Assembly (NCBI GenBank): GCA_950097015.1
Contig: CATNEN010000009.1
Coordinates: 682,001 to 746,000 of the forward strand
DNA: 64,000 nt
Direction of reading: 5' to 3'
Source of the DNA: Macrostomum hystrix
Lineage: Eukaryota > Animalia > Platyhelminthes
This document shows positions 1-64,000 of the stretch, one piece after another. A model generated the notes under the pieces. The model made no database searches and was not told where the DNA came from. It was given only the letters and a program-made list of their open reading frames with translations. Both the position numbers and the translations under genes were made by a program. Every line of letters starts with the position of its first letter. The stretch's first letter is position 1.

Positions 1-656
1 TTTCAAAGGTAAGACTGTTCATGTTAGTTTTTGTTGCGGCGTATGTGCTCAAATGGCTGGGGTAGCTCTACCCTCGTCGTGCTCTCTGATTTGTTCAGGG
101 GTAGGAGCAGCTTTGCCTGAATACTCTGAGGTGGATCCCATCTTGCGTGCTCGTTCGGTCTCACCAGTTGTGTGCTTCGCCTCCACTGAGCCCTTGCTCT
201 ACTCTGCGCATATTTAAAGCACCGCACTAGTAAAGGGCGGTGCCGGTGCCGGTCCTACTCCGTACGAGAACTCTGCGCACTCTTTAGTGTCTGCTTATTC
301 AGTATTTTCCCGGCGCGCATATCGCCCAGCCTGCGAGACAACATAACCAATTCGAATGGTGCTTTTCGATTGAACACATTGTTAACTCGTGGTCAGCAAA
401 AGTCTGAATTTAGGTTAAGAACACGGGTTATATGACTTATTTCAGTGATCTGGATTCATCAATATTTTCAATCATTCAATATTAATTACTCAATAAAATA
501 CTCAATCGCCCAAATGTTGGCTACTTCTGCAGTTCATATAAACAATGCAATACAACATGCGTTCACACATGATGAAATAATAGACACGAATTCATTAAGC
601 ATGCCGCGTAATTAAATACATTTTAACTTCTAACAAAAATTTTCTGTATCTTGCAG

Positions 657-2387
657 ACGAGCTACCATTTTTGGAAGCCATTTATAAAAATTTGCCTGAC
701 GATGAGCGCCAGCGGCTACAAGCAAAAGCCGCACAATTAAATCGTGAAAAAGAGGAAGCTATCGGATGCGCAAAACTACGGCGTTCTGCACAAGATTTGG
801 TGAGAAAAATGTCGCTTGGATATGCATTGAATTTGTTTTCGAATTATAAGTGTTTAGACTGTTTCGATAACTATCAATAACAGGTTTAGTAAATCCCTAA
901 AGATTCTTTAAACTAAAGTAAAAATCCAATCAAACCATTTGTTAGATTCGGCGAGTAACTTCGGCAGGTGGTCAAGCCACGATCATCCTGAAAGTGCCTG
1001 AATTGCCCGAAATTCAAGTGTTCGAGACCCCTGAATGGGCGGGGCTCGTGGCTCGAAGCCAAATTACTGACGTGAGAGTTTAGTTTGTAATGTTATTATA
1101 ACAGTGATGCTGATACAGCATTTTTATTGGCGAAACCCTAGGAAACACCTGACCGTCTCTATTGGTTACGCAAGTTTTTATTGCGCCATTGGACAAAATC
1201 ATACCAGTCTGAAGGTCCGTCAGGGGGAGCACGACATTTTACTTCTGACATTTGATTACCGGCGACATTAGACTTCCAACAATTTGACATCCAGCAATTT
1301 GACAACCAGAAAAATTTAATGGCCAGTGTCGTTTGACAAAACAATTGACTAAATTATATATATTTAACTCATATAAAAACAAAAGTTAAAAGACAAAATC
1401 ATAAGTTTTTAATGATTTTTATGACTGGGTAAACTTTCAACGTTGTGAAGTTTCGAGTTTGTGAATTCCCCCCCCGTAAACAAAACTTATGATTTTGCTT
1501 TTATATCACTGGCCATTAAGCTTAGCTGGCTGTCAAATGTCGTAGACCCTCCTTCGGGTGAACCTCAAACCTTTTTACGGTTAACCTGGCTGCTATCTTT
1601 CTCAGCCAGGTGTGTCAGATCTCTTTTCACGAGCTAGGTACATCCTTCTGCTATTTAAATGATCAATTTTGCTTGCTTTATCGCGATGTCAGTCTTAAAA
1701 AGTGTTTCGTTGCGATAAAATAATGTATACATTTTACTATATTTTAGCTTGCCCTTCATCGGAGCACCGATATAGACGACATGAGTGTTGTCGAACTAAG
1801 GAAAGTGGTCGCCAAGCAGTTACAAGCCAAATTTCGTAAGTTTCTTGTTGCCACAGCTATGAGTGTGTTTATTCAGCCAATTACGAACATTAAAGATTTA
1901 AAAAATCAGAACTCGATCAAATATAATAGTTTTAATTGCTCATGCCTACTTTCTGTTTTTCTAATTAGGCGCCGCAAACGGAAAAGGTAGGCTTATTTAT
2001 AAGTCTTATCCTGCGCAAGGTAAATGGACGAAGTGGCCTGCCGGTGTGCCGAATAATGTGGAGATTGCTCATTATTCACAAGAGCAACTTCGAACTATCG
2101 CGAAGCTCATCCCAAAAATCGAGTTTGTTCCAACTGGTCGGCCAGAGAAAAGAGGCCGTTCAAAGCGGCTCTCCGTCGATAGCGTTCACGTTCAGGCATC
2201 AATACCGGTAGCTGAAAATCAGGCTACGACGAAACCGGTCTGCCAGAGTCCTCCATCTCTAAGCTCTCCGATGCCCTCGCAAGTCAGCGCGTCTGGTGTT
2301 AAATTCAGAATTTTGACACCTAATGGCCAGGTGTCCGTTTCTGGCCAGCATAATTCGTGTATTAAAAAGATCATTCGTTTGTGCTAA
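657..2387 (+). CDS. Spliced gene, 5' end unresolved; HMG-box-like helix plus a WPxGVP-containing C-terminal domain; probable accessory gene of the KDZ element
   Basis: Exons 657-799, 946-1071, 1748-1835 and 1969-2387 have GT/AG ends and continuous phase (0,0,1). Translation: ELPFLEAIYKNLPDDERQRLQAKAAQLNREK..AQDL|IRRVTSAGGQATIILKVPELPEIQVFETPEW..|LALHRS..KF|RAANGKGRLIYKSYPAQGKWTKWPAGVPNNVEIAHYSQEQLRTIAKLIPKIEF. YKNLPDDERQRLQAKA resembles HMG-box helix 3. A possible further upstream exon lies at about 533-607. Confidence 0.6.
1223..1552. mobile_element. Fold-back MITE-like element in an intron
   Basis: Three nested inverted-repeat pairs: gggggagcacgacattttac / gtcaaatgtcgtagaccctcc at the termini; taatggccagtg (about 1319) / cactggccatta (about 1507); aaaatcataagtttt (about 1396) / aaaacttatgatttt (about 1483). 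No coding capacity and no clear TSD. Confidence 0.6.
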
Positions 2388-2429
2388 AGCTTTTTCTTAC
2401 AAGACTTACTGATAAATTCGCATTTCTAG

Positions 2430-2480
2430 TATTTTATTATTTAATTTTTTATTATTTTATTATTTTATTATTTTATTATA
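2430..2480. repeat. AT-rich microsatellite (TATTATTT)n
   Basis: Tandem attattttattattttatt tract just downstream of the stop codon at 2387. Confidence 0.6.
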
Positions 2481-2599
2481 GTATTCTATTATTTACGAAA
2501 TGCTCACTAACCCTTATGATTAGTTAGTTTATAATTACAAAAAATTGTTGATCAAATTTTCTATATGCCGAAGATACTCGTGCGTCCATTCCTATTCTA

Positions 2600-3869
2600 C
2601 GAGGGTTGTCCTGCGAAATGTGGGACAGGTACCATAAATTATAAACAAACAATTGAAACGAAACAACAACTCTGTCACTTTTAAACATAATCTCCGCCCT
2701 TCTCAATGCAACGCTGCCATCGCTCCAGCCGCTTGTTGAAGGCCTCAGTGAACTGGAAAGCAGCCATGAGGTTGGTGACCCCCTCCCACGCAATCTTGAC
2801 CTCCTGCAAGGTGTCAAACCGGCCACCGGCGACGCAGTTTTTGATATGTCGGAATAGCCAGAAGTCCGCAGGGGACAAATCAGATGAGTAGGGCGGATTC
2901 GGCAACACCCGAAAGCCTCTTCTGGCAAGAAACTCCCTGGTGTGGCCGACACGTGTGTACGGGTATTGTCATGCCATTTGCGTCGAATGTGATCCCTCAA
3001 CGAGTCAAGTACAGTGCAGTACTCACTGTTGACTGTCTGGCCCTGCTCTACATAATGTGTGTAGACAAGGCCCTGCAGCTGCAAGTCGAAAAAACATAGC
3101 CATTGTTTTCTTGGCACTGCGGGCCTTTGTCGGGGCATTGGCACCCACTGCTTGGACTGGTTCTTGGTTTCTGGAGTCACGTAGTGAAGCCATGTTTCAT
3201 CAGAAGTGATATTCGCTGCATAAAGCCCAGCTCACCGCATCATCCGAAAGAAGTCTTGAGCACAGCGTTTGCGCTCCCTGCTGTTTTCCTCCGTGAGCAG
3301 GTGAGGCACCCACCTGGCTGACACATTGCTTGAGCTACAGGTCACGGACAAGAATGCCATGAATTGTCTTGGGAATCCCAGATTCATCTGAGAGCTCCCT
3401 GGCAGTGAAGCGCCTGTCCTCTTCAATCAGACGAGCAATAATCTCGATGTTTGCTGGGGTCCGGACAGTCGGGTCCCTGTTCTTTCCTCAACCACCAGAA
3501 CCATCGTGGCCAGAGCGCACTTGTTCGTAGATGTAGTAAACCTGGCTACTGGACAAAGCATCATCCTGGTGGATGTCCTGCAGGTGGCAAAGACACTCGA
3601 TCGTAGACTTTCTAGCTTGGTAGAAATCGAAACCGAAGCGACAACGATATCTCGCTGTTAAACCACTTTGTCAGATTAAGAAACGTAGGGGTAGGACATG
3701 GGTATGAAACTTTTTAGTTGCTGCCAAGTCAGAGCTGAAGTTTTTGAGCAGAGGCTTTGTCCATAGGCTAAATAATAGTTGCTCTTTCTAGTGTAAAACG
3801 AATTTTCATGATATGCATGAATAGAAATGAGCAATAACCACAGTCCTATATTTCACCAGAAACCCCTCG
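2600..3869 (-). mobile_element. Mariner (D,D34D-type) transposon, full length 1270 bp, transposase pseudogene
   Basis: Imperfect TIRs cgagggttgtcctgcgaaatgtgggac / cgaggggtttctggtgaaatataggac are flanked by TA at 2598-99 and 3870-71. Minus-strand fragments: HTH region, ARWVPHLLT, TSDETW, HDN, YSSDLSPADFWLF, WQRCIEKGGDYV. Several stops and frameshifts. Confidence 0.92.
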
Positions 3870-5438
3870 TAGCTATTAAAAAAAATTGCTGACAATTTAA
3901 AGAAAAAAATGTGCTAGTCAAAATCCAGTTGTGCTATTTTGGAAAATGGTGCCTAAGTTTAATTCCCTTAAATTCGCGTTGCTGTTTTAACTTTAGCTCT
4001 TAAGCAGGACCTTGCGCATAATCATTTTCATGTATAAAGGGTTAGGATTAAACTGTTTGTTTTTGCATGTCGGTAGGTCGTACGCTCCTACATATTACAT
4101 AATCCTTGATTATTCACTCCTCTAAATCGATTTTCCCGTAAACTGATTTAAAAAAGTTCGAAAATGGATAGCCGGTAAGGCCGGACCTGTTATCTATTTA
4201 CTATGAATCTTTACGATATTTCTGTGTCCGAGTTGCTAATACGAACTTATATACTGACACTAACTTTTGCCATCAAAATCGCATTTTAAACAAATAAACA
4301 AGATTATGAATTTCTTTCCTACTCGTAGTCTGTTTTTTGCGCAACACAGCTTTTAAATCCTACAGATTAGTACGCATCTAAAAAATAATAGACGTACTTT
4401 TCGGATCTCAAATACAGTTTTTCTCTGATACATTTCATTTCCCTGTATCTCTGTTTAAACTAGTTATCGCTGGTTAGTTTTCGTTATTTCTAATTTTGCG
4501 AAGCTGAGGCTCCTGCAATTCCTATGCAGATGGTCAATATACGAGCTCGTAATATTTTGAAAATTCCACAAAGAACGCCATTGCTGCTACATGTAACCCT
4601 ATGGACCAAACTCCAGAAAATTGATGGATCAGCTGGCTAGGAAAGCTAGAAAGCTAGTTACCCAAATTTGATGGAAACATTTTTAAGGGGCTGGCAAGTC
4701 ATTGCGCTCATTGAAGGCTGCTTCCGAGTGCCTGATGGCGTGCACGGCATTGTGTTCTAATGAGCTAGGTAAACTTACAAGATCTGGGCGACTTGCTTTA
4801 TCGTACAAGATATTAACTTTTATATCTCGCAAGATGAAACAGACTATAAAATATCTTACTAAACGCTTTAAGTCGCGTATTTTCTTAAATCTATTGTTGA
4901 GTGTGTCATAAATGATTATTTAATTAGAACAACACTAGCCAAATAACAAAACGAATGTTGCTCGTACCTCCACTCCTAGAAGATCCTGCAAGAACCGAGC
5001 AGATAGAGAAGAGCTTCTAAGAATAGCACAACAGACAAGATCTGTCAAGTTTGAGCAACGTACAGAATGTCATCTTGGGCTGTTGCCGCTACCACATCGC
5101 CGCCATCCTGCTAGACTGCAATAGAACTTGCCTGATCACCTCGCCCACCTATTGAGCAATGAAGCAAAGCGATTTTAATGACTCAGAATAAGTTTTCCAG
5201 CTTCAAAAGAGACAGACAAGAAGAAACTTTTTACTCTATGTTTTCGTTTTTCAGGTCGAAAAAGCAAATAGGGCCGCATACGCAATACTGAAGCTGACGA
5301 AAAAGTAGAGTTTCACGATCTTGATTAATTTTTTGTGTATCGCTTCCAAAATGCGAGTCAATTAATAAACTCGTTATAAAATGTGTTCTGTTCGATATTC
5401 TTTGAGGAATAGAGTTGAAAATGGACAGACTGCTAATA

Positions 5439-5672
5439 TCACATGTGGTTGGCATTTTTCATTGGTTCCTAGTGACTTTGCGAAAGTGGCTAGTCAAACT
5501 CATAGACCCCCAACAACCGAATTTGGCCGGATACTTTAAAGATAATTCAAGTGCACCTATTCCGATTTACTTCGGCGTGTAAAGTCGAATTTCGGCGTCC
5601 CTAAGCTTGTCCGAGTCGAAATAAAAAATTGCAGGCATTTTTTCATAATTTAGGCACTTTTTCGAACCCCGC
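5439..5672. repeat. Direct repeat copy 1 (about 234 bp)
   Basis: tcacatgtggttggcatttttcatt...gcactttttcgaaccccgc, repeated at 6336-6571 with scattered substitutions (about 90% identity by eye). Confidence 0.9.
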
Positions 5673-6335
5673 TACTGTCAGTAGTATATTGGTGGCCCAA
5701 TAGATTTGAGCACAGTTTATCAAGTCGGATTTCCTACACGACTGAGTTGGGTTCATGATTACAAATGATTTCTACTCGAACTTATTAACCTGGAAAGTCA
5801 CCTAGAAAATTTGACGAAATACACAGGGGAGATACACTGTTCACTGGGTGACATTCTGACGCCGCAGGCTGTCTTTTAGACTCCGGTTTTCGACGGGGAT
5901 CTCTTCTACGTCTATCCCAGAGTACGGGACATCAAATCCCATCGAGATCCATCAAAATTAAGGAGCATCTCGAAATCACTTTTGTCAGTGGTACCCCAAT
6001 CAAAAAGACAAGTCATGCCAGGCAGGGGTGTACCGACTTTGAGCGGACTCCATTTGAGAACCGCTATATCTAGAGAGATCAGACTGATGTCGTCTGGTAG
6101 GCCAATAAATGGCGCGTCGGATGTCGTTGATTCCGTCGATAGATCTGTAGTCGTTGTCTGCTGGCAGCCGGTCTAGCAAAGTGGCATAATCTACTCATAG
6201 CGCTATCCATTAGGAGGTACCTCTGACACTCTAGAGATCATTTGACAGCCATCTGGTGGGTATTTCTCGACGATCTTGGTGTCGTTAGATAGCTCTAGAC
6301 ATGCTCTACCGACGTGCGTTTGTCCGAAATCAACG

Positions 6336-6571
6336 TCACATGTGGTTGGCATTTTTCATTGATTCCTAGTGACTTTGCGAAAGTGGCTAGTCTAACTCAT
6401 AGACCCCCAACAATTGAATTTGACCGGATTACTTAAAAATAATTCAAGTACACCTATTCCGATGTACTTCGGCGTGTAAAGTCGAATTTCGACGTCCATA
6501 AGCTTGTCCGAGTCGAAATAAATGAGTTACAGGCATTTTTTACATAATTTAGGCACTTTTTCGAACCCCGC
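6336..6571. repeat. Direct repeat copy 2 (about 236 bp)
   Basis: Matches 5439-5672. Confidence 0.9.
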
Positions 6572-9342
6572 AATTGTCAATTCAATTCATTTAATTGGCG
6601 GGCCTCTCAGTGCAGGCAGAGAAGATATAAAACTCATAATGAAATAACTGAGCATTTACGGAGCCGAGAGGAGACGGGCGCTCAATTGAAGCTCATGGAG
6701 TATCAGGATGGGTTAAAAAAATAAGCGGAGGAGGTGGGTGCTGTGGTCTACTACAGAGAAGACTCAGGTTGATTTATAAAATGTCCGCGTACGCTGAGCG
6801 CAGAGGGGCGTTTAAATTTAACTTATTGAAATTGCACCTGACTGAGTGGAGAGAGGAATGTGCTTACAAATAAGTACGGCGCGGAGAGCTAGATGTCCTC
6901 AAATTCACCTGATTTAAAGATTTAGGTTAGGGTTAGGTTACGGATACGTTAGTTCAATGGATTTTGCGTGATAGGAGCTCGCACGAGAGAAGTTCGCACG
7001 AGAGGAGTTTTATCACCTTAATCTCCTCCGAAGGAGTTTCGCTTCTAATAGAACTAAAGAGCGCACCCTACTGGACGCCAGATACGGTCCACGAAGAGAA
7101 CAAGCTGAGATAGCGAAACCAGATCGAATCAGTGGAGCGAGCGCGAGGGGGAGAGGCCGGTTAAAATAGGCCATATAACATTATCATAATTAATATCCAG
7201 GCACGGGGTACGTTGGCTAGAGTAGACAACACAAAGAAAGAACGCACACTGAAACGTGGCGGCGTTTGATTGTCTGATTGATGAGAAATAATTCATTACA
7301 GTTGCGCAAGCGGCTGATGTTCGTACTTTAACGTTTACTGCCATAGTAAAAATGATGTGAATTTTGCATGCATAACTACAGAATTATACAATTATAGACG
7401 CGCAAAAGCAGAGGCGCGTTGCACGCAGCAAGTGACGTCACAGGCTTAATTAGTGTACGAGCAGCCTTTCCGGAGTAAATCTGAGCTACATTTACATAAA
7501 TGCTCTCAGCCTGTTTGTACATGTATACAAAACGATTGTCGATGCAATATAGCTATATCTCGTTTACTATTTTGGCATTGCTAGTCATGTCAGAGAGAGG
7601 ATTCTACAGTAGCAGAAGATATGTTGAATGAAACATTCGTTGATGAATTGTGCTTGATCATTTTGGTAGTCATGGAAAGTATTCTATTTCAGGACTATTC
7701 ACTCTGCATGTAATCGTACCTTGCTTTTAAAGCAAGCAAGATAAAGAGAATTATTATCTGCAAAGCGTTTTCACGATTTCTTTCAACATTTCTTTTCAGA
7801 AGTAGAACCATCTGGAGGCACCACTAAAAGGGGCACAAGAGTCACCCTGATCACGGAAGGCGCCACGCCTCGTCGCATTGCCGGTTGCGGCTGGCCGCCT
7901 TGCAGAATAGACAGTCGTCCTCGTCAGCCTCATTGTCGTCAGCCCCGACTTTCTTTCGTCTCACAGGGTACGCTGCCTGACTAACTCCGTGTCTGCTTGG
8001 CGCTCTTGAGAAACACCGGACCAAGTCGCTCACCCCTTAAACCGAGAGATATGGAGTCTGCTCCTGTTGCTCGCTAAGTCAGTCCTCGGTGACTCGCCCT
8101 GCTCCTCGCCATTCCTGCAATCCTAGCGTCACAGGATCGGACTGTAACCTCCGACCAGGAATAACAACAACAAATATGTCCATGTCAATTTCATTATATA
8201 ATAAATAATAGACGAACGAGCCGTATTATTACATTCAAATGTAAAGAAGAGCAGAAATGAGAGCATTTATAGAATTATTATCTGGTTTCTATTTATATCC
8301 AAATAGTTTTCACAGTGGAAGCTAGCTAACGTAAGTAGGTTAAGTGATCGAGATAGGCATCTCAAAATTACAAACTTATTTAAATTACTTTGAAAGTGAA
8401 TCAGATTTCATGTCACAAAAATAACGGCATGTGAAAATAAACAAAATATAGACTGTCCTGTGGATGAGCAAGAACAGAAAGTTTATGCAGCGAAAGAAGA
8501 CAAATTATATAAACTATAATATAATGTACTAAGCCCTAAGGAAATGGTAGGTACTGATCTGCGAAGCAATTACCTATTCCTGCTGTGATACCGATCAACT
8601 TCAAGTCAAGTCAGATCAAATCAGAAGCGGAAAAAATATTTCATAGACATGCAAAGCCGGCCACTTAGTGAAAAAATATTTCATTGACGTAGTCGGTCTA
8701 ACAACTCCTATTTAGTAAGAGAAAACACAAAAATTGAAACTTTTAAATAAGCCTAGGTCATTATATAGCTAGTACTCACACGACAAACGACTATACCAAT
8801 TGAGCAATGATGGACATATAGTTAAAGATTTTGAACAGTCTAACACGTCTAGCATGCAAGCTTTACAACAACACAGCTAACAGAAGCATGAGTAGGTCCT
8901 AAAAATTTTCACAGAGCACAATTAATACACTCGATTTGCATATAGTAAAATGAAAGATACAATAGCAAAGAGTATAGTTCAACATTTAGTAACAAAAATA
9001 ATAGACGAGCAAAGTGATTTTTGAAACAACTAGAAGATTAGGCTTTTAAATAGTTTTGAAATTTATACTTTGCCAAGCCGAAATATGCGTGAATTTAGAA
9101 ATCAATATGAAAGTATGAGATACAAGCAATAAAAACGCGAGTTATCAGTGCTCAAATAAGAACTGATAAGGCTGACTTCAGTTTTAAGTTTTAGGTTTAA
9201 GTCTTTAGGGTTTTAAGTCAAAGTTTAAGATAAGGACATGAAAAGCAAGCTGCTCATGGCATAGCGACAAATAATTTTTAAACGTTTTAAACATCGGAAC
9301 GCACAGCACTGCATACTTCAGGAGTAATAATTTCAGCCATTG

Positions 9343-12300
9343 TCATTCACTGCATACTTCAGGATATTCGAACTCCGCATCAGTTGCGCCAGGAAGATTC
9401 ACACGTAGACGCTGTTCGAGACTCAAAGCCAGTTGAGTCTCGGAGGGAAACTCTGCAGCATGTCTTTGCAGCAGATGCAGCAGCCCACGCAGTCGGAGGT
9501 GCAGAACAGTCGATAAAGGATGCACAGCTGGGTGGGATGCTTCAATCTCGACTAAAGTGCTATCGGCGGATGCTATAAAAAATAAACTGCACCGCCTGAC
9601 TTCACAACGTAGAAGTCTAACTTCTTCAAAAACACGCCTTCGGAGTGCATTAATGCGGTACACCGTCATATCACTGCTTGTACAGGCATCCAAGTTTCCG
9701 ACACGATATTGTTGAAAACCTGCGGACTCGAAGTCGCTGAAGTCTTCAATCAGCAACTGCTCTTCTAAAGGCAGGTGCCTGTTGAACCCGCGAAGAGTTT
9801 CCACCTTTTTCTTTTGCAGTTTTTTTAGCGCGAATTTCAGCCGCTTGGCCATTTTCTGTCCCCGGTAAGTTGATAGATGTTGAACAAGATGCTGTCGCTC
9901 TGTCTCTAGTCTCGCTAAGTCATTAATGACAGCCTCACGACTTCCGACCGATTGGGATTGTCCTGCCAGGACATAGTCGCAGAAACGGCCGGCACAGCTT
10001 TCGGCGTAAGCCAAAAATGAAGACAGTGTAGCTGCAAATGAAAGCGTTTAAAGTTTGAGGAGCTATAGTTAAGCCAACTAAACTGAACAATTAATTACTT
10101 AATAACAATATTTGTAATAAGAAATTAGAGTTTTACATTAAATGGCAGCTTTTAAGCAGCTTAGAGAGTACATTATCCGTTGGAAGCATTGTAGGAAATT
10201 GAAAATAAATTAGAATGGTTGGACAAAGTTGACAAAAAGAGCTTTAGTTTGAGCTTAAAAATGTGACGCTGCAGCTTTCAGTACCAAAATTGTAGGATTC
10301 AATTTAATTTTTAATTATTATCATAAAATATACATAGACCTGAACTTACGAGGTAATGCGAGTTCCTCTGCTATCTTTTCGACATCGCTGTCGCATTTTT
10401 TCTGCGTTTTCTCAAGCAGACGCTTGCGCTCAACGAACCAAGAGGCTGGAAAAGTAGATGGAAAGCAAAAAGTAGTGATGGAAATTGAGGATAAAAAAAT
10501 TCGGATTTTCTGGATGTCTAAAAATTTTACATTAAGTTTGAATGGTTGACAATCCCTACGTCCCTACGTTTTAGAGCATACAACTCACTGATTTCCTGAA
10601 TGCCTGTGACATTTATCGATGTTGCCAGGTGATTCAGAAACGCGCGCCTGTTCGGCAGCGTCATCTCTTTCGTTTGAGCTGCATAACGGCGAAAGTGGCT
10701 CCACAGCCTTTCACAAGCCTCACCGTCAGTAAGTCCTACATCACTTAGGAATCGGATGTTATTCTGTAACTGACACTGCCAGTTGTGGCCGTAAGCATGA
10801 AAAGCAGGAACAGCAAACCGAAGTCGTGAGTTGTCACGGAAATGTGACTGAAGCTTGCAAGCAATGTCGTAAGAGACGACGATGGGTGTATCCTGATGCT
10901 TCACGACGGCATCTTTTACTGCAGTCACGGCATAGTTGAGCCTCGAATATAAATGAATTTTTACAGGAGCCACGGTTATGTTAGCATTTAACAGTCAGCA
11001 AAAATAGTTAGCCTAAACCCCATACTGTAAAAAAATGATGCTCATTCTTCAATATCAAAGTCATAGTCTTTTCCAACCGTTAGAAACCAGCTAAACATCT
11101 TGCATGTGATAAGCAATGTTTAGCAGGTACAGAAAAAGCTATAAAGCATTAAATATTAACGATTTACCCTAGTAAACTAAATTATTCAAGAAAATGCCAT
11201 TTATAAAAATAATACTTTAATTACAAATGAGGTCTAAGCAGACAAAAATTATACCAATTTACCTTTCACCGTGTGTTACAATGTCTGAAAGTGAAACAAT
11301 GCTTGAGTGTCGGCAAGAGGTAGCAAAAAGACCAAACACGTCAAGAGAGCCTTCATCCTTGGGAGTTAAAGTATCCTGGCCTCGTCCTCCAGCTCTCCAG
11401 TTTGGGCAGCTACCAGCCGCAGCAGAAACCTCGCGAGACATATCGGTGTCCAGAAAAAAATCTGCAACATTTGTTTTAGATGGCGAGCTAGTAGCCGATT
11501 TTCCAGCAGAAGATCGGTGCCTCATACCGAAACAGCCGTCAAGTTGTAGAACGATTGGGGCGTCAAGCGTCTCGGATTGTGAAGAAACCTGCATTCGATA
11601 AAATCTCTCTCTCTATATATATATAAAACATAGGCTTCCGTTGTTTGTCGCACCCCTAGTATAATTTAATCACACCCATTACCTTTTTCTCTTTTTCGTG
11701 GAAAATTTGAAATATGAAAAATAAAGCTTGGTGCGCTTATGGCTTTTGATACTTTACTGAAGGTATAATTCAGGCATAGTACCCTACTACAAGTTTTCTT
11801 TTGCTCGATTGCCACGAAGTAGTAAGTGAACTTTCGCACTAGCAATTTAGAAAAATTAATGAATTACCGTGAAACAGGCAGGACAACCTGGCTTGCCTTG
11901 CCACTGAACAGACGTCAGAAGGCTTCGAAACGCTCTCATGCTGCCAAAGCTGTTTAGGCGACGGTAAATATTAGCCTGAAGATTAAGTTGGGAGAAAAAA
12001 TACTTCAAATATCGGATAATATGCGCTCTGGCGTCGCCAACGTTGATGCCAACGGGCCGGAGTTCGCCCGATCGCTGGCCCTGCGGCGCGCATCTGACAC
12101 GGCCCTTACATATGACCCTGAACCTTGCGACTAGCGGGCCGTGTAGCTTGTTGTTGTTGTTGTACGCCGCCACCGTGGCACTGCGGTCCCCCGGTCACTG
12201 GCCCTTGGTGGCTCGGGCTGCACAAGGCACGGCCCGGCCCAATGGCCCGCCCGTCCAACAAAGGTCCCATCCGTGGTGGTTGCACTGGCGCAAGGCTCAC

Positions 12301-15300
12301 AGTTGTTATCCTCACGGCTGAGACTTGTGGACGGGCTTGCCGCTGGGCCACCGGGATCATCCCCTGCTGACGTTACTTGGTGACGGTATTTCCAGCATTT
12401 TCGTGCCCGTGACCTTCCCCTCACACCTGACAGTCCTGCGACGGTGGCCAGCCCAAAGGGGGTCAGACCGGCGTCAGGGGCTGTACGGAGGTCTGCTGGA
12501 AGTGGGGCTGTTGTTGTTGTTGTTAAAGGAATTAAAGGGGGAAGGGCGATTCTTGTAAGGCTCTGCTCTTTGTTTTACGAGATCTGTTAAAGTAAAAAGG
12601 AATTCTTGTATAGACCGATCAAATGTTTGTATTTGAACGATAAAATTAGAATGGTAGAAATGCCGTAAGCTTTTATTGTCAATTAGAAATACTTGCGAGG
12701 GGTGTCCCAAAAAAAGCGGGAATAATTGATTTACAGGCTGCTTATCGAGCTAATATATTTTACGTAACTACTTTCTCCAGAAAAACTTTCAGCTGTTTTA
12801 TTGCTTTCTTAATTACGTTCAAATATTCAGTCATTCAGACAACTGGAGAACCACACGGTTGAGTTTTCATTTTCCTTGTTTTTCCTGTACGATTTTTTGT
12901 GTTACGACAGTCAACAAGGTCAACGCCAGTTCGTGTACTCGTAATGGAAATGCGATATGGTGTGCCAGCTGACTGAAATTCATGGTGTGAAAGCAATATC
13001 GAAGACCGATTTGTATCGCTGGCTTGAAGACTTCAAAAATGGGCAAACAGATGTTGCTGATGACACCACCAACCGCGGCCGCCCGAGTTCCCCATCAATC
13101 AGGGCACTGATTCAAAGGGCAAAGGACATCGTTCAGGAAAATCCCCGGGTGACCACGAGAGATTTGGCAGACCGCCTGGGTAGCCCGAAGACCTCAGCAC
13201 ATCGAATCATGTCTGAAGATCTCGGCCTGGTGAAACTGATGGTGATATGGGTGCCCCTTTTGCTGACGAAATAAAGGCTGCAAGAATGAGGGCTTGCATG
13301 AGAATCTTGAGCTTGCTCGAGATGCAGGTGGATGTCACGGTGGTGGCGATGCTGAGTGACCAGGTTTGCTGTAAATACTTTTGGCTAGACTTGGTGTAGT
13401 TGTACCCTTGACCTCATGCTTCTCTTTTTGTTATACCTTTTCAGCAAATTGTTGCTTTTACATGATTCAAGAAGCAATATGAAGGTTTCTCAATAAGTTT
13501 CCGGAAACACAGTTCTAGGAATTATATTTAAAAGTTTTTTAGGAAATGATGGAGGAATGTGTTGAGACATAAAGCATAAAATTTCTGCTTGCTGTATTTC
13601 CATGTTCACTCGCAAGAGAGCCCATACTGACGAGAACCAGGACCCCCCTCCAAGCCTGCGTGACAAGAGAGCCAGGCTGCTGCTGCTTTTCCGCCTGGGA
13701 AATTCTCCATCCCAGTGCCTGCAAATGCTTCAAACGGCGCTTGGAAGTGAAGCCCCAAGCCAGAGCGTCGTGTATGAGTGGGACGCTCATTTTCGGACTG
13801 GTGCATTCGGTCTTGACGACGATCCGCGTGAAGGACGTCCGAATTTAGCCATAACGGCTACAACTGTGGCTGCCTCTGCTTGACGATGACAGATGTGTGA
13901 CCACTCGTGAGCTCGTGCAGAATGTGGGGGTGTCAGATGGCACCATGAATTCCATTCTGCACGATCGACTTGACGTACGCAAGCTGTGCGACAGATGGGT
14001 ACCCCATCAGCTAACTGCCGAGCACAGGGCAGCCCGAGTCAGTTTCTGCCAGTCTGCGCTGCGTCACTTTAACGCAGGAGCCTCACCGCTGGTGTCCAAC
14101 GTGCTGACAGGTGACGAAACCTGGATCTACCTTTACGATCCAAAAACTAAAGCTCAGAGCCGGCAATGGGTTACTGATGGTGAAGAAGTGCCGGTAAAAT
14201 TCGCACGAGAACGCAGTGTCGGGAAAGTGATGGTCGCCATTTTCTGGTATGATATGTTAAAATTAGTTTTTACGGAAAATTATTAAGCAGCCCTCGTAAA
14301 CCCATCGAAAATTGATCTTTCTGAGGAAAGTAGTAACATCAGAATTTAACTCGATCATCTAGCTAAGTAATATACCAGGCCTATTATGGGGCTTTAAGCA
14401 AATAAGCTGAGTGATAACTATTTTAATAAAAGGGTTCATATTGTTTACCCTAGTATATAACTAACACAGATCGTTAATTCAATATGTTCTTAGAATCTTT
14501 AGCACTTTAAAATCAAAGCGGTTAAAGCGCTAGCGAATATTCTTACTCCAGGCAAACACCACAGTAAAGAACGCTCAGCTGCAAGGGCGTTGCATGCGCT
14601 GAACAATGATGTCGCACACTTTTGCATTGTCGATTCAATGCGAAGCAAGACGCTGATGCGAATAGCAGAAGGCTTTACGGCTCTGTTGATATTCGATTGA
14701 ACAGGCCAGAACCCTTGTGAAATTAGTGCAGATTGTAAATCTGTACAAATATCGCAGATTTCAACCTGAGCGTCTTCTTGGAGTCCTGTGCGTAGAAATA
14801 TTAAAATATTAATAGAAGAGATTTTGTATAACATATCTAAGCAAGCTGAAGCGGTGAAAAACATTTTAGCGATAAAAAAACTGCTTAAAATATTTTTTAC
14901 GTATTTTCCTATAATTTTACATTTTCATTCACAGTTCACAAGGCCATATTTGGCCTTGTGAACGAAATAAAACTATATCTTACATCATTCCGATAAAATA
15001 GATACTCAGGAAAGACTGTAGAGGGGAATCTCTCTAGAACTCCAACATAGTTTATTTGTGATTTTGCAGACTATGAATAATTGATAAAAATTAATTACCG
15101 TTGTCAACAACAAGTGATACTTGACGAACAGAAAAGCCTGCATCGCAGGAGCAGCGCCTACGGAGCACAGCTTTTGTTGGCAAACGAACATACACCGAGC
15201 CCTGAAGGTGATGTGGGTATGTGTAATTTAGGACTTGTAAAGATTTAGTAATAGTCCGAACAAATAGTACAAAATGCAAATTAAAATAGGAAATGAATTT

Positions 15301-16070
15301 AGAGGATTGGATCATTGTAAGGATATATTAACTATATTATTTGCTTATGATTCTATTCATGTGCTAAATATTAATTAAATGTTTATTGCTTGTATAAGTA
15401 ATACCATTCCATTAAAATCGATCCTTCTTCATAAAACAAGAATTTCATAATGGTTGTGATATTTGATAAAGGAGAATGTATGTACTATTTATTCGAAACT
15501 ATTGTCATAACCAAGTTTTAAGTACAGTACAGTTATAATAAAACTTACATTCCAATGCTCAATACTGTGAGGTGGGTTGTGCTGGTGCTGCTGCTTCAAA
15601 CATGACTCACAGACTTGTAGCAGGTGGCAGGCAGAGCAGCGAAAATTAGCAGTGCTACTATTGCATAGCATGCAGCTGCCAGACTCCACGGACATTGAAC
15701 GTGAAAATGCTCGCAAAATAGCATCTTTGGATTGATCCCACTCTTGATTTGATTGTTGAATGCGGCTTTCATAGTCATGACAGTCAACGTTATATGATTG
15801 CATATAGGTAGAATCAGACGTTTTTTCTGCAGCAGCAGCAACATAATACTCTTCTGCTAATGGGTGCGACCTTTGGCAACAAAAAGCAAATAGTTGTTAG
15901 GACTTTAAACATGGAAAATGTAGGCAATAAACAAAAAAGAAGCAGACTTACATTTCAAAATGCTGAGATTTTGCTGATGCACCAATGCAAATTCGCTGAC
16001 TTCGATTACCTGGGCTCCATGTTTGAACAAAGTGTCCTTTTAGACCCTTTGTTGGTTTCTTTGGAGCCAT
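9343..16070 (-). CDS. KDZ (Kyakuja-Dileera-Zisupton) transposase with N-terminal CxC cysteine clusters, 9 exons, about 815 aa
   Basis: Exons 16070-15952, 15870-15549, 15201-15099, 14785-14547, [12583-12581 + 12044-11868], 11588-11263, 10941-10568, 10445-10350 and 10031-9343 are all GT/AG, phase-consistent and sum to 2448 nt. Motifs: CxxC..FRCxxC..CxxC..HxxxPxHxIExWN (CxC2-like), GFWP, CPAC, LDGCF, CRH..GE, YDIAC, PAFHAYGHxxxC, GLTDGEACERLWS. Exon 5 is split by the 12048-12580 insertion. Confidence 0.9.
12048..12580. mobile_element. 533-bp GC-rich insertion inside KDZ exon 5, flanked by a 3-bp ATC duplication
   Basis: Minus strand reads tttttactttaacag|ATC [533 bp] ATC aac gtt ggc gac. Removing the insert and one ATC gives LPG|INVGDARAHIIRYLKYF in the required phase 0. 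No TIRs; internal (TTG)5 tracts at about 12149 and 12510. Confidence 0.7.
12696..13325 (+). mobile_element. Mariner fragment (left TIR plus N-terminal HTH), 3' truncated
   Basis: TIR-like cgaggggtgtcccaaaaaaagcggga at 12696. ORF 12957-13274 reads YRWLEDFKNGQTDVADD..RGRP..ENPRVTTRDLADRLG..IWVPLLLT. No matching right TIR found. Confidence 0.8.
13480..14296 (+). mobile_element. Internally deleted mariner (817 bp) with both TIRs
   Basis: Left tgaaggtttctcaataagtttccggaaa and right (reverse complement) cgagggctgcttaataattttccgtaaa, with TA on both sides (13478-79, 14297-98). Transposase 13602 to about 14247 (REGRP, DRWVPHQLT, TGDETW, KVMVAIFW) has one frameshift near 13870 and lacks the C-terminal catalytic half. 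Confidence 0.9.
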
Positions 16071-17324
16071 TACTGAAAAAAATTATATGCAATAAATTTA
16101 TAAACATTTCATTTACCATGGTATTTAAGTACTTGTCAATAGAAAAAAATTCAGCACTTCAAAAAATGCTAGGGGCCTATACCAATAATGTCAAAAAATG
16201 ATGTACCAAGAGATTTGATTTTCCCACACATAAAACAACACTTAGGCCTAACAATACTTAATATTTCTTCCCTTTATAACCATATCTCAAATGACTCACA
16301 ACTGAATTAGTAGATCAGCCCTTTCATATTTGTACTGAATAGACACTTTTAAGCTACTAGGCACAACGTTACAACTTACCTGGGGTTTTTTGTATTAAAG
16401 AATTTCTTATGATTTACTATCATTGCTTTACTCCACTTTCAGTATTACATTCAGCTACTGATTCATTCAGCTAAATATAGCTGAATGTAATAGTTATGAG
16501 TGAGGAATTCACATTTTGCATTTTTGCATATTTGCATTAAATTTTTTTATCTTAAGGCTATCTTCTTTATATAATGTTCATACCATTGAGATTGAATCAT
16601 ATTTATCTGATATGTAAGCACTAAGCAATACAATAGGAGAAAAACTAAAAAAAGCAAGTCTGAAAACTAGGTCTAGGCAAGCTGTCTTGAGCAGAGCAGC
16701 ATGTTAGCAACATTTTACCACCCAGTAAAAACCGCTAACTTTAGGTTAGGCCCACCACATTGTAATGTCAACATAGCTAGGACTAGCATTGTAGATGAAC
16801 AGTAAGAAGAAGTCATAAATTTGTAGCCATTGAATTATCCAATAGGCCCTAGCTAAAAAAATTGGCCTGCTAATGCAATGAGTTACCATTTAAAAATCTA
16901 AATAACAATTGGGCCTACCTACATGGAGTAAACTACAAATACAATGGTGGACTGAAATATTTTAAATATATGAAGGCAAGTCTAGGCATACAAGTAGATG
17001 GTAGGCGAGACATGAAATGCAGCATTCTGAATCAAAATAAATAAGCAATTAGCTATAAGTACTAGCCTACCAATAATTTCAATTTTCAATAGAGTAGTCA
17101 ATTTTATCAATGGATTTTGACAACTGCTCGTCATTATTTTTTTATTCTTAAATTCAATTTTACGTTTGTCAAAAATTCGTTTTTATTTCCTTAACTTCGA
17201 CTTCGATAGGCCTAGCTTAGTTTCAGTTGTAAGGAAAAGAAGGACATGTTTAGATGCCTGCAAACATTATTAAATACAACTTTGTTTTATCCAACGAATT
17301 TTATATGCATTGCATGACACTCGA

Positions 17325-17400
17325 GGAAACTACATGCAACGCTACATTTATACATGTAGTTTCCCCGATTAACACCATTGGGAGTGTGTGTAGTTTCCCC
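17325..17400. repeat. Cluster of GGAAACTACA motifs (one inverted pair plus a third copy); candidate transposon subterminal region
   Basis: ggaaactacatg 17325-17336, catgtagtttcc 17353-17364, tgtagtttcccc 17389-17400. Confidence 0.6.
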
Positions 17401-17926
17401 CTTTACGGAGCGTAACACGGGTGACTATTTACAGTACCAACACATTAAAAAAAATATCGGTAACAAAAAAGTATTTTCAAACCTTTTAAATATGCGTTTC
17501 ATCCATTTACACATAGCTTTTTCATAAAATACATCAATTAAACAAACAACTTTGTTATAGATATTTAATATGCCGCTAGCTATTTCATTTGTAACTAAAC
17601 ATTGCAGGCTGTGGTCGTTAATGCAAATGTTAAGATGTGTCAATAAAAACTAGTCATCAGTGATGTTTTATATGTTTTTATTTTGATCTCCTTAATAAGA
17701 ATTTTCTGCTTGCGGATAAGGATTTAACGAAGAATGCAATTGTCAAAGTAAAGGTTTCATGGAAACATTTTACGTGTTAAATTGTGCAGTACTGAATTAC
17801 AGATTAACATTCACATAAAAATATCTTAAAACAAATCCCCAATTTTTAAATAAGTACTGCTTTCAAGCCAGTGTTAAAACTAATTGCTCCTGTCGCTTTT
17901 ATTATCGCTTTGCATATTTAGCAACA

Positions 17927-20102
17927 ATGATTTCAGACTTAATCATTGCAGTGTAAGTTAATCTTCATTAATACGAGTATTAAACTAAACATTTTACTTT
18001 TTTACCTAATCAATTTTTGTAAGTAAGTTCATTTTTGCTACGCATTACTTGTTTTAAAAAACCTTTCTTGCCTAATCTAAATTCTTTGGCTTACTGTAGC
18101 AATATTAACAATGTTGGAACTAATAATCACACTCACACTCACAGTCCATCATGTAGCTGGTGTTGTCTGCCAAAGTTGGCATAGGCCTACATAGTTGGTG
18201 TGCACTTGCTTCACACTGAATTCTTGACTGAGCTTGGCTGAATGTACACTGAACTTAGTGCTCCATGTGGGCATAATGCAATGCACCACATATCTAGTAA
18301 GAAGTAGGCCTAGGGTTGTTGACAAAAGAAATTTGGCTTTGTTTTATAGCCTATGTAGGTATCTTTTTTTATTGGCATAAAGGCTCAGAAGCCTATTTAG
18401 ACTTATGTAAGACACAAAATATTTTGTGTTCAGTCTACGGATCTAGGACTTATGTATTGTAGCCTAATAATTGTCTACTTAGCTATTTAGGTAGACTAAG
18501 CAACTTTCTCGACTAAGTCAGATAGTTAGCTTATACAATAGAATTTTAAATTATTTTAAGTTCTCTTATTGTCTAGGTAATGTAGAAAATAGATAGCTAA
18601 GCCACAATCTTTTGGTTCTCTTGATGAAAGAAAAATATACCTAGCTTAGCTTTTTTATTTTAATTTTTTTAGCTACTTACCTAGCTAGTACTAGCTTTAA
18701 CCAGCTTCCTTTTTGAGGAAAATTTACCTAAAAATAATTTTAATGTTTTCAAGCAGATTTTATGTTCTTAACTTTTTATCACATGGCTCAATGGCACAAA
18801 TACAAAATATCTTTTAGCAATTGTGTGCCACTAGGTTTCACAATAAGCCACAATTCATAACAAAAAAAGCTTGGTTCATATGAAATTAGCTAGCATAGCT
18901 TTACTTTGTTGATTATGGCACAAAAATATACGTATGTCACAAAAATGCACAGTCTGCATCGACAAGCTAACTGAATGGAGTTTTGCATTGAATGCTCACT
19001 TATACTCTATATTGTAGAACACTATTCATCAATGCCTGTGCTATCCTTAACTTCAAACTGTGAGTATTAGCAATTGGCTGGTGCTTTTGCTTGGAAATTA
19101 GAAGGCCTGTCCTGCCCTTTAGTGCTATGTGGAAGGCATTCAGTCTATAGGTTTTTTAAGTCTGTGGGCTGTCACAGTCTGTAGGCTGTCACAGTCTGTG
19201 GGCTGTCATAGTCTGTGGGCTGTCACAGTCTGTGGGCTGTGATAGTCTCCATGGTGTCGCAGTCTGTAGGCTGTGGTAGTCTCCATGCTGTCGCAGTCTG
19301 TAGGCTGTGATATTCTGTAGGCTGTGGTAGTCTGTAGGCTGTGGTAGTCTGTAGGCTGTGGTAGTCTCCATGCTGTCGCAGTCTGTAGGCTGTGATAGTC
19401 TGAAGGCTGTGGTAGTCTGTAGGCTGTGGTAGTCTGTAGGCTGTGATAGTCTGTAGGCTGTGGTAGTCTGTAGGCTGTGGTAGTCTGTAGGCTGTGGTAG
19501 TCTGTAGGCTGTGGTAGTCTGTAGGCTGTGGTAGTCTGTAGGCTGTGGTAGTCTGTAGGCTGTGGTAGTCTGTAGGCTGTGATAGTCTGTAGGCTGTGGT
19601 AGTCTTTAGGCTGTGGTAGTCTGTAGGCTGTGGTAGTCTGTAGGCTGTGGTAGTCTGTAGGCTGTGGTAGTCTGTAGGCTGTGGTAGTCTGTAGGCTGTG
19701 GTAGTCTGTAGGCTGTGATAGTCTGTAGGCTGTGGTAGTCTTTAGGCTGTGGTAGTCTGTAGGCTGTGGTAGTCTGTAGGCTGTGGTAGTCTGTAGGCTG
19801 TGGTAGTCTGTAGGCTGTGATAGTCTGTAGGCTGTGGTAGTCTTTAGGCTGTGGTAGTCTGTAGGCTGTGGTAGTCTGTAGGCTGTGGTAGTCTGTAGGC
19901 TGTGATAGTCTCTAACGCACACCAAATCGCCAACTCCAGTCGTGATGACAAGCAGCACCAATTTGAATTTGACGACGCGGGCCGCGCTTCATTTGGCGAC
20001 AAGACGCGCGAGTTTCTACGCAGCCTTCGCTACTTCCGGGTCTTTATCGGCCTGTGGAACATCTTCGTCATACTACTCATGCTCACGATGTTCAGTAGTT
20101 AG
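17927..20102 (+). CDS. SMIM7: Small integral membrane protein 7 orthologue, 3 exons, 76 aa
   Basis: Exons 17927-17952, 19018-19059 and 19940-20102 (231 nt, phase 2,2) give MISDLIIAVTLFINACAILNFKLRDDKQHQFEFDDAGRASFGDKTREFLRSLRYFRVFIGLWNIFVILLMLTMFSS. This closely matches the SMIM7 pattern (..[34 protein letters not shown]..), recalled from memory. Confidence 0.9.
19159..19911. repeat. 17-bp minisatellite in SMIM7 intron 2
   Basis: Unit agtctgtaggctgtggt, about 44 copies, ending about 28 nt before the acceptor at 19939. Confidence 0.97.
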
Positions 20103-20632
20103 TGGCTCTGCCTGATCAGTTCATGCTGCCCAGCGATGCATAACCAATAGACCACAATTTTTAATCTCTGGTTTTATTTTCCCAGATGTTTAAATTATGT
20201 TTATCATAGGCGGTTGATGGTTTCTGATTCACCTGTTCTGATAGATATGTAAATTCATTATTCGCCCAGCTATGTTACTGTTGCTAACCATTGAGCGGGT
20301 CGGCTTATTTAATTTCCACTTTGCAAACACTTTCTCTGAACCTGAAATAGGTGCTTGAAATGCTTTAAAATGCTGGAAACTCAGATGATTGGTTTCGGTT
20401 TTCCGTCAGGCCCGTTGACACCGAAAGCCTAGTTTTCACATTAATTTGCATCTCACAGCTGCCCCGACTGTCACCGCGTAGCTGTTGTGATTTTTCTACT
20501 TATGTTGCTGTAAATACTGAAAATAAATCAGTACGGATATTGTTACAGCCTCCGCTGCTTTGCTCTCTAACAAGCTTCGAAACGAGACTGTTGTGGTGCT
20601 TTTTTGGTGTGACTTTTCTCACTTTTAATTGT

Positions 20633-23600
20633 CCTTCAGTGAGTGGCTTCTCCACTGCCCTTCAGTGTGTGGCTTCTCCACTGCCCTTCAGTGAGTGGTA
20701 TTGGCTTCTCCACTGCCCTTCAGTGTGTGGTATTGGCTTCTCCACTGCCCTTCAGTGTGTGGTATTGGCTTCTCCACTGTCCTTCAGTGAGTGGCTTCTC
20801 CACTGCCCTTCAGTGTGTGGCTTCTCCACTGCCCTTCAGTGAGTGGTATTGGCTTCTCCACTGCCCTTCAGTGAGTGGTATTGGCTTCTCCACTGCCCTT
20901 CAGTGAGTGGCTTCTCCACTGTCCTTCAGTGAGTGGCTTCTCCACTGCCCTTCAGTGTGTGGCTTCTCCACTGCCCTTCAGTGAGTGGTATTGGCTTCTC
21001 CACTGCCCTTCAGTGAGTGGCTTCTCCACTGCCCTTCAGTGTGTGGTATTGGCTTCTCCACTGCCCTTCAGTGAGTGGTATTGGCTTCTCCACTGCCCTT
21101 CAGTGTGTGGCTTCTCCACTGCCCTTCAGTGTGTGGTATTGGCTTCTCCACTGCCCTTCAGTGAGTGGTATTGGCTTCTCCACTGCCCTTCAGTGAGTGG
21201 TATTGGCTTCTCCACTGCCCTTCAGTGAGTGGTATTGGCTTCTCCACTGCCCTTCAGTGAGTGGCTTCTCCACTGCCCTTCAGTGTGTGGTATTGGCTTC
21301 TCCACTGCCCTTCAGTGAGTGGCTTCTCCACTGCCCTTCAGTGTGTGGTATTGGCTTCTCCACTGCCCTTCAGTGAGTGGCTTCTCCACTGCCCTTCAGT
21401 GTGTGGCTTCTCCACTGCCCTTCAGTGTGTGGTATTGGCTTCTCCACTGCCCTTCAGTGAGTGGCTTCTCCACTGCCCTTCAGTGTGTGGTATTGGCTTC
21501 TCCACTGTCCTTCAGTGAGTGGCTTCTCCACTGCCCTTCAGTGTGTGGCTTCTCCACTGCCCTTCAGTGAGTGGTATTGGCTTCTCCACTGCCCTTCAGT
21601 GAGTGGCTTCTCCACTGCCCTTCAGTGTGTGGCTTCTCCACTGCCCTTCAGTGTGTGGCTTCTCCACTGCCCTTCAGTGTGTGGCTTCTCCACTGCCCTT
21701 CAGTGTGTGGCTTCTCCACTGCCCTTCAGTGAGTGGCTTCTCCGCTGCCCTTCAGTGTGTGGTATTGGCTTCTCCACTGCCCTTCAGTGAGTGGCTTCTC
21801 CACTGCCCTTCAGTGAGTGGCTTCTCCACTGCCCTTCAGTGTGTGGTATTGGCTTCTCCACTGCCCTTCAGTGAGTGGCTTCTCCGCTGCCCTTCAGTGT
21901 GTGGCTTCTCCACTGCCCTTCAGTGTGTGGCTTCTCCACTGCCCTTCAGTGAGTGGCTTCTCCGCTGCCCTTCAGTGTGTGGTATTGGCTTCTCCACTGC
22001 CCTTCAGTGAGTGGCTTCTCCACTGCCCTTCAGTGAGTGGCTTCTCCACTGCCCTTCAGTGTGTGGTATTGGCTTCTCCACTGCCCTTCAGTGAGTGGCT
22101 TCTCCACTGCCCTTCAGTGAGTGGCTTCTCCACTGCCCTTCAGTGAGTGGCTTCTCCACTGCCCTTCAGTGAGTGGCTTCTCCACTGCCCTTCAGTGAGT
22201 GGCTTCTCCACTGCCCTTCAGTGTGTGGCTTCTCCACTGCCCTTCAGTGAGTGGTATTGGCTTCTCCACTGCCCTTCAGTGAGTGGCTTCTCCACTGCCC
22301 TTCAGTGTGTGGTATTGGCTTCTCCACTGCCCTTCAGTGAGTGGTATTGGCTTCTCCACTGCCCTTCAGTGAGTGGCTTCTCCACTGCCCTTCAGTGTGT
22401 GGTATTGGCTTCTCCACTGCCCTTCAGTGAGTGGTATTGGCTTCTCCACTGCCCTTCAGTGTGTGGTATTGGCTTCTCCACTGCCCTTCAGTGAGTGGCT
22501 TCTCCACTGCCCTTCAGTGTGTGGTATTGGCTTCTCCACTGTCCTTCAGTGAGTGGCTTCTCCACTGCCCTTCAGTGTGTGGCTTCTCCACTGCCCTTCA
22601 GTGAGTGGTATTGGCTTCTCCACTGCCCTTCAGTGAGTGGCTTCTCCACTGCCCTTCAGTGTGTGGCTTCTCCACTGCCCTTCAGTGTGTGGCTTCTCCA
22701 CTGCCCTTCAGTGTGTGGCTTCTCCACTGCCCTTCAGTGTGTGGCTTCTCCACTGCCCTTCAGTGAGTGGCTTCTCCGCTGCCCTTCAGTGTGTGGTATT
22801 GGCTTCTCCACTGCCCTTCAGTGAGTGGCTTCTCCACTGCCCTTCAGTGAGTGGCTTCTCCACTGCCCTTCAGTGTGTGGTATTGGCTTCTCCACTGCCC
22901 TTCAGTGAGTGGCTTCTCCACTGCCCTTCAGTGTGTGGCTTCTCCACTGCCCTTCAGTGTGTGGCTTCTCCACTGCCCTTCAGTGAGTGGCTTCTCCGCT
23001 GCCCTTCAGTGTGTGGTATTGGCTTCTCCACTGCCCTTCAGTGAGTGGCTTCTCCACTGCCCTTCAGTGAGTGGCTTCTCCACTGCCCTTCAGTGTGTGG
23101 TATTGGCTTCTCCACTGCCCTTCAGTGAGTGGCTTCTCCACTGCCCTTCAGTGAGTGGCTTCTCCACTGCCCTTCAGTGAGTGGCTTCTCCACTGCCCTT
23201 CAGTGAGTGGCTTCTCCACTGCCCTTCAGTGAGTGGCTTCTCCACTGCCCTTCAGTGAGTGGCTTCTCCACTGCCCTTCAGTGAGTGGCTTCTCCACTGC
23301 CCTTCAGTGAGTGGCTTCTCCACTGCCCTTCAGTGAGTGGCTTCTCCACTGCCCTTCAGTGAGTGGCTTCTCCACTGCCCTTCAGTGTGTGGCTTCTCCA
23401 CTGCCCTTCAGTGTGTGGTATTGGCTTCTCCACTGCCCTTCAGTGAGTGGTATTGGCTTCTCCACTGCCCTTCAGTGAGTGGTATTGGCTTCTCCACTGC
23501 CCTTCAGTGAGTGGTATTGGCTTCTCCACTGCCCTTCAGTGAGTGGTATTGGCTTCTCCACTGCCCTTCAGTGAGTGGTATTGGCTTCTCCACTGCCCTT

Positions 23601-26600
23601 CAGTGTGTGGCTTCTCCACTGCCCTTCAGTGTGTGGCTTCTCCACTGCCCTTCAGTGTGTGGCTTCTCCACTGCCCTTCAGTGATTGGTGTTGGCTTCTC
23701 CACTGCCCTTCAGTGTGTGGCTTCTCCACTGCCCTTCAGTGTGTGGCTTCTCCACTGCCCTTCAGTGATTGGTGTTGGCTTCTCCACTGCCCTTCAGTGT
23801 GTGGCTTCTCCACTGCCCTTCAGTGTGTGGCTTCTCCACTGCCCTTCAGTGTGTGGCTTCTCCACTGCCCTTCAGTGATTGGTGTTGGCTTCTCCACTGC
23901 CCTTCAGTGTGTGGCTTCTCCACTGCCCTTCAGTGAGTGGTATTGGCTTCTCCACTGCCCTTCAGTGAGTGGTATTGGCTTCTCCACTGCCCTTCAGTGA
24001 GTGGTATTGGCTTCTCCACTGCCCTTCAGTGAGTGGTATTGGCTTCTCCACTGCCCTTCAGTGAGTGGTATTGGCTTCTCCACTGCCCTTCAGTGAGTGG
24101 TATTGGCTTCTCCACTGCCCTTCAGTGAGTGGTATTGGCTTCTCCACTGCCCTTCAGTGAGTGGCTTCTCCACTGCCCTTCAGTGAGTGGCTTCTCCACT
24201 GCCCTTTAGTGAGTGGCTTCTCCACTGCCCTTCAGTGTGTGGTATTGGCTTCTCCACTGCCCTTCAGTGAGTGGCTTCTCCACTGCCCTTCAGTGAGTGG
24301 CTTCTCCACTGCCCTTCAGTGAGTGGCTTCTCCACTGCCCTTCAGTGAGTGGCTTCTCCACTGCCCTTCAGTGAGTGGCTTCTCCACTGCCCTTCAGTGT
24401 GTGGTATTGGCTTCTCCACTGCCCTTCAGTGAGTGGCTTCTCCACTGCCCTTCAGTGAGTGGCTTCTCCACTGCCCTTTAGTGAGTGGCTTCTCCACTGC
24501 CCTTCAGTGAGTGGCTTCTCCACTGCCCTTCAGTGAGTGGCTTCTCCACTGCCCTTCAGTGTGTGGTATTGGCTTCTCCACTGCCCTTCAGTGAGTGGCT
24601 TCTCCACTGCCCTTCAGTGAGTGGCTTCTCCACTGCCCTTCAGTGAGTGGCTTCTCCACTGCCCTTCAGTGTGTGGTATTGGCTTCTCCACTGCCCTTCA
24701 GTGAGTGGCTTCTCCACTGCCCTTCAGTGAGTGGCTTCTCCACTGCCCTTCAGTGAGTGGCTTCTCCACTGCCCTTTAGTGAGTGGCTTCTCCACTGCCC
24801 TTCAGTGAGTGGCTTCTCCACTGCCCTTCAGTGAGTGGCTTCTCCACTGCCCTTTAGTGAGTGGCTTCTCCACTGCCCTTCAGTGAGTGGCTTCTCCACT
24901 GCCCTTCAGTGTGTGGCTTCTCCACTGCCCTTCAGTGTGTGGCTTCTCCACTGCCCTTCAGTGTGTGGCTTCTCCACTGCCCTTCAGTGATTGGTGTTGG
25001 CTTCTCCACTGCCCTTCAGTGTGTGGCTTCTCCACTGCCCTTCAGTGTGTGGCTTCTCCACTGCCCTTCAGTGATTGGTGTTGGCTTCTCCACTGCCCTT
25101 CAGTGTGTGGCTTCTCCACTGCCCTTCAGTGAGTGGTATTGGCTTCTCCACTGCCCTTCAGTGAGTGGTATTGGCTTCTCCACTGCCCTTCAGTGAGTGG
25201 CTTCTCCACTGCCCTTCAGTGTGTGGTATTGGCTTCTCCACTGCCCTTCAGTGTGTGGTATTGGCTTCTCCACTGCCCTTCAGTGAGTGGTATTGGCTTC
25301 TCCACTGCCCTTCAGTGAGTGGCTTCTCCACTGCCCTTCAGTGTGTGGTATTGGCTTCTCCACTGCCCTTCAGTGTGTGGTATTGGCTTCTCCACTGCCC
25401 TTCAGTGTGTGGTATTGGCTTCTCCACTGCCCTTCAGTGTGTGGCTTCTCCACTGCCCTTCAGTGATTGGTGTTGGCTTCTCCACTGCCCTTCAGTGTGT
25501 GGCTTCTCCACTGCCCTTCAGTGAGTGGTATTGGCTTCTCCACTGCCCTTCAGTGAGTGGTATTGGCTTCTCCACTGCCCTTCAGTGAGTGGTATTGGCT
25601 TCTCCACTGCCCTTCAGTGAGTGGCTTCTCCACTGCCCTTCAGTGTGTGGTATTGGCTTCTCCACTGCCCTTTAGTGAGTGGCTTCTCCACTGCCCTTCA
25701 GTGAGTGGCTTCTCCACTGCCCTTCAGTGAGTGGCTTCTCCACTGCCCTTCAGTGAGTGGCTTCTCCACTGCCCTTCAGTGAGTGGCTTCTCCACTGCCC
25801 TTCAGTGAGTGGCTTCTCCACTGCCCTTCAGTGTGTGGCTTCTCCACTGCCCTTCAGTGTGTGGTATTGGCTTCTCCACTGCCCTTCAGTGTGTGGTATT
25901 GGCTTCTCCACTGCCCTTCAGTGTGTGGCTTCTCCACTGCCCTTCAGTGTGTGGTATTGGCTTCTCCACTGCCCTTCAGTGTGTGGTATTGGCTTCTCTA
26001 CTGCCCTTCAGTGTGTGGTATTGGCTTCTCCACTGCCCTTCAGTGTGTGGTATTGGCTTCTCCACTGCCCTTCAGTGAGTGGCTTCTCCACTGCCCTTCA
26101 GTGAGTGGCTTCTCCACTGCCCTTCAGTGTGTGGCTTCTCCACTGCCCTTCAGTGTGTGGTATTGGCTTCTCTACTGCCCTTCAGTGTGTGGTATTGGCT
26201 TCTCCACTGCCCTTCAGTGTGTGGTATTGGCTTCTCCACTGCCCTTCAGTGTGTGGTATTGGCTTCTCTACTGCCCTTCAGTGTGTGGTATTGGCTTCTC
26301 CACTGCCCTTCAGTGTGTGGTATTGGCTTCTCCACTGCCCTTCAGTGTGTGGCTTCTCCACTGCCCTTCAGTGTGTGGTATTGGCTTCTCCACTGCCCTT
26401 CAGTGTGTGGTATTGGCTTCTCTACTGCCCTTCAGTGTGTGGTATTGGCTTCTCCACTGCCCTTCAGTGTGTGGTATTGGCTTCTCTACTGCCCTTCAGT
26501 GTGTGGTATTGGCTTCTCCACTGCCCTTCAGTGTGTGGTATTGGCTTCTCTACTGCCCTTCAGTGTGTGGTATTGGCTTCTCCACTGCCCTTCAGTGTGT

Positions 26601-26652
26601 GGTATTGGCTTCTCTACTGCCCTTCAGTGTGTGGTATTGGCTTCTCCACTGC
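20633..26652. repeat. 6-kb minisatellite of interspersed 26-bp and 32-bp units
   Basis: gtggcttctccactgcccttcagtg(a/t), with or without a tattgg insertion. All ORFs called here are repeat artefacts. Confidence 0.98.
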
Positions 26653-27085
26653 ACATCATTGTTGGCTTCCCTTCTTGCGGGAGAGAAACGGATACAAAGC
26701 CCGATCGGTTTAAACGTTACAATGCTCGGACAAAAATGCATTTAGGCCTGATATTTGAGTAGAACTAATGTGTATGCCAATGAAAAACCCAAACTAAACA
26801 CCCATACTGCATTCACTATATGGCCCGGGATCAGGCAGGCGAACAAGCCATGTCGTGAGGTGTGCTTCAGCAGCGATCATACACAACCTTAGCACAATAT
26901 TTGAGAAGCTTGCAGGCTGCGATCCGAAACAAACAAATTCATGTATGCCAGTTTGTCAGAAAAGAGGTATTCAGACAAAGAGCTGGCAGCACTGAATACA
27001 TTTAAGCGAGGATGCTATCCGCTCTCACGCTGTCTCACTGCCTGCTCAGTGCACCCGTAGGTCCTGTATAGAAATTCTAGAAGGA

Positions 27086-28173
27086 ATGAAGACTTCAAAT
27101 CTTCCCATCTGCTTGCTGCTCTTGATGACATGCGGAGCTGCGGCCGGCTGCGGTGAGCGAGCAGCTCAGTTCGAGCTGCTGGGCAGCGGCTGTCCGTCAA
27201 ACACGACCTCGCTGGCCGGAACTGTGGTGGCAAGCGAGTTCGAGTGCGCGATTCACTGCGGCCTGGACCCCAGCTGCCAGCTGTCCATTTATCTCAGAGG
27301 CAGCTCAGTTTGCATCAAATCATACAAAATCCTCGATGGGGGGTCCCTGACTGGAGCCTGTTACTCCGATATCTTGATGCGTCGGAAGATTGTCTCCAAA
27401 TCGACCATCAACAGCTGGGACTCCTTGAGTTTCTCTTCGCAGTTTGTTCTGTGGTACGACTTCAGGAAGAGCAATGATAATTTCGTTAAGCCGTCAATGT
27501 ACTCTGCGACCCCTGTGAACATCTCCGAGCAGAACTCAATTGATGGTATTCGGCTTCAAGGCTCTAACAGCTCATATCTGATGGTCTCAACTCCGGGATT
27601 TCGTCGATACTTCCATTACGGGCAGAAGTTCAGCTTCTTTTTTGTTGTAAAGTTTAGTCTCGGCTTTAAGTAAGTTTGAAGTCATTAACAAATAATTTTA
27701 GTTTCACATAGATAAGTAGTACATGTGTGCCTTTTAGAAGCAAGTGTATCAGCGCGTTCGTCGACGTTGATACTGGCATGTACTCGAGCGCCATCTACGC
27801 CTCGAGCAGCTCCAGATTGTTCGCCCAGATTTATTTCCCGAACGGCACAACATACAGCAAATTTGTGAACAGCAGCCAGATCCCGAACCTAGTTCAAGTG
27901 CAGCAAACTCTCAGCATTGGAATCAACTACGAAGGCGAGGACTTTGCAACTCCGATGTACCTCAATAACTCCAGTCTGAGTCGCTCTTCGTGGGGTCGAA
28001 GTTACGGAGGAAACGTTCGACTTCTTCCCAATATACACGACACGCTACTCATTGGGATCTGCATGACCAGCGGGGTGGACCCGTTCGATGGCTGGCTGCG
28101 GTGCTGGGGAATGCTGACTGGCAACTTGGACATGGGACAGTTCCAGCAGCTGCAGAGTCTCTGCAATGCCTGA
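27086..28173 (+). CDS. Secreted protein with a PAN/Apple-like Cys domain and a ConA/LamG-like beta domain, 2 exons, 339 aa
   Basis: Exons 27086-27669 and 27738-28173 (68-bp GTAAGT..TAG intron, phase 2). Hydrophobic signal peptide MKTSNLPICLLLLMTCGAAA, then ECAIHCGLDPSCQLSIY..C, VLWYDF, FSFFFVVK, and LLIG..PFDGWLRCW..LxxxQFQQL. Confidence 0.75.
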
Positions 28174-28662
28174 GTAGTACCTGGGCTGTGCAGCCACTGC
28201 GATCGAGTGTTTGGAATTAGTTTCGCCTGGCTACAAGCGTTGTATACAATACAACGCTTCAGTTAACTAATATGCATGACTCAAAAAACTATGACAGCTA
28301 AGTAGAGGGGCCAAAATATACCGATGAGGAGATGCGGATGCCGGGGAGGCATTCATGGCTCATTTGTAATGATTTCTAAGAAAAGGAAGCCGTTTAAAAA
28401 TGGTTTGTAAGGATCTGTGAGATTTAGAATGGAGGCTCCAGACAATCCATGACTTTGTTAATTTGCAGAAATCCAGCTAAATATACCAGAAAATGAGGCA
28501 AACTTGCAATGGACTTGCAAATATGTGCTTATTGTTTCCAAAAGGACTTGTATTATAAATTTGCCAAATGTGGGTTTTAACAATTATTTTTAGTAGCTCT
28601 GCTGTACTACGTCATGGACTGGGAAAAATGTGCTCGCAGTATTAAAATACACTCGTAAGATC

Positions 28663-29353
28663 CTGGGAAGCTTTCTGATCATCGGCTAGCATTCAGGACC
28701 AGGTGGGGCTGGGAAGCTTTCTGATCATCGGCTAGCATTCAGGACCAGGTGGGGCTGGGAAGCTTTCTGATCATCGGCTAGCATTCAGGACCAGGTGGGG
28801 CTGGGAAGCTTTCTGATCATCGGCTAGCATTCTGGACCAGGTGGGGCTGGGAAGCTTTCTGATCATCGGCTAGCATTCAGGAACAAGTGGGGCTGGGAAG
28901 CTTTCTGATCATCGGCTAGCATTCAGGACCAGGTGGGGCTGGGAAGCTTTCTGATCATCGGCTAGCATTCAGGAACAAGTGGGGCTGGGAAGCTTTCTGA
29001 TCATCGGCTAGCATTCAGGAACAAGTGGGGCTGGGAAGCTTTCTGATCATCGGCTAGCATTCAGGAACAAGTGGGGCTGGGAAGCTTTCTGATCATCGTC
29101 TAGCATTCAGGACCAGGTGGGGCTGGGAAGCTTTCTGATCATCGTCTAGCATTCAGGAACAAGTGGGGCTGGGAAGCTTTCTGATCATCGGCTAGCATTC
29201 AGGACCAGGTGGGGCTGGGAAGCTTTCTGATCATCGGCTAGCATTCAGGACCAGGTGGGGCTGGGAAGCTTTCTGATCATCGTCTAGCATTCAGGAACAA
29301 GTGGGGCTGGGAAGCTTTCTGATCATCGGCTAGCATTCAGGAACAAGTGGGGC
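28663..29353. repeat. 46-bp minisatellite, 15 copies
   Basis: Unit ctgggaagctttctgatcatcggctagcattcaggaccaggtgggg, with an aacaag variant. Confidence 0.97.
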
Positions 29354-29676
29354 TTTATGATTGTAAGGCATGACGATTCTGTTGACAATAAACTCTCTGC
29401 ATAGAAAGATTACAGGATGACAGGAGATAAATACAATAGAATGAATCGCTTTTCGTCATGAAAATCTTGTGTTACTGCCCTATCGCAAATCTTTGGAAAA
29501 TTTGAGCATGGAGCAAATTGGTCGTTGGTGTCATTATATTAATTATAATTTGGTGGTGTCATTATAATTTTAATTATGGAAGATATTGAAGTAAATTGAA
29601 GTCTCTGCACTTTTTCGTATCTAATAAACAGCGAGTAAATTTTGGGGCCACCGCCACTCTCAGGTGGTTTCTCAGC

Positions 29677-29901
29677 TCAGCGACCCTGCCCGTGCAGGTG
29701 CCGCAGATTCTGCTCAGCTCGAAGCAGGTTCGCCTGTACTCTGTCCAAATCTAAACTCATCTCTCTGATCATTGCACCGCGAGCTTCAGCGACCTGTGAG
29801 AAGCCGTCCTGCCGGCCGGGCAGCAGCTTCATGGCGGCCCAGATGCCGGCCATGTAGAAGTACACCACAGTCAGCAACAGCGCGGCCTGCCGTCTGTTCA
29901 T
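29677..29901 (-). CDS. Small orphan protein (74 aa): N-terminal hydrophobic helix plus a short coiled coil
   Basis: True ATG, GC3-rich codons, and an upstream acceptor ggctccgcag. MNRRQAALLLTVVYFYMAGIWAAMKLL..MIREMSLDLDRVQANLLRAEQNLRHL. Confidence 0.5.
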   Translation of the reverse strand: MNRRQAALLLTVVYFYMAGIWAAMKLLPGRQDGFSQVAEARGAMIREMSLDLDRVQANLLRAEQNLRHLHGQGR

Positions 29902-30009
29902 TCTTCCAGCTGGCGCCTGCAGGTTGTCTTCCCAGGTGAACCTGCGGAGCCAATGATTGGCAAGGCCTCATAAACAGCAGAATTTAAATGCTTGACTAAA
30001 CTCATGAAA

Positions 30010-30398
30010 CACTATCGATGCACTGAATCACTATCGATGCACTGAATCACTATGGTTGCACTGAATCACAATGGATGCACTGAATCACTATGGTTGCACT
30101 GAATCACAATGGATGGACTGAATCACAATGGATGCACTGAATCACTATGGTTGCACTGAATCACAATGACTGCACTGAATCACTATGGTTGCACTGAATC
30201 ACTATGGTTGCACTGAAACACAATGGATGCACTGAATCACAATGACTGCACTGAATCACAATGACTGCACTGAATCACAATGACTGCACTGAATCACAAT
30301 CACTGCACTGAATCACAATCACTGCACTGAATCACAATGACTGCACTGAATCACAATGACTGCACTGAAACACAATGGATGCACTGAATCACGATGGT
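30010..30398. repeat. 20-bp minisatellite
   Basis: Unit tgcactgaatcacaatgga/gac, about 19 copies. Confidence 0.95.
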
Positions 30399-30991
30399 TA
30401 CTCATAGTCCCGGGAGCTAGACAGGGATCAAAGTTTCCAAGCTACCTGCTCCAAGTGTTTCGTTCGTATCGCACGCACAGAGCTGGACGGGCCGGCCAGT
30501 TGCTGTATCGATTCCAGGCAAGAAAGTTGGCTTAGGTTTCTTCAGCAGCAGTCGGGAGGTGTTTCAATCGGATTGGTAGCTGTTGCCCCCAAACTTCCTG
30601 CCTCCAATGAGATCCCCAGCGGAGGTCAGGCCGTGTTGTGATCTTGAGCAATGCGACCCTTAATCTGCAGTTAGGCAGGCAGAAGAGGCGGTTCGCCGCT
30701 CTCTCGCTGGTCCGCCAGCCGCAGTCTTGTCTGCGCGCATTCCGCATAGCAGCTGTGCGCGCCGCAGAGCTGCGTGGGGGCAGAGGTTTCGGCCAAGCGC
30801 TTGTCCCGTGGGCCAGTGACTTTCAAGGCCGGAAAGTTTCGCCTGTTTGCATGGCATTCATTCGTGAATAATCCCTAACTCATTTCCCCAAAAGTTGCGA
30901 ATGAGCACAATAATCTGCTCATAATCTGGGACATTGCCATTGATTATCGGGGATTTGAAAGTTCGCGAGTTGCAAGTTTATACAAACAGCT

Positions 30992-31265
30992 GGGCTAGTA
31001 GTCTAGTGGTTAGAGCGTCTGACTTAAAGGTCGGGGGTTCGATTCGCGACTCCACTGGAACAGTTTTGTCCTTCAGCAAGATACTTAACTCTGCATTGCT
31101 TCAGTTCACAGAGCTGTTAAATGGGTACCAGCATTAGCAGGGGTAGTTGGGGGCGGGTGTGGCGTCCCTCCAGTCCACGGACTGAACAGCCGTACGCAGC
31201 CTTGAGATGCACCGCGCAACAGCTGCGCATCTGGCCGATTGTGCCGGATGTAATAAAATGATTTT
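30992..31265 (+). mobile_element. tRNA-derived SINE with a CORE-like central domain
   Basis: A box tagtctagtggttagagcg and B box ggttcgattc, then gtccttcagcaagatacttaactctgcattgcttcagttcacagagctgttaaatggg, which resembles the MIR/CORE consensus CCTTGGGCAAGTCACTTAAC..CTCAGT..CTGTAAAATGGG. Ends in AT-rich aataaaatgattttt. Confidence 0.72.
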
Positions 31266-31307
31266 TAACTGTTCTTATTGCAGTTCGTGATTCGAAGGAC
31301 TGAAATT

Positions 31308-32650
31308 ATGTACTTTCCAATTGCCTGCCCTGTAAGTAAGAATCTTTTAAAGTTGTTGGATGATATTTGGCCTGAGATAATATTAAAATAGTTAATTTAC
31401 AGAACAGACAGACTGTGTTGTAAACATGGCTGGCACTAACTCTACAGACATAACCTTTCTATTAATAAAAAATGAGCTTCTTTTTTAATTTAATCCTGAG
31501 TCTCGCTCAATGGGTGCTGACGCTGAGCTTGGCAACAAGCTGCTCGCTAATCGTTCCCTCAATTTTTCGCCACACTTCTGTCCACCGTCCATACCTGTCC
31601 GCCATAGTACAGCCCACTTCACTTTCTCAGGCCAGCAAGTGTGCTCGAGTGCTTTTGCAAGGCTTTGTGCACGAGGACCAGCGTACAGAGGCTGCATTCC
31701 GTCTCTCACTGACCCTGCCCTGCTCTGTTTAGTGCATCAGAACCGACTCAAATGCAGCAGCCCGCAGATTCTTCTGCAGCATCTTTTAACTCGAGAGTCT
31801 GTTGCAGCGCTACTGTCGCGAAGTCTGTTGTTTGCCACTCGTTTGACACAAGGCTGTCCCGACTACCCCGTCCACCCAGATGTCCGCCGCCGCAGTCGCG
31901 TCCTCCTCGGCCCTCCCGGCGCGGCTGCGGATTGGCCGCAAAAAGCCGCACTGGCTGCTGGCGCACGCGCCGGATGCCGAAACCGACGACCCCCTGGCGG
32001 CTCTGCGCCGCTGGCTGACCCAGCTGAGCGACAGTCAGGTCTCCCTGCTAGCCGTGTCCGAGTTCGACTCAGAGTTCCGCCGGTCTCTGGAGCTCCGCCG
32101 ACAGTCCGGAAGACCGGCAACGACAGCCGGGGTGGCAGACTATCACCGAGGTTCCTCTCGGCGATTCGCCAGGTTTCTCGAGCGAGACAGCACGGAGTGG
32201 ACTGGGGTGAATTCCGACTTCGAAGCCGAGAATTTCGATTCAGTTTCCGACTCGGGACCAGCGCCGCCGATGCCTTCCTGGACGTCGGCCCCGGCACCGG
32301 CGCCGGTTCCTGACGATTCTGACCACGCCTCGAAGTCACGAGCCCTCAGCACACTTCAGGCCGTCACAGGCGTCGGCGACTCAAAGCGGTCTCTGGTGGC
32401 GCGCCGCTTCTGCGACTCCGCCTGGCCGCGCACGACGGCGGATTTCGCAAGGCCGCGCAGCGTCGCCTATGGGCAGAACCTCCGCCTGCACCCGGACTTG
32501 GCCGGCGCCATCAGGGCGGGCATCCTGCTGGACCGACCGGCCTTCGAGTGCGTCACTGTCGGCGGGCTCGCCGAGCTGGACCGGCAGCGGCCCAGCCTTG
32601 CGAAGACCAAACACGACCGCGTGGTGGACTGGCTGGAGGAGGCCTGCTGA
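31308..32650 (+). CDS. Uncharacterised protein, about 264 aa, 2 coding exons
   Basis: A GC-rich 257-codon open frame at 31880-32650 starts exactly at acceptor ccacccag|ATG. Upstream mini-exon 31284-31331 (ttattgcag|..ATG TAC TTT CCA ATT GCC TGC CCT|gtaagt) adds MYFPIACP in phase 0. No domain recognised. Confidence 0.62.
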
Positions 32651-33061
32651 GCTATCGAGAGCACCATTGAAATGACCAACTGCTGGGATTGTCCACTCAG
32701 ATGCTCCGTAACCAAATCCAGTCTGTAAATACAATGTTGCCCGATCGCTTTTTTGTGAATGATTCGTCGAGGCTGTTATGAGTCAGGTCGGCGAGTGAGG
32801 CAATGGCAATGAGTTGTCTCTAATGTATTTGTACGGTCTGCGGTGAACATTTTTGATTCGAAAGAGCGGCAGTAAAACAGGTGTACAGATATTTTCTCCA
32901 GAAGCAAGTCAATTAGGCAATGCGGTGGGCGAGTATTTCGCAAATTCTCATATTCGGAATTCGCTGTGAGCGTCCGTTGCATGGAGCGAAGACTCTGGCA
33001 TGAGCTGAGCAGGACTCCAGGTGTGAAACTCAGGCAGCGCCGCAGGTGGTCCCGCAATCGC

Positions 33062-35428
33062 TCAGGTCAAAGGCTCGAGTCTGCAGAGCAGTCTGGTGCC
33101 CGCTGGCTCTGAGTAGTTGCCAACGGCAACATCCAGCGGCTCGGTCTGGGCTGAGGCGGTCTGGTTGCCCGGCACGGGGCGAAGGTAGATCGGGCAGAAG
33201 GAGCCCGGCGGGCAAGCGCACAGCACGGAGCCGCGCACAGCCTCTCCTACCGGACCTGCCGGCTCCCAGAAGCAGGGCTCAGCCTCCTGGCACGTTGGCT
33301 GCGGAGAGAAACAGATTTAGGATGCCTCATTTCCGCCTGATCCCCGCCTGATCCCTGTCTGATCCCCACCTGATCCCTGTCTGATCCCCGCCTGATCCCT
33401 GTCTGATCCCTGTCTGATCCCTGTCTGATCCCCGCCTGATCCCTGTCTGATCCCCACCTGATCCCTGTCTGATCCCCGCCTGATCCCTGTCTGATCCCCG
33501 CCTGATCCCTGTCTGATCCCCGCCTGATCCCCGCCTGATCCCCGCCTGATCTCTGTCTGATCCCCGCCTGATCCCTGTCTGATCCCCGCCTGATCCCTGT
33601 CTGATCCCCGCCTGATCTCTGCCTGATCCCCGCCTGATCCCTGTCAGATCCCCGCCTGATCCCTGTTTGATCCCCGCCTGATCCCTGTCTGATCCCCGCC
33701 TGATCCCCGCCTGATCCCCGCCTGATCCCCCGTGCGATCCCTGTCTGATCCCTGTCTGATCCCCGCCTTATCCCTGTCTGATCCCTGCCTGATCCCCGCC
33801 TGATCTCTGTCTGATTCCCGCCTGATCCCCGCCTGATCCCTGTCTGATCCCCCCTGATCCCCGCCTGATTCCCGCCTGTTAATAAATGAGGTCTAATAAT
33901 ACTTTGAGTCGAAAGGTCAGTAAAAGATAACATGTTGGCCTTTCATCGGGCCTTTCTGAATATTATATTATTTGAAAGGCTAGGACAGAAAGGGGGGGTC
34001 GACAGCGAGGAGAGACAAATGAGGGTATGAAAACCCTGGGGGATGTACATTGGGGTTAACAGGCGATATCGCGCGCAGGGGGAAGGAAAACAAAGTGGGT
34101 GCTGACGCTAGACTGGAGGGAGACAGAGATGAAAGGGACACGGGGGGAAATCGATAATAGATAGAAAGGGCGGGGCTGGCAGATAACCGGGTAAGAAAAA
34201 AGATATATATTACCACACTTGTGAACAGAGAACAGGATTGGCTAATAATAACTCACGATTTTCGCGACACCGCCTGATCCCCGCCTTGTCCCCGCCTGAA
34301 CCCTTGTCTGATCCCCGCCTGATCCCCCTTGTCCCCGCTTGATCCCCGCCTGATCTCGCACCAACCCACCTTGCTGTCGCAGACACCAACCCACCTTGCT
34401 GTCGCAGACACCAACCCACCTTGCTGTCGCAGGCAAACTCCACTATTCTGCTGTCTATCGCAGAGCCATGGGAGCCTGGGGCAGGCCGGGCGTAGACGAA
34501 GCTGCTGATTGAGCTGCCGGGGTGCGCCGGAGTCGCGGTCGCAGGAATCTCTGAGGCCTGCGGAGGCGTCAAGCAGCGACAGAGCGCGGCCTGAAGGTCC
34601 AGCCACCAGCCGATCTGGCGCAGGCGGAAGCTGACCTGACCGCTGGCGCAGGCTGGCAGGCTGGCCGGGCGAACGGCCGAACAGAACTGCAGCTGCATCT
34701 GGCTGTCTCTCACACCTGCACGGCGAGGCGGGGCGATGAGGCTCGAGAAGGAACCCAGCAACAGCCTTAAATTATGCCCAGCATTCATAGAAAAGGCATC
34801 CTGCGGGAACCGAACCCATCTTGTCTCAATCCTTTTGCATTTCGCCAGTGATATCAGATCAGATGAATCCCATTTCATCCGATCCGTGCAATCCCATCCC
34901 ATTTCCATCCGATCCCGTTTCCATTCCATCCCATTTCCATCCCATCCCATTTCCATCCCATCCCATTTCCATCCCATCCCATTTCCATCCCATCCCATTT
35001 CCATCCCATCCCATTTCCATCCCATCGCATTTTCAACCCATCCCATTTCCATCCCATCCCATTTCCATCCCATTCCATTTCTATCCCATCCCACCGAGTT
35101 CAACATACCCAGTCCCGCCCTGCTCCAGCTCACCGTTGGCGCCAATCCACTGAAAGGTCAGCGACTTCTCAGAGCGCCGCCATTGTCGCTCGCAGTCGCT
35201 GCGCTGCTGGCACCGGCAGCGGGACTCGACGTAGACGCCTCCCTTGACGCCCAGCGCAGCGGCCACGTTGCTGCCCCAGAAGCCGCCACGCTCCAGGTAG
35301 GCGCAGGGACAGGCGGCGCCGTCGCTTCGGCGAGACGATGCGCCGAACAGCAGGCGCTCGGGTGATTCGGCCGGGCTGCTCGCGGAAGACCACTGGAGAA
35401 GCAGCGGCAGCAACAGCAGCAGCCTCAT
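33062..35428 (-). CDS. Secreted cysteine-rich Argos/giant-lens-like protein, 3 exons, 275 aa
   Basis: Exons 35428-35134, 34715-34420 and 33298-33062 (828 nt, phase 1,0). Signal peptide MRLLLLLPLLLQWSSA; Cys pattern YVESRCRC..C, QFCSAVRPASLPAC..LCRC..EFACDSK|PTCQEAEPC..SVLCACPPGSFCP..LLC. This parallels Drosophila Argos (ERQCRC..TCQPVHKLPVC..HCRC..LFACS..RCQRKQPC..SLCQCPKGHRCP), recalled from memory. Confidence 0.75.
33333..33878. repeat. 11-bp minisatellite (ctgatccccgc/ctgatccctgt) in Argos-like intron 2; second patch at 34270-34356
   Basis: Direct reading; the source of the spurious GIRRGSDRDQ ORF. Confidence 0.95.
34359..34432 (-). repeat. 25-bp unit x3, each carrying an AAG|GTGGGT splice donor
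   Basis: caccaacccaccttgctgtcgcaga repeated three times at the 3' end of Argos-like exon 2. Confidence 0.9.
34891..35092. repeat. (CCATC/CCATTT) 16-bp low-complexity array in Argos-like intron 1
   Basis: ccatcccatcccattt tandem. Confidence 0.93.
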
Positions 35429-37092
35429 CGTATTGAGGCCGCAGTTCAGGCTGGGCTGTTCGCAGTGTTGCGCCCGCTGCTAACTGGGGCTTCAGGTTGC
35501 GCGGCTGGCGCTTTTCTTGGCGCACTTAAAAGTGCATTGGCGCCCACCCCAGCGCCCGCTGTTCCCGGCCCGGGCTTTGCAGGCCTCGGCTTGCATCTTC
35601 GCGGCTCGCATTCCAGGATTTGGGCTGCGGACGGCCGTCAGACAGACGGACGGAGGAGGGCGGGCGGCGCGGAAAGGCAGCCGGGGAAGACGGAGGCGTA
35701 ATCGGATTCCGCAGAGCCTGGGGGTTTGTCGCCCGGAGGGCAGAGGGGGCGCAGGCGGAAGTGCAGTAGATGTCAGGAGGAGGCGGAGAGTGGTTCGGTG
35801 GTTTTGGAACCGGGTCGGATTTGGCCAGGAAACAGGAGGCTGGGCGGGGGCCCTCAATCACTGCGGGACCCGGGCGTCTCCTAGAAAATCCTGCGGCTCA
35901 TCTCATATCCTACTCTCTCTTTCCATTTGTCTCATGGATCCCCTTTCGCTCCTTCTCGCCCTCCCACTGTCTTCCCAATCTCATCGAGTCTGATTTCGCC
36001 TGTTCTGGGTGGGACTCGGACCTTCAATCAGCAGCTGGGGGAGATTTGAAGAATCAGATTGTGGATTTGTGTGAGCACCTCCCAAGCACTTAAGGTGTGA
36101 GCAGCCGAGCTCACAGAGCAGAGCGCTGCTGGGCTTAGAGTGGCACTTTGCGCTTCACTACATGCCAGGCCTTCAGAAACTGTCAATTCAGGCAGTGAAA
36201 CTCCGCCGATTCGCCTTGGATTTTGCACTTTTGTCTGGCAAAGTGACGTTCTCTAATGAATTGCCGGACTCAGGCCTCAGTTCTCAATTCGAGTGGAGTA
36301 TTTGAAGCTGCCACGGCTCACCCGGCCTTGACAACTCCAGAGCTTTGAGCTCAGCTGAGCTCTGTGCTTAGAAATTGTCATTTCTAAGAAAATCCGGAAT
36401 TTCTGACTGACGTGGGTCACGGAACGCGTGGGCCTTTAATCTTTGGCGAAGACATGCTCGGCTTTGTGGTCAGCTCACTTTGAGCACACGTGGCTAAGGC
36501 TCTTCGTTGCTTAATGAGTCAATTTGAGAGCATTGGAATGCTGAAGAGCTGAGGGAAAGTTGCTGAGAGAAATTTTCCCCTAAGAATTGCAAGAATTTTT
36601 CTTAAAAACCAAGCAGAGTCTGAGGCAGTGAGAAAAATAGCGCGTGGGACAGATTCGAGTCTGGCGATCACAATGCTGCCAGGTAGCGAGAATCCCAGCT
36701 AATAAATATCCACAGAATGCTGGCATGCAGAGATAAAGGGGCCAGTGCCAGTAAATCAAGGACCAGCAATGATTCTTCAGTCCTTCGCTCATCCTAGAAT
36801 GAAAATTGCAGCAGAGGGGATTTCGCAGGGTGGGAATTCGGGAAGGAAGTCCCTACGCAATGGGATTTGGCGTCAGGCGAGCTCAGCTTTCTATAATTAT
36901 TTGAGATGTGCTCATTCTATTTTAATTTCTCTCTTCTGTTTGCTTCTGCTTTCCCACTTGTGTGATTTTGGCATCTCGTGAAACCTGGGAGAGTTATCGA
37001 ATAGCTAGACTTGCCTCACGCAATCTCTGCAGCGTGTTCAATTGTATAGGCCTGCAGATGATTCACCTGGAGCAGAGCGACTCTGACTGAAG

Positions 37093-38400
37093 ATCATTCC
37101 TGACCACACCCAATCATTCCTGACCACACCAAATCATTCCTGACCACATCCAATCATTCCTGACCACACCCAATCATTCCTGACCACATCCAATCATTCC
37201 TGACCACACCAATCATTCCTGACCACACCAATCATTCCTGACCACATCCAATCATTCCTGACCACACCCAATCATTCCTGACCACACACAATCATTCCTG
37301 ACCACACCCAATCATTCCTGACCACACCCAATCATTCCTGACCACACACAATCATTCCTGACCACACCCAATCATTCCTGACCACACACAATCATTCCTG
37401 ACCACACACAATCATTCCTGACCACATCCAATCATTCCTGACCACACAAAATCATTCCTGATCAAATCCAATCATTCCTGACCACACCCAATCATTCCTG
37501 ACCACACCCAATCATTCCTGACCACACCCAATCATTCCTGACCACACCCAATCATTCCTGACCACACTCAATCATTCCTGACCACACCCAATCATTCCTG
37601 ACCACACCAATCATTCCTGACCACACCTAATCATTCCTGACCACACCCAATCATTCCTGACCACACCCAATCATTCCTGACCACACACAATCATTCCTGA
37701 CCACACCCAATCATTCCTGACCACACCCAATCATTCCTGACCACACCCAATGATTCCTGACCACACACAATCATTCCTGACCACATCCAATCATTCCTGA
37801 CCACACACAATCATTCCTGACCACACACAATCATTCCTGACCACACACAATCATTCCTGACCACACACAATCATTCCTGACTACATCCAATCATTCCTGA
37901 CCACACAAAATCATTCCTGACCACATCCAATCATTCCTGACCACACCCAATCATTCCTGACCACACCCAATCATTCCTGACCACACCAATCATTCCTGAC
38001 CACACCCAATCATTCCTGACCACACCCAATCATTCCTGACCACATCCAATCATTCCTGACCACACCCAATCATTCCTGACCACACCCAAAAATTCCTGAC
38101 CACACACAATCATTCCTGACCACACCCAATCATTCCTGACCACACACAATCATTCCTGACCACACCCAATCATTCCTGACCACACCCAATCATTCCTGAC
38201 CACACACAATCATTCCTGACCACATCCAATCATTCCTGACCACACACAATCATTCCTGACCACACACAATCATTCCTGTCCACATCCAATCATTCCTGAC
38301 CACACAAAATCATTCCTGACCACATCCAATCATTCCTGACCACACACAATCATTCCTGACCACACACAATCATTCCTGACCACACCCAAATCAGTCCCGA
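37093..38400. repeat. 20-bp minisatellite, about 65 copies
   Basis: Unit aatcattcctgaccacac(c/a)c. Confidence 0.97.
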
Positions 38401-39178
38401 CTTGATCCAATCACTCCCTCAGTTATTGTTCTGAACGCCTTACTGGCTCTGATTTTAGCACTATCGCCAGAATTTCGCCACTTACCAGCGGCCTTGGCTT
38501 TCGGATTGGGGGACGCAAAGCCAATAAAGCCAGTTGAAATCCCTAAAAGCATCTTGGGGATTGAAGCAATTTATCCCATCTAGAATTGCACCAGTCTCTG
38601 CCAGGTAAACCCAGTCGTCTGTGACCTGATCTCATCCCATCTTGCTGGTGCCGGCACAGAGAAATTGTAGATCCATTATTTTAATCTCTGTCTCCGAGAG
38701 CCTTCGGCTGGGCAGCCAATAAACCAGCTGATTATTCCCTACCATCCCTGAGCCAGCTCAGGCTCCGCCATCAATCTTTGCGACTCCGGCCAGCTCAGTC
38801 GGCCGCAGGCCGGTGGCTGCTTGCATTTTCCGCATCGCAGCCACTCGGACGACTCCGCCGAGACTGTCAGGCGGTCCGGCAGTTTTTTTGTCTCCGCTGT
38901 TCTGTGGACTAATTGTGTTAGCCGGAGCTGCGGGCTGGGGATATTGGGGTGGGGGCCAAACTCGAGCTGCACTAAAGTCGCTGAGCCGGCATGCAAATCC
39001 ATCGCGGTGGCTCCCTCCGCTTTCTCCGCTTGGTCGGTGCTCTCATTCTCCGCGGCCTTCCAAAGGGCGCGTAAAACTCTGGCCCCTAATAATTGACTCG
39101 CCCCAGTGCACTTTTCTGAGCAATCTCGGCTTTTACTGCAGGTGCGGTGGATCGACAGTCGATGGGATGGCGCGCGCG

Positions 39179-39208
39179 AGTGTGTGTGCGTGTGTGTGTG
39201 TGTGTGTC
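39179..39208. repeat. (TG)n microsatellite
   Basis: gtgtgtgtgcgtgtgtgtgtgtgtgtg. Confidence 0.9.
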
Positions 39209-39422
39209 TTAGACCAAGACTCCATAGCATATACAAGTTTGCGCTGTCATTTTTTGCTTCATGTGAAAGCAGCAAGTGTTGCCTGCAAGTCTTCCCATAA
39301 ATGAGCTGAACAAAAATTATTCAGACTTAAAAAAATAAGTAATTGTGCTTTTAGGAAGAAAATTGAGCACATTACCTGCTAAATAACACACTGCGAGCCC
39401 CAAGACTCTGACTTCGATATTA

Positions 39423-40134
39423 GAAGTTACTCTGTGAGATGAGAATACTCTCTATGACATGAAAAGACTCTCTTTGAGATGAGAAGACTCTCTGTGAGAT
39501 GAGAAGACTCTCTGTGAGATGAGAAGGCTCTCTGTGAGATGAGAAGACTCTCTGTGAGATGAGAATACTCTCTATGACATGAAAAGACTCTCTTTGAGAT
39601 GAGAAGACTCTCTGTGAGATGAGAAGACTCTCTGTGAGATGAGAAGGCTCTCTGTGAGATGAGAAGACTCTCTGTGAGATGAGAAGGCTCTCTGTGAGAT
39701 GAGAAGGCTCTCTGTGAGATGAGAAGACTCTCTGTGAGATGAGAATACTCTCTATGACATGAAAAGACTGTCTTTGAGATGAGAAGACTCTCTGTGAGAT
39801 GAGAAGACTCTCTGTGAGATGAGAAGGCTCTCTGTGAGATGAGAAGACTCTCTGTGAGATGAGAAGGCTCTCTGTGAGATGAGAAGACTCTCTGTGAGAT
39901 GAGAAGGCTCTCTGTGAGATGAGAAGACTCTCTGTGAGATGAGAAGACTCTCTGTGAGATGAGAAGATTCTCTGTGAGATGAGAAGATTCTCTGTGAGAT
40001 GAGAAGATTCTCTGTGAGATGAGAAGATTCTCTGTGAGATGAGAAGACTCTCTGTGAGATGAGAAGATTCTCTGTGAGATGAGAAGATTCTCTGTGAGAT
40101 GAGAAGACTCTCTGTGAGATGAGAAGATTCTCTA
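39423..40134. repeat. 20-bp minisatellite with a 120-bp higher-order repeat
   Basis: Unit tctgtgagatgagaagactc; the variant block tctatgacatgaaaagac recurs at 39451, 39571 and 39751. Confidence 0.96.
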
Positions 40135-40837
40135 TGTCTCTGTGGCTCTAAATCATTGTGAAACAGCTGATTTAGCCGCTGACTGAAACACATATAATTC
40201 GATAAGTGAAGCGAATAAAATAAAGACCTAGTAATTTAGTTTAAAAATATTGCATGCACGTTCTGGTCTTCTAAATGTACTCTTTTTCAAGACAGTTGAT
40301 TATTATCTCATATCATCTCATATCTCGGTGTGTGAATCGAATTGTGAGCTATTGGTGGTAGCATTGTCTAAGCCTTGTTAGAGTTACCTTTTTGGTCTCC
40401 CCTCAACGGATTGCCACAAACAGTCCTCTTAAAACGCCTCTACTTAGATACAATGCCTTCAGCCTACAGCAGGAAAAACAAATGACAATTTGAGCAACGC
40501 AAGCCCAGGCTTTCTCACACAAGCGGCTTAGACCAATGCCTGCTGCAACCCTTGGGCGGCTAAGTCTGAGTGACTCCGATTCTCACGGCAGGAAATGCGC
40601 GCACACCTGACTGCTAGTGGAATGTGACAGACACTGACAGACTGGAGGTGAAGTCAACCAAGCAGGTCGGCAGGCAGAGCTTGGCCAAGGTCAACCGGCT
40701 ACTTCAGTTTCTAAAGCATTTCATGGCCAAAACCTGCGCCAAACAGTGGATTCTGAGTTCATAGAGAACAGCAAATGTGATCGTGATCGAACATCAATCA
40801 GTTTCTTCTCATGGCAAAGCCGCCACGATGAAAATCT

Positions 40838-41242
40838 TCAGACGCAGCCATCTTCCAGTTCAGGGTGAGACTCCGCTGCCGCTGCCACCGCCCCCGCCGC
40901 CGCGGCATCCGCTGATGCGGCTGCTGCCTCGGCTGCCGGCTCCTCCATGGTAGCCAGCTCGGCCTGCAGGATGGCCCGGACCCGCTTGAAGCTGCCGGCC
41001 TGTCTCAGCAGGCTGGCGCCTTCGGCTGCTTCAGCGGGCGGCTCCTCCGCTGCGTCCTTCGGCAGCAGCAGCCGCGGCAGGTCCCGATCGGCGTCCAGCG
41101 GCACGGAGGTCTGGCTGAGCACCACCCGGTTGGCTGAAGGGTCCGTGCAGATCAGCTCCGCCGAGCTGCAGAATGACACCTTGCGACGGCAGTGCTGCTG
41201 CTGCTGATGCTGTGGGTCCTTCTGCTTCTGACTGCTATTCAT
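40838..41242 (-). CDS. Single-exon orphan protein (134 aa) with an RRKVSF PP1-docking-type motif
   Basis: True ATG preceded by ttacag|tcggc, GC3-rich codons, polyQ and polyA tracts. RRKVSF fits the RVxF consensus. Confidence 0.58.
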   Translation of the reverse strand: MNSSQKQKDPQHQQQQHCRRKVSFCSSAELICTDPSANRVVLSQTSVPLDADRDLPRLLLPKDAAEEPPAEAAEGASLLRQAGSFKRVRAILQAELATMEEPAAEAAAASADAAAAGAVAAAAESHPELEDGCV

Positions 41243-42545
41243 GCCGACTGTAACTCAACAGCTGTATAAAGTACTCGCTGCTGGGCTAGCTGCTGCCTCC
41301 TCTCTCAGTCCCTCCCCAGCCCAATATTTGAGGTTATATATTGATTTTCATTTCTAGTCTGCCTGCAAGCTCCACCGTTCGAGTTAGCAACTTTGCTATT
41401 GGCTGCAGGGCATGTCAGCTGAATGTCCAATCCCGTGCCTGATTCTGGGGATTGCTTGCCAAATTTTGCTAAGTGTACTTCTCAAATTATGCAGGCAAGA
41501 ACTTAATTGTAGCTCGTAAGACAGAAAAGCTGCTAGGTGTCGCCACAACTACAAGTTCCAGTTAATACTTAAAACTATATAGCTAAGTATTAGTATTACT
41601 ATTCCTACCTTAGTTGAATTTGAATAATGTTCGACGGAAGCAAAAACTGAATATTCTTAAGGAATCAAGCTAAAAGATGACTAGAAGAAATTATAAGTTT
41701 TAATGCATAACTTTTTGTCAACAAGCTCAGTTCACGCGTCAAGTTGACATTTACTAACAATTAATTAAACCACTAAATATTTAGTTGCAATCTAGATTTG
41801 TTCTGTTTAAGTTGCCACATCGCCTGTTCGGAAGCAGCCACATCCCGTGTGGTTAATCGATGTAGCTTAGGAAATGTACATTATAAGCTGAGCATTTTCT
41901 GTTTCGCTCGTGTTTTAAAAAGTAGCTCGCAGCTGCCATAATCGAAAAAAAATAAAGAAGATTTTGTTGCCACATGTTGTTTAATTTTATGTTTGATTTC
42001 TGAATAAATTCTTGCTGGACATGTATTCGAACGTGTTATGTATAATATATATAATCTGACTGGTGAAGGAAGCAGACAACTTATGCATGGTTTACGTAGC
42101 CAAATCATGAATGCCTTGCACGGTGTAGACAGCTCACCGACCACAAAGGACTCGTAGTGGTCCTACACACCGCGAAAAAAAGAATAAGAATAAAGAAAAA
42201 GATAAAGAAAAGAATAATTCTACTCGAAAAGTTAATTCAGATTTCGACAAGCTTAGATGAAAATTCGGGGGCATAAGCTATCAAAAGCAACTGTAGGAAA
42301 TATACGGATTTCAAAAACTAAGCAATAAATATAAATTAAAAAGCTCTGCACTGTTATTTTCAAACACCAGGCTTTTTAGAATGATTTTTTTCGAAAATGT
42401 TTAGCTACATTTTCTTTGATTTGTTTAAGTCGTTAAAATCTCAAATTTAAATTGAAGAGTTTACTTAATTTCTAATCGTGCCGTCATATATATACTAACA
42501 ATTAACTTTTCATATCTTTATTTATTAAGTCTGTGTAGTGACAAA

Positions 42546-49260
<6,715 letters not shown>

Positions 49261-49862
49261 TTGGCTGGCTGCGGGGGACAGTGTTTCTGAACACCTAATT
49301 CAGCAAATGGGATACCAGTTTGGGGATAACAATGAAAGCTTTGCTATCGTTTGGAGTTCGACTGTCCTCAGGGGACGAAAGCCTTAGCTAGTGTCTATCC
49401 TAATTTAAATGCGTTGTATGAAAACGCTAAATATTACTGATAGTAGCAACATAAGTGCAGCCCATCAACTTGAACTGTTTGTTTCTTGTGAGCTGTAGGA
49501 AATTAGTAAGCAGACTTTAATTAGCTATAAACACATAATTAAAGACTTTGTAACTTAACGCCTGTGTGTAAGCACCTGTGCCGTGTTCTATTGTTTATTA
49601 CTTAGCAGAGATTGATCACTGTTCAACTTTGAACACCTCTAATAGCGCGTTAGAAATACTAAATCGTTTCGGAATAAATTTATGCTAATTCTGGGAGCGG
49701 AGGCCGCTGGGCAACCCCCTGCTGCTGCTGCTGCTGCTGCTGTGCGACCATTCTGCATCGCTAGGAGAGTGAAATCTTTAGAAAACATTCAATTTACTTC
49801 TATTGACATGTCTTACCGACTTCTAAATTTTTGTGCTTTGCGTGGCAGAACCAGTCCCAAGA

Positions 49863-50905
49863 TACTCCCAGATATCAGGGCTGTCACTCTGGCACTCCCA
49901 GATACCAGGGCTGGGACTCTGGCACTCCCAGATACCAGGGCTGGGACTCTGGCACTCCCAGATACCATGGCTGGGACTCTGGCACTCCCAGATACGAGGG
50001 CTGGGACTCTGGCACTCCCAGATACCAGGGCTGGGACTCTGGCACTCCCAGATACCATGGCTGGGACTCTGGCACTCCCAGATACGAGGGCTGGGACTCT
50101 GGCACTCCCAGATACCAGGGCTGTCACTCTGGCACTCCCAGATACGAGGGCTGGGACTCTGGCACTCCCAGATACCAGGGCTGGGACTCTGGCACTCCCA
50201 GATACCATGGCTGGGACTCTGGCACTCCCAGATACGAGGGCTGGGACTCTGGCACTCCCAGATACCAGGGCTGTCACTCTGGCACTCCCAGATACGAGGG
50301 CTGGGACTCTGGAACTCCCAGAAGCCAGGGCTGGCACTCCCAGATACCATGGCTGGGACTCTGGCACTCCCAGATACCATGGCTGGGACTCTGGCACTCC
50401 CAGATACCAGGGCTGGGACTCTGGCACTCCCAGATACGGGGCTGGGACTCTGGCACTCCCAGATACCAGGGCTGGCACTCCCAGATACCAGGGCTGGGAC
50501 TCTGGCACTCCCAGATACCAGGGCTGGCACTCCCAGATACCAGGGCTGGGACTCTGGCACTCCCAGATACGAGGGCTGGGACTCTGGCACTCCCAGATAC
50601 GAGGGCTGGGACTCTGGCACTCCCAGATACCAGGGCTGTCACTCTGGCACTCCCAGATACGAGGGCTGGCACTCCCAGATACCAGGGCTGGGACTCTGGC
50701 ACTCCCAGATACCAGGGCTGGGACTCTGGCACTCCCAGATACCAGGGCTGGCACTCCCAGATACCAGGGCTGGGACTCTGGCACTCCCAGATACCAGGGC
50801 TGGCACTCCCAGATACCAGGGCTGGGACTCTGGCACTCCCAGATACCATGGCTGGGACTCTGGCACTCCCACAGACCAAGGCTGGCACTCCCATGTACCA
50901 GGGCT
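49863..50905. repeat. 30-bp minisatellite with 20-bp deletion variants
   Basis: ggcactcccagataccagggctgggactct. The many overlapping ORFs here are artefacts. Confidence 0.96.
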
Positions 50906-50939
50906 GTCACACAGTCACTACCCACATACCCAGGTTTGT

Positions 50940-51500
50940 CACTCCCAGAATCCTATTGTACTAGTCACACCCTAAATCCTCCTATTGTACTAGTTGCACC
51001 CCAAATCCTCCTATTGTACTTGTTACACCCCAAATCCTCTAATTCTACTAGTTGCACCCCAAATCCTCCTATTGTACTTGTTACACCCCAAATCCTCCTA
51101 TTGTACTTGTTACACCCCAAATCCTCCTATTGTACTTGTTACACCCCAAATCCTCCAATTCTACTAGAGACACCCTAAATCCTCCAATTCTACTAGTTGC
51201 ACCCCAAATCTTCCTATTCTACTTGTTTCACCCCAAATCCTCGTATTGTACTAGGTACAACCCCAAATCTTCGTATTGTACTAGGTACAACCCCAAATCC
51301 TCGTATTGTACTAGGTACAACCCCAAATCCTCGAATTTTGCATGTTTTTCTCCCAAATCTTCCTATTGTACTTGTCACACCCCAAATCCTCCTATTGTAC
51401 TAGGTACATTCTCAGATCCTCAAGCTTTGCATGTTTTTCTCCCATATCCTCCTATTGTACTAGTTATACCCGCAAATCCTCATATTGCATCAGCTTCACT
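50940..51500. repeat. Second, degenerate 30-bp minisatellite
   Basis: caccccaaatcctcctattgtacttgtta, decaying rightwards. Confidence 0.9.
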
Positions 51501-51958
51501 CCGAAATACCTCATACTGTACATGCTACACTCGACTCTCGCTTCCAAAGTTGTACATTTCCCAACCCATGGTGCCAGGTAGTTAAATAGATTGCGATTCA
51601 GCAAGGTAACTGAGGCTGTATCCGTGCATTTGTGTCCCTCAGCATTCCAGATCCGAAGAACAAATATGATTAACGACCAAAGAGAAGGATAAACAAATTA
51701 GCGTATATTCTAGGTGATAAGTTGGCAATTACACAAAGCCGGTTGCACTGCATAAATATAGGAATTAAGCTTGCCGTATTGCCAATGTCTGTTAAGAAAT
51801 CGTAAGCGCGTGAGTTAAGTAGCGATCGTGAGTAGTGAGTGAGTAGTATGCGAAGGAAAAGAGCTGCGATGTGAGTTAGTCCGTCCAAAATGACTCGATT
51901 TAGCTTTCGGCGATTTTGCTTGAGCTTCAACGCAAGACCTTGATTTCTAGCAGCGGAG

Positions 51959-52348
51959 TCACATGCCCTGCGAGATGAAGTGCTGCCGCATGTCGCCCAG
52001 CATGTCGGCGGCACGGCCGGGGGCGCCATCGTAGGCCGCGGCCAGCAGTGCGGTGTTGGTCTTGCACACCAGCAGCGTCTGGCCGCGAGGCTCGTCGGCG
52101 CCGCACAGAATGTCCCGCGAGCCCGCCTCCTCCAGCAGGCTGTAGACCGTGTCGGCCAGGCCGAAACCAGCCGCGGAGAACACCGAGCGGCTGTCGAAGT
52201 TCTCGCGCAGGGTCGCCACCTGCTCCACGGTGGGCGTGAAGTCGGCGGGGTTGCAGGCCAGCACGGCGCCGCTGCTCAGGCTGCACACCGCGGCCCGCTT
52301 GAAGGCTCCGGTGCCGATGAAGCTCTTGTTGACGATGCTGGACCACAT
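51959..52348 (-). CDS. Profilin domain (129 aa from its own ATG)
   Basis: [85 protein letters not shown] matches the profilin layout (W..IV...G.G....AA, KT...L...YD..PG....L..YL...G). Confidence 0.88.
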   Translation of the reverse strand: MWSSIVNKSFIGTGAFKRAAVCSLSSGAVLACNPADFTPTVEQVATLRENFDSRSVFSAAGFGLADTVYSLLEEAGSRDILCGADEPRGQTLLVCKTNTALLAAAYDGAPGRAADMLGDMRQHFISQGM

Positions 52349-54323
52349 CTCCGTGTGCGGGCCCTGCTCTAGCTGCGGGAGGATGCGGAGTCAGGAGTCT
52401 GGCTCTCGCTACTCACAGTAGCAACTATTGGCCTTCATTTGGTCTCATATCTGGTCTCCTATCTGATTGGCTTATCGGAATAAAGCTGAGAACCCGAGCC
52501 CTTCTCTCCCTACTCCTACCGTGGCTGACAAACCAGCATGGGCCTCTTATCGCACCCTGGCATTCTAGATTGGGTCGCCCTCTTCCATATCTACACTTGC
52601 CAGTGGATATCAGGAAAACTTTCAAAAGGCAAGCCGACACCTTTGAGAAAATAAACATGCCAGTATGGAGCGTTACTCAAGAGCACAATTACAATTTCCT
52701 GAAGCAATAAGCAGTAGGGTTTGGTCTTGAGTAAATGTACTTTTATATACAAGGCGGCCTCTTACTGTCACTCCGGGCTTGGCCTTCACTTGCTTCATGT
52801 CCACCGTACTCCGCTGGAACTCGTCCTGCGCTGCACGCTGCATGTCCTGCTCAGCATCTTCATCGCTTTCGGACACCCCGTTCTGCCCTTCCGCCTTCTC
52901 TGCAGCCGCCTTCTCTGCAGCCGCCTTCTCCTCCGCCTTCTCTGCCGCCGCCTTCTCTGCAGCCGCCTTCTCCTCCGCCTTCTCTGCCGCCGCCTTCTCT
53001 GCCGCCGCCTTCTCTGCCGCCGCCTTCTCTGCCGCCGCCTTCTCTGCCGCCGCCTTCTCAGCCGCCGCCTTTTCTGCAGCCTCCTTCTCTGCAGCCGCCT
53101 TCTCTGCAGCCGCCTTCTCCTCCTCCGCCTTCTCAACCGCCGCCTTCTCTGCAGCCTCCTTCTCTACCGCCGCCTTTGCAGCCGCATTCTCCTCCTCCGC
53201 CTTCTCCTCCTCCGCCTTCTCCTCCTCCGCCTTCTCCTCCTCCGCCTTCTCCTCCTCTGCCTTCTCTGCCGCCGCTTTCTCTGCAGCCGCCTTCTCTGCA
53301 GCCGCCTTCTCCTCCGCCTTCTCTGCCGTCGCCCTCTCTGCAGCCGCAGTCTCCTCCTCTGCCTTCTTCTCCTCCGCCTTCTCCTCTGCCTTCTCTGCCG
53401 CCGCCTTCTCCTCCTCTGCCTTCTCTGCCGCCGCTTTCTCTGCAGCCGCCTTCTCTGCAGCCGCCTTCTCCTCCGCCTTCTCTGCCGTCGCCCTCTCTGC
53501 AGCCGCAGTCTCCTCCTCTGCCTTCTTCTCCTCCGCCTTCTCCTCTGCCTTCTCTGCCGCCGCCTTCTCCTCCGCCTTCTCTGCCGCCGCCTTCTCCTCC
53601 GCCTTCTCTGCCGCCGCCTTCTCCTCCGCCTTCTCTGCCGCCGCCTTCTCCTCCGCCTTCTCTGCCGCCGCCTTCTCCTCCGCCTTCTCTGCCGCCGCCT
53701 TCTCCTCCGTGTTCTTCGCTGGCTCCTTGCCGGAATTCGATGCCAGCTCCAAGAGCGGTCTCGGTGGATTCGCAGGCCGAGCAGGCTGCTGCTGCTGCTG
53801 CTGTTGCTGTTGCTCCGCTTCGGTTGATTCAACCGATTCCGCCACAGCTGGCGATGGAGTATCCAGCTGCAGCTCCTCTGGCTCCAGCTGCTGCTCCTGC
53901 TGCTCATGATCCTATAAAGCAGTGATGTAATTTTTCGCCCATGAACCCATTTAGTTTTGATAGAGGAATTATCAGAAAGACAGCATGCAATGGAGTAAAT
54001 AGAAACCTCATGCAGAAAGCTGCCAACCCTCCCTCCGCCAATGCATGTACCTTCACGGTGCCGCCCTTGATGCCCTTGCTCTTCTTCGGCTTTTCCGACG
54101 GCTTCTTGTGCGTCTCCTCGGCCTCGCCGTCCGCTTCAGTTCGCTTCTTCCGGCGGAAAAGGCCGCCGCAGCCCAGCTTCACGGCGTCGTTCGGCCTGTC
54201 GGCTGGCGGCTTGTCCTTCTTGCGCAGCAGGCCGCGGATCCGCTGCCCGATGCCTCCGGGCTGCTGGCCGTTGGCTGCCTCCGTGGGCTCGATCTCCTTG
54301 ACGTCTGTGGCGGCTTCGGCCAT
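51959..54323 (-). CDS. Predicted 3-exon, 610-aa fusion: basic N-terminus, Glu/Ala/Lys helical repeats, C-terminal profilin
   Basis: Exons 54323-54051 (donor AAG|GTACAT), 53911-52766 (acceptor tttatag|, donor ACA|GTAAGA) and 52372-51959 (acceptor tcctcccgcag|). All junctions are phase 0, total 1833 nt, no internal stop. Junction reads KAKPGVT|[14 protein letters not shown]. Confidence 0.7.
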
Positions 54324-54995
54324 GGCTGAACTGCTTAGGCGAGGGGTCGAGGCGAGGTCGGACGCAACTTTGAAACAAAAGGCGCGAAATGCGCGAGCCG
54401 ATTATAAATATTCGCCTTGGACTTCCTGCCAGCCCCTGCCCCGCCCCCTCCGCTTTCTCCGCTGCGCCTATGGCAAAGTGAAATCGAAATGGCTTGAATT
54501 CTGGCAGTTTGTGCGATAAGCAGCGCAACAGCCACCCCCGCGCCGCCTTGGGGTGGGTGGGTGTTTGAGAGGCTGCGCTGCCACCCACTCGGCCTGGCAA
54601 ACTGCGCTCTTCGTGTAAACTGCTGCAGAGAGCGAACTGGCATTTCCTGTTGCTTCAAATTTCCACACCCCCTCACAATGGCCCAGCAGTATCTCTCTCG
54701 CTGAAAGGTAATTCCGCAGCTCGCAATGCTTTAAAAGTTGAATGGCAGCTTTTGTTTCTGCTTGGGGACGGGAGGCCTTGCCGAGTAGCCGCACTTGAGT
54801 TCGACAATCCACGAAATGCCTTTTAAGAGCTAAGAGTATACTTCGGCTGTTGACCTCTTTGTGCTCTGGCTTAAGATAAACACAGAAATGCTCAGTTCCA
54901 GACACGCTCCGGTTAAGCACAGAGGGCTGTCCCGGGTTCCATTTCATGAATTAACAACCATCAAAAAGGCCTTCAAACCCCCTGATCAGTTAGCA

Positions 54996-57157
54996 CTAGC
55001 ACACAGGACACTGTCCAATATGAGGCATGTGCTGTGTACTAGCACACAGGACACTGTCCAATATGAGGCATGTGCTGTGTACTAGCACACAGGACACTGT
55101 CCAATATGAGGTATGTGCTGTGTACTAGCACACAGGACACTGTCCAATATGAGGCATGTGCTGTGTACTAGCACACAGGACACTGTCCAATATGAGGCAT
55201 GTGCTGTGGACTAGCACACAGGACACTGTCCAATATGAGGCATGTGCTGTGTACTAGCACACAGGACACTGTCCAATATGAGGCATGTGCTGTGTACTAG
55301 CACACAGGACACTGTCCAATATGAGGCATGTGCTGTGTACTAGCACACAGGACACTGTCCAATATGAGGTATGTGCTGTGTACTAGCACACAGGACACTG
55401 TCCAATATGAGGCATGTGCTGTGTACTAGCACACAGGACACTGTCCAATATGAGGCATGTGCTGTGGACTAGCACACAGGACACTGTCCAATATGAGGCA
55501 TGTGCTGTGTACTAGCACACAGGACACTGTCCAATATGAGGCATGTGCTGTGTACTAGCACACAGGACACTGTCCAATATGAGGCATGTGCTGTGTACTA
55601 GCACACAGGACACTGTCCAATATGAGGTATGTGCTGTGTACTAGCACACAGGACACTGTCCAATATGAGGCATGTGCTGTGTACTAGCACACAGGACACT
55701 GTCCAATATGAGGCATGTGCTGTGGACTAGCACACAGGACACTGTCCAATATGAGGCATGTGCTGTGTACTAGCACACAGGACACTGTCCAATATGAGGC
55801 ATGTGCTGTGTACTAGCACACAGGACACTGTCCAATATGAGGCATGTGCTGTGTACTAGCACACAGGACACTGTCCAATATGAGGCATGTGCTGTGTACT
55901 AGCACACAGGACACTGTCCAATATGAGGCATGTGCTGTGTACTAGCACACAGGACACTGTCCAATATGAGGCATGTGCTGTGTACTAGCACACAGGGCAC
56001 TGTCCAATATGAGGCATGTGCTGTGTACTAGCACACAGGACACTGTCCAATATGAGGCATGTGCTGTGGACTAGCACACAGGACACTGTCCAATATGAGG
56101 CATGTGCTGTGGACTAGCACACAGGGCACTGTCCAATATGAGGCATGTGCTGTGTACTAGCACACAGGACACTGTCCAATATGAGGCATGTGCTGTGTAC
56201 TAGCACACAGGACACTGTCCAATATGAGGTATGTGCTGTGTACTAGCACACAGGGCACTGTCCAATATGAGGTATGTGCTGTGTACTAGCACACAGGGCA
56301 CTGTCCAATATGAGGCATGTGCTGTGTACTAGCACACAGGACACTGTCCAATATGAGGCATGTGCTGTGTACTAGCACACAGGGCACTGTCCAATATGAG
56401 GTATGTGCTGTGTACTAGCACACAGGACACTGTCCAATATGAGGTATGTGCTGTGTACTAGCACACAGGACACTGTCCAATATGAGGTATGTGCTGTGTA
56501 CTAGCACACAGGACACTGTCCAATATGAGGTATGTGCTGTGTACTAGCACACAGGACACTGTCCAATATGAGGCATGTGCTGTGGACTAGCACACAGGAC
56601 ACTGTCCAATATGAGGCATGTGCTGTGTACTAGCACACAGGACACTGTCCAATATGAGGCATGTGCTGTGTACTAGCACACAGGACACTGTCCAATATGA
56701 GGCATGTGCTGTGTACTAGCACACAGGACACTGTCCAATATGAGGTATGTGCTGTGTACTAGCACACAGGACACTGTCCAATATGAGGCATGTGCTGTGT
56801 ACTAGCACACAGGACACTGTCCAATATGAGGCATGTGCTGTGGACTAGCACACAGGACACTGTCCAATATGAGGCATGTGCTGTGTACTAGCACACAGGA
56901 CACTGTCCAATATGAGGCATGTGCTGTGTACTAGCACACAGGACACTGTCCAATATGAGGCATGTGCTGTGTACTAGCACACAGGACACTGTCCAATATG
57001 AGGCATGTGCTGTGTACTAGCACACAGGACACTGTCCAATATGAGGCATGTGCTGTGTACTAGCACACAGGACACTGTCCAATATGAGGCATGTGCTGTG
57101 TACTAGCACACAGGGCACTGTCCAATATGAGGCATGTGCTGTGGACTAGCACACAGG
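54996..57157. repeat. 43-bp minisatellite, about 50 copies
   Basis: ctagcacacaggacactgtccaatatgaggcatgtgctgtgta. The ggtatg variant at 55112, 55370 and 55628 marks a 258-bp (6-unit) higher-order repeat. Confidence 0.98.
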
Positions 57158-57722
57158 AAAATGTCCCAAGAGAACTCCATCACAAAAGGAAAGCAGGCAG
57201 GCGAGGCCAGTCCACTCACATTAGCTGTCAGCGATCGGCGCAGCGATTCTGAGAGTCCAGGCACGGATCAGGCAGTTGCCAAGCGAGTTCTAGCGAATGG
57301 CACTCTCGTGTATATACGAGCAGCATTTCGCCACGCGGGAGGCGCTGATCCTCATGGGATCGGAGGGACAGCTGAATCTTGACTCAGGGCTACCGCTGGC
57401 GGAGAGAGGGTCGGTCGGAGACGGTCCACTCCCCCTGATCCTGAGCCAGGGCAGCCCGGCACAACAGCTGCAGGGCTGGGGTGGGGCAGCCAGCAGGACC
57501 TGTCACCCTGATCCCTGCCCTCACCTTACCTCCCCACCTCCGGCAGGGCCTTCTTCGACAGACAGGCGAGTTCGCAAATCAACCAGGACAGAGAAATCGA
57601 TCAGTTCAAACGGCGGACAAAAACGCAGCTTAGTCAGAACTGGACTAAACGCATTGAACCTGGCGCTGCGCCAAACTGCACCGCCTTCTGCGGCCTGCAG
57701 AGACTCCTGGTGTGCCTGCCAA

Positions 57723-60700
57723 TATTCCTTCATTCATGGGAATAGATTAGCAATCCGTTCTATTCCTTCATTCATGGTTATAGATTAGCAATCCGTTCTA
57801 TTCCTTCATTCATGGGAATAGATTAGCAATCCATTCTATTCCTTCATTCATGGTTATAGATTAGCAATCCGTTCTATTCCTTCATTCATGGGAATAGATT
57901 AGCAATCCGTTCTATTCCTTCATTCATGGTTATAGATTAGCAATCCGTTCTATTCCTTCATTCATGGTTATAGATTAGCAATCCGTTCTATTCCTTCATT
58001 CATGGTTATAGATTAGCAATCCGTTCTATTCCTTCATTCATGGGTATAGATTAGCAATCCGTTCTATTCCTTCATTCATGGGAATAGATTAGCAATCAGT
58101 TCTATTCCTTCATTCATGGGTATAGATTAGCAATCAGTTCTATTCCTTCATTCATGGGTATAGATTAGCAATCCGTTCTATTCCTTCATTCATGGGTATA
58201 GATTAGCAATCCGTTCTATTCCTTCATTCATGGGTATAGATTAGCAATCCGTTCTATTCCTTCATTCATGGGTATAGATTAGCAATCCGTTCTATTCCTT
58301 CATTCATGGGAATAGATTAGCAATCCGTTCTATTCCTTCATTCATGGTTATAGATTAGCAATCCGTTCTATTCCTTCATTCATGGGAATAGATTAGCAAT
58401 CCGTTCTATTCCTTCATTCATGGGTATAGATTAGCAATCAGTTGTATTCCTTCATTCATGGTTATAGATTAGCAATCCGTTCTATTCCTTCATTCATGGT
58501 TATAGATTAGCAATCCGTTCTATTCCTTCATTCATGGTTATAGATTAGCAATCAGTTCTATTCCTTCATTCATGGTTATAGATTAGCAATCAGTTCTATT
58601 CCTTCATTCATGGGTATAGATTAGCAATCAGTTCTATTCCTTCATTCATGGTTATAGATTAGCAATCCGTTCTATTCCTTCATTCATGGGTATAGATTAG
58701 CAATCAGTTCTATTCCTTCATTCATGGGTATAGATTAGCAATCCGTTCTATTCCTTCATTCATGGGAATAGATTAGCAATCCGTTCTATTCCTTCATTCA
58801 TGGTTATAGATTAGCAATCAGTTCTATTCCTTCATTCATGGGTATAGATTAGCAATCCGTTCTATTCCTTCATTCATAGTTATAGATTAGCAATCCGTTC
58901 TATTCCTTCATTCATGGGAATAGATTAGCAATCAGTTCTATTCCTTCATTCATGGGTATAGATTAGCAATCCGTTCTATTCCTTCATTCATAGTTATAGA
59001 TTAGCAATCCGTTCTATTCCTTCATTCATGGGAATAGATTAGCAGTTCATTCTATTCCTTCATTCATGGGTATAGATTAGCAATCAGTTCTATTCCTTCA
59101 TTCATGGTTATAGATTAGCAATCCGTTCTATTCCTTCATTCATGGTTATAGATTAGCAATCCGTTCTATTCCTTCATTCATGGGAATAGATTAGCAGTTC
59201 ATTCTATTCCTTCATTCATGGGAATAGATTAGCAATCCGTTCTATTCCTTCATTCATGGGAATAGATTAGCAGTTCATTCTATTCCTTCATTCATGGGAA
59301 TAGATTAGCAATCCGTTCTATTCCTTCATTCATGGGAATAGATTAGCAATCCGTTCTATTCCTTCATTCATGGGAATAGATTAGCAATCAGTTCTATTCC
59401 TTCATTCATGGGAATAGATTAGCAGTTCATTCTATTCCTTCATTCATGGGAATAGATTAGCAATCCGTTCTATTCCTTCATTCATGGGAATAGATTAGCA
59501 GTTCATTCTATTCCTTCATTCATGGGAATAGATTAGCAATCCGTTCTATTCCTTCATTCATGGGAATAGATTAGCAATCCGTTCTATTCCTTCATTCATG
59601 GGAATAGATTAGCAATCAGTTCTATTCCTTCATTCATGGGAATAGATTAGCAGTTCATTCTATTCCTTCATTCATGGGAATAGATTAGCAATCAGTTCTA
59701 TTCCTTCATTCATGGGAATAGATTAGCAATCCGTTCTATTCCTTCATTCATGGGAATAGATTAGCAATCAGTTCTATTCCTTCATTCATGGGAATAGATT
59801 AGCAGTTCATTCTATTCCTTCATTCATGGGAATAGATTAGCAATCCGTTCTATTCCTTCATTCATGGGAATAGATTAGCAATCCGTTCTATTCCTTCATT
59901 CATGGGAATAGATTAGCAATCAGTTCTATTCCTTCATTCATGGTTATAGATTAGCAATCCGTTCTATTCCTTCATTCATGGGAATAGATTAGCAATCCGT
60001 TCTATTCCTTCATTCATGGGTATAGATTAGCAATCAGTTCTATTCCTTCATTCATGGGAATAGATTAGCAATCCGTTCTATTCCTTCATTCATGGGTATA
60101 GATTAGCAATCAGTTCTATTCCTTCATTCATGGGTATAGATTAGCAATCCGTTCTATTCCTTCATTCATGGGAATAGATTAGCAATCCGTTCTATTCCTT
60201 CATTCATGGTTATAGATTAGCAATCCGTTCTATTCCTTCATTCATGGTTATAGATTAGCAATCCGTTCTATTCCTTCATTCATGGTTATAGATTAGCAAT
60301 CCGTTCTATTCCTTCATTCATAGTTATAGATTAGCAATCCGTTATATTCCTTCATTCATGGGAATAGATTAGCAATCCGTTATATTCCTTCATTCATGGG
60401 AATAGATTAGCAATCAGTTCTATTCCTTCATTCATGGTTATAGATTAGCAATCAGTTCTATTCCTTCATTCATGGGAATAGATTAGCAATCCGTTATATT
60501 CCTTCATTCATGGGAATAGATTAGCAATCAGTTCTATTCCTTCATTCATGGTTATAGATTAGCAATCAGTTCTATTCCTTCATTCATGGGAATAGATTAG
60601 CAATCAGTTCTATTCCTTCATTCATGGTTATAGATTAGCAATCCGTTCTATTCCTTCATTCATGGGAATAGATTAGCAATCCGTTCTATTCCTTCATTCA

Positions 60701-63700
60701 TGGGTATAGATTAGCAATCCGTTCTATTCCTTCATTCATGGTTATAGATTAGCAATCCGTTCTATTCCTTCATTCATGGGAATAGATTAGCAATCAGTTC
60801 TATTCCTTCATTCATGGTTATAGATTAGCAATCCGTTCTATTCCTTCATTCATGGGAATAGATTAGCAATCAGTTCTATTCCTTCATTCATGGGTATAGA
60901 TTAGCAATCCGTTCTATTCCTTCATTCATGGTTATAGATTAGCAATCCGTTCTATTCCTTCATTCATGGTTATAGATTAGCAATCAGTTCTATTCCTTCA
61001 TTCATGGGAATAGATTAGCAATCAGTTCTATTCCTTCATTCATGGGTATAGATTAGCAATCCGTTCTATTCCTTCATTCATGGTTATAGATTAGCAATCA
61101 GTTCTATTCCTTCATTCATGGTTATAGATTAGCAATCCGTTCTATTCCTTCATTCATGGGTATAGATTAGCAATCAGTTCTATTCCTTCATTCATGGGTA
61201 TAGATTAGCAATCCGTTCTATTCCTTCATTCATGGTTATAGATTAGCAATCAGTTCTATTCCTTCATTCATGGTTATAGATTAGCAATCAGTTCTATTCC
61301 TTCATTCATGGGAATAGATTAGCAATCCGTTCTATTCCTTCATTCATGGGAATAGATTAGCAATCCGTTCTATTCCTTCATTCATGGTTATAGATTAGCA
61401 ATCCGTTCTATTCCTTCATTCATGGGAATAGATTAGCAATCAGTTCTATTCCTTCATTCATGGGTATAGATTAGCAATCCGTTCTATTCCTTCATTCATG
61501 GTTATAGATTAGCAATCCGTTCTATTCCTTCATTCATGGTTATAGATTAGCAATCAGTTCTATTCCTTCATTCATGGGTATAGATTAGCAATCCGTTCTA
61601 TTCCTTCATTCATGGGTATAGATTAGCAATCAGTTCTATTCCTTCATTCATGGTTATAGATTAGCAATCCGTTCTATTCCTTCATTCATGGGTATAGATT
61701 AGCAATCCGTTCTATTCCTTCATTCATGGGTATAGATTAGCAATCCGTTCTATTCCTTCATTCATGGTTATAGATTAGCAATCCGTTCTATTCCTTCATT
61801 CATGGTTATAGATTAGCAATCAGTTCTATTCCTTCATTCATGGGTATAGATTAGCAATCCGTTCTATTCCTTCATTCATGGGAATAGATTAGCAATCCGT
61901 TCTATTCCTTCATTCATGGGAATAGATTAGCAATCCGTTCTATTCCTTCATTCATGGTTATAGATTAGCAATCAGTTCTATTCCTTCATTCATGGTTATA
62001 GATTAGCAATCCGTTCTATTCCTTCATTCATAGTTATAGATTAGCAATCAGTTCTATTCCTTCATTCATGGGTATAGATTAGCAATCAGTTCTATTCCTT
62101 CATTCATGGGTATAGATTAGCAATCAGTTCTATTCCTTCATTCATGGTTATAGATTAGCAATCCGTTCTATTCCTTCATTCATGGTTATAGATTAGCAAT
62201 CAGTTCTATTCCTTCATTCATGGTTATAGATTAGCAATCCGTTCTATTCCTTCATTCATGGGTATAGATTAGCAATCCGTTCTATTCCTTCATTCATGGT
62301 TATAGATTAGCAATCAGTTCTATTCCTTCATTCATGGGTATAGATTAGCAATCAGTTCTATTCCTTCATTCATGGTTATAGATTAGCAATCCGTTCTATT
62401 CCTTCATTCATGGGTATAGATTAGCAATCCGTTCTATTCCTTCATTCATGGTTATAGATTAGCAATCAGTTCTATTCCTTCATTCATGGTTATAGATTAG
62501 CAATCCGTTCTATTCCTTCATTCATGGGAATAGATTAGCAATCAGTTCTATTCCTTCATTCATGGGAATAGATTAGCAATCAGTTCTATTCCTTCATTCA
62601 TGGTTATAGATTAGCAATCCGTTCTATTCCTTCATTCATGGTTATAGATTAGCAATCAGTTCTATTCCTTCATTCATGGGAATAGATTAGCAATCCGTTC
62701 TATTCCTTCATTCATGGTTATAGATTAGCAATCAGTTCTATTCCTTCATTCATGGTTATAGATTAGCAATCAGTTCTATTCCTTCATTCATGGGTATAGA
62801 TTAGCAATCAGTTGTATTCCTTCATTCATGGTTATAGATTAGCAATCCGTTCTATTCCTTCATTCATGGGAATAGATTAGCAATCAGTTCTATTCCTTCA
62901 TTCATGGGAATAGATTAGCAATCCGTTCTATTCCTTCATTCATGGGAATAGATTAGCAATCAGTTCTATTCCTTCATTCATGGGAATAGATTAGCAATCC
63001 GTTCTATTCCTTCATTCATGGGAATAGATTAGCAATCAGTTCTATTCCTTCATTCATGGGAATAGATTAGCAATCAGTTCTATTCCTTCATTCATGGGTA
63101 TAGATTAGCAATCAGTTGTATTCCTTCATTCATGGGTATAGATTAGCAATCCGTTCTATTCCTTCATTCATGGTTATAGATTAGCAATCAGTTCTATTCC
63201 TTCATTCATGGTTATAGATTAGCAATCCGTTCTATTCCTTCATTCATGGGTATAGATTAGCAATCCGTTCTATTCCTTCATTCATGGGAATAGATTAGCA
63301 ATCCGTTCTATTCCTTCATTCATGGTTATAGATTAGCAATCCGTTCTATTCCTTCATTCATGGTTATAGATTAGCAATCCGTTCTATTCCTTCATTCATG
63401 GGTATAGATTAGCAATCAGTTCTATTCCTTCATTCATGGGAATAGATTAGCAATCCGTTCTATTCCTTCATTCATGGTTATAGATTAGCAATCCGTTCTA
63501 TTCCTTCATTCATGGGTATAGATTAGCAATCAGTTCTATTCCTTCATTCATGGTTATAGATTAGCAATCCGTTCTATTCCTTCATTCATGGGTATAGATT
63601 AGCAATCCGTTCTATTCCTTCATTCATGGTTATAGATTAGCAATCCGTTCTATTCCTTCATTCATGGGAATAGATTAGCAATCCGTTCTATTCCTTCATT

Positions 63701-64000
63701 CATGGTTATAGATTAGCAATCCGTTCTATTCCTTCATTCATGGGAATAGATTAGCAATCAGTTCTATTCCTTCATTCATGGGAATAGATTAGCAATCCGT
63801 TCTATTCCTTCATTAATGGGAATAGATTAGCAATCAGTTCTATTCCTTCATTCATGGGAATAGATTAGCAATCCGTTCTATTCCTTCATTCATGGTTATA
63901 GATTAGCAATCCGTTCTATTCCTTCATTCATGGTTATAGATTAGCAATCAGTTCTATTCCTTCATTCATGGTTATAGATTAGCAATCCGTTCTATTCCTT
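57723..64000. repeat. 38-bp minisatellite, at least 165 copies, runs off the window
   Basis: ttcattcatgg(ga/gt/tt)atagattagcaatc(c/a)gttctattcc. Confidence 0.98.

Follow-up and report, generated by a model that had tools for sequence, protein, structure and literature searches.

Few DNA transposons have been studied as little as the KDZ (Kyakuja-Dileera-Zisupton) elements, whose ends, target duplications and activity are mostly unknown. Kyakuja, a fungal KDZ lineage, has a 7-bp target site duplication (TSD) and 5'-CA..TG-3' termini, is reported to be without terminal inverted repeats (TIRs) and often bears a TET/JBP gene (Kojima 2025; PMC12730594). For Zisupton of fish (Bohne 2012), the accounts that cite it give 8-bp TSDs, and horizontal transfer has repeatedly been proposed for the Zisupton group in the same sources (PMC9297572, PMC12730594). 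Zisupton-like elements of Pristionchus pacificus possess 18-31 exons, encode 1,166-1,367 aa and occur in dozens of copies with TIRs; a TSD was not found and their origin was ascribed to horizontal transfer (PMC9297572). The DNA analysed here, a stretch of 64,000 nucleotides from Macrostomum hystrix referred to as the window, contains a gene whose 784-aa product is very probably, as judged from its sequence and surroundings, the transposase of a complete 20,747-bp KDZ cut-and-paste DNA transposon. This transposon comprises TIRs, a TSD, a convergent second gene and nested insertions; its lineage has been under purifying selection, and the copy is single and without recent amplification.

The element (C9:678677-699423) starts 3,323 nt before base 1 of the window; with just one of the two arms inside, the TIRs escaped a default inverted-repeat scan of the window itself. 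The TIRs are 399 bp long and differ by 3 mismatches and 1 gap (99.0% identity). The element has CACCCGTG... ends, on the minus strand the outer end of the right TIR has the sequence 5'-CACCCGTGTTACGCTCCGTAAAGGGGGAAACTACA, and the termini are CA..TG. Three copies of GGRAAACTACA are present within the outer 100 nt of the TIR. The terminal base is identical in five arms of two species, namely the window arms, the arms of the M. lignano copy and one arm on C33. On both sides the element is bordered by a perfect 7-bp TSD, ACTATTT, which becomes a 5-bp TSD (CTATT) if the T/A beside CACCC is counted as part of the TIR. TIRs together with a TSD identify a cut-and-paste (class II) element. As far as a comparison by description goes, the 7-bp TSD, the CA..TG termini and the KDZ transposase are Kyakuja-like, whereas the 399-bp TIRs and the animal host are not; a TET/JBP gene was not seen in the window element. 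With Zisupton, as portrayed in the citing accounts, the element shares the animal host, the multi-exon transposase gene and the TIRs, but its TSD has 7 bp (or 5 bp) instead of the 8 bp given there for that lineage. The Pristionchus pacificus elements are likewise invertebrate multi-exon KDZ genes with TIRs; the window element differs from them in its nine exons, its 784-aa product, its single copy and its clear TSD. A quick tree calculated without labelled references placed four Macrostomum proteins in a clade of their own, apart from a clade of fish (including Xiphophorus) and Branchiostoma proteins.

The transposase gene is located on the minus strand (16070..9343) and has nine exons and eight introns, all of the latter GT..AG (16/16 splice dinucleotides intact; Table 1). 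The joined exons amount to 2,355 nt, corresponding to 784 aa plus a stop codon, without any internal stop. The nine-exon intact reading frame of the initial annotation was thereby reproduced; its length of about 815 aa was some 30 aa too long. A GTAAGT donor of exon 1 at position 15951 keeps the frame open, and an acceptor-like YYYCAG, also kept in M. lignano, is located 2 nt 5' of the ATG. An open frame 5' of exon 5 (to 12173) was rejected as coding because the alignments with paralogues and with M. lignano begin at the acceptor. The B-box-like finger of exon 2 resembles that of ANCHR (7e-5, under the Pfam cut-off). The last ≈155 aa of exon 9 are present in paralogues and absent from the M. 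lignano copy. Intron 4 has a length of 2,571 nt, of which 2.1 kb are insertions, while the equivalent M. lignano intron has ≈214 nt. Two mariners had previously been noted in an intron; we find two Tc1/mariner-type fragments and a third insertion, all in intron 4. The Mos1-type family to which one of them belongs has a length of ≈1,330 bp with TIRs of 37-45 bp.

Table 1. Features of the KDZ element in window coordinates; negative positions precede the first base of the window.
Feature	Position	Strand	Remarks
Element portion inside window	1..17423	.	inverted repeats; terminal base common to several arms
Left TIR	-3323..-2927	.	locus L026; outside window
Right TIR	17026..17423	.	inverted repeat with left arm
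TSD, right copy (ACTATTT)	17424..17430	.	left copy at -3330..-3324
Exon 1	15952..16070	-	ATG at 16070
Exon 2	15549..15870	-	B-box-like zinc finger
Exon 3	15099..15201	-	CSC motif
Exon 4	14547..14785	-	near-invariant cysteines C193, C196 (P0001 numbering)
Exon 5	11868..11975	-	CPAC; protein 100% identical to M. lignano; acceptor ancestral
Exon 6	11263..11588	-	KDZ first half; putative first catalytic Asp (LDGCF), CRH
Exon 7	10589..10941	-	KDZ second half; putative second Asp (YDIAC), HAYGH, putative Glu (DGEACER)
Exon 8	10350..10445	-	gene model
Exon 9	9343..10031	-	long helical C-terminal part; stop 9343-9345
Mos1-type mariner, intron 4	13463..14302	+	≈485-bp internal deletion
Older Tc1/mariner-like fragment, intron 4	12688..13334	+	HTH part alone left
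GC-rich insertion, intron 4	12045..12583 (about)	.	12149-12522 81% identical to C7:12345865
Third mariner transposase fragment	2524..3180	-	nested in element, outside transposase gene
Multi-copy repeat nested in element	5640..6579	.	nested insertion
Second gene, two conserved exons	1763..2132 (1763-1840, 1965-2132)	+	converges on transposase gene

Exons 6 and 7 both matched the Pfam KDZ family (PF18758) above its curated cut-off of 26.6 bits, exon 6 with 28.2 bits (1.8e-6, profile positions 4-98) and exon 7 with 103.3 bits (2e-29, profile positions 102-216). Jointly they span profile positions 4-216 and assign the protein to the KDZ superfamily, as had been proposed. The M. lignano protein P0001, ≈89% identical to the window transposase, holds the whole domain in one stretch (141 bits, 5e-41, profile positions 4-216 of 217). 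The exon peptides map end to end on P0001, so that its annotated model must use the same eight junctions. In the window model, whose residue numbers equal those of P0001 minus 1, the motifs are located at positions 164 (CxC), 292 (CPAC), 313 (LDGCF), 389 (CRH), 430 (YDIAC), 454 (HAYGH) and 478 (DGEACER). An alignment of 20 KDZ proteins revealed D432, E481, E484, C390, H392, H455 and H459 (P0001 numbering) as invariant and D315 as conserved in at least 90%. The window model carries the same conserved core residues and motifs as P0001, and every motif named in the initial annotation falls on an invariant or near-invariant column, in agreement with a complete catalytic and motif set. None of the Pfam CxC families (CxC1-CxC6) matched any window exon at E ≤ 1 or P0001 at E ≤ 0.01, while the fish proteins carry detectable Pfam CxC domains. 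The near-invariant cysteines C193, C196, C293 and C296 (P0001 numbering) are present in the 20-protein alignment, and the N-terminal cysteine cluster is therefore possibly a diverged form of the Pfam CxC domains.

An AlphaFold model of P0001 (pLDDT 70, core 80-90) has the core order beta1-3/alpha/beta4/alpha/beta5. Foldseek alone gave no significant match to this model (E at least 0.08). The best matches found by VIA-align were all DDE enzymes, with Tn5 transposase at Z 9.2 (183 residues) and retroviral integrase cores at Z 8-8.6, values near 8 being borderline. Conservation, together with a structural model that has moderate confidence (pLDDT 70), marks the D/D/E residues as putative catalytic residues. 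We assume that the N-terminal zinc-binding part, with its B-box-like finger and cysteine cluster, would read the repeat ends and that the RNase H-like core would cut and rejoin DNA via D314, D431 and E480/E483 (window numbering). The long C-terminal helices may pair the subunits, and target cuts staggered by 7 nt would presumably yield the target duplication.

The M. lignano copy (locus L037) has a length of 9.9 kb and shares the ends and all eight splice junctions with the window element; the window TIR is 84% identical to both of its arms. Its TSD differs from ACTATTT and is imperfect (6/7), and the gene beside it maps to C38 rather than C9. The copy thus apparently resides at a different insertion site. 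A comparison of the two transposases over 619 codons gave a dN/dS of 0.15, with dS 0.36 and pS 0.29, and the alignable intron sequence diverged by K = 0.31. This dN/dS indicates purifying selection on the transposase lineage and agrees with the selection that had been considered for the reading frame. Host genes are far more distant, with pS 0.64-0.69 in three exons and dS 1.4-1.9 in two genes (≈335 codons, orthology taken from single best matches); the conserved domain of a third host gene has an identity of only 60%. The synonymous distance of the element thus lies far below that of this small host sample (0.36 vs 1.4-1.9). The M. lignano flanks, mapped by DNA, matched only repeats, telomere-like arrays and one low-complexity sequence. 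Three attempts to extend the baseline yielded nothing further: a 337-aa M. lignano ORF was of low complexity, nothing matched a 97-aa exon, and the SWIB-neighbour gene showed no additional exons.

The shared ancestor of the two elements would hence be much younger than the two hosts, and horizontal transfer between the Macrostomum lineages is therefore the reading that we favour as probable. We consider it rather unlikely that the element was already present in the common ancestor of both species and descended vertically, with the low dS as an artefact of baseline host genes that are not representative. Such an artefact might arise because the host dS comes from two genes only, and M. lignano is a recent polyploid, which makes orthology harder to judge. 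However, each host exon has one match in the M. hystrix genome, and pS is 0.64-0.69 in all three exons but 0.29 in the transposase. Furthermore, the introns and TIRs of the element align at 75-84% between the species whereas the host flank fails to align at all, and the two copies have neither TSD nor neighbours in common.

The M. hystrix genome holds one gene-bearing copy of the element, in addition to TIR-bearing fragments on C1, C33 and C37. Identity to the closest paralogue is 64% over exon 7, and no DNA matches were found. We regard the element as a KDZ family separate from the others in this genome, and its copy has not been amplified recently. The proposal of recent activity is therefore without support, given a sole gene copy with a load of many nested insertions; this single copy, the 2.1 kb inserted in intron 4 and a length twice that of the M. 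lignano element argue against present activity. The copy could be a dead relic without a working enzyme, for instance if the intron 4 insertions spoil splicing, its reading frame being open merely because too little time has passed. The absence of near-identical sister copies, the nested repeats that swell the element to 20.7 kb and a word search for proteins with an exon 9 query, which gave no match and no protein from the transposase locus, all point in this direction. On the other hand, the 16 splice dinucleotides, the reading frame, the conserved residues, the TIRs and the TSD are all intact, and a 2.6-kb intron is by itself no barrier to splicing. We hold a dead copy to be rather unlikely.

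The initial annotation had also considered domestication, that is, retention of a KDZ-derived gene for a host function, which would be expected to leave a gene without its ends at the same locus in related species. The gene lies instead between intact 399-bp TIRs that are 99% alike, with a perfect 7-bp TSD, and the M. lignano copy shares these ends but not the TSD or the neighbours. Further TIR-bearing fragments exist on three contigs, and the M. lignano copy has lost the C-terminus. A host function would be compatible with the single copy and with a reading frame that is open despite an old mariner in intron 4. The private branch of this mariner is ≈7% (a three-sequence estimate from identities), and in neutral simulations the frame stayed open in only 0.1-1.2% of the runs at 5-8% divergence. 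The dN/dS of 0.15 also fits a host gene, but purifying selection is equally expected of a transposon that spreads between hosts. Taken together, domestication appears very improbable.

We tentatively suggest that a two-gene KDZ element crossed between macrostomid lineages long after their split and that the single intact copy described here is still mobile, a proposal that we consider less likely to be right than wrong. If true, it would be the first element of the superfamily from an animal to combine defined ends, a defined target duplication and candidate binding motifs and to be open to transposition tests, for example as a native vector in Macrostomum. An intact enzyme gene, exact ends, repeated end motifs, a TSD and a second gene are united in one element, which makes a direct transposition test possible; its sister copy in M. 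lignano, a laboratory flatworm, renders the dN/dS and host comparisons feasible. It is a clean case for asking how KDZ elements pass between animal species. Genome annotation should treat the gene as transposon sequence to be masked, not as a host gene.

The second gene of the element gave no match in a Pfam GTF2I search of its own genome, a per-member Pfam scan, a PDB sequence profile or the protein atlas, and the plus-strand ORFs of at least 61 aa at positions 1-9342 matched neither the Pfam HMG box nor any other Pfam family. In the M. hystrix genome, four other KDZ families also have this second-gene module on their downstream side.

The nine-exon gene in the window belongs to a Kyakuja-Dileera-Zisupton (KDZ) transposon of 20,747 bp and is not a host gene. 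It is flanked by 99%-identical arms of a terminal inverted repeat (TIR) and a perfect 7-bp target site duplication (TSD), ACTATTT, and the same repeat flanks the related gene of Macrostomum lignano at locus L037 (NIVC01000166.1); the domesticated gene considered in the initial annotation can therefore be set aside. All arms, including a solitary one on contig C33 of M. hystrix, share one common terminal base, 5'-CACCCGTG..., and the duplication at the M. lignano copy, CTCATT, has six bases, one apparently having been lost at the right junction. Since a T precedes CACCC in four of the five arms, the terminus may alternatively be read as TCACCC with a 5-bp duplication. For comparison, TSDs of 8 bp are described for Zisupton and Dileera, and 7-bp TSDs with CA..TG termini and without TIRs for Kyakuja (Kojima 2025, PMC12730594); Zisupton elements of Pristionchus have TIRs, and no TSD was detected for them (PMC9297572). 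Three copies of GGRAAACTACA in the outer 100 nt of the TIR are candidate binding sites. The L037 arms are 98.5% alike mutually and 84% identical to those of the window copy, and this similarity of 98.5–99% within a copy against 84% between species suggests that the two arms are kept alike, perhaps by conversion.

Coordinates of the transposon, its transposase gene, neighbouring arrays and other KDZ copies (window positions unless a contig or locus is named)
Feature	Position	Strand	Remark
Left TIR arm	C9:678677-679073, 3.3 kb before window		inverted repeat, 399 bp
Right TIR arm	17026-17423		inverted repeat, 399 bp; 99% identical to left arm
M. lignano TIR arms	L037:6646-6904 and 16312-16569		either side of gene
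Transposase exon 1	16070-15952	-	joined gene model
Transposase exon 2	15870-15549	-	sub-threshold B-box-like zinc finger
Transposase exon 3	15201-15099	-	joined gene model
Transposase exon 4	14785-14547	-	joined gene model
Transposase exon 5	11975-11868	-	joined gene model
Transposase exon 6	11588-11263	-	Pfam KDZ match
Transposase exon 7	10941-10589	-	Pfam KDZ match
Transposase exon 8	10445-10350	-	joined gene model
Transposase exon 9	10031-9343	-	joined gene model
Tandem array beyond element	19159-19911		17-bp unit, 44 copies
Tandem array beyond element	20633-26669		6 kb, 26/58-bp unit, about 211 copies
Five-copy KDZ family	C1:10141763, C1:11100462, C1:18654725, C8:3852696, C41:2838067		96-97% alike
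KDZ pair	C31:53174 and C38:27784706		97% alike over at least 9 kb

The transposase is encoded on the minus strand by nine exons separated by eight GT..AG introns, which join into 2,355 nt (784 aa and a stop codon) free of internal stops. The open frame and the eight introns proposed initially thus stand, and the proposed length of about 815 aa was somewhat high. Exons were searched singly and the M. lignano protein PAA89046.1 (P0001) served as a proxy for the whole protein; the joined model was used only for length, stops, motif positions and simulation. Membership of the KDZ group was confirmed by the Pfam family KDZ (PF18758), which matches exon 6 (1.8e-6, profile positions 4-98) and exon 7 (2e-29, positions 102-216); the CxC families, likewise named for the Pfam scan, were matched by no exon. 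The exon 5 acceptor at window 11975 is also found in the M. lignano copy and in four paralogues, with homology extending 45 nt into the intron, so that exon 5 is intact and the insertion at 12045-12583 merely intronic. In both the M. hystrix and the M. lignano copy an acceptor-like YYYCAG lies 2 nt 5' of the ATG and may act as a spliced-leader acceptor.

An exhaustive search with exon 7 returned 1,770 relatives. P0001 (630 aa) ranks first with 97% identity in this exon, followed by other Macrostomum proteins and then by sequences from molluscs, a nemertean, sea urchins, a jellyfish and fish; those of Mucorales fungi have lower scores. P0001 contains the whole KDZ domain (5e-41), and in a quick tree without labelled lineage references four Macrostomum proteins form their own clade apart from one of fish and Branchiostoma. 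When 20 KDZ proteins are aligned, the residues without variation include the aspartate of YDIAC, the two histidines of HAYGH, D, G, E..E and R of DGEACER and the cysteine and histidine of CRH; conservation is at least 90% for the aspartate of LDGCF and for the CPAC cysteines. AlphaFold predicts for P0001 (mean pLDDT 70, core 80–90) a core with the order beta1-3/alpha/beta4/alpha/beta5. Foldseek found no significant match to this model; the matches listed by VIA-align are DDE enzymes throughout, with Tn5 transposase at Z 9.2 and cores of retroviral integrases at Z 8–8.6 in the lead, and at these borderline scores the model is compatible with an RNase H-like fold.

The M. lignano copy has the nine exons in the same order, full length except for exon 9, and keeps all splice dinucleotides. 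P0001 is matched by the exon peptides from one end to the other, so an independent annotation has the same eight junctions. Over 619 codons the two transposases differ by dN 0.055 and dS 0.36 (dN/dS 0.15; 0–0.16 in exons 4-9), and alignable intron sequence (1,036 nt) by 25% (K = 0.31). The comparison bears out the presumed selection; the transposase is intact and constrained. Intron 4 comprises about 214 nt in M. lignano versus 2,571 nt in the window, hence the three insertions of the window intron are not in the M. lignano copy. The M. lignano element (L037:6646-16569) measures 9,924 bp, its protein stops after residue 71 of exon 9, so that the last ~155 aa are missing, and the second gene of the window element is absent from it. 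Exon 9 is conserved to about residue 200 in M. hystrix paralogues, and the two losses make it probable that this copy arose by deletion. Another M. lignano fragment, P0003 (93% identical), suggests more than one copy in that species.

Host genes appear far more diverged. The gene adjoining the M. lignano copy has one match in the M. hystrix genome, on C38 and not on C9, with pS 0.66–0.68 and dS of about 1.6–1.8 in one exon; two exons of FSAF1, from another M. lignano locus and with a single match in M. hystrix, gave pS 0.64 and 0.69 (dS 1.4–1.9). For DUF5731 (window 34213-35145), the third host gene compared, M. lignano proteins are 53–60% identical in the conserved domain only. Compared with these sampled host genes, the element has diverged four to five times less. 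The M. lignano flank gave no DNA-level alignment to the M. hystrix genome, and the element appears to occupy different sites in the two species. From the lower divergence and the different sites we consider horizontal transfer between the flatworms rather probable, on a small host sample with orthology taken from single best hits. Horizontal transfer has been proposed for Zisupton elements, multi-exon DNA transposons that occur in fish and other animals as well as in fungi and algae (PMC9297572); our literature search found no publication on KDZ elements in flatworms. The probable transfer adds interest to an element that is fully defined and bench-testable. In the M. lignano flank, 60 nt (L037:4553-4613) match arrays at the ends of C9, C42, C41 and C7 at 92–94%, at intervals that are multiples of 6 nt. 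The arrays resemble telomere-type repeats; if they are such repeats, the start of C9 would be a telomere, some 680 kb away from the window.

The recent activity suggested initially was not borne out. At the protein level, at least 58 matches to exon 7 are found in the M. hystrix genome, the next best after its own locus being 64% identical, and the transposase exons have no second DNA match there. Beyond C9, the TIR occurs as the solitary C33 arm, as fragments on C37 and as a C1 arm that a 7-kb insertion interrupts; the C1 and C33 loci examined keep no transposase exons. The C1 locus (C1:15728807-15764216) also shares window 1988-3777, 4107-4827 and 16393-17345 at 79–88% identity and probably represents an old sister copy that has been gutted. 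KDZ elements of other families in M. hystrix are young and multi-copy: one family has five copies, with internal tandem repeats, that resemble each other for at least 7.9 kb, and another forms a close pair (see table). The mariner in intron 4, of a 1,330-bp family and with an internal deletion of ~485 bp, has a private branch of about 7% (a three-sequence estimate from identities). Under simulated neutral substitution the 2,355-nt frame was still open in 1.2% of runs at 5% divergence and in 0.1% at 8%, which together with the branch hints that the frame was maintained since the mariner insertion. The hint is weakened on two counts: part of that branch may be older than the insertion, and the 99% arm identity conflicts with it. 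An uninterrupted 748-aa KDZ frame is present in L049, a 2,935-nt contig from the public sequencing run Logan SRR30276804, most likely a spliced mRNA of the element's sister family.

The element carries a predicted second, convergent gene. Window 1965-2132 (+) encodes the module G.GRL.Y.KY..G.W..WP.GVP.D...L..W..R..I.F, to which 1763-1840 (+) probably also contributes. No match to it was found in Pfam, PDB sequences or the protein atlas. The assignment is based on the recurrence of this module 3' of the transposase in four other M. hystrix KDZ families (E values 3e-11 to 0.015).

Follow-up and report, generated by a model that had tools for sequence, protein, structure and literature searches.

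Textbooks present profilin as the model of a small actin regulator that consists of a single domain and is free in the cell, and the question raised by the present locus of the flatworm Macrostomum hystrix is whether a profilin domain is encoded here as part of a larger protein, what it is attached to and how this arrangement came about. Within the analysed window, i.e. the complete stretch of 64,000 nucleotides from contig CATNEN010000009.1, a minus-strand gene with three phase-0 exons (54323–54051, 53911–52766 and 52372–51959) was read from the sequence, with no stop codon at either junction. The original prediction had joined the donor at 52766 to the acceptor at 52372, giving a basic N-terminus, a long E/K/A repeat and profilin, and had foreseen in addition a trans-spliced free profilin and a rod-only protein.

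Gene structure and transcripts

The features of the gene are as follows, in the direction of transcription.

54324–54457, minus strand: 5' UTR, from RNA contigs (X1 record 6 reaches 54457, X5 record 20 ends at 54367)
about 54410–54402, minus strand: TATA-like TATTTATAA inside the 5' UTR, read from the sequence
54051–54323, minus strand: coding part of exon 1, ATG at 54323, 91 codons, basic N-terminal module, pI 9.8
54210–54257, minus strand: basic amphipathic motif 1, 16 residues, conserved in P0002, P0003 and P0036
54141–54179, minus strand: motif 2, 13 residues, Cys, hydrophobic and polybasic patch, present in both Macrostomum paralogue groups
53912–54050, minus strand: intron 1, 139 nt, GT..AG, joint 53910/54050 in four of four runs, internal depth 0
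52766–53911, minus strand: exon 2, 382 codons, phase 0-0 cassette, alternatively skipped, from sequence and RNA contigs
52892–53707, minus strand: coding minisatellite, 15-bp period, about 54 units (56.7 copies by TRF), 272 aa of helix-prone EKAAA/EKAE(E)
52766–52828, minus strand: conserved tail of exon 2 (FQ-x-S/T-VDM...KPGVT) and donor context, from alignment with M. lignano and with paralogue P0003
52373–52765, minus strand: intron 2, 393 nt, GT..AG (GTAAGA...CCGCAG), joint 52372/52766 in four of four runs
52673–52675, minus strand: first in-frame stop (TAA) on retention of intron 2, from sequence, about 3% of exon depth at this point
51959–52372, minus strand: coding part of exon 3, conserved 8-residue lead-in LEQGPHTE, profilin-fold domain and TGA
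51713–51958, minus strand: 3' UTR (X1 record 1 ends at 51713, X6 continues beyond 51700)

Exon 2 ends with the codon ACA, followed by the donor GTAAGA from 52765, and exon 3 comprises eight codons, an ATG at 52348 that opens the 129-aa profilin, and TGA. GC content amounts to 65–69% in the exons versus 42–47% in the introns.

Transcript data were available as RNA-derived contigs of four public runs from two studies. Both introns were found to be removed exactly at the predicted sites in contigs of all four runs, and in X1 and X2 the 52766→52372 joint is flanked by 150 nt on each side. As this exact GT..AG joint recurs in RNA contigs of four runs, we conclude that the fusion transcript is real; the stop-free phase-0 cis fusion was thus predicted correctly, and basic N-terminus, helix-prone E/K/A segment and profilin form a single protein encoded in one transcript. 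The possibility that the runs represent DNA, or that the joints stem from a retrogene, was rejected, given an intron depth of 0 versus exon depths of 14–120.

Contigs from two runs additionally contain a 54051→52372 joint, which skips exon 2 in frame and encodes 228 aa; its depth is comparable to that of the inclusion joint, although contigs hide rare forms and allow neither isoform ratios nor the repeat length in the mRNA to be measured. In X1 and X2, inclusion of exon 2 is the major or sole form seen. As the shorter side of the skip joint spans just 30 nt, this joint could in principle derive from an unseen paralogue without exon 2. Two forms are made by alternative splicing, a long one of 610 aa (91 + 382 + 137) and a short one of 228 aa that lacks the cassette. 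The idea of three products from the locus found little support; the actual second product, generated by skipping of exon 2, had not been foreseen.

The remaining two envisaged products correspond to a reading of the locus as two adjacent genes or an operon, in which a repeat protein would end at 52673 and a stand-alone profilin would start from the ATG at 52348 or by spliced-leader (SL) addition at 52372. The Macrostomum SL ends in ATG and, joined to the phase-0 acceptor, would read in frame (PMC8629364), a further ATG lies 24 nt past this acceptor, and low-depth contigs extend over part of intron 2. However, 52766 is joined to 52372 in every run, exon-3 depth is accounted for by the two cis joints together with no loose end at 52372, and no SL-joined contig at this position was seen in the four runs, whose contigs may drop rare forms. 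Several SL sites have been reported in just 0.2–1.4% of genes in sister species (PMC10468722). Read-through of intron 2, which would give the rod-only form, reaches just about 3–4% of exon depth (retained-intron contigs at 2.4–3.3) and thus looks like pre-mRNA; low-level unspliced intron 2 occurs in X5 and X6 only, and depth is 0 over 52379–52475 and about 3% of exon depth in the rest of the intron. The read-through tail is not conserved, as the homologous M. lignano gene L001 stops after three codons. Moreover, M. lignano has Ile in place of the Met at 52348, and across the flatworm N-extended profilin-like clade defined in this analysis the position is taken by M, I, L, V or T, whereas about nine residues ahead of the domain Trp are conserved. 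Since M. lignano does not share the internal Met and conservation of the domain sets in directly at the exon boundary, this profilin appears to be built for tethering. The two-gene or operon reading is already largely refuted and we regard it as highly improbable; judged by these contigs, the profilin domain is not produced alone.

The profilin-fold domain

Exon 3 scores 57.4 bits against Pfam PF00235, for which the cutoff is 25, with a match that covers profile positions 2–127 of 127, and a sequence match to Acanthamoeba profilin I (1ACF) was obtained at E = 2.5e-8. The AF2 model of the domain (pLDDT 88.6, pTM 0.82) contains the seven-stranded antiparallel sheet with flanking N- and C-terminal helices of the profilin fold, and the best 50 Foldseek matches in the PDB consisted without exception of profilins and profilin chimeras and reached TM scores of 0.82/0.89 (1ACF: 0.81/0.88, rmsd 1.9 Å). 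The ESM Atlas result was profilin as well, while 21 of 1.84 billion proteins match the domain at E ≤ 1e-3. For exon 3, an omega of 0.23 was obtained. Two proteins of 1509 and 1322 aa with 8–11 matching stretches in phmmer (P0009 and P0010) had been considered as poly-profilins and turned out to be bacterial WD40/CHAT and T9SS repeat proteins.

The domain thus shares the full-length Pfam match, fold, N-terminal Trp and C-terminal helix with canonical profilins, which are free proteins of about 130 aa, whereas here it makes up the C-terminal part of a protein of 228 or 610 aa, with the conserved lead-in ahead of it. Further differences concern the binding sites. Poly-L-proline is bound by an aromatic patch consisting of Trp3, Tyr6, Trp31, His/Tyr133 and Tyr/Phe139, and actin is contacted by Phe59, Arg74, Arg88, Lys90, His119, Lys125 and Tyr128 (PMC2694148). 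Alignment with 1ACF and the canonical profilin P0017 revealed that Trp3 is kept and position 133 is His, while Tyr6 is replaced by Ile, Trp31 by Leu and the terminal Tyr by Met; this patch is a functional hallmark rather than a criterion of membership in the profilin family. Ile at the Tyr6 position is nearly invariant across the flatworm clade. In place of the basic GKKG loop stands CGADEPRG, and the loop is variable within the clade; an identity of 18–28% is too low to map the other actin contacts with confidence. Because the poly-proline site is degenerate, actin and ligand binding must be considered unproven, and with Tyr6, Trp31 and the basic loop lost across the clade, the role as an actin-monomer-binding module is no more than a putative one.

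The E/K/A repeat

The 272 repeat residues comprise 44% Ala, 33% Glu and 20% Lys, of which 53% are charged with a net charge of −34. Twenty-five EKAAA units provide K(i)→E(i+4) pairs, and the i+4 pairs over the whole repeat amount to 42 K→E, 2 E→K and 41 of the same charge. The repeat lacks a hydrophobic seam (0.7% LIVMFWY, Ala helical moment 0.10–0.16), as would be expected for a single α-helix (SAH) rather than a coiled coil. AF2 predicted two helices for exon-2 residues 69–209 and 222–376 (pLDDT 70–87), separated by a low-confidence break at 210–221, which, coming from one low-complexity sequence, is weak evidence. Pfam matches of exon 2 to Extensin_1 and HC2 were below cutoff and compositional.

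Designed (EAAAK)n linkers are rigid, and the repeat conforms to the (EAAAK)n/(KAAAE)n pentad with three Ala and an E and K pairing at i,i+4. An analogy may be drawn with caldesmon, whose non-muscle isoform lacks the central helix through splicing, so that in both actin-related proteins the spacer is optional and encoded by a cassette. SAHs connect two functional domains, for which they serve as springs or leashes (PMC4183817, PMC4571873, PMC5347031), and natural examples are rich in R/E/K and stabilised by salt bridges (PMC5347031). With the ER/K SAHs of myosin VI/X, INCENP and drebrin, the repeat has in common a long helix-prone E/K-rich segment without a hydrophobic seam between two modules. 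It differs from them in its high Ala content and lower proportion of charged residues, K→E orientation and young age, and in that its helix is a prediction; its charge pattern departs from the very high E/K/R content, dense opposite i,i+4 pairs and near-balanced charge by which SAHs are recognised. Given that it is rich in Ala, strongly acidic and predicted to break in the middle, it does not qualify as a classical ER/K helix. The helical rod of the original prediction thus agrees with the missing seam and the long predicted helices, but not with the composition, net charge and mid-repeat break.

The N-terminal module and relatives in flatworms

The same three-exon gene is present in M. lignano (L001), with annotated long (P0002/PAA84161.1, 373 aa) and short (P0001, BOX15_Mlig020979g1, 227 aa) forms and a dS of about 0.4 relative to the M. 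hystrix gene. The M. lignano proteins share the N-terminal motifs, the cassette exon, the lead-in and a profilin exon that is 86–87% identical, and differ in the cassette, which in M. lignano has 125 codons (L001 6919–7293) and carries 2–6 EENAA units versus the approximately 54 units at the same site in M. hystrix. Judged by this comparison of sequences, the long repeat arose recently in M. hystrix, by expansion of a minisatellite that is specific to this species, and is not a conserved element. With the shift of the unit from EENAA to EKAAA came the helix-favouring K→E i+4 pairs. A second M. lignano paralogue group around PAA62789.1 (413–415 aa) has a non-repetitive linker, which is long in P0003. 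From a third taxon, an intronless short-form mRNA contig (L002/P0036, 243 aa) was obtained, which brings the taxa with a short isoform to three; a profile-based word search added P0036 and P0037 only.

Extended profilin-like proteins were also recovered from the trematodes Calicophoron (264 aa), Opisthorchis felineus (229 aa) and Paragonimus (167–174 aa). They share Ile at the Tyr6 position, the φ-E/D-Q...W lead-in and N-terminal hydrophobic-Cys-polybasic motifs, and differ in lacking the helical repeat cassette, in longer loops inside the domain and in an identity of 24–26%. The M. hystrix protein has the features by which the clade is defined, namely the lead-in φ-E/D-Q-x4-E/D-φ-W, the Ile and the basic/hydrophobic(Cys) N-terminal motifs. 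Among related species, the architecture was recovered in M. lignano and, as extended profilin, in trematodes, with the long repeat absent from both. Fasciola FhProfilin was not recovered in the clade in a single-query search with Paragonimus.

The exon 1 product is 68% identical to the N-terminus of M. lignano P0001 (omega 0.44), and conservation of its motifs reaches from Macrostomum as far as the trematodes. Motif 1 has an analogous counterpart in Opisthorchis (SRWRRMIGWFR), while motif 2 aligns with Calicophoron FGCTGLCAGRRRR and has the Opisthorchis version SLFSCTMRRSRRSR; by its composition, motif 2 may be membrane-binding or lipid-carrying. Interpretation of QRIRGLLRK as an IQ motif was dropped by eye owing to misfitting spacing. 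The layout is common to two Macrostomum paralogue groups and trematodes, the database entries of the family are hypothetical proteins only, and whole-word literature searches retrieved neither a paper on extended flatworm profilins nor matches for the M. lignano gene identifiers. The extended-profilin layout is thus old and undescribed in flatworms.

Proposed function and alternative explanations

We consider it rather probable that the locus is one cis-spliced gene of an old flatworm family of N-extended profilin-like proteins, in which an anchored module is followed by a cassette that sets the reach of the profilin domain. The N-terminal module would anchor the protein, most likely to the membrane or a cortical partner, using its polybasic patches and perhaps an acylated Cys. 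In the short form the profilin domain would lie virtually at the anchor, whereas the long form could extend it by up to about 40 nm, or by two arms of some 20 nm. The domain would then bind a ligand at the anchor site, which could be G-actin, a phosphoinositide or another molecule, and which is probably not a poly-proline tract of the classical kind. Both the anchoring and the spacer role are inferred from sequence features.

Two explanations that we regard as tentative, and as equally so, assign other roles to the parts. The E/K/A segment could be a nearly neutral young minisatellite that is tolerated for being soluble and skippable, with the short isoform carrying the function. The array contains an exact 173-bp duplicate and M. 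lignano has just two or six units at this site, and the repeat may, being this young, be tolerated rather than selected; Glu and Lys are each encoded by nearly one codon, the exon-2 flanks evolve nearly neutrally, both non-synonymous variants seen in X1/X2 map to exon 2, and the short isoform recurs between taxa. Yet the cassette exon, its phase, flanking motifs and inclusion are conserved (P0002, and P0003 with its long linker), inclusion predominates in X1 and X2, and the unit shift gave pairs that favour a helix. The second explanation concerns the domain, which may have kept the fold and lost actin and poly-proline binding, as an adaptor at lipid or cortex that binds phosphoinositides or another partner. 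A precedent is mammalian PFN4, which has a profilin fold but has lost both the aromatic patch for poly-proline and the usual actin residues, and such profilins can bind lipid (PMC2694148). The losses described above are clade-wide and resemble those in the published description of PFN4. PFN4 is, however, a free protein of about 129 aa, whereas the present domain retains Trp3 and the His133 equivalent, and a normal-size flatworm profilin, which was not recovered as a clade member in the search with Paragonimus, binds actin and poly-proline (PMC7727368).

Under the preferred reading of an anchored module with a variable cassette, a whole lineage of animals retains a profilin-fold domain in a permanently tethered position, with a conserved basic module in front, providing a testable natural case of a tethered profilin. 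A coding minisatellite can furthermore turn a cassette into a predicted helix of 270 residues in the time since two species of one genus diverged, which offers a natural experiment on the pace at which an (EKAAA)n-type helical spacer originates. A more far-reaching version, namely a flatworm class of membrane-anchored profilin-like proteins in which a fast-evolving spliced cassette sets the distance between anchor and domain, with a single α-helix of up to about 40 nm versus a position at the membrane, appears unlikely at present; if true, it would constitute a natural adjustable ruler for the cortical delivery of actin monomers or another ligand. The family, which is without literature, extends to flatworm parasites such as Schistosoma, Opisthorchis, Paragonimus and Calicophoron, and as M. 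lignano is ready for transgenesis, localisation and isoform tests are practical.

Gene structure and isoforms

The sequence, the ORF list and the translations together place three coding exons on the minus strand, all joined in phase 0, with the donor (52766) and acceptor (52372) of intron 2 exactly where the original prediction had put them. GC content is 65–69% in the exons versus 42–47% in the introns.

Features of the profilin fusion gene and its downstream flank (window positions)
54323–54051, minus strand: exon 1, from the ATG, 91 codons, pI 9.8
54050–53912, minus strand: intron 1, 139 nt, GT..AG
53911–52766, minus strand: exon 2, 382 codons
52765–52373, minus strand: intron 2, 393 nt, GTAAGA...CCGCAG
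52372–51959, minus strand: exon 3, eight codons (LEQGPHTE), ATG at 52348, 129-residue profilin, TGA
50500–50949: tandem array 1, 22/30/52/82-bp period
50951–51487: tandem array 2, 29-bp period, 18 copies

Both large arrays just downstream of the gene (50500–51532) are non-coding, and the long spurious ORFs at 51052–51585 are their product.

Four public runs from two studies (X1, X2, X5 and X6), stored as contigs and of guessed RNA status, were aligned to 51700–54600. They behave as RNA, since depth was zero in introns 1 and 2 compared with 14–120 in the exons. The cis-splice from 52766 to 52372, predicted to fuse the E/K/A repeat ("rod") to profilin, was found in every run, with CT..AC ends that read GT..AG on the gene strand, as was the intron-1 joint. 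In X1 and X2 the shorter side of the 52372/52766 joint measures 150 nt, and one X1 contig (record 1, 815 nt) starts in the 3' UTR (51713), spans exon 3 and reaches exon 2. A further joint, 52372/54051, skips exon 2 in two of the four runs (X5 and X6), whose contigs show zero mismatches to the window; the skip is in frame and yields 91 + 137 = 228 aa. Contig depth at this joint was 43.7 and 30.2, versus 70.7 and 59.8 at the exon-2/exon-3 joint, and the two summed approximately account for the depth of exons 3 and 1. Long and short forms are both substantial in X5 and X6, contig depth being a poor measure of their ratio.

Two additional products had been proposed for the locus, neither of which was upheld. 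Contigs within intron 2 (52502–52721; none at 52379–52475) reach a depth of 2.4–3.3, about 3–4% of exon depth, and read-through to the TAA at 52675–52673, which would give a rod-only protein, therefore stays at the level expected of pre-mRNA. For free profilin, the Macrostomum spliced leader (SL) ends in ATG (PMC8629364) and would therefore be in frame at the phase-0 acceptor 52372; this route is chemically possible, but no loose end fit to be an SL was reported there in the contigs of the four runs, and nothing supports it. Genes with several SL sites make up 0.2–1.4% in two sister species (PMC10468722). In addition, both M. lignano copies have Ile (ATA) in place of the Met at 52348, and the clade of flatworm N-extended profilin-like proteins varies between M, I, L, V and T there, so that it is probably a hydrophobic position rather than an initiator, and the profilin would not be built to stand alone. 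About nine residues before the canonical N-terminal Trp are kept across the clade (phi-E/D-Q-x4-E/D-phi-W), and the conserved domain therefore begins at the exon-3 acceptor.

Conservation of the extended layout

Searches were run exon by exon, while full-length comparisons used the database proteins P0001, P0002, P0003 and P0036. A word-index search with exon 3 matched a single protein, M. lignano P0001 (227 aa, 86% identical), in which exon 1 is directly joined to exon 3. At the genomic locus of P0001 (L001, GCA_002269645.1) the three-exon structure of the window recurs: exon 2 (6919–7293, 125 codons, phase 0) lies inside what the P0001 model calls an intron, flanked as in the window by the motifs PARPxNPPRPL and FQ-x-x-S-VDM...KPGVT and likewise followed by a GTAAG donor. 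The L001 introns measure 648 and 625 nt versus 139 and 393 nt in the window, and hold a 9-bp microsatellite (intron 1, 6388–6883, 55 copies) and an 11-bp repeat (intron 2, 7496–7749, 23 copies), both absent from the window introns.

Run exhaustively against 1.84 billion representatives, phmmer gave just 21 matches at E<=1e-3, and in all of the best ones the profilin domain is C-terminal. Besides P0001, these comprise P0002 (PAA84161.1, 373 aa), which is the M. lignano long form with all three exons, and another M. lignano paralogue group (P0003, P0023 and P0024; 413–415 aa, 50% identical). That group combines the shared N-terminal motif (GCGGLFKRK), a non-repetitive linker, FQRKSVDM and profilin. 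Remoter clade members, most of them N-extended, come from Schistosoma, Opisthorchis, Paragonimus, Calicophoron, a nemertean and metagenomic or transcript contigs. P0036 (243 aa, 80% identical) emerged from a profile search; a 934-nt Logan contig (L002) encodes it without introns, again with exon 1 running straight into exon 3, and has a 50-nt 5' UTR and no SL. Judging by the window runs, P0001/P0002 and the P0036 contig, three taxa have the short isoform, and at least two have the long. The extended layout is shared by Macrostomum and trematodes, while the long EKAAA cassette is specific to this species. As the layout is already in databases as hypothetical proteins (UniRef name 'Profilin'), the fusion in itself does not count as new sequence; our literature search found no paper describing the extended flatworm layout.

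Matches built of many stretches can mislead: P0009 and P0010, bacterial WD40/CHAT and T9SS repeat proteins, reached E ~1e-8 through many short ones and were rejected. P0004 (UniRef A0A1I8F4A5, M. lignano, 421 aa), an older model named 'MID_MedPIWI domain-containing protein', appears to translate the same profilin locus in a shifted, wrong frame, because only fragments match profilin and the exon-2 motifs.

Profilin domain and N-terminal module

Exon 3 matches the whole Pfam Profilin profile (57.4 bits, cutoff 25) and evolves with an omega of 0.23 relative to M. lignano. The AF2 model built with the clade alignment (pLDDT 88.6) has the secondary structure of profilin, and Foldseek returned profilins only (1ACF, TM 0.81/0.88, rmsd 1.9 A). 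Ligand residues were mapped using the lists in PMC2694148 and alignments to 1ACF and a canonical fungal profilin. The domain retains Trp3; at Tyr6 the clade has an almost invariant Ile, and Trp31 is replaced by Leu here and by residues other than Trp throughout the clade. His occupies the 133-equivalent, as it does in human PFN1, Met takes the place of the terminal Tyr, and CGADEPRG replaces the basic GKKG loop. PFN4 offers a precedent: its profilin fold no longer binds poly-proline or actin, and it is a phosphoinositide binder (PMC2694148). A Fasciola profilin of normal size binds both actin and poly-proline (PMC7727368); a search with a Paragonimus query did not recover it as a clade member. 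The present domain is therefore a putative actin binder.

No Pfam domain was found in the exon-1 module. A basic amphipathic motif (GGIxQRIRGLL+K+) and a 13-residue motif of Cys, hydrophobic and polybasic residues are kept in the window, both M. lignano paralogue groups and P0036, with trematode counterparts in Calicophoron (RLFGCTGLCAGRRRR) and Opisthorchis (SRWRRMIGWFR and SLFSCTMRRSRRSR); one remote clade member begins MGNKSSS, followed by KKRLSIRKKK. With hydrophobic residues, Cys and a polybasic run arranged in this way, the module may anchor at the membrane or cortex, perhaps acylated.

Origin and possible role of the repeat

The repeat (52892–53707; TRF, 15-bp period, 56.7 copies) encodes 272 residues with 44% Ala, 33% Glu, 20% Lys and a net charge of -34, in 25 EKAAA units plus EKAE(E). 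Its i+4 pairs comprise 42 K->E and only 2 E->K. With 0.7% bulky hydrophobic residues and no Ala stripe, it is not a coiled coil and resembles designed Ala-based helices more than the charge-balanced ER/K SAHs (PMC5347031). Single-sequence AF2 placed helices at exon-2 residues 69–209 and 222–376 (pLDDT 70–87), separated by a low-confidence break in an EEEKAEEEK stretch. The model, which is weak evidence, would correspond to one helix of ~40–45 nm or two arms of ~21–23 nm, where the original prediction had a rod of up to ~40 nm.

M. lignano carries this minisatellite at the equivalent position, between homologous flanks (K-x-TEE and QNG), the units GAGAAGGCGGCG and GAGAACGCAGCG differing by two bases; its copies, which encode EENAA, number two in L001 and six in L003/P0002. 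Within the window array a stretch of 173 bp is duplicated exactly, and all but one of 90 Glu codons are GAG, with AAG serving 52 of 54 Lys. On these grounds the rod is evolutionarily young.

In the mechanism proposed here, the gene would make a profilin-like protein held at an anchor, with the alternative cassette setting its reach and the repeat as a possible spacer. The main rival on function regards the expanded repeat as a tolerated minisatellite without a role of its own. The exon-2 flanks evolve nearly neutrally, and both non-synonymous variants of X1 and X2 fall in exon 2, the exon-3 variant being synonymous; on the side of a spacer stand the predicted helices and the conserved phase and inclusion of the cassette.

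The X1 and X2 contigs, which belong to the other of the two studies, carry four substitutions relative to the window and break off inside the repeat at 53379 and 53510 with loose ends CTCCTCCTCCTC and CCGGCTCCTGCTCCTCC, which suggests that the array differs between strains or labelled organisms.
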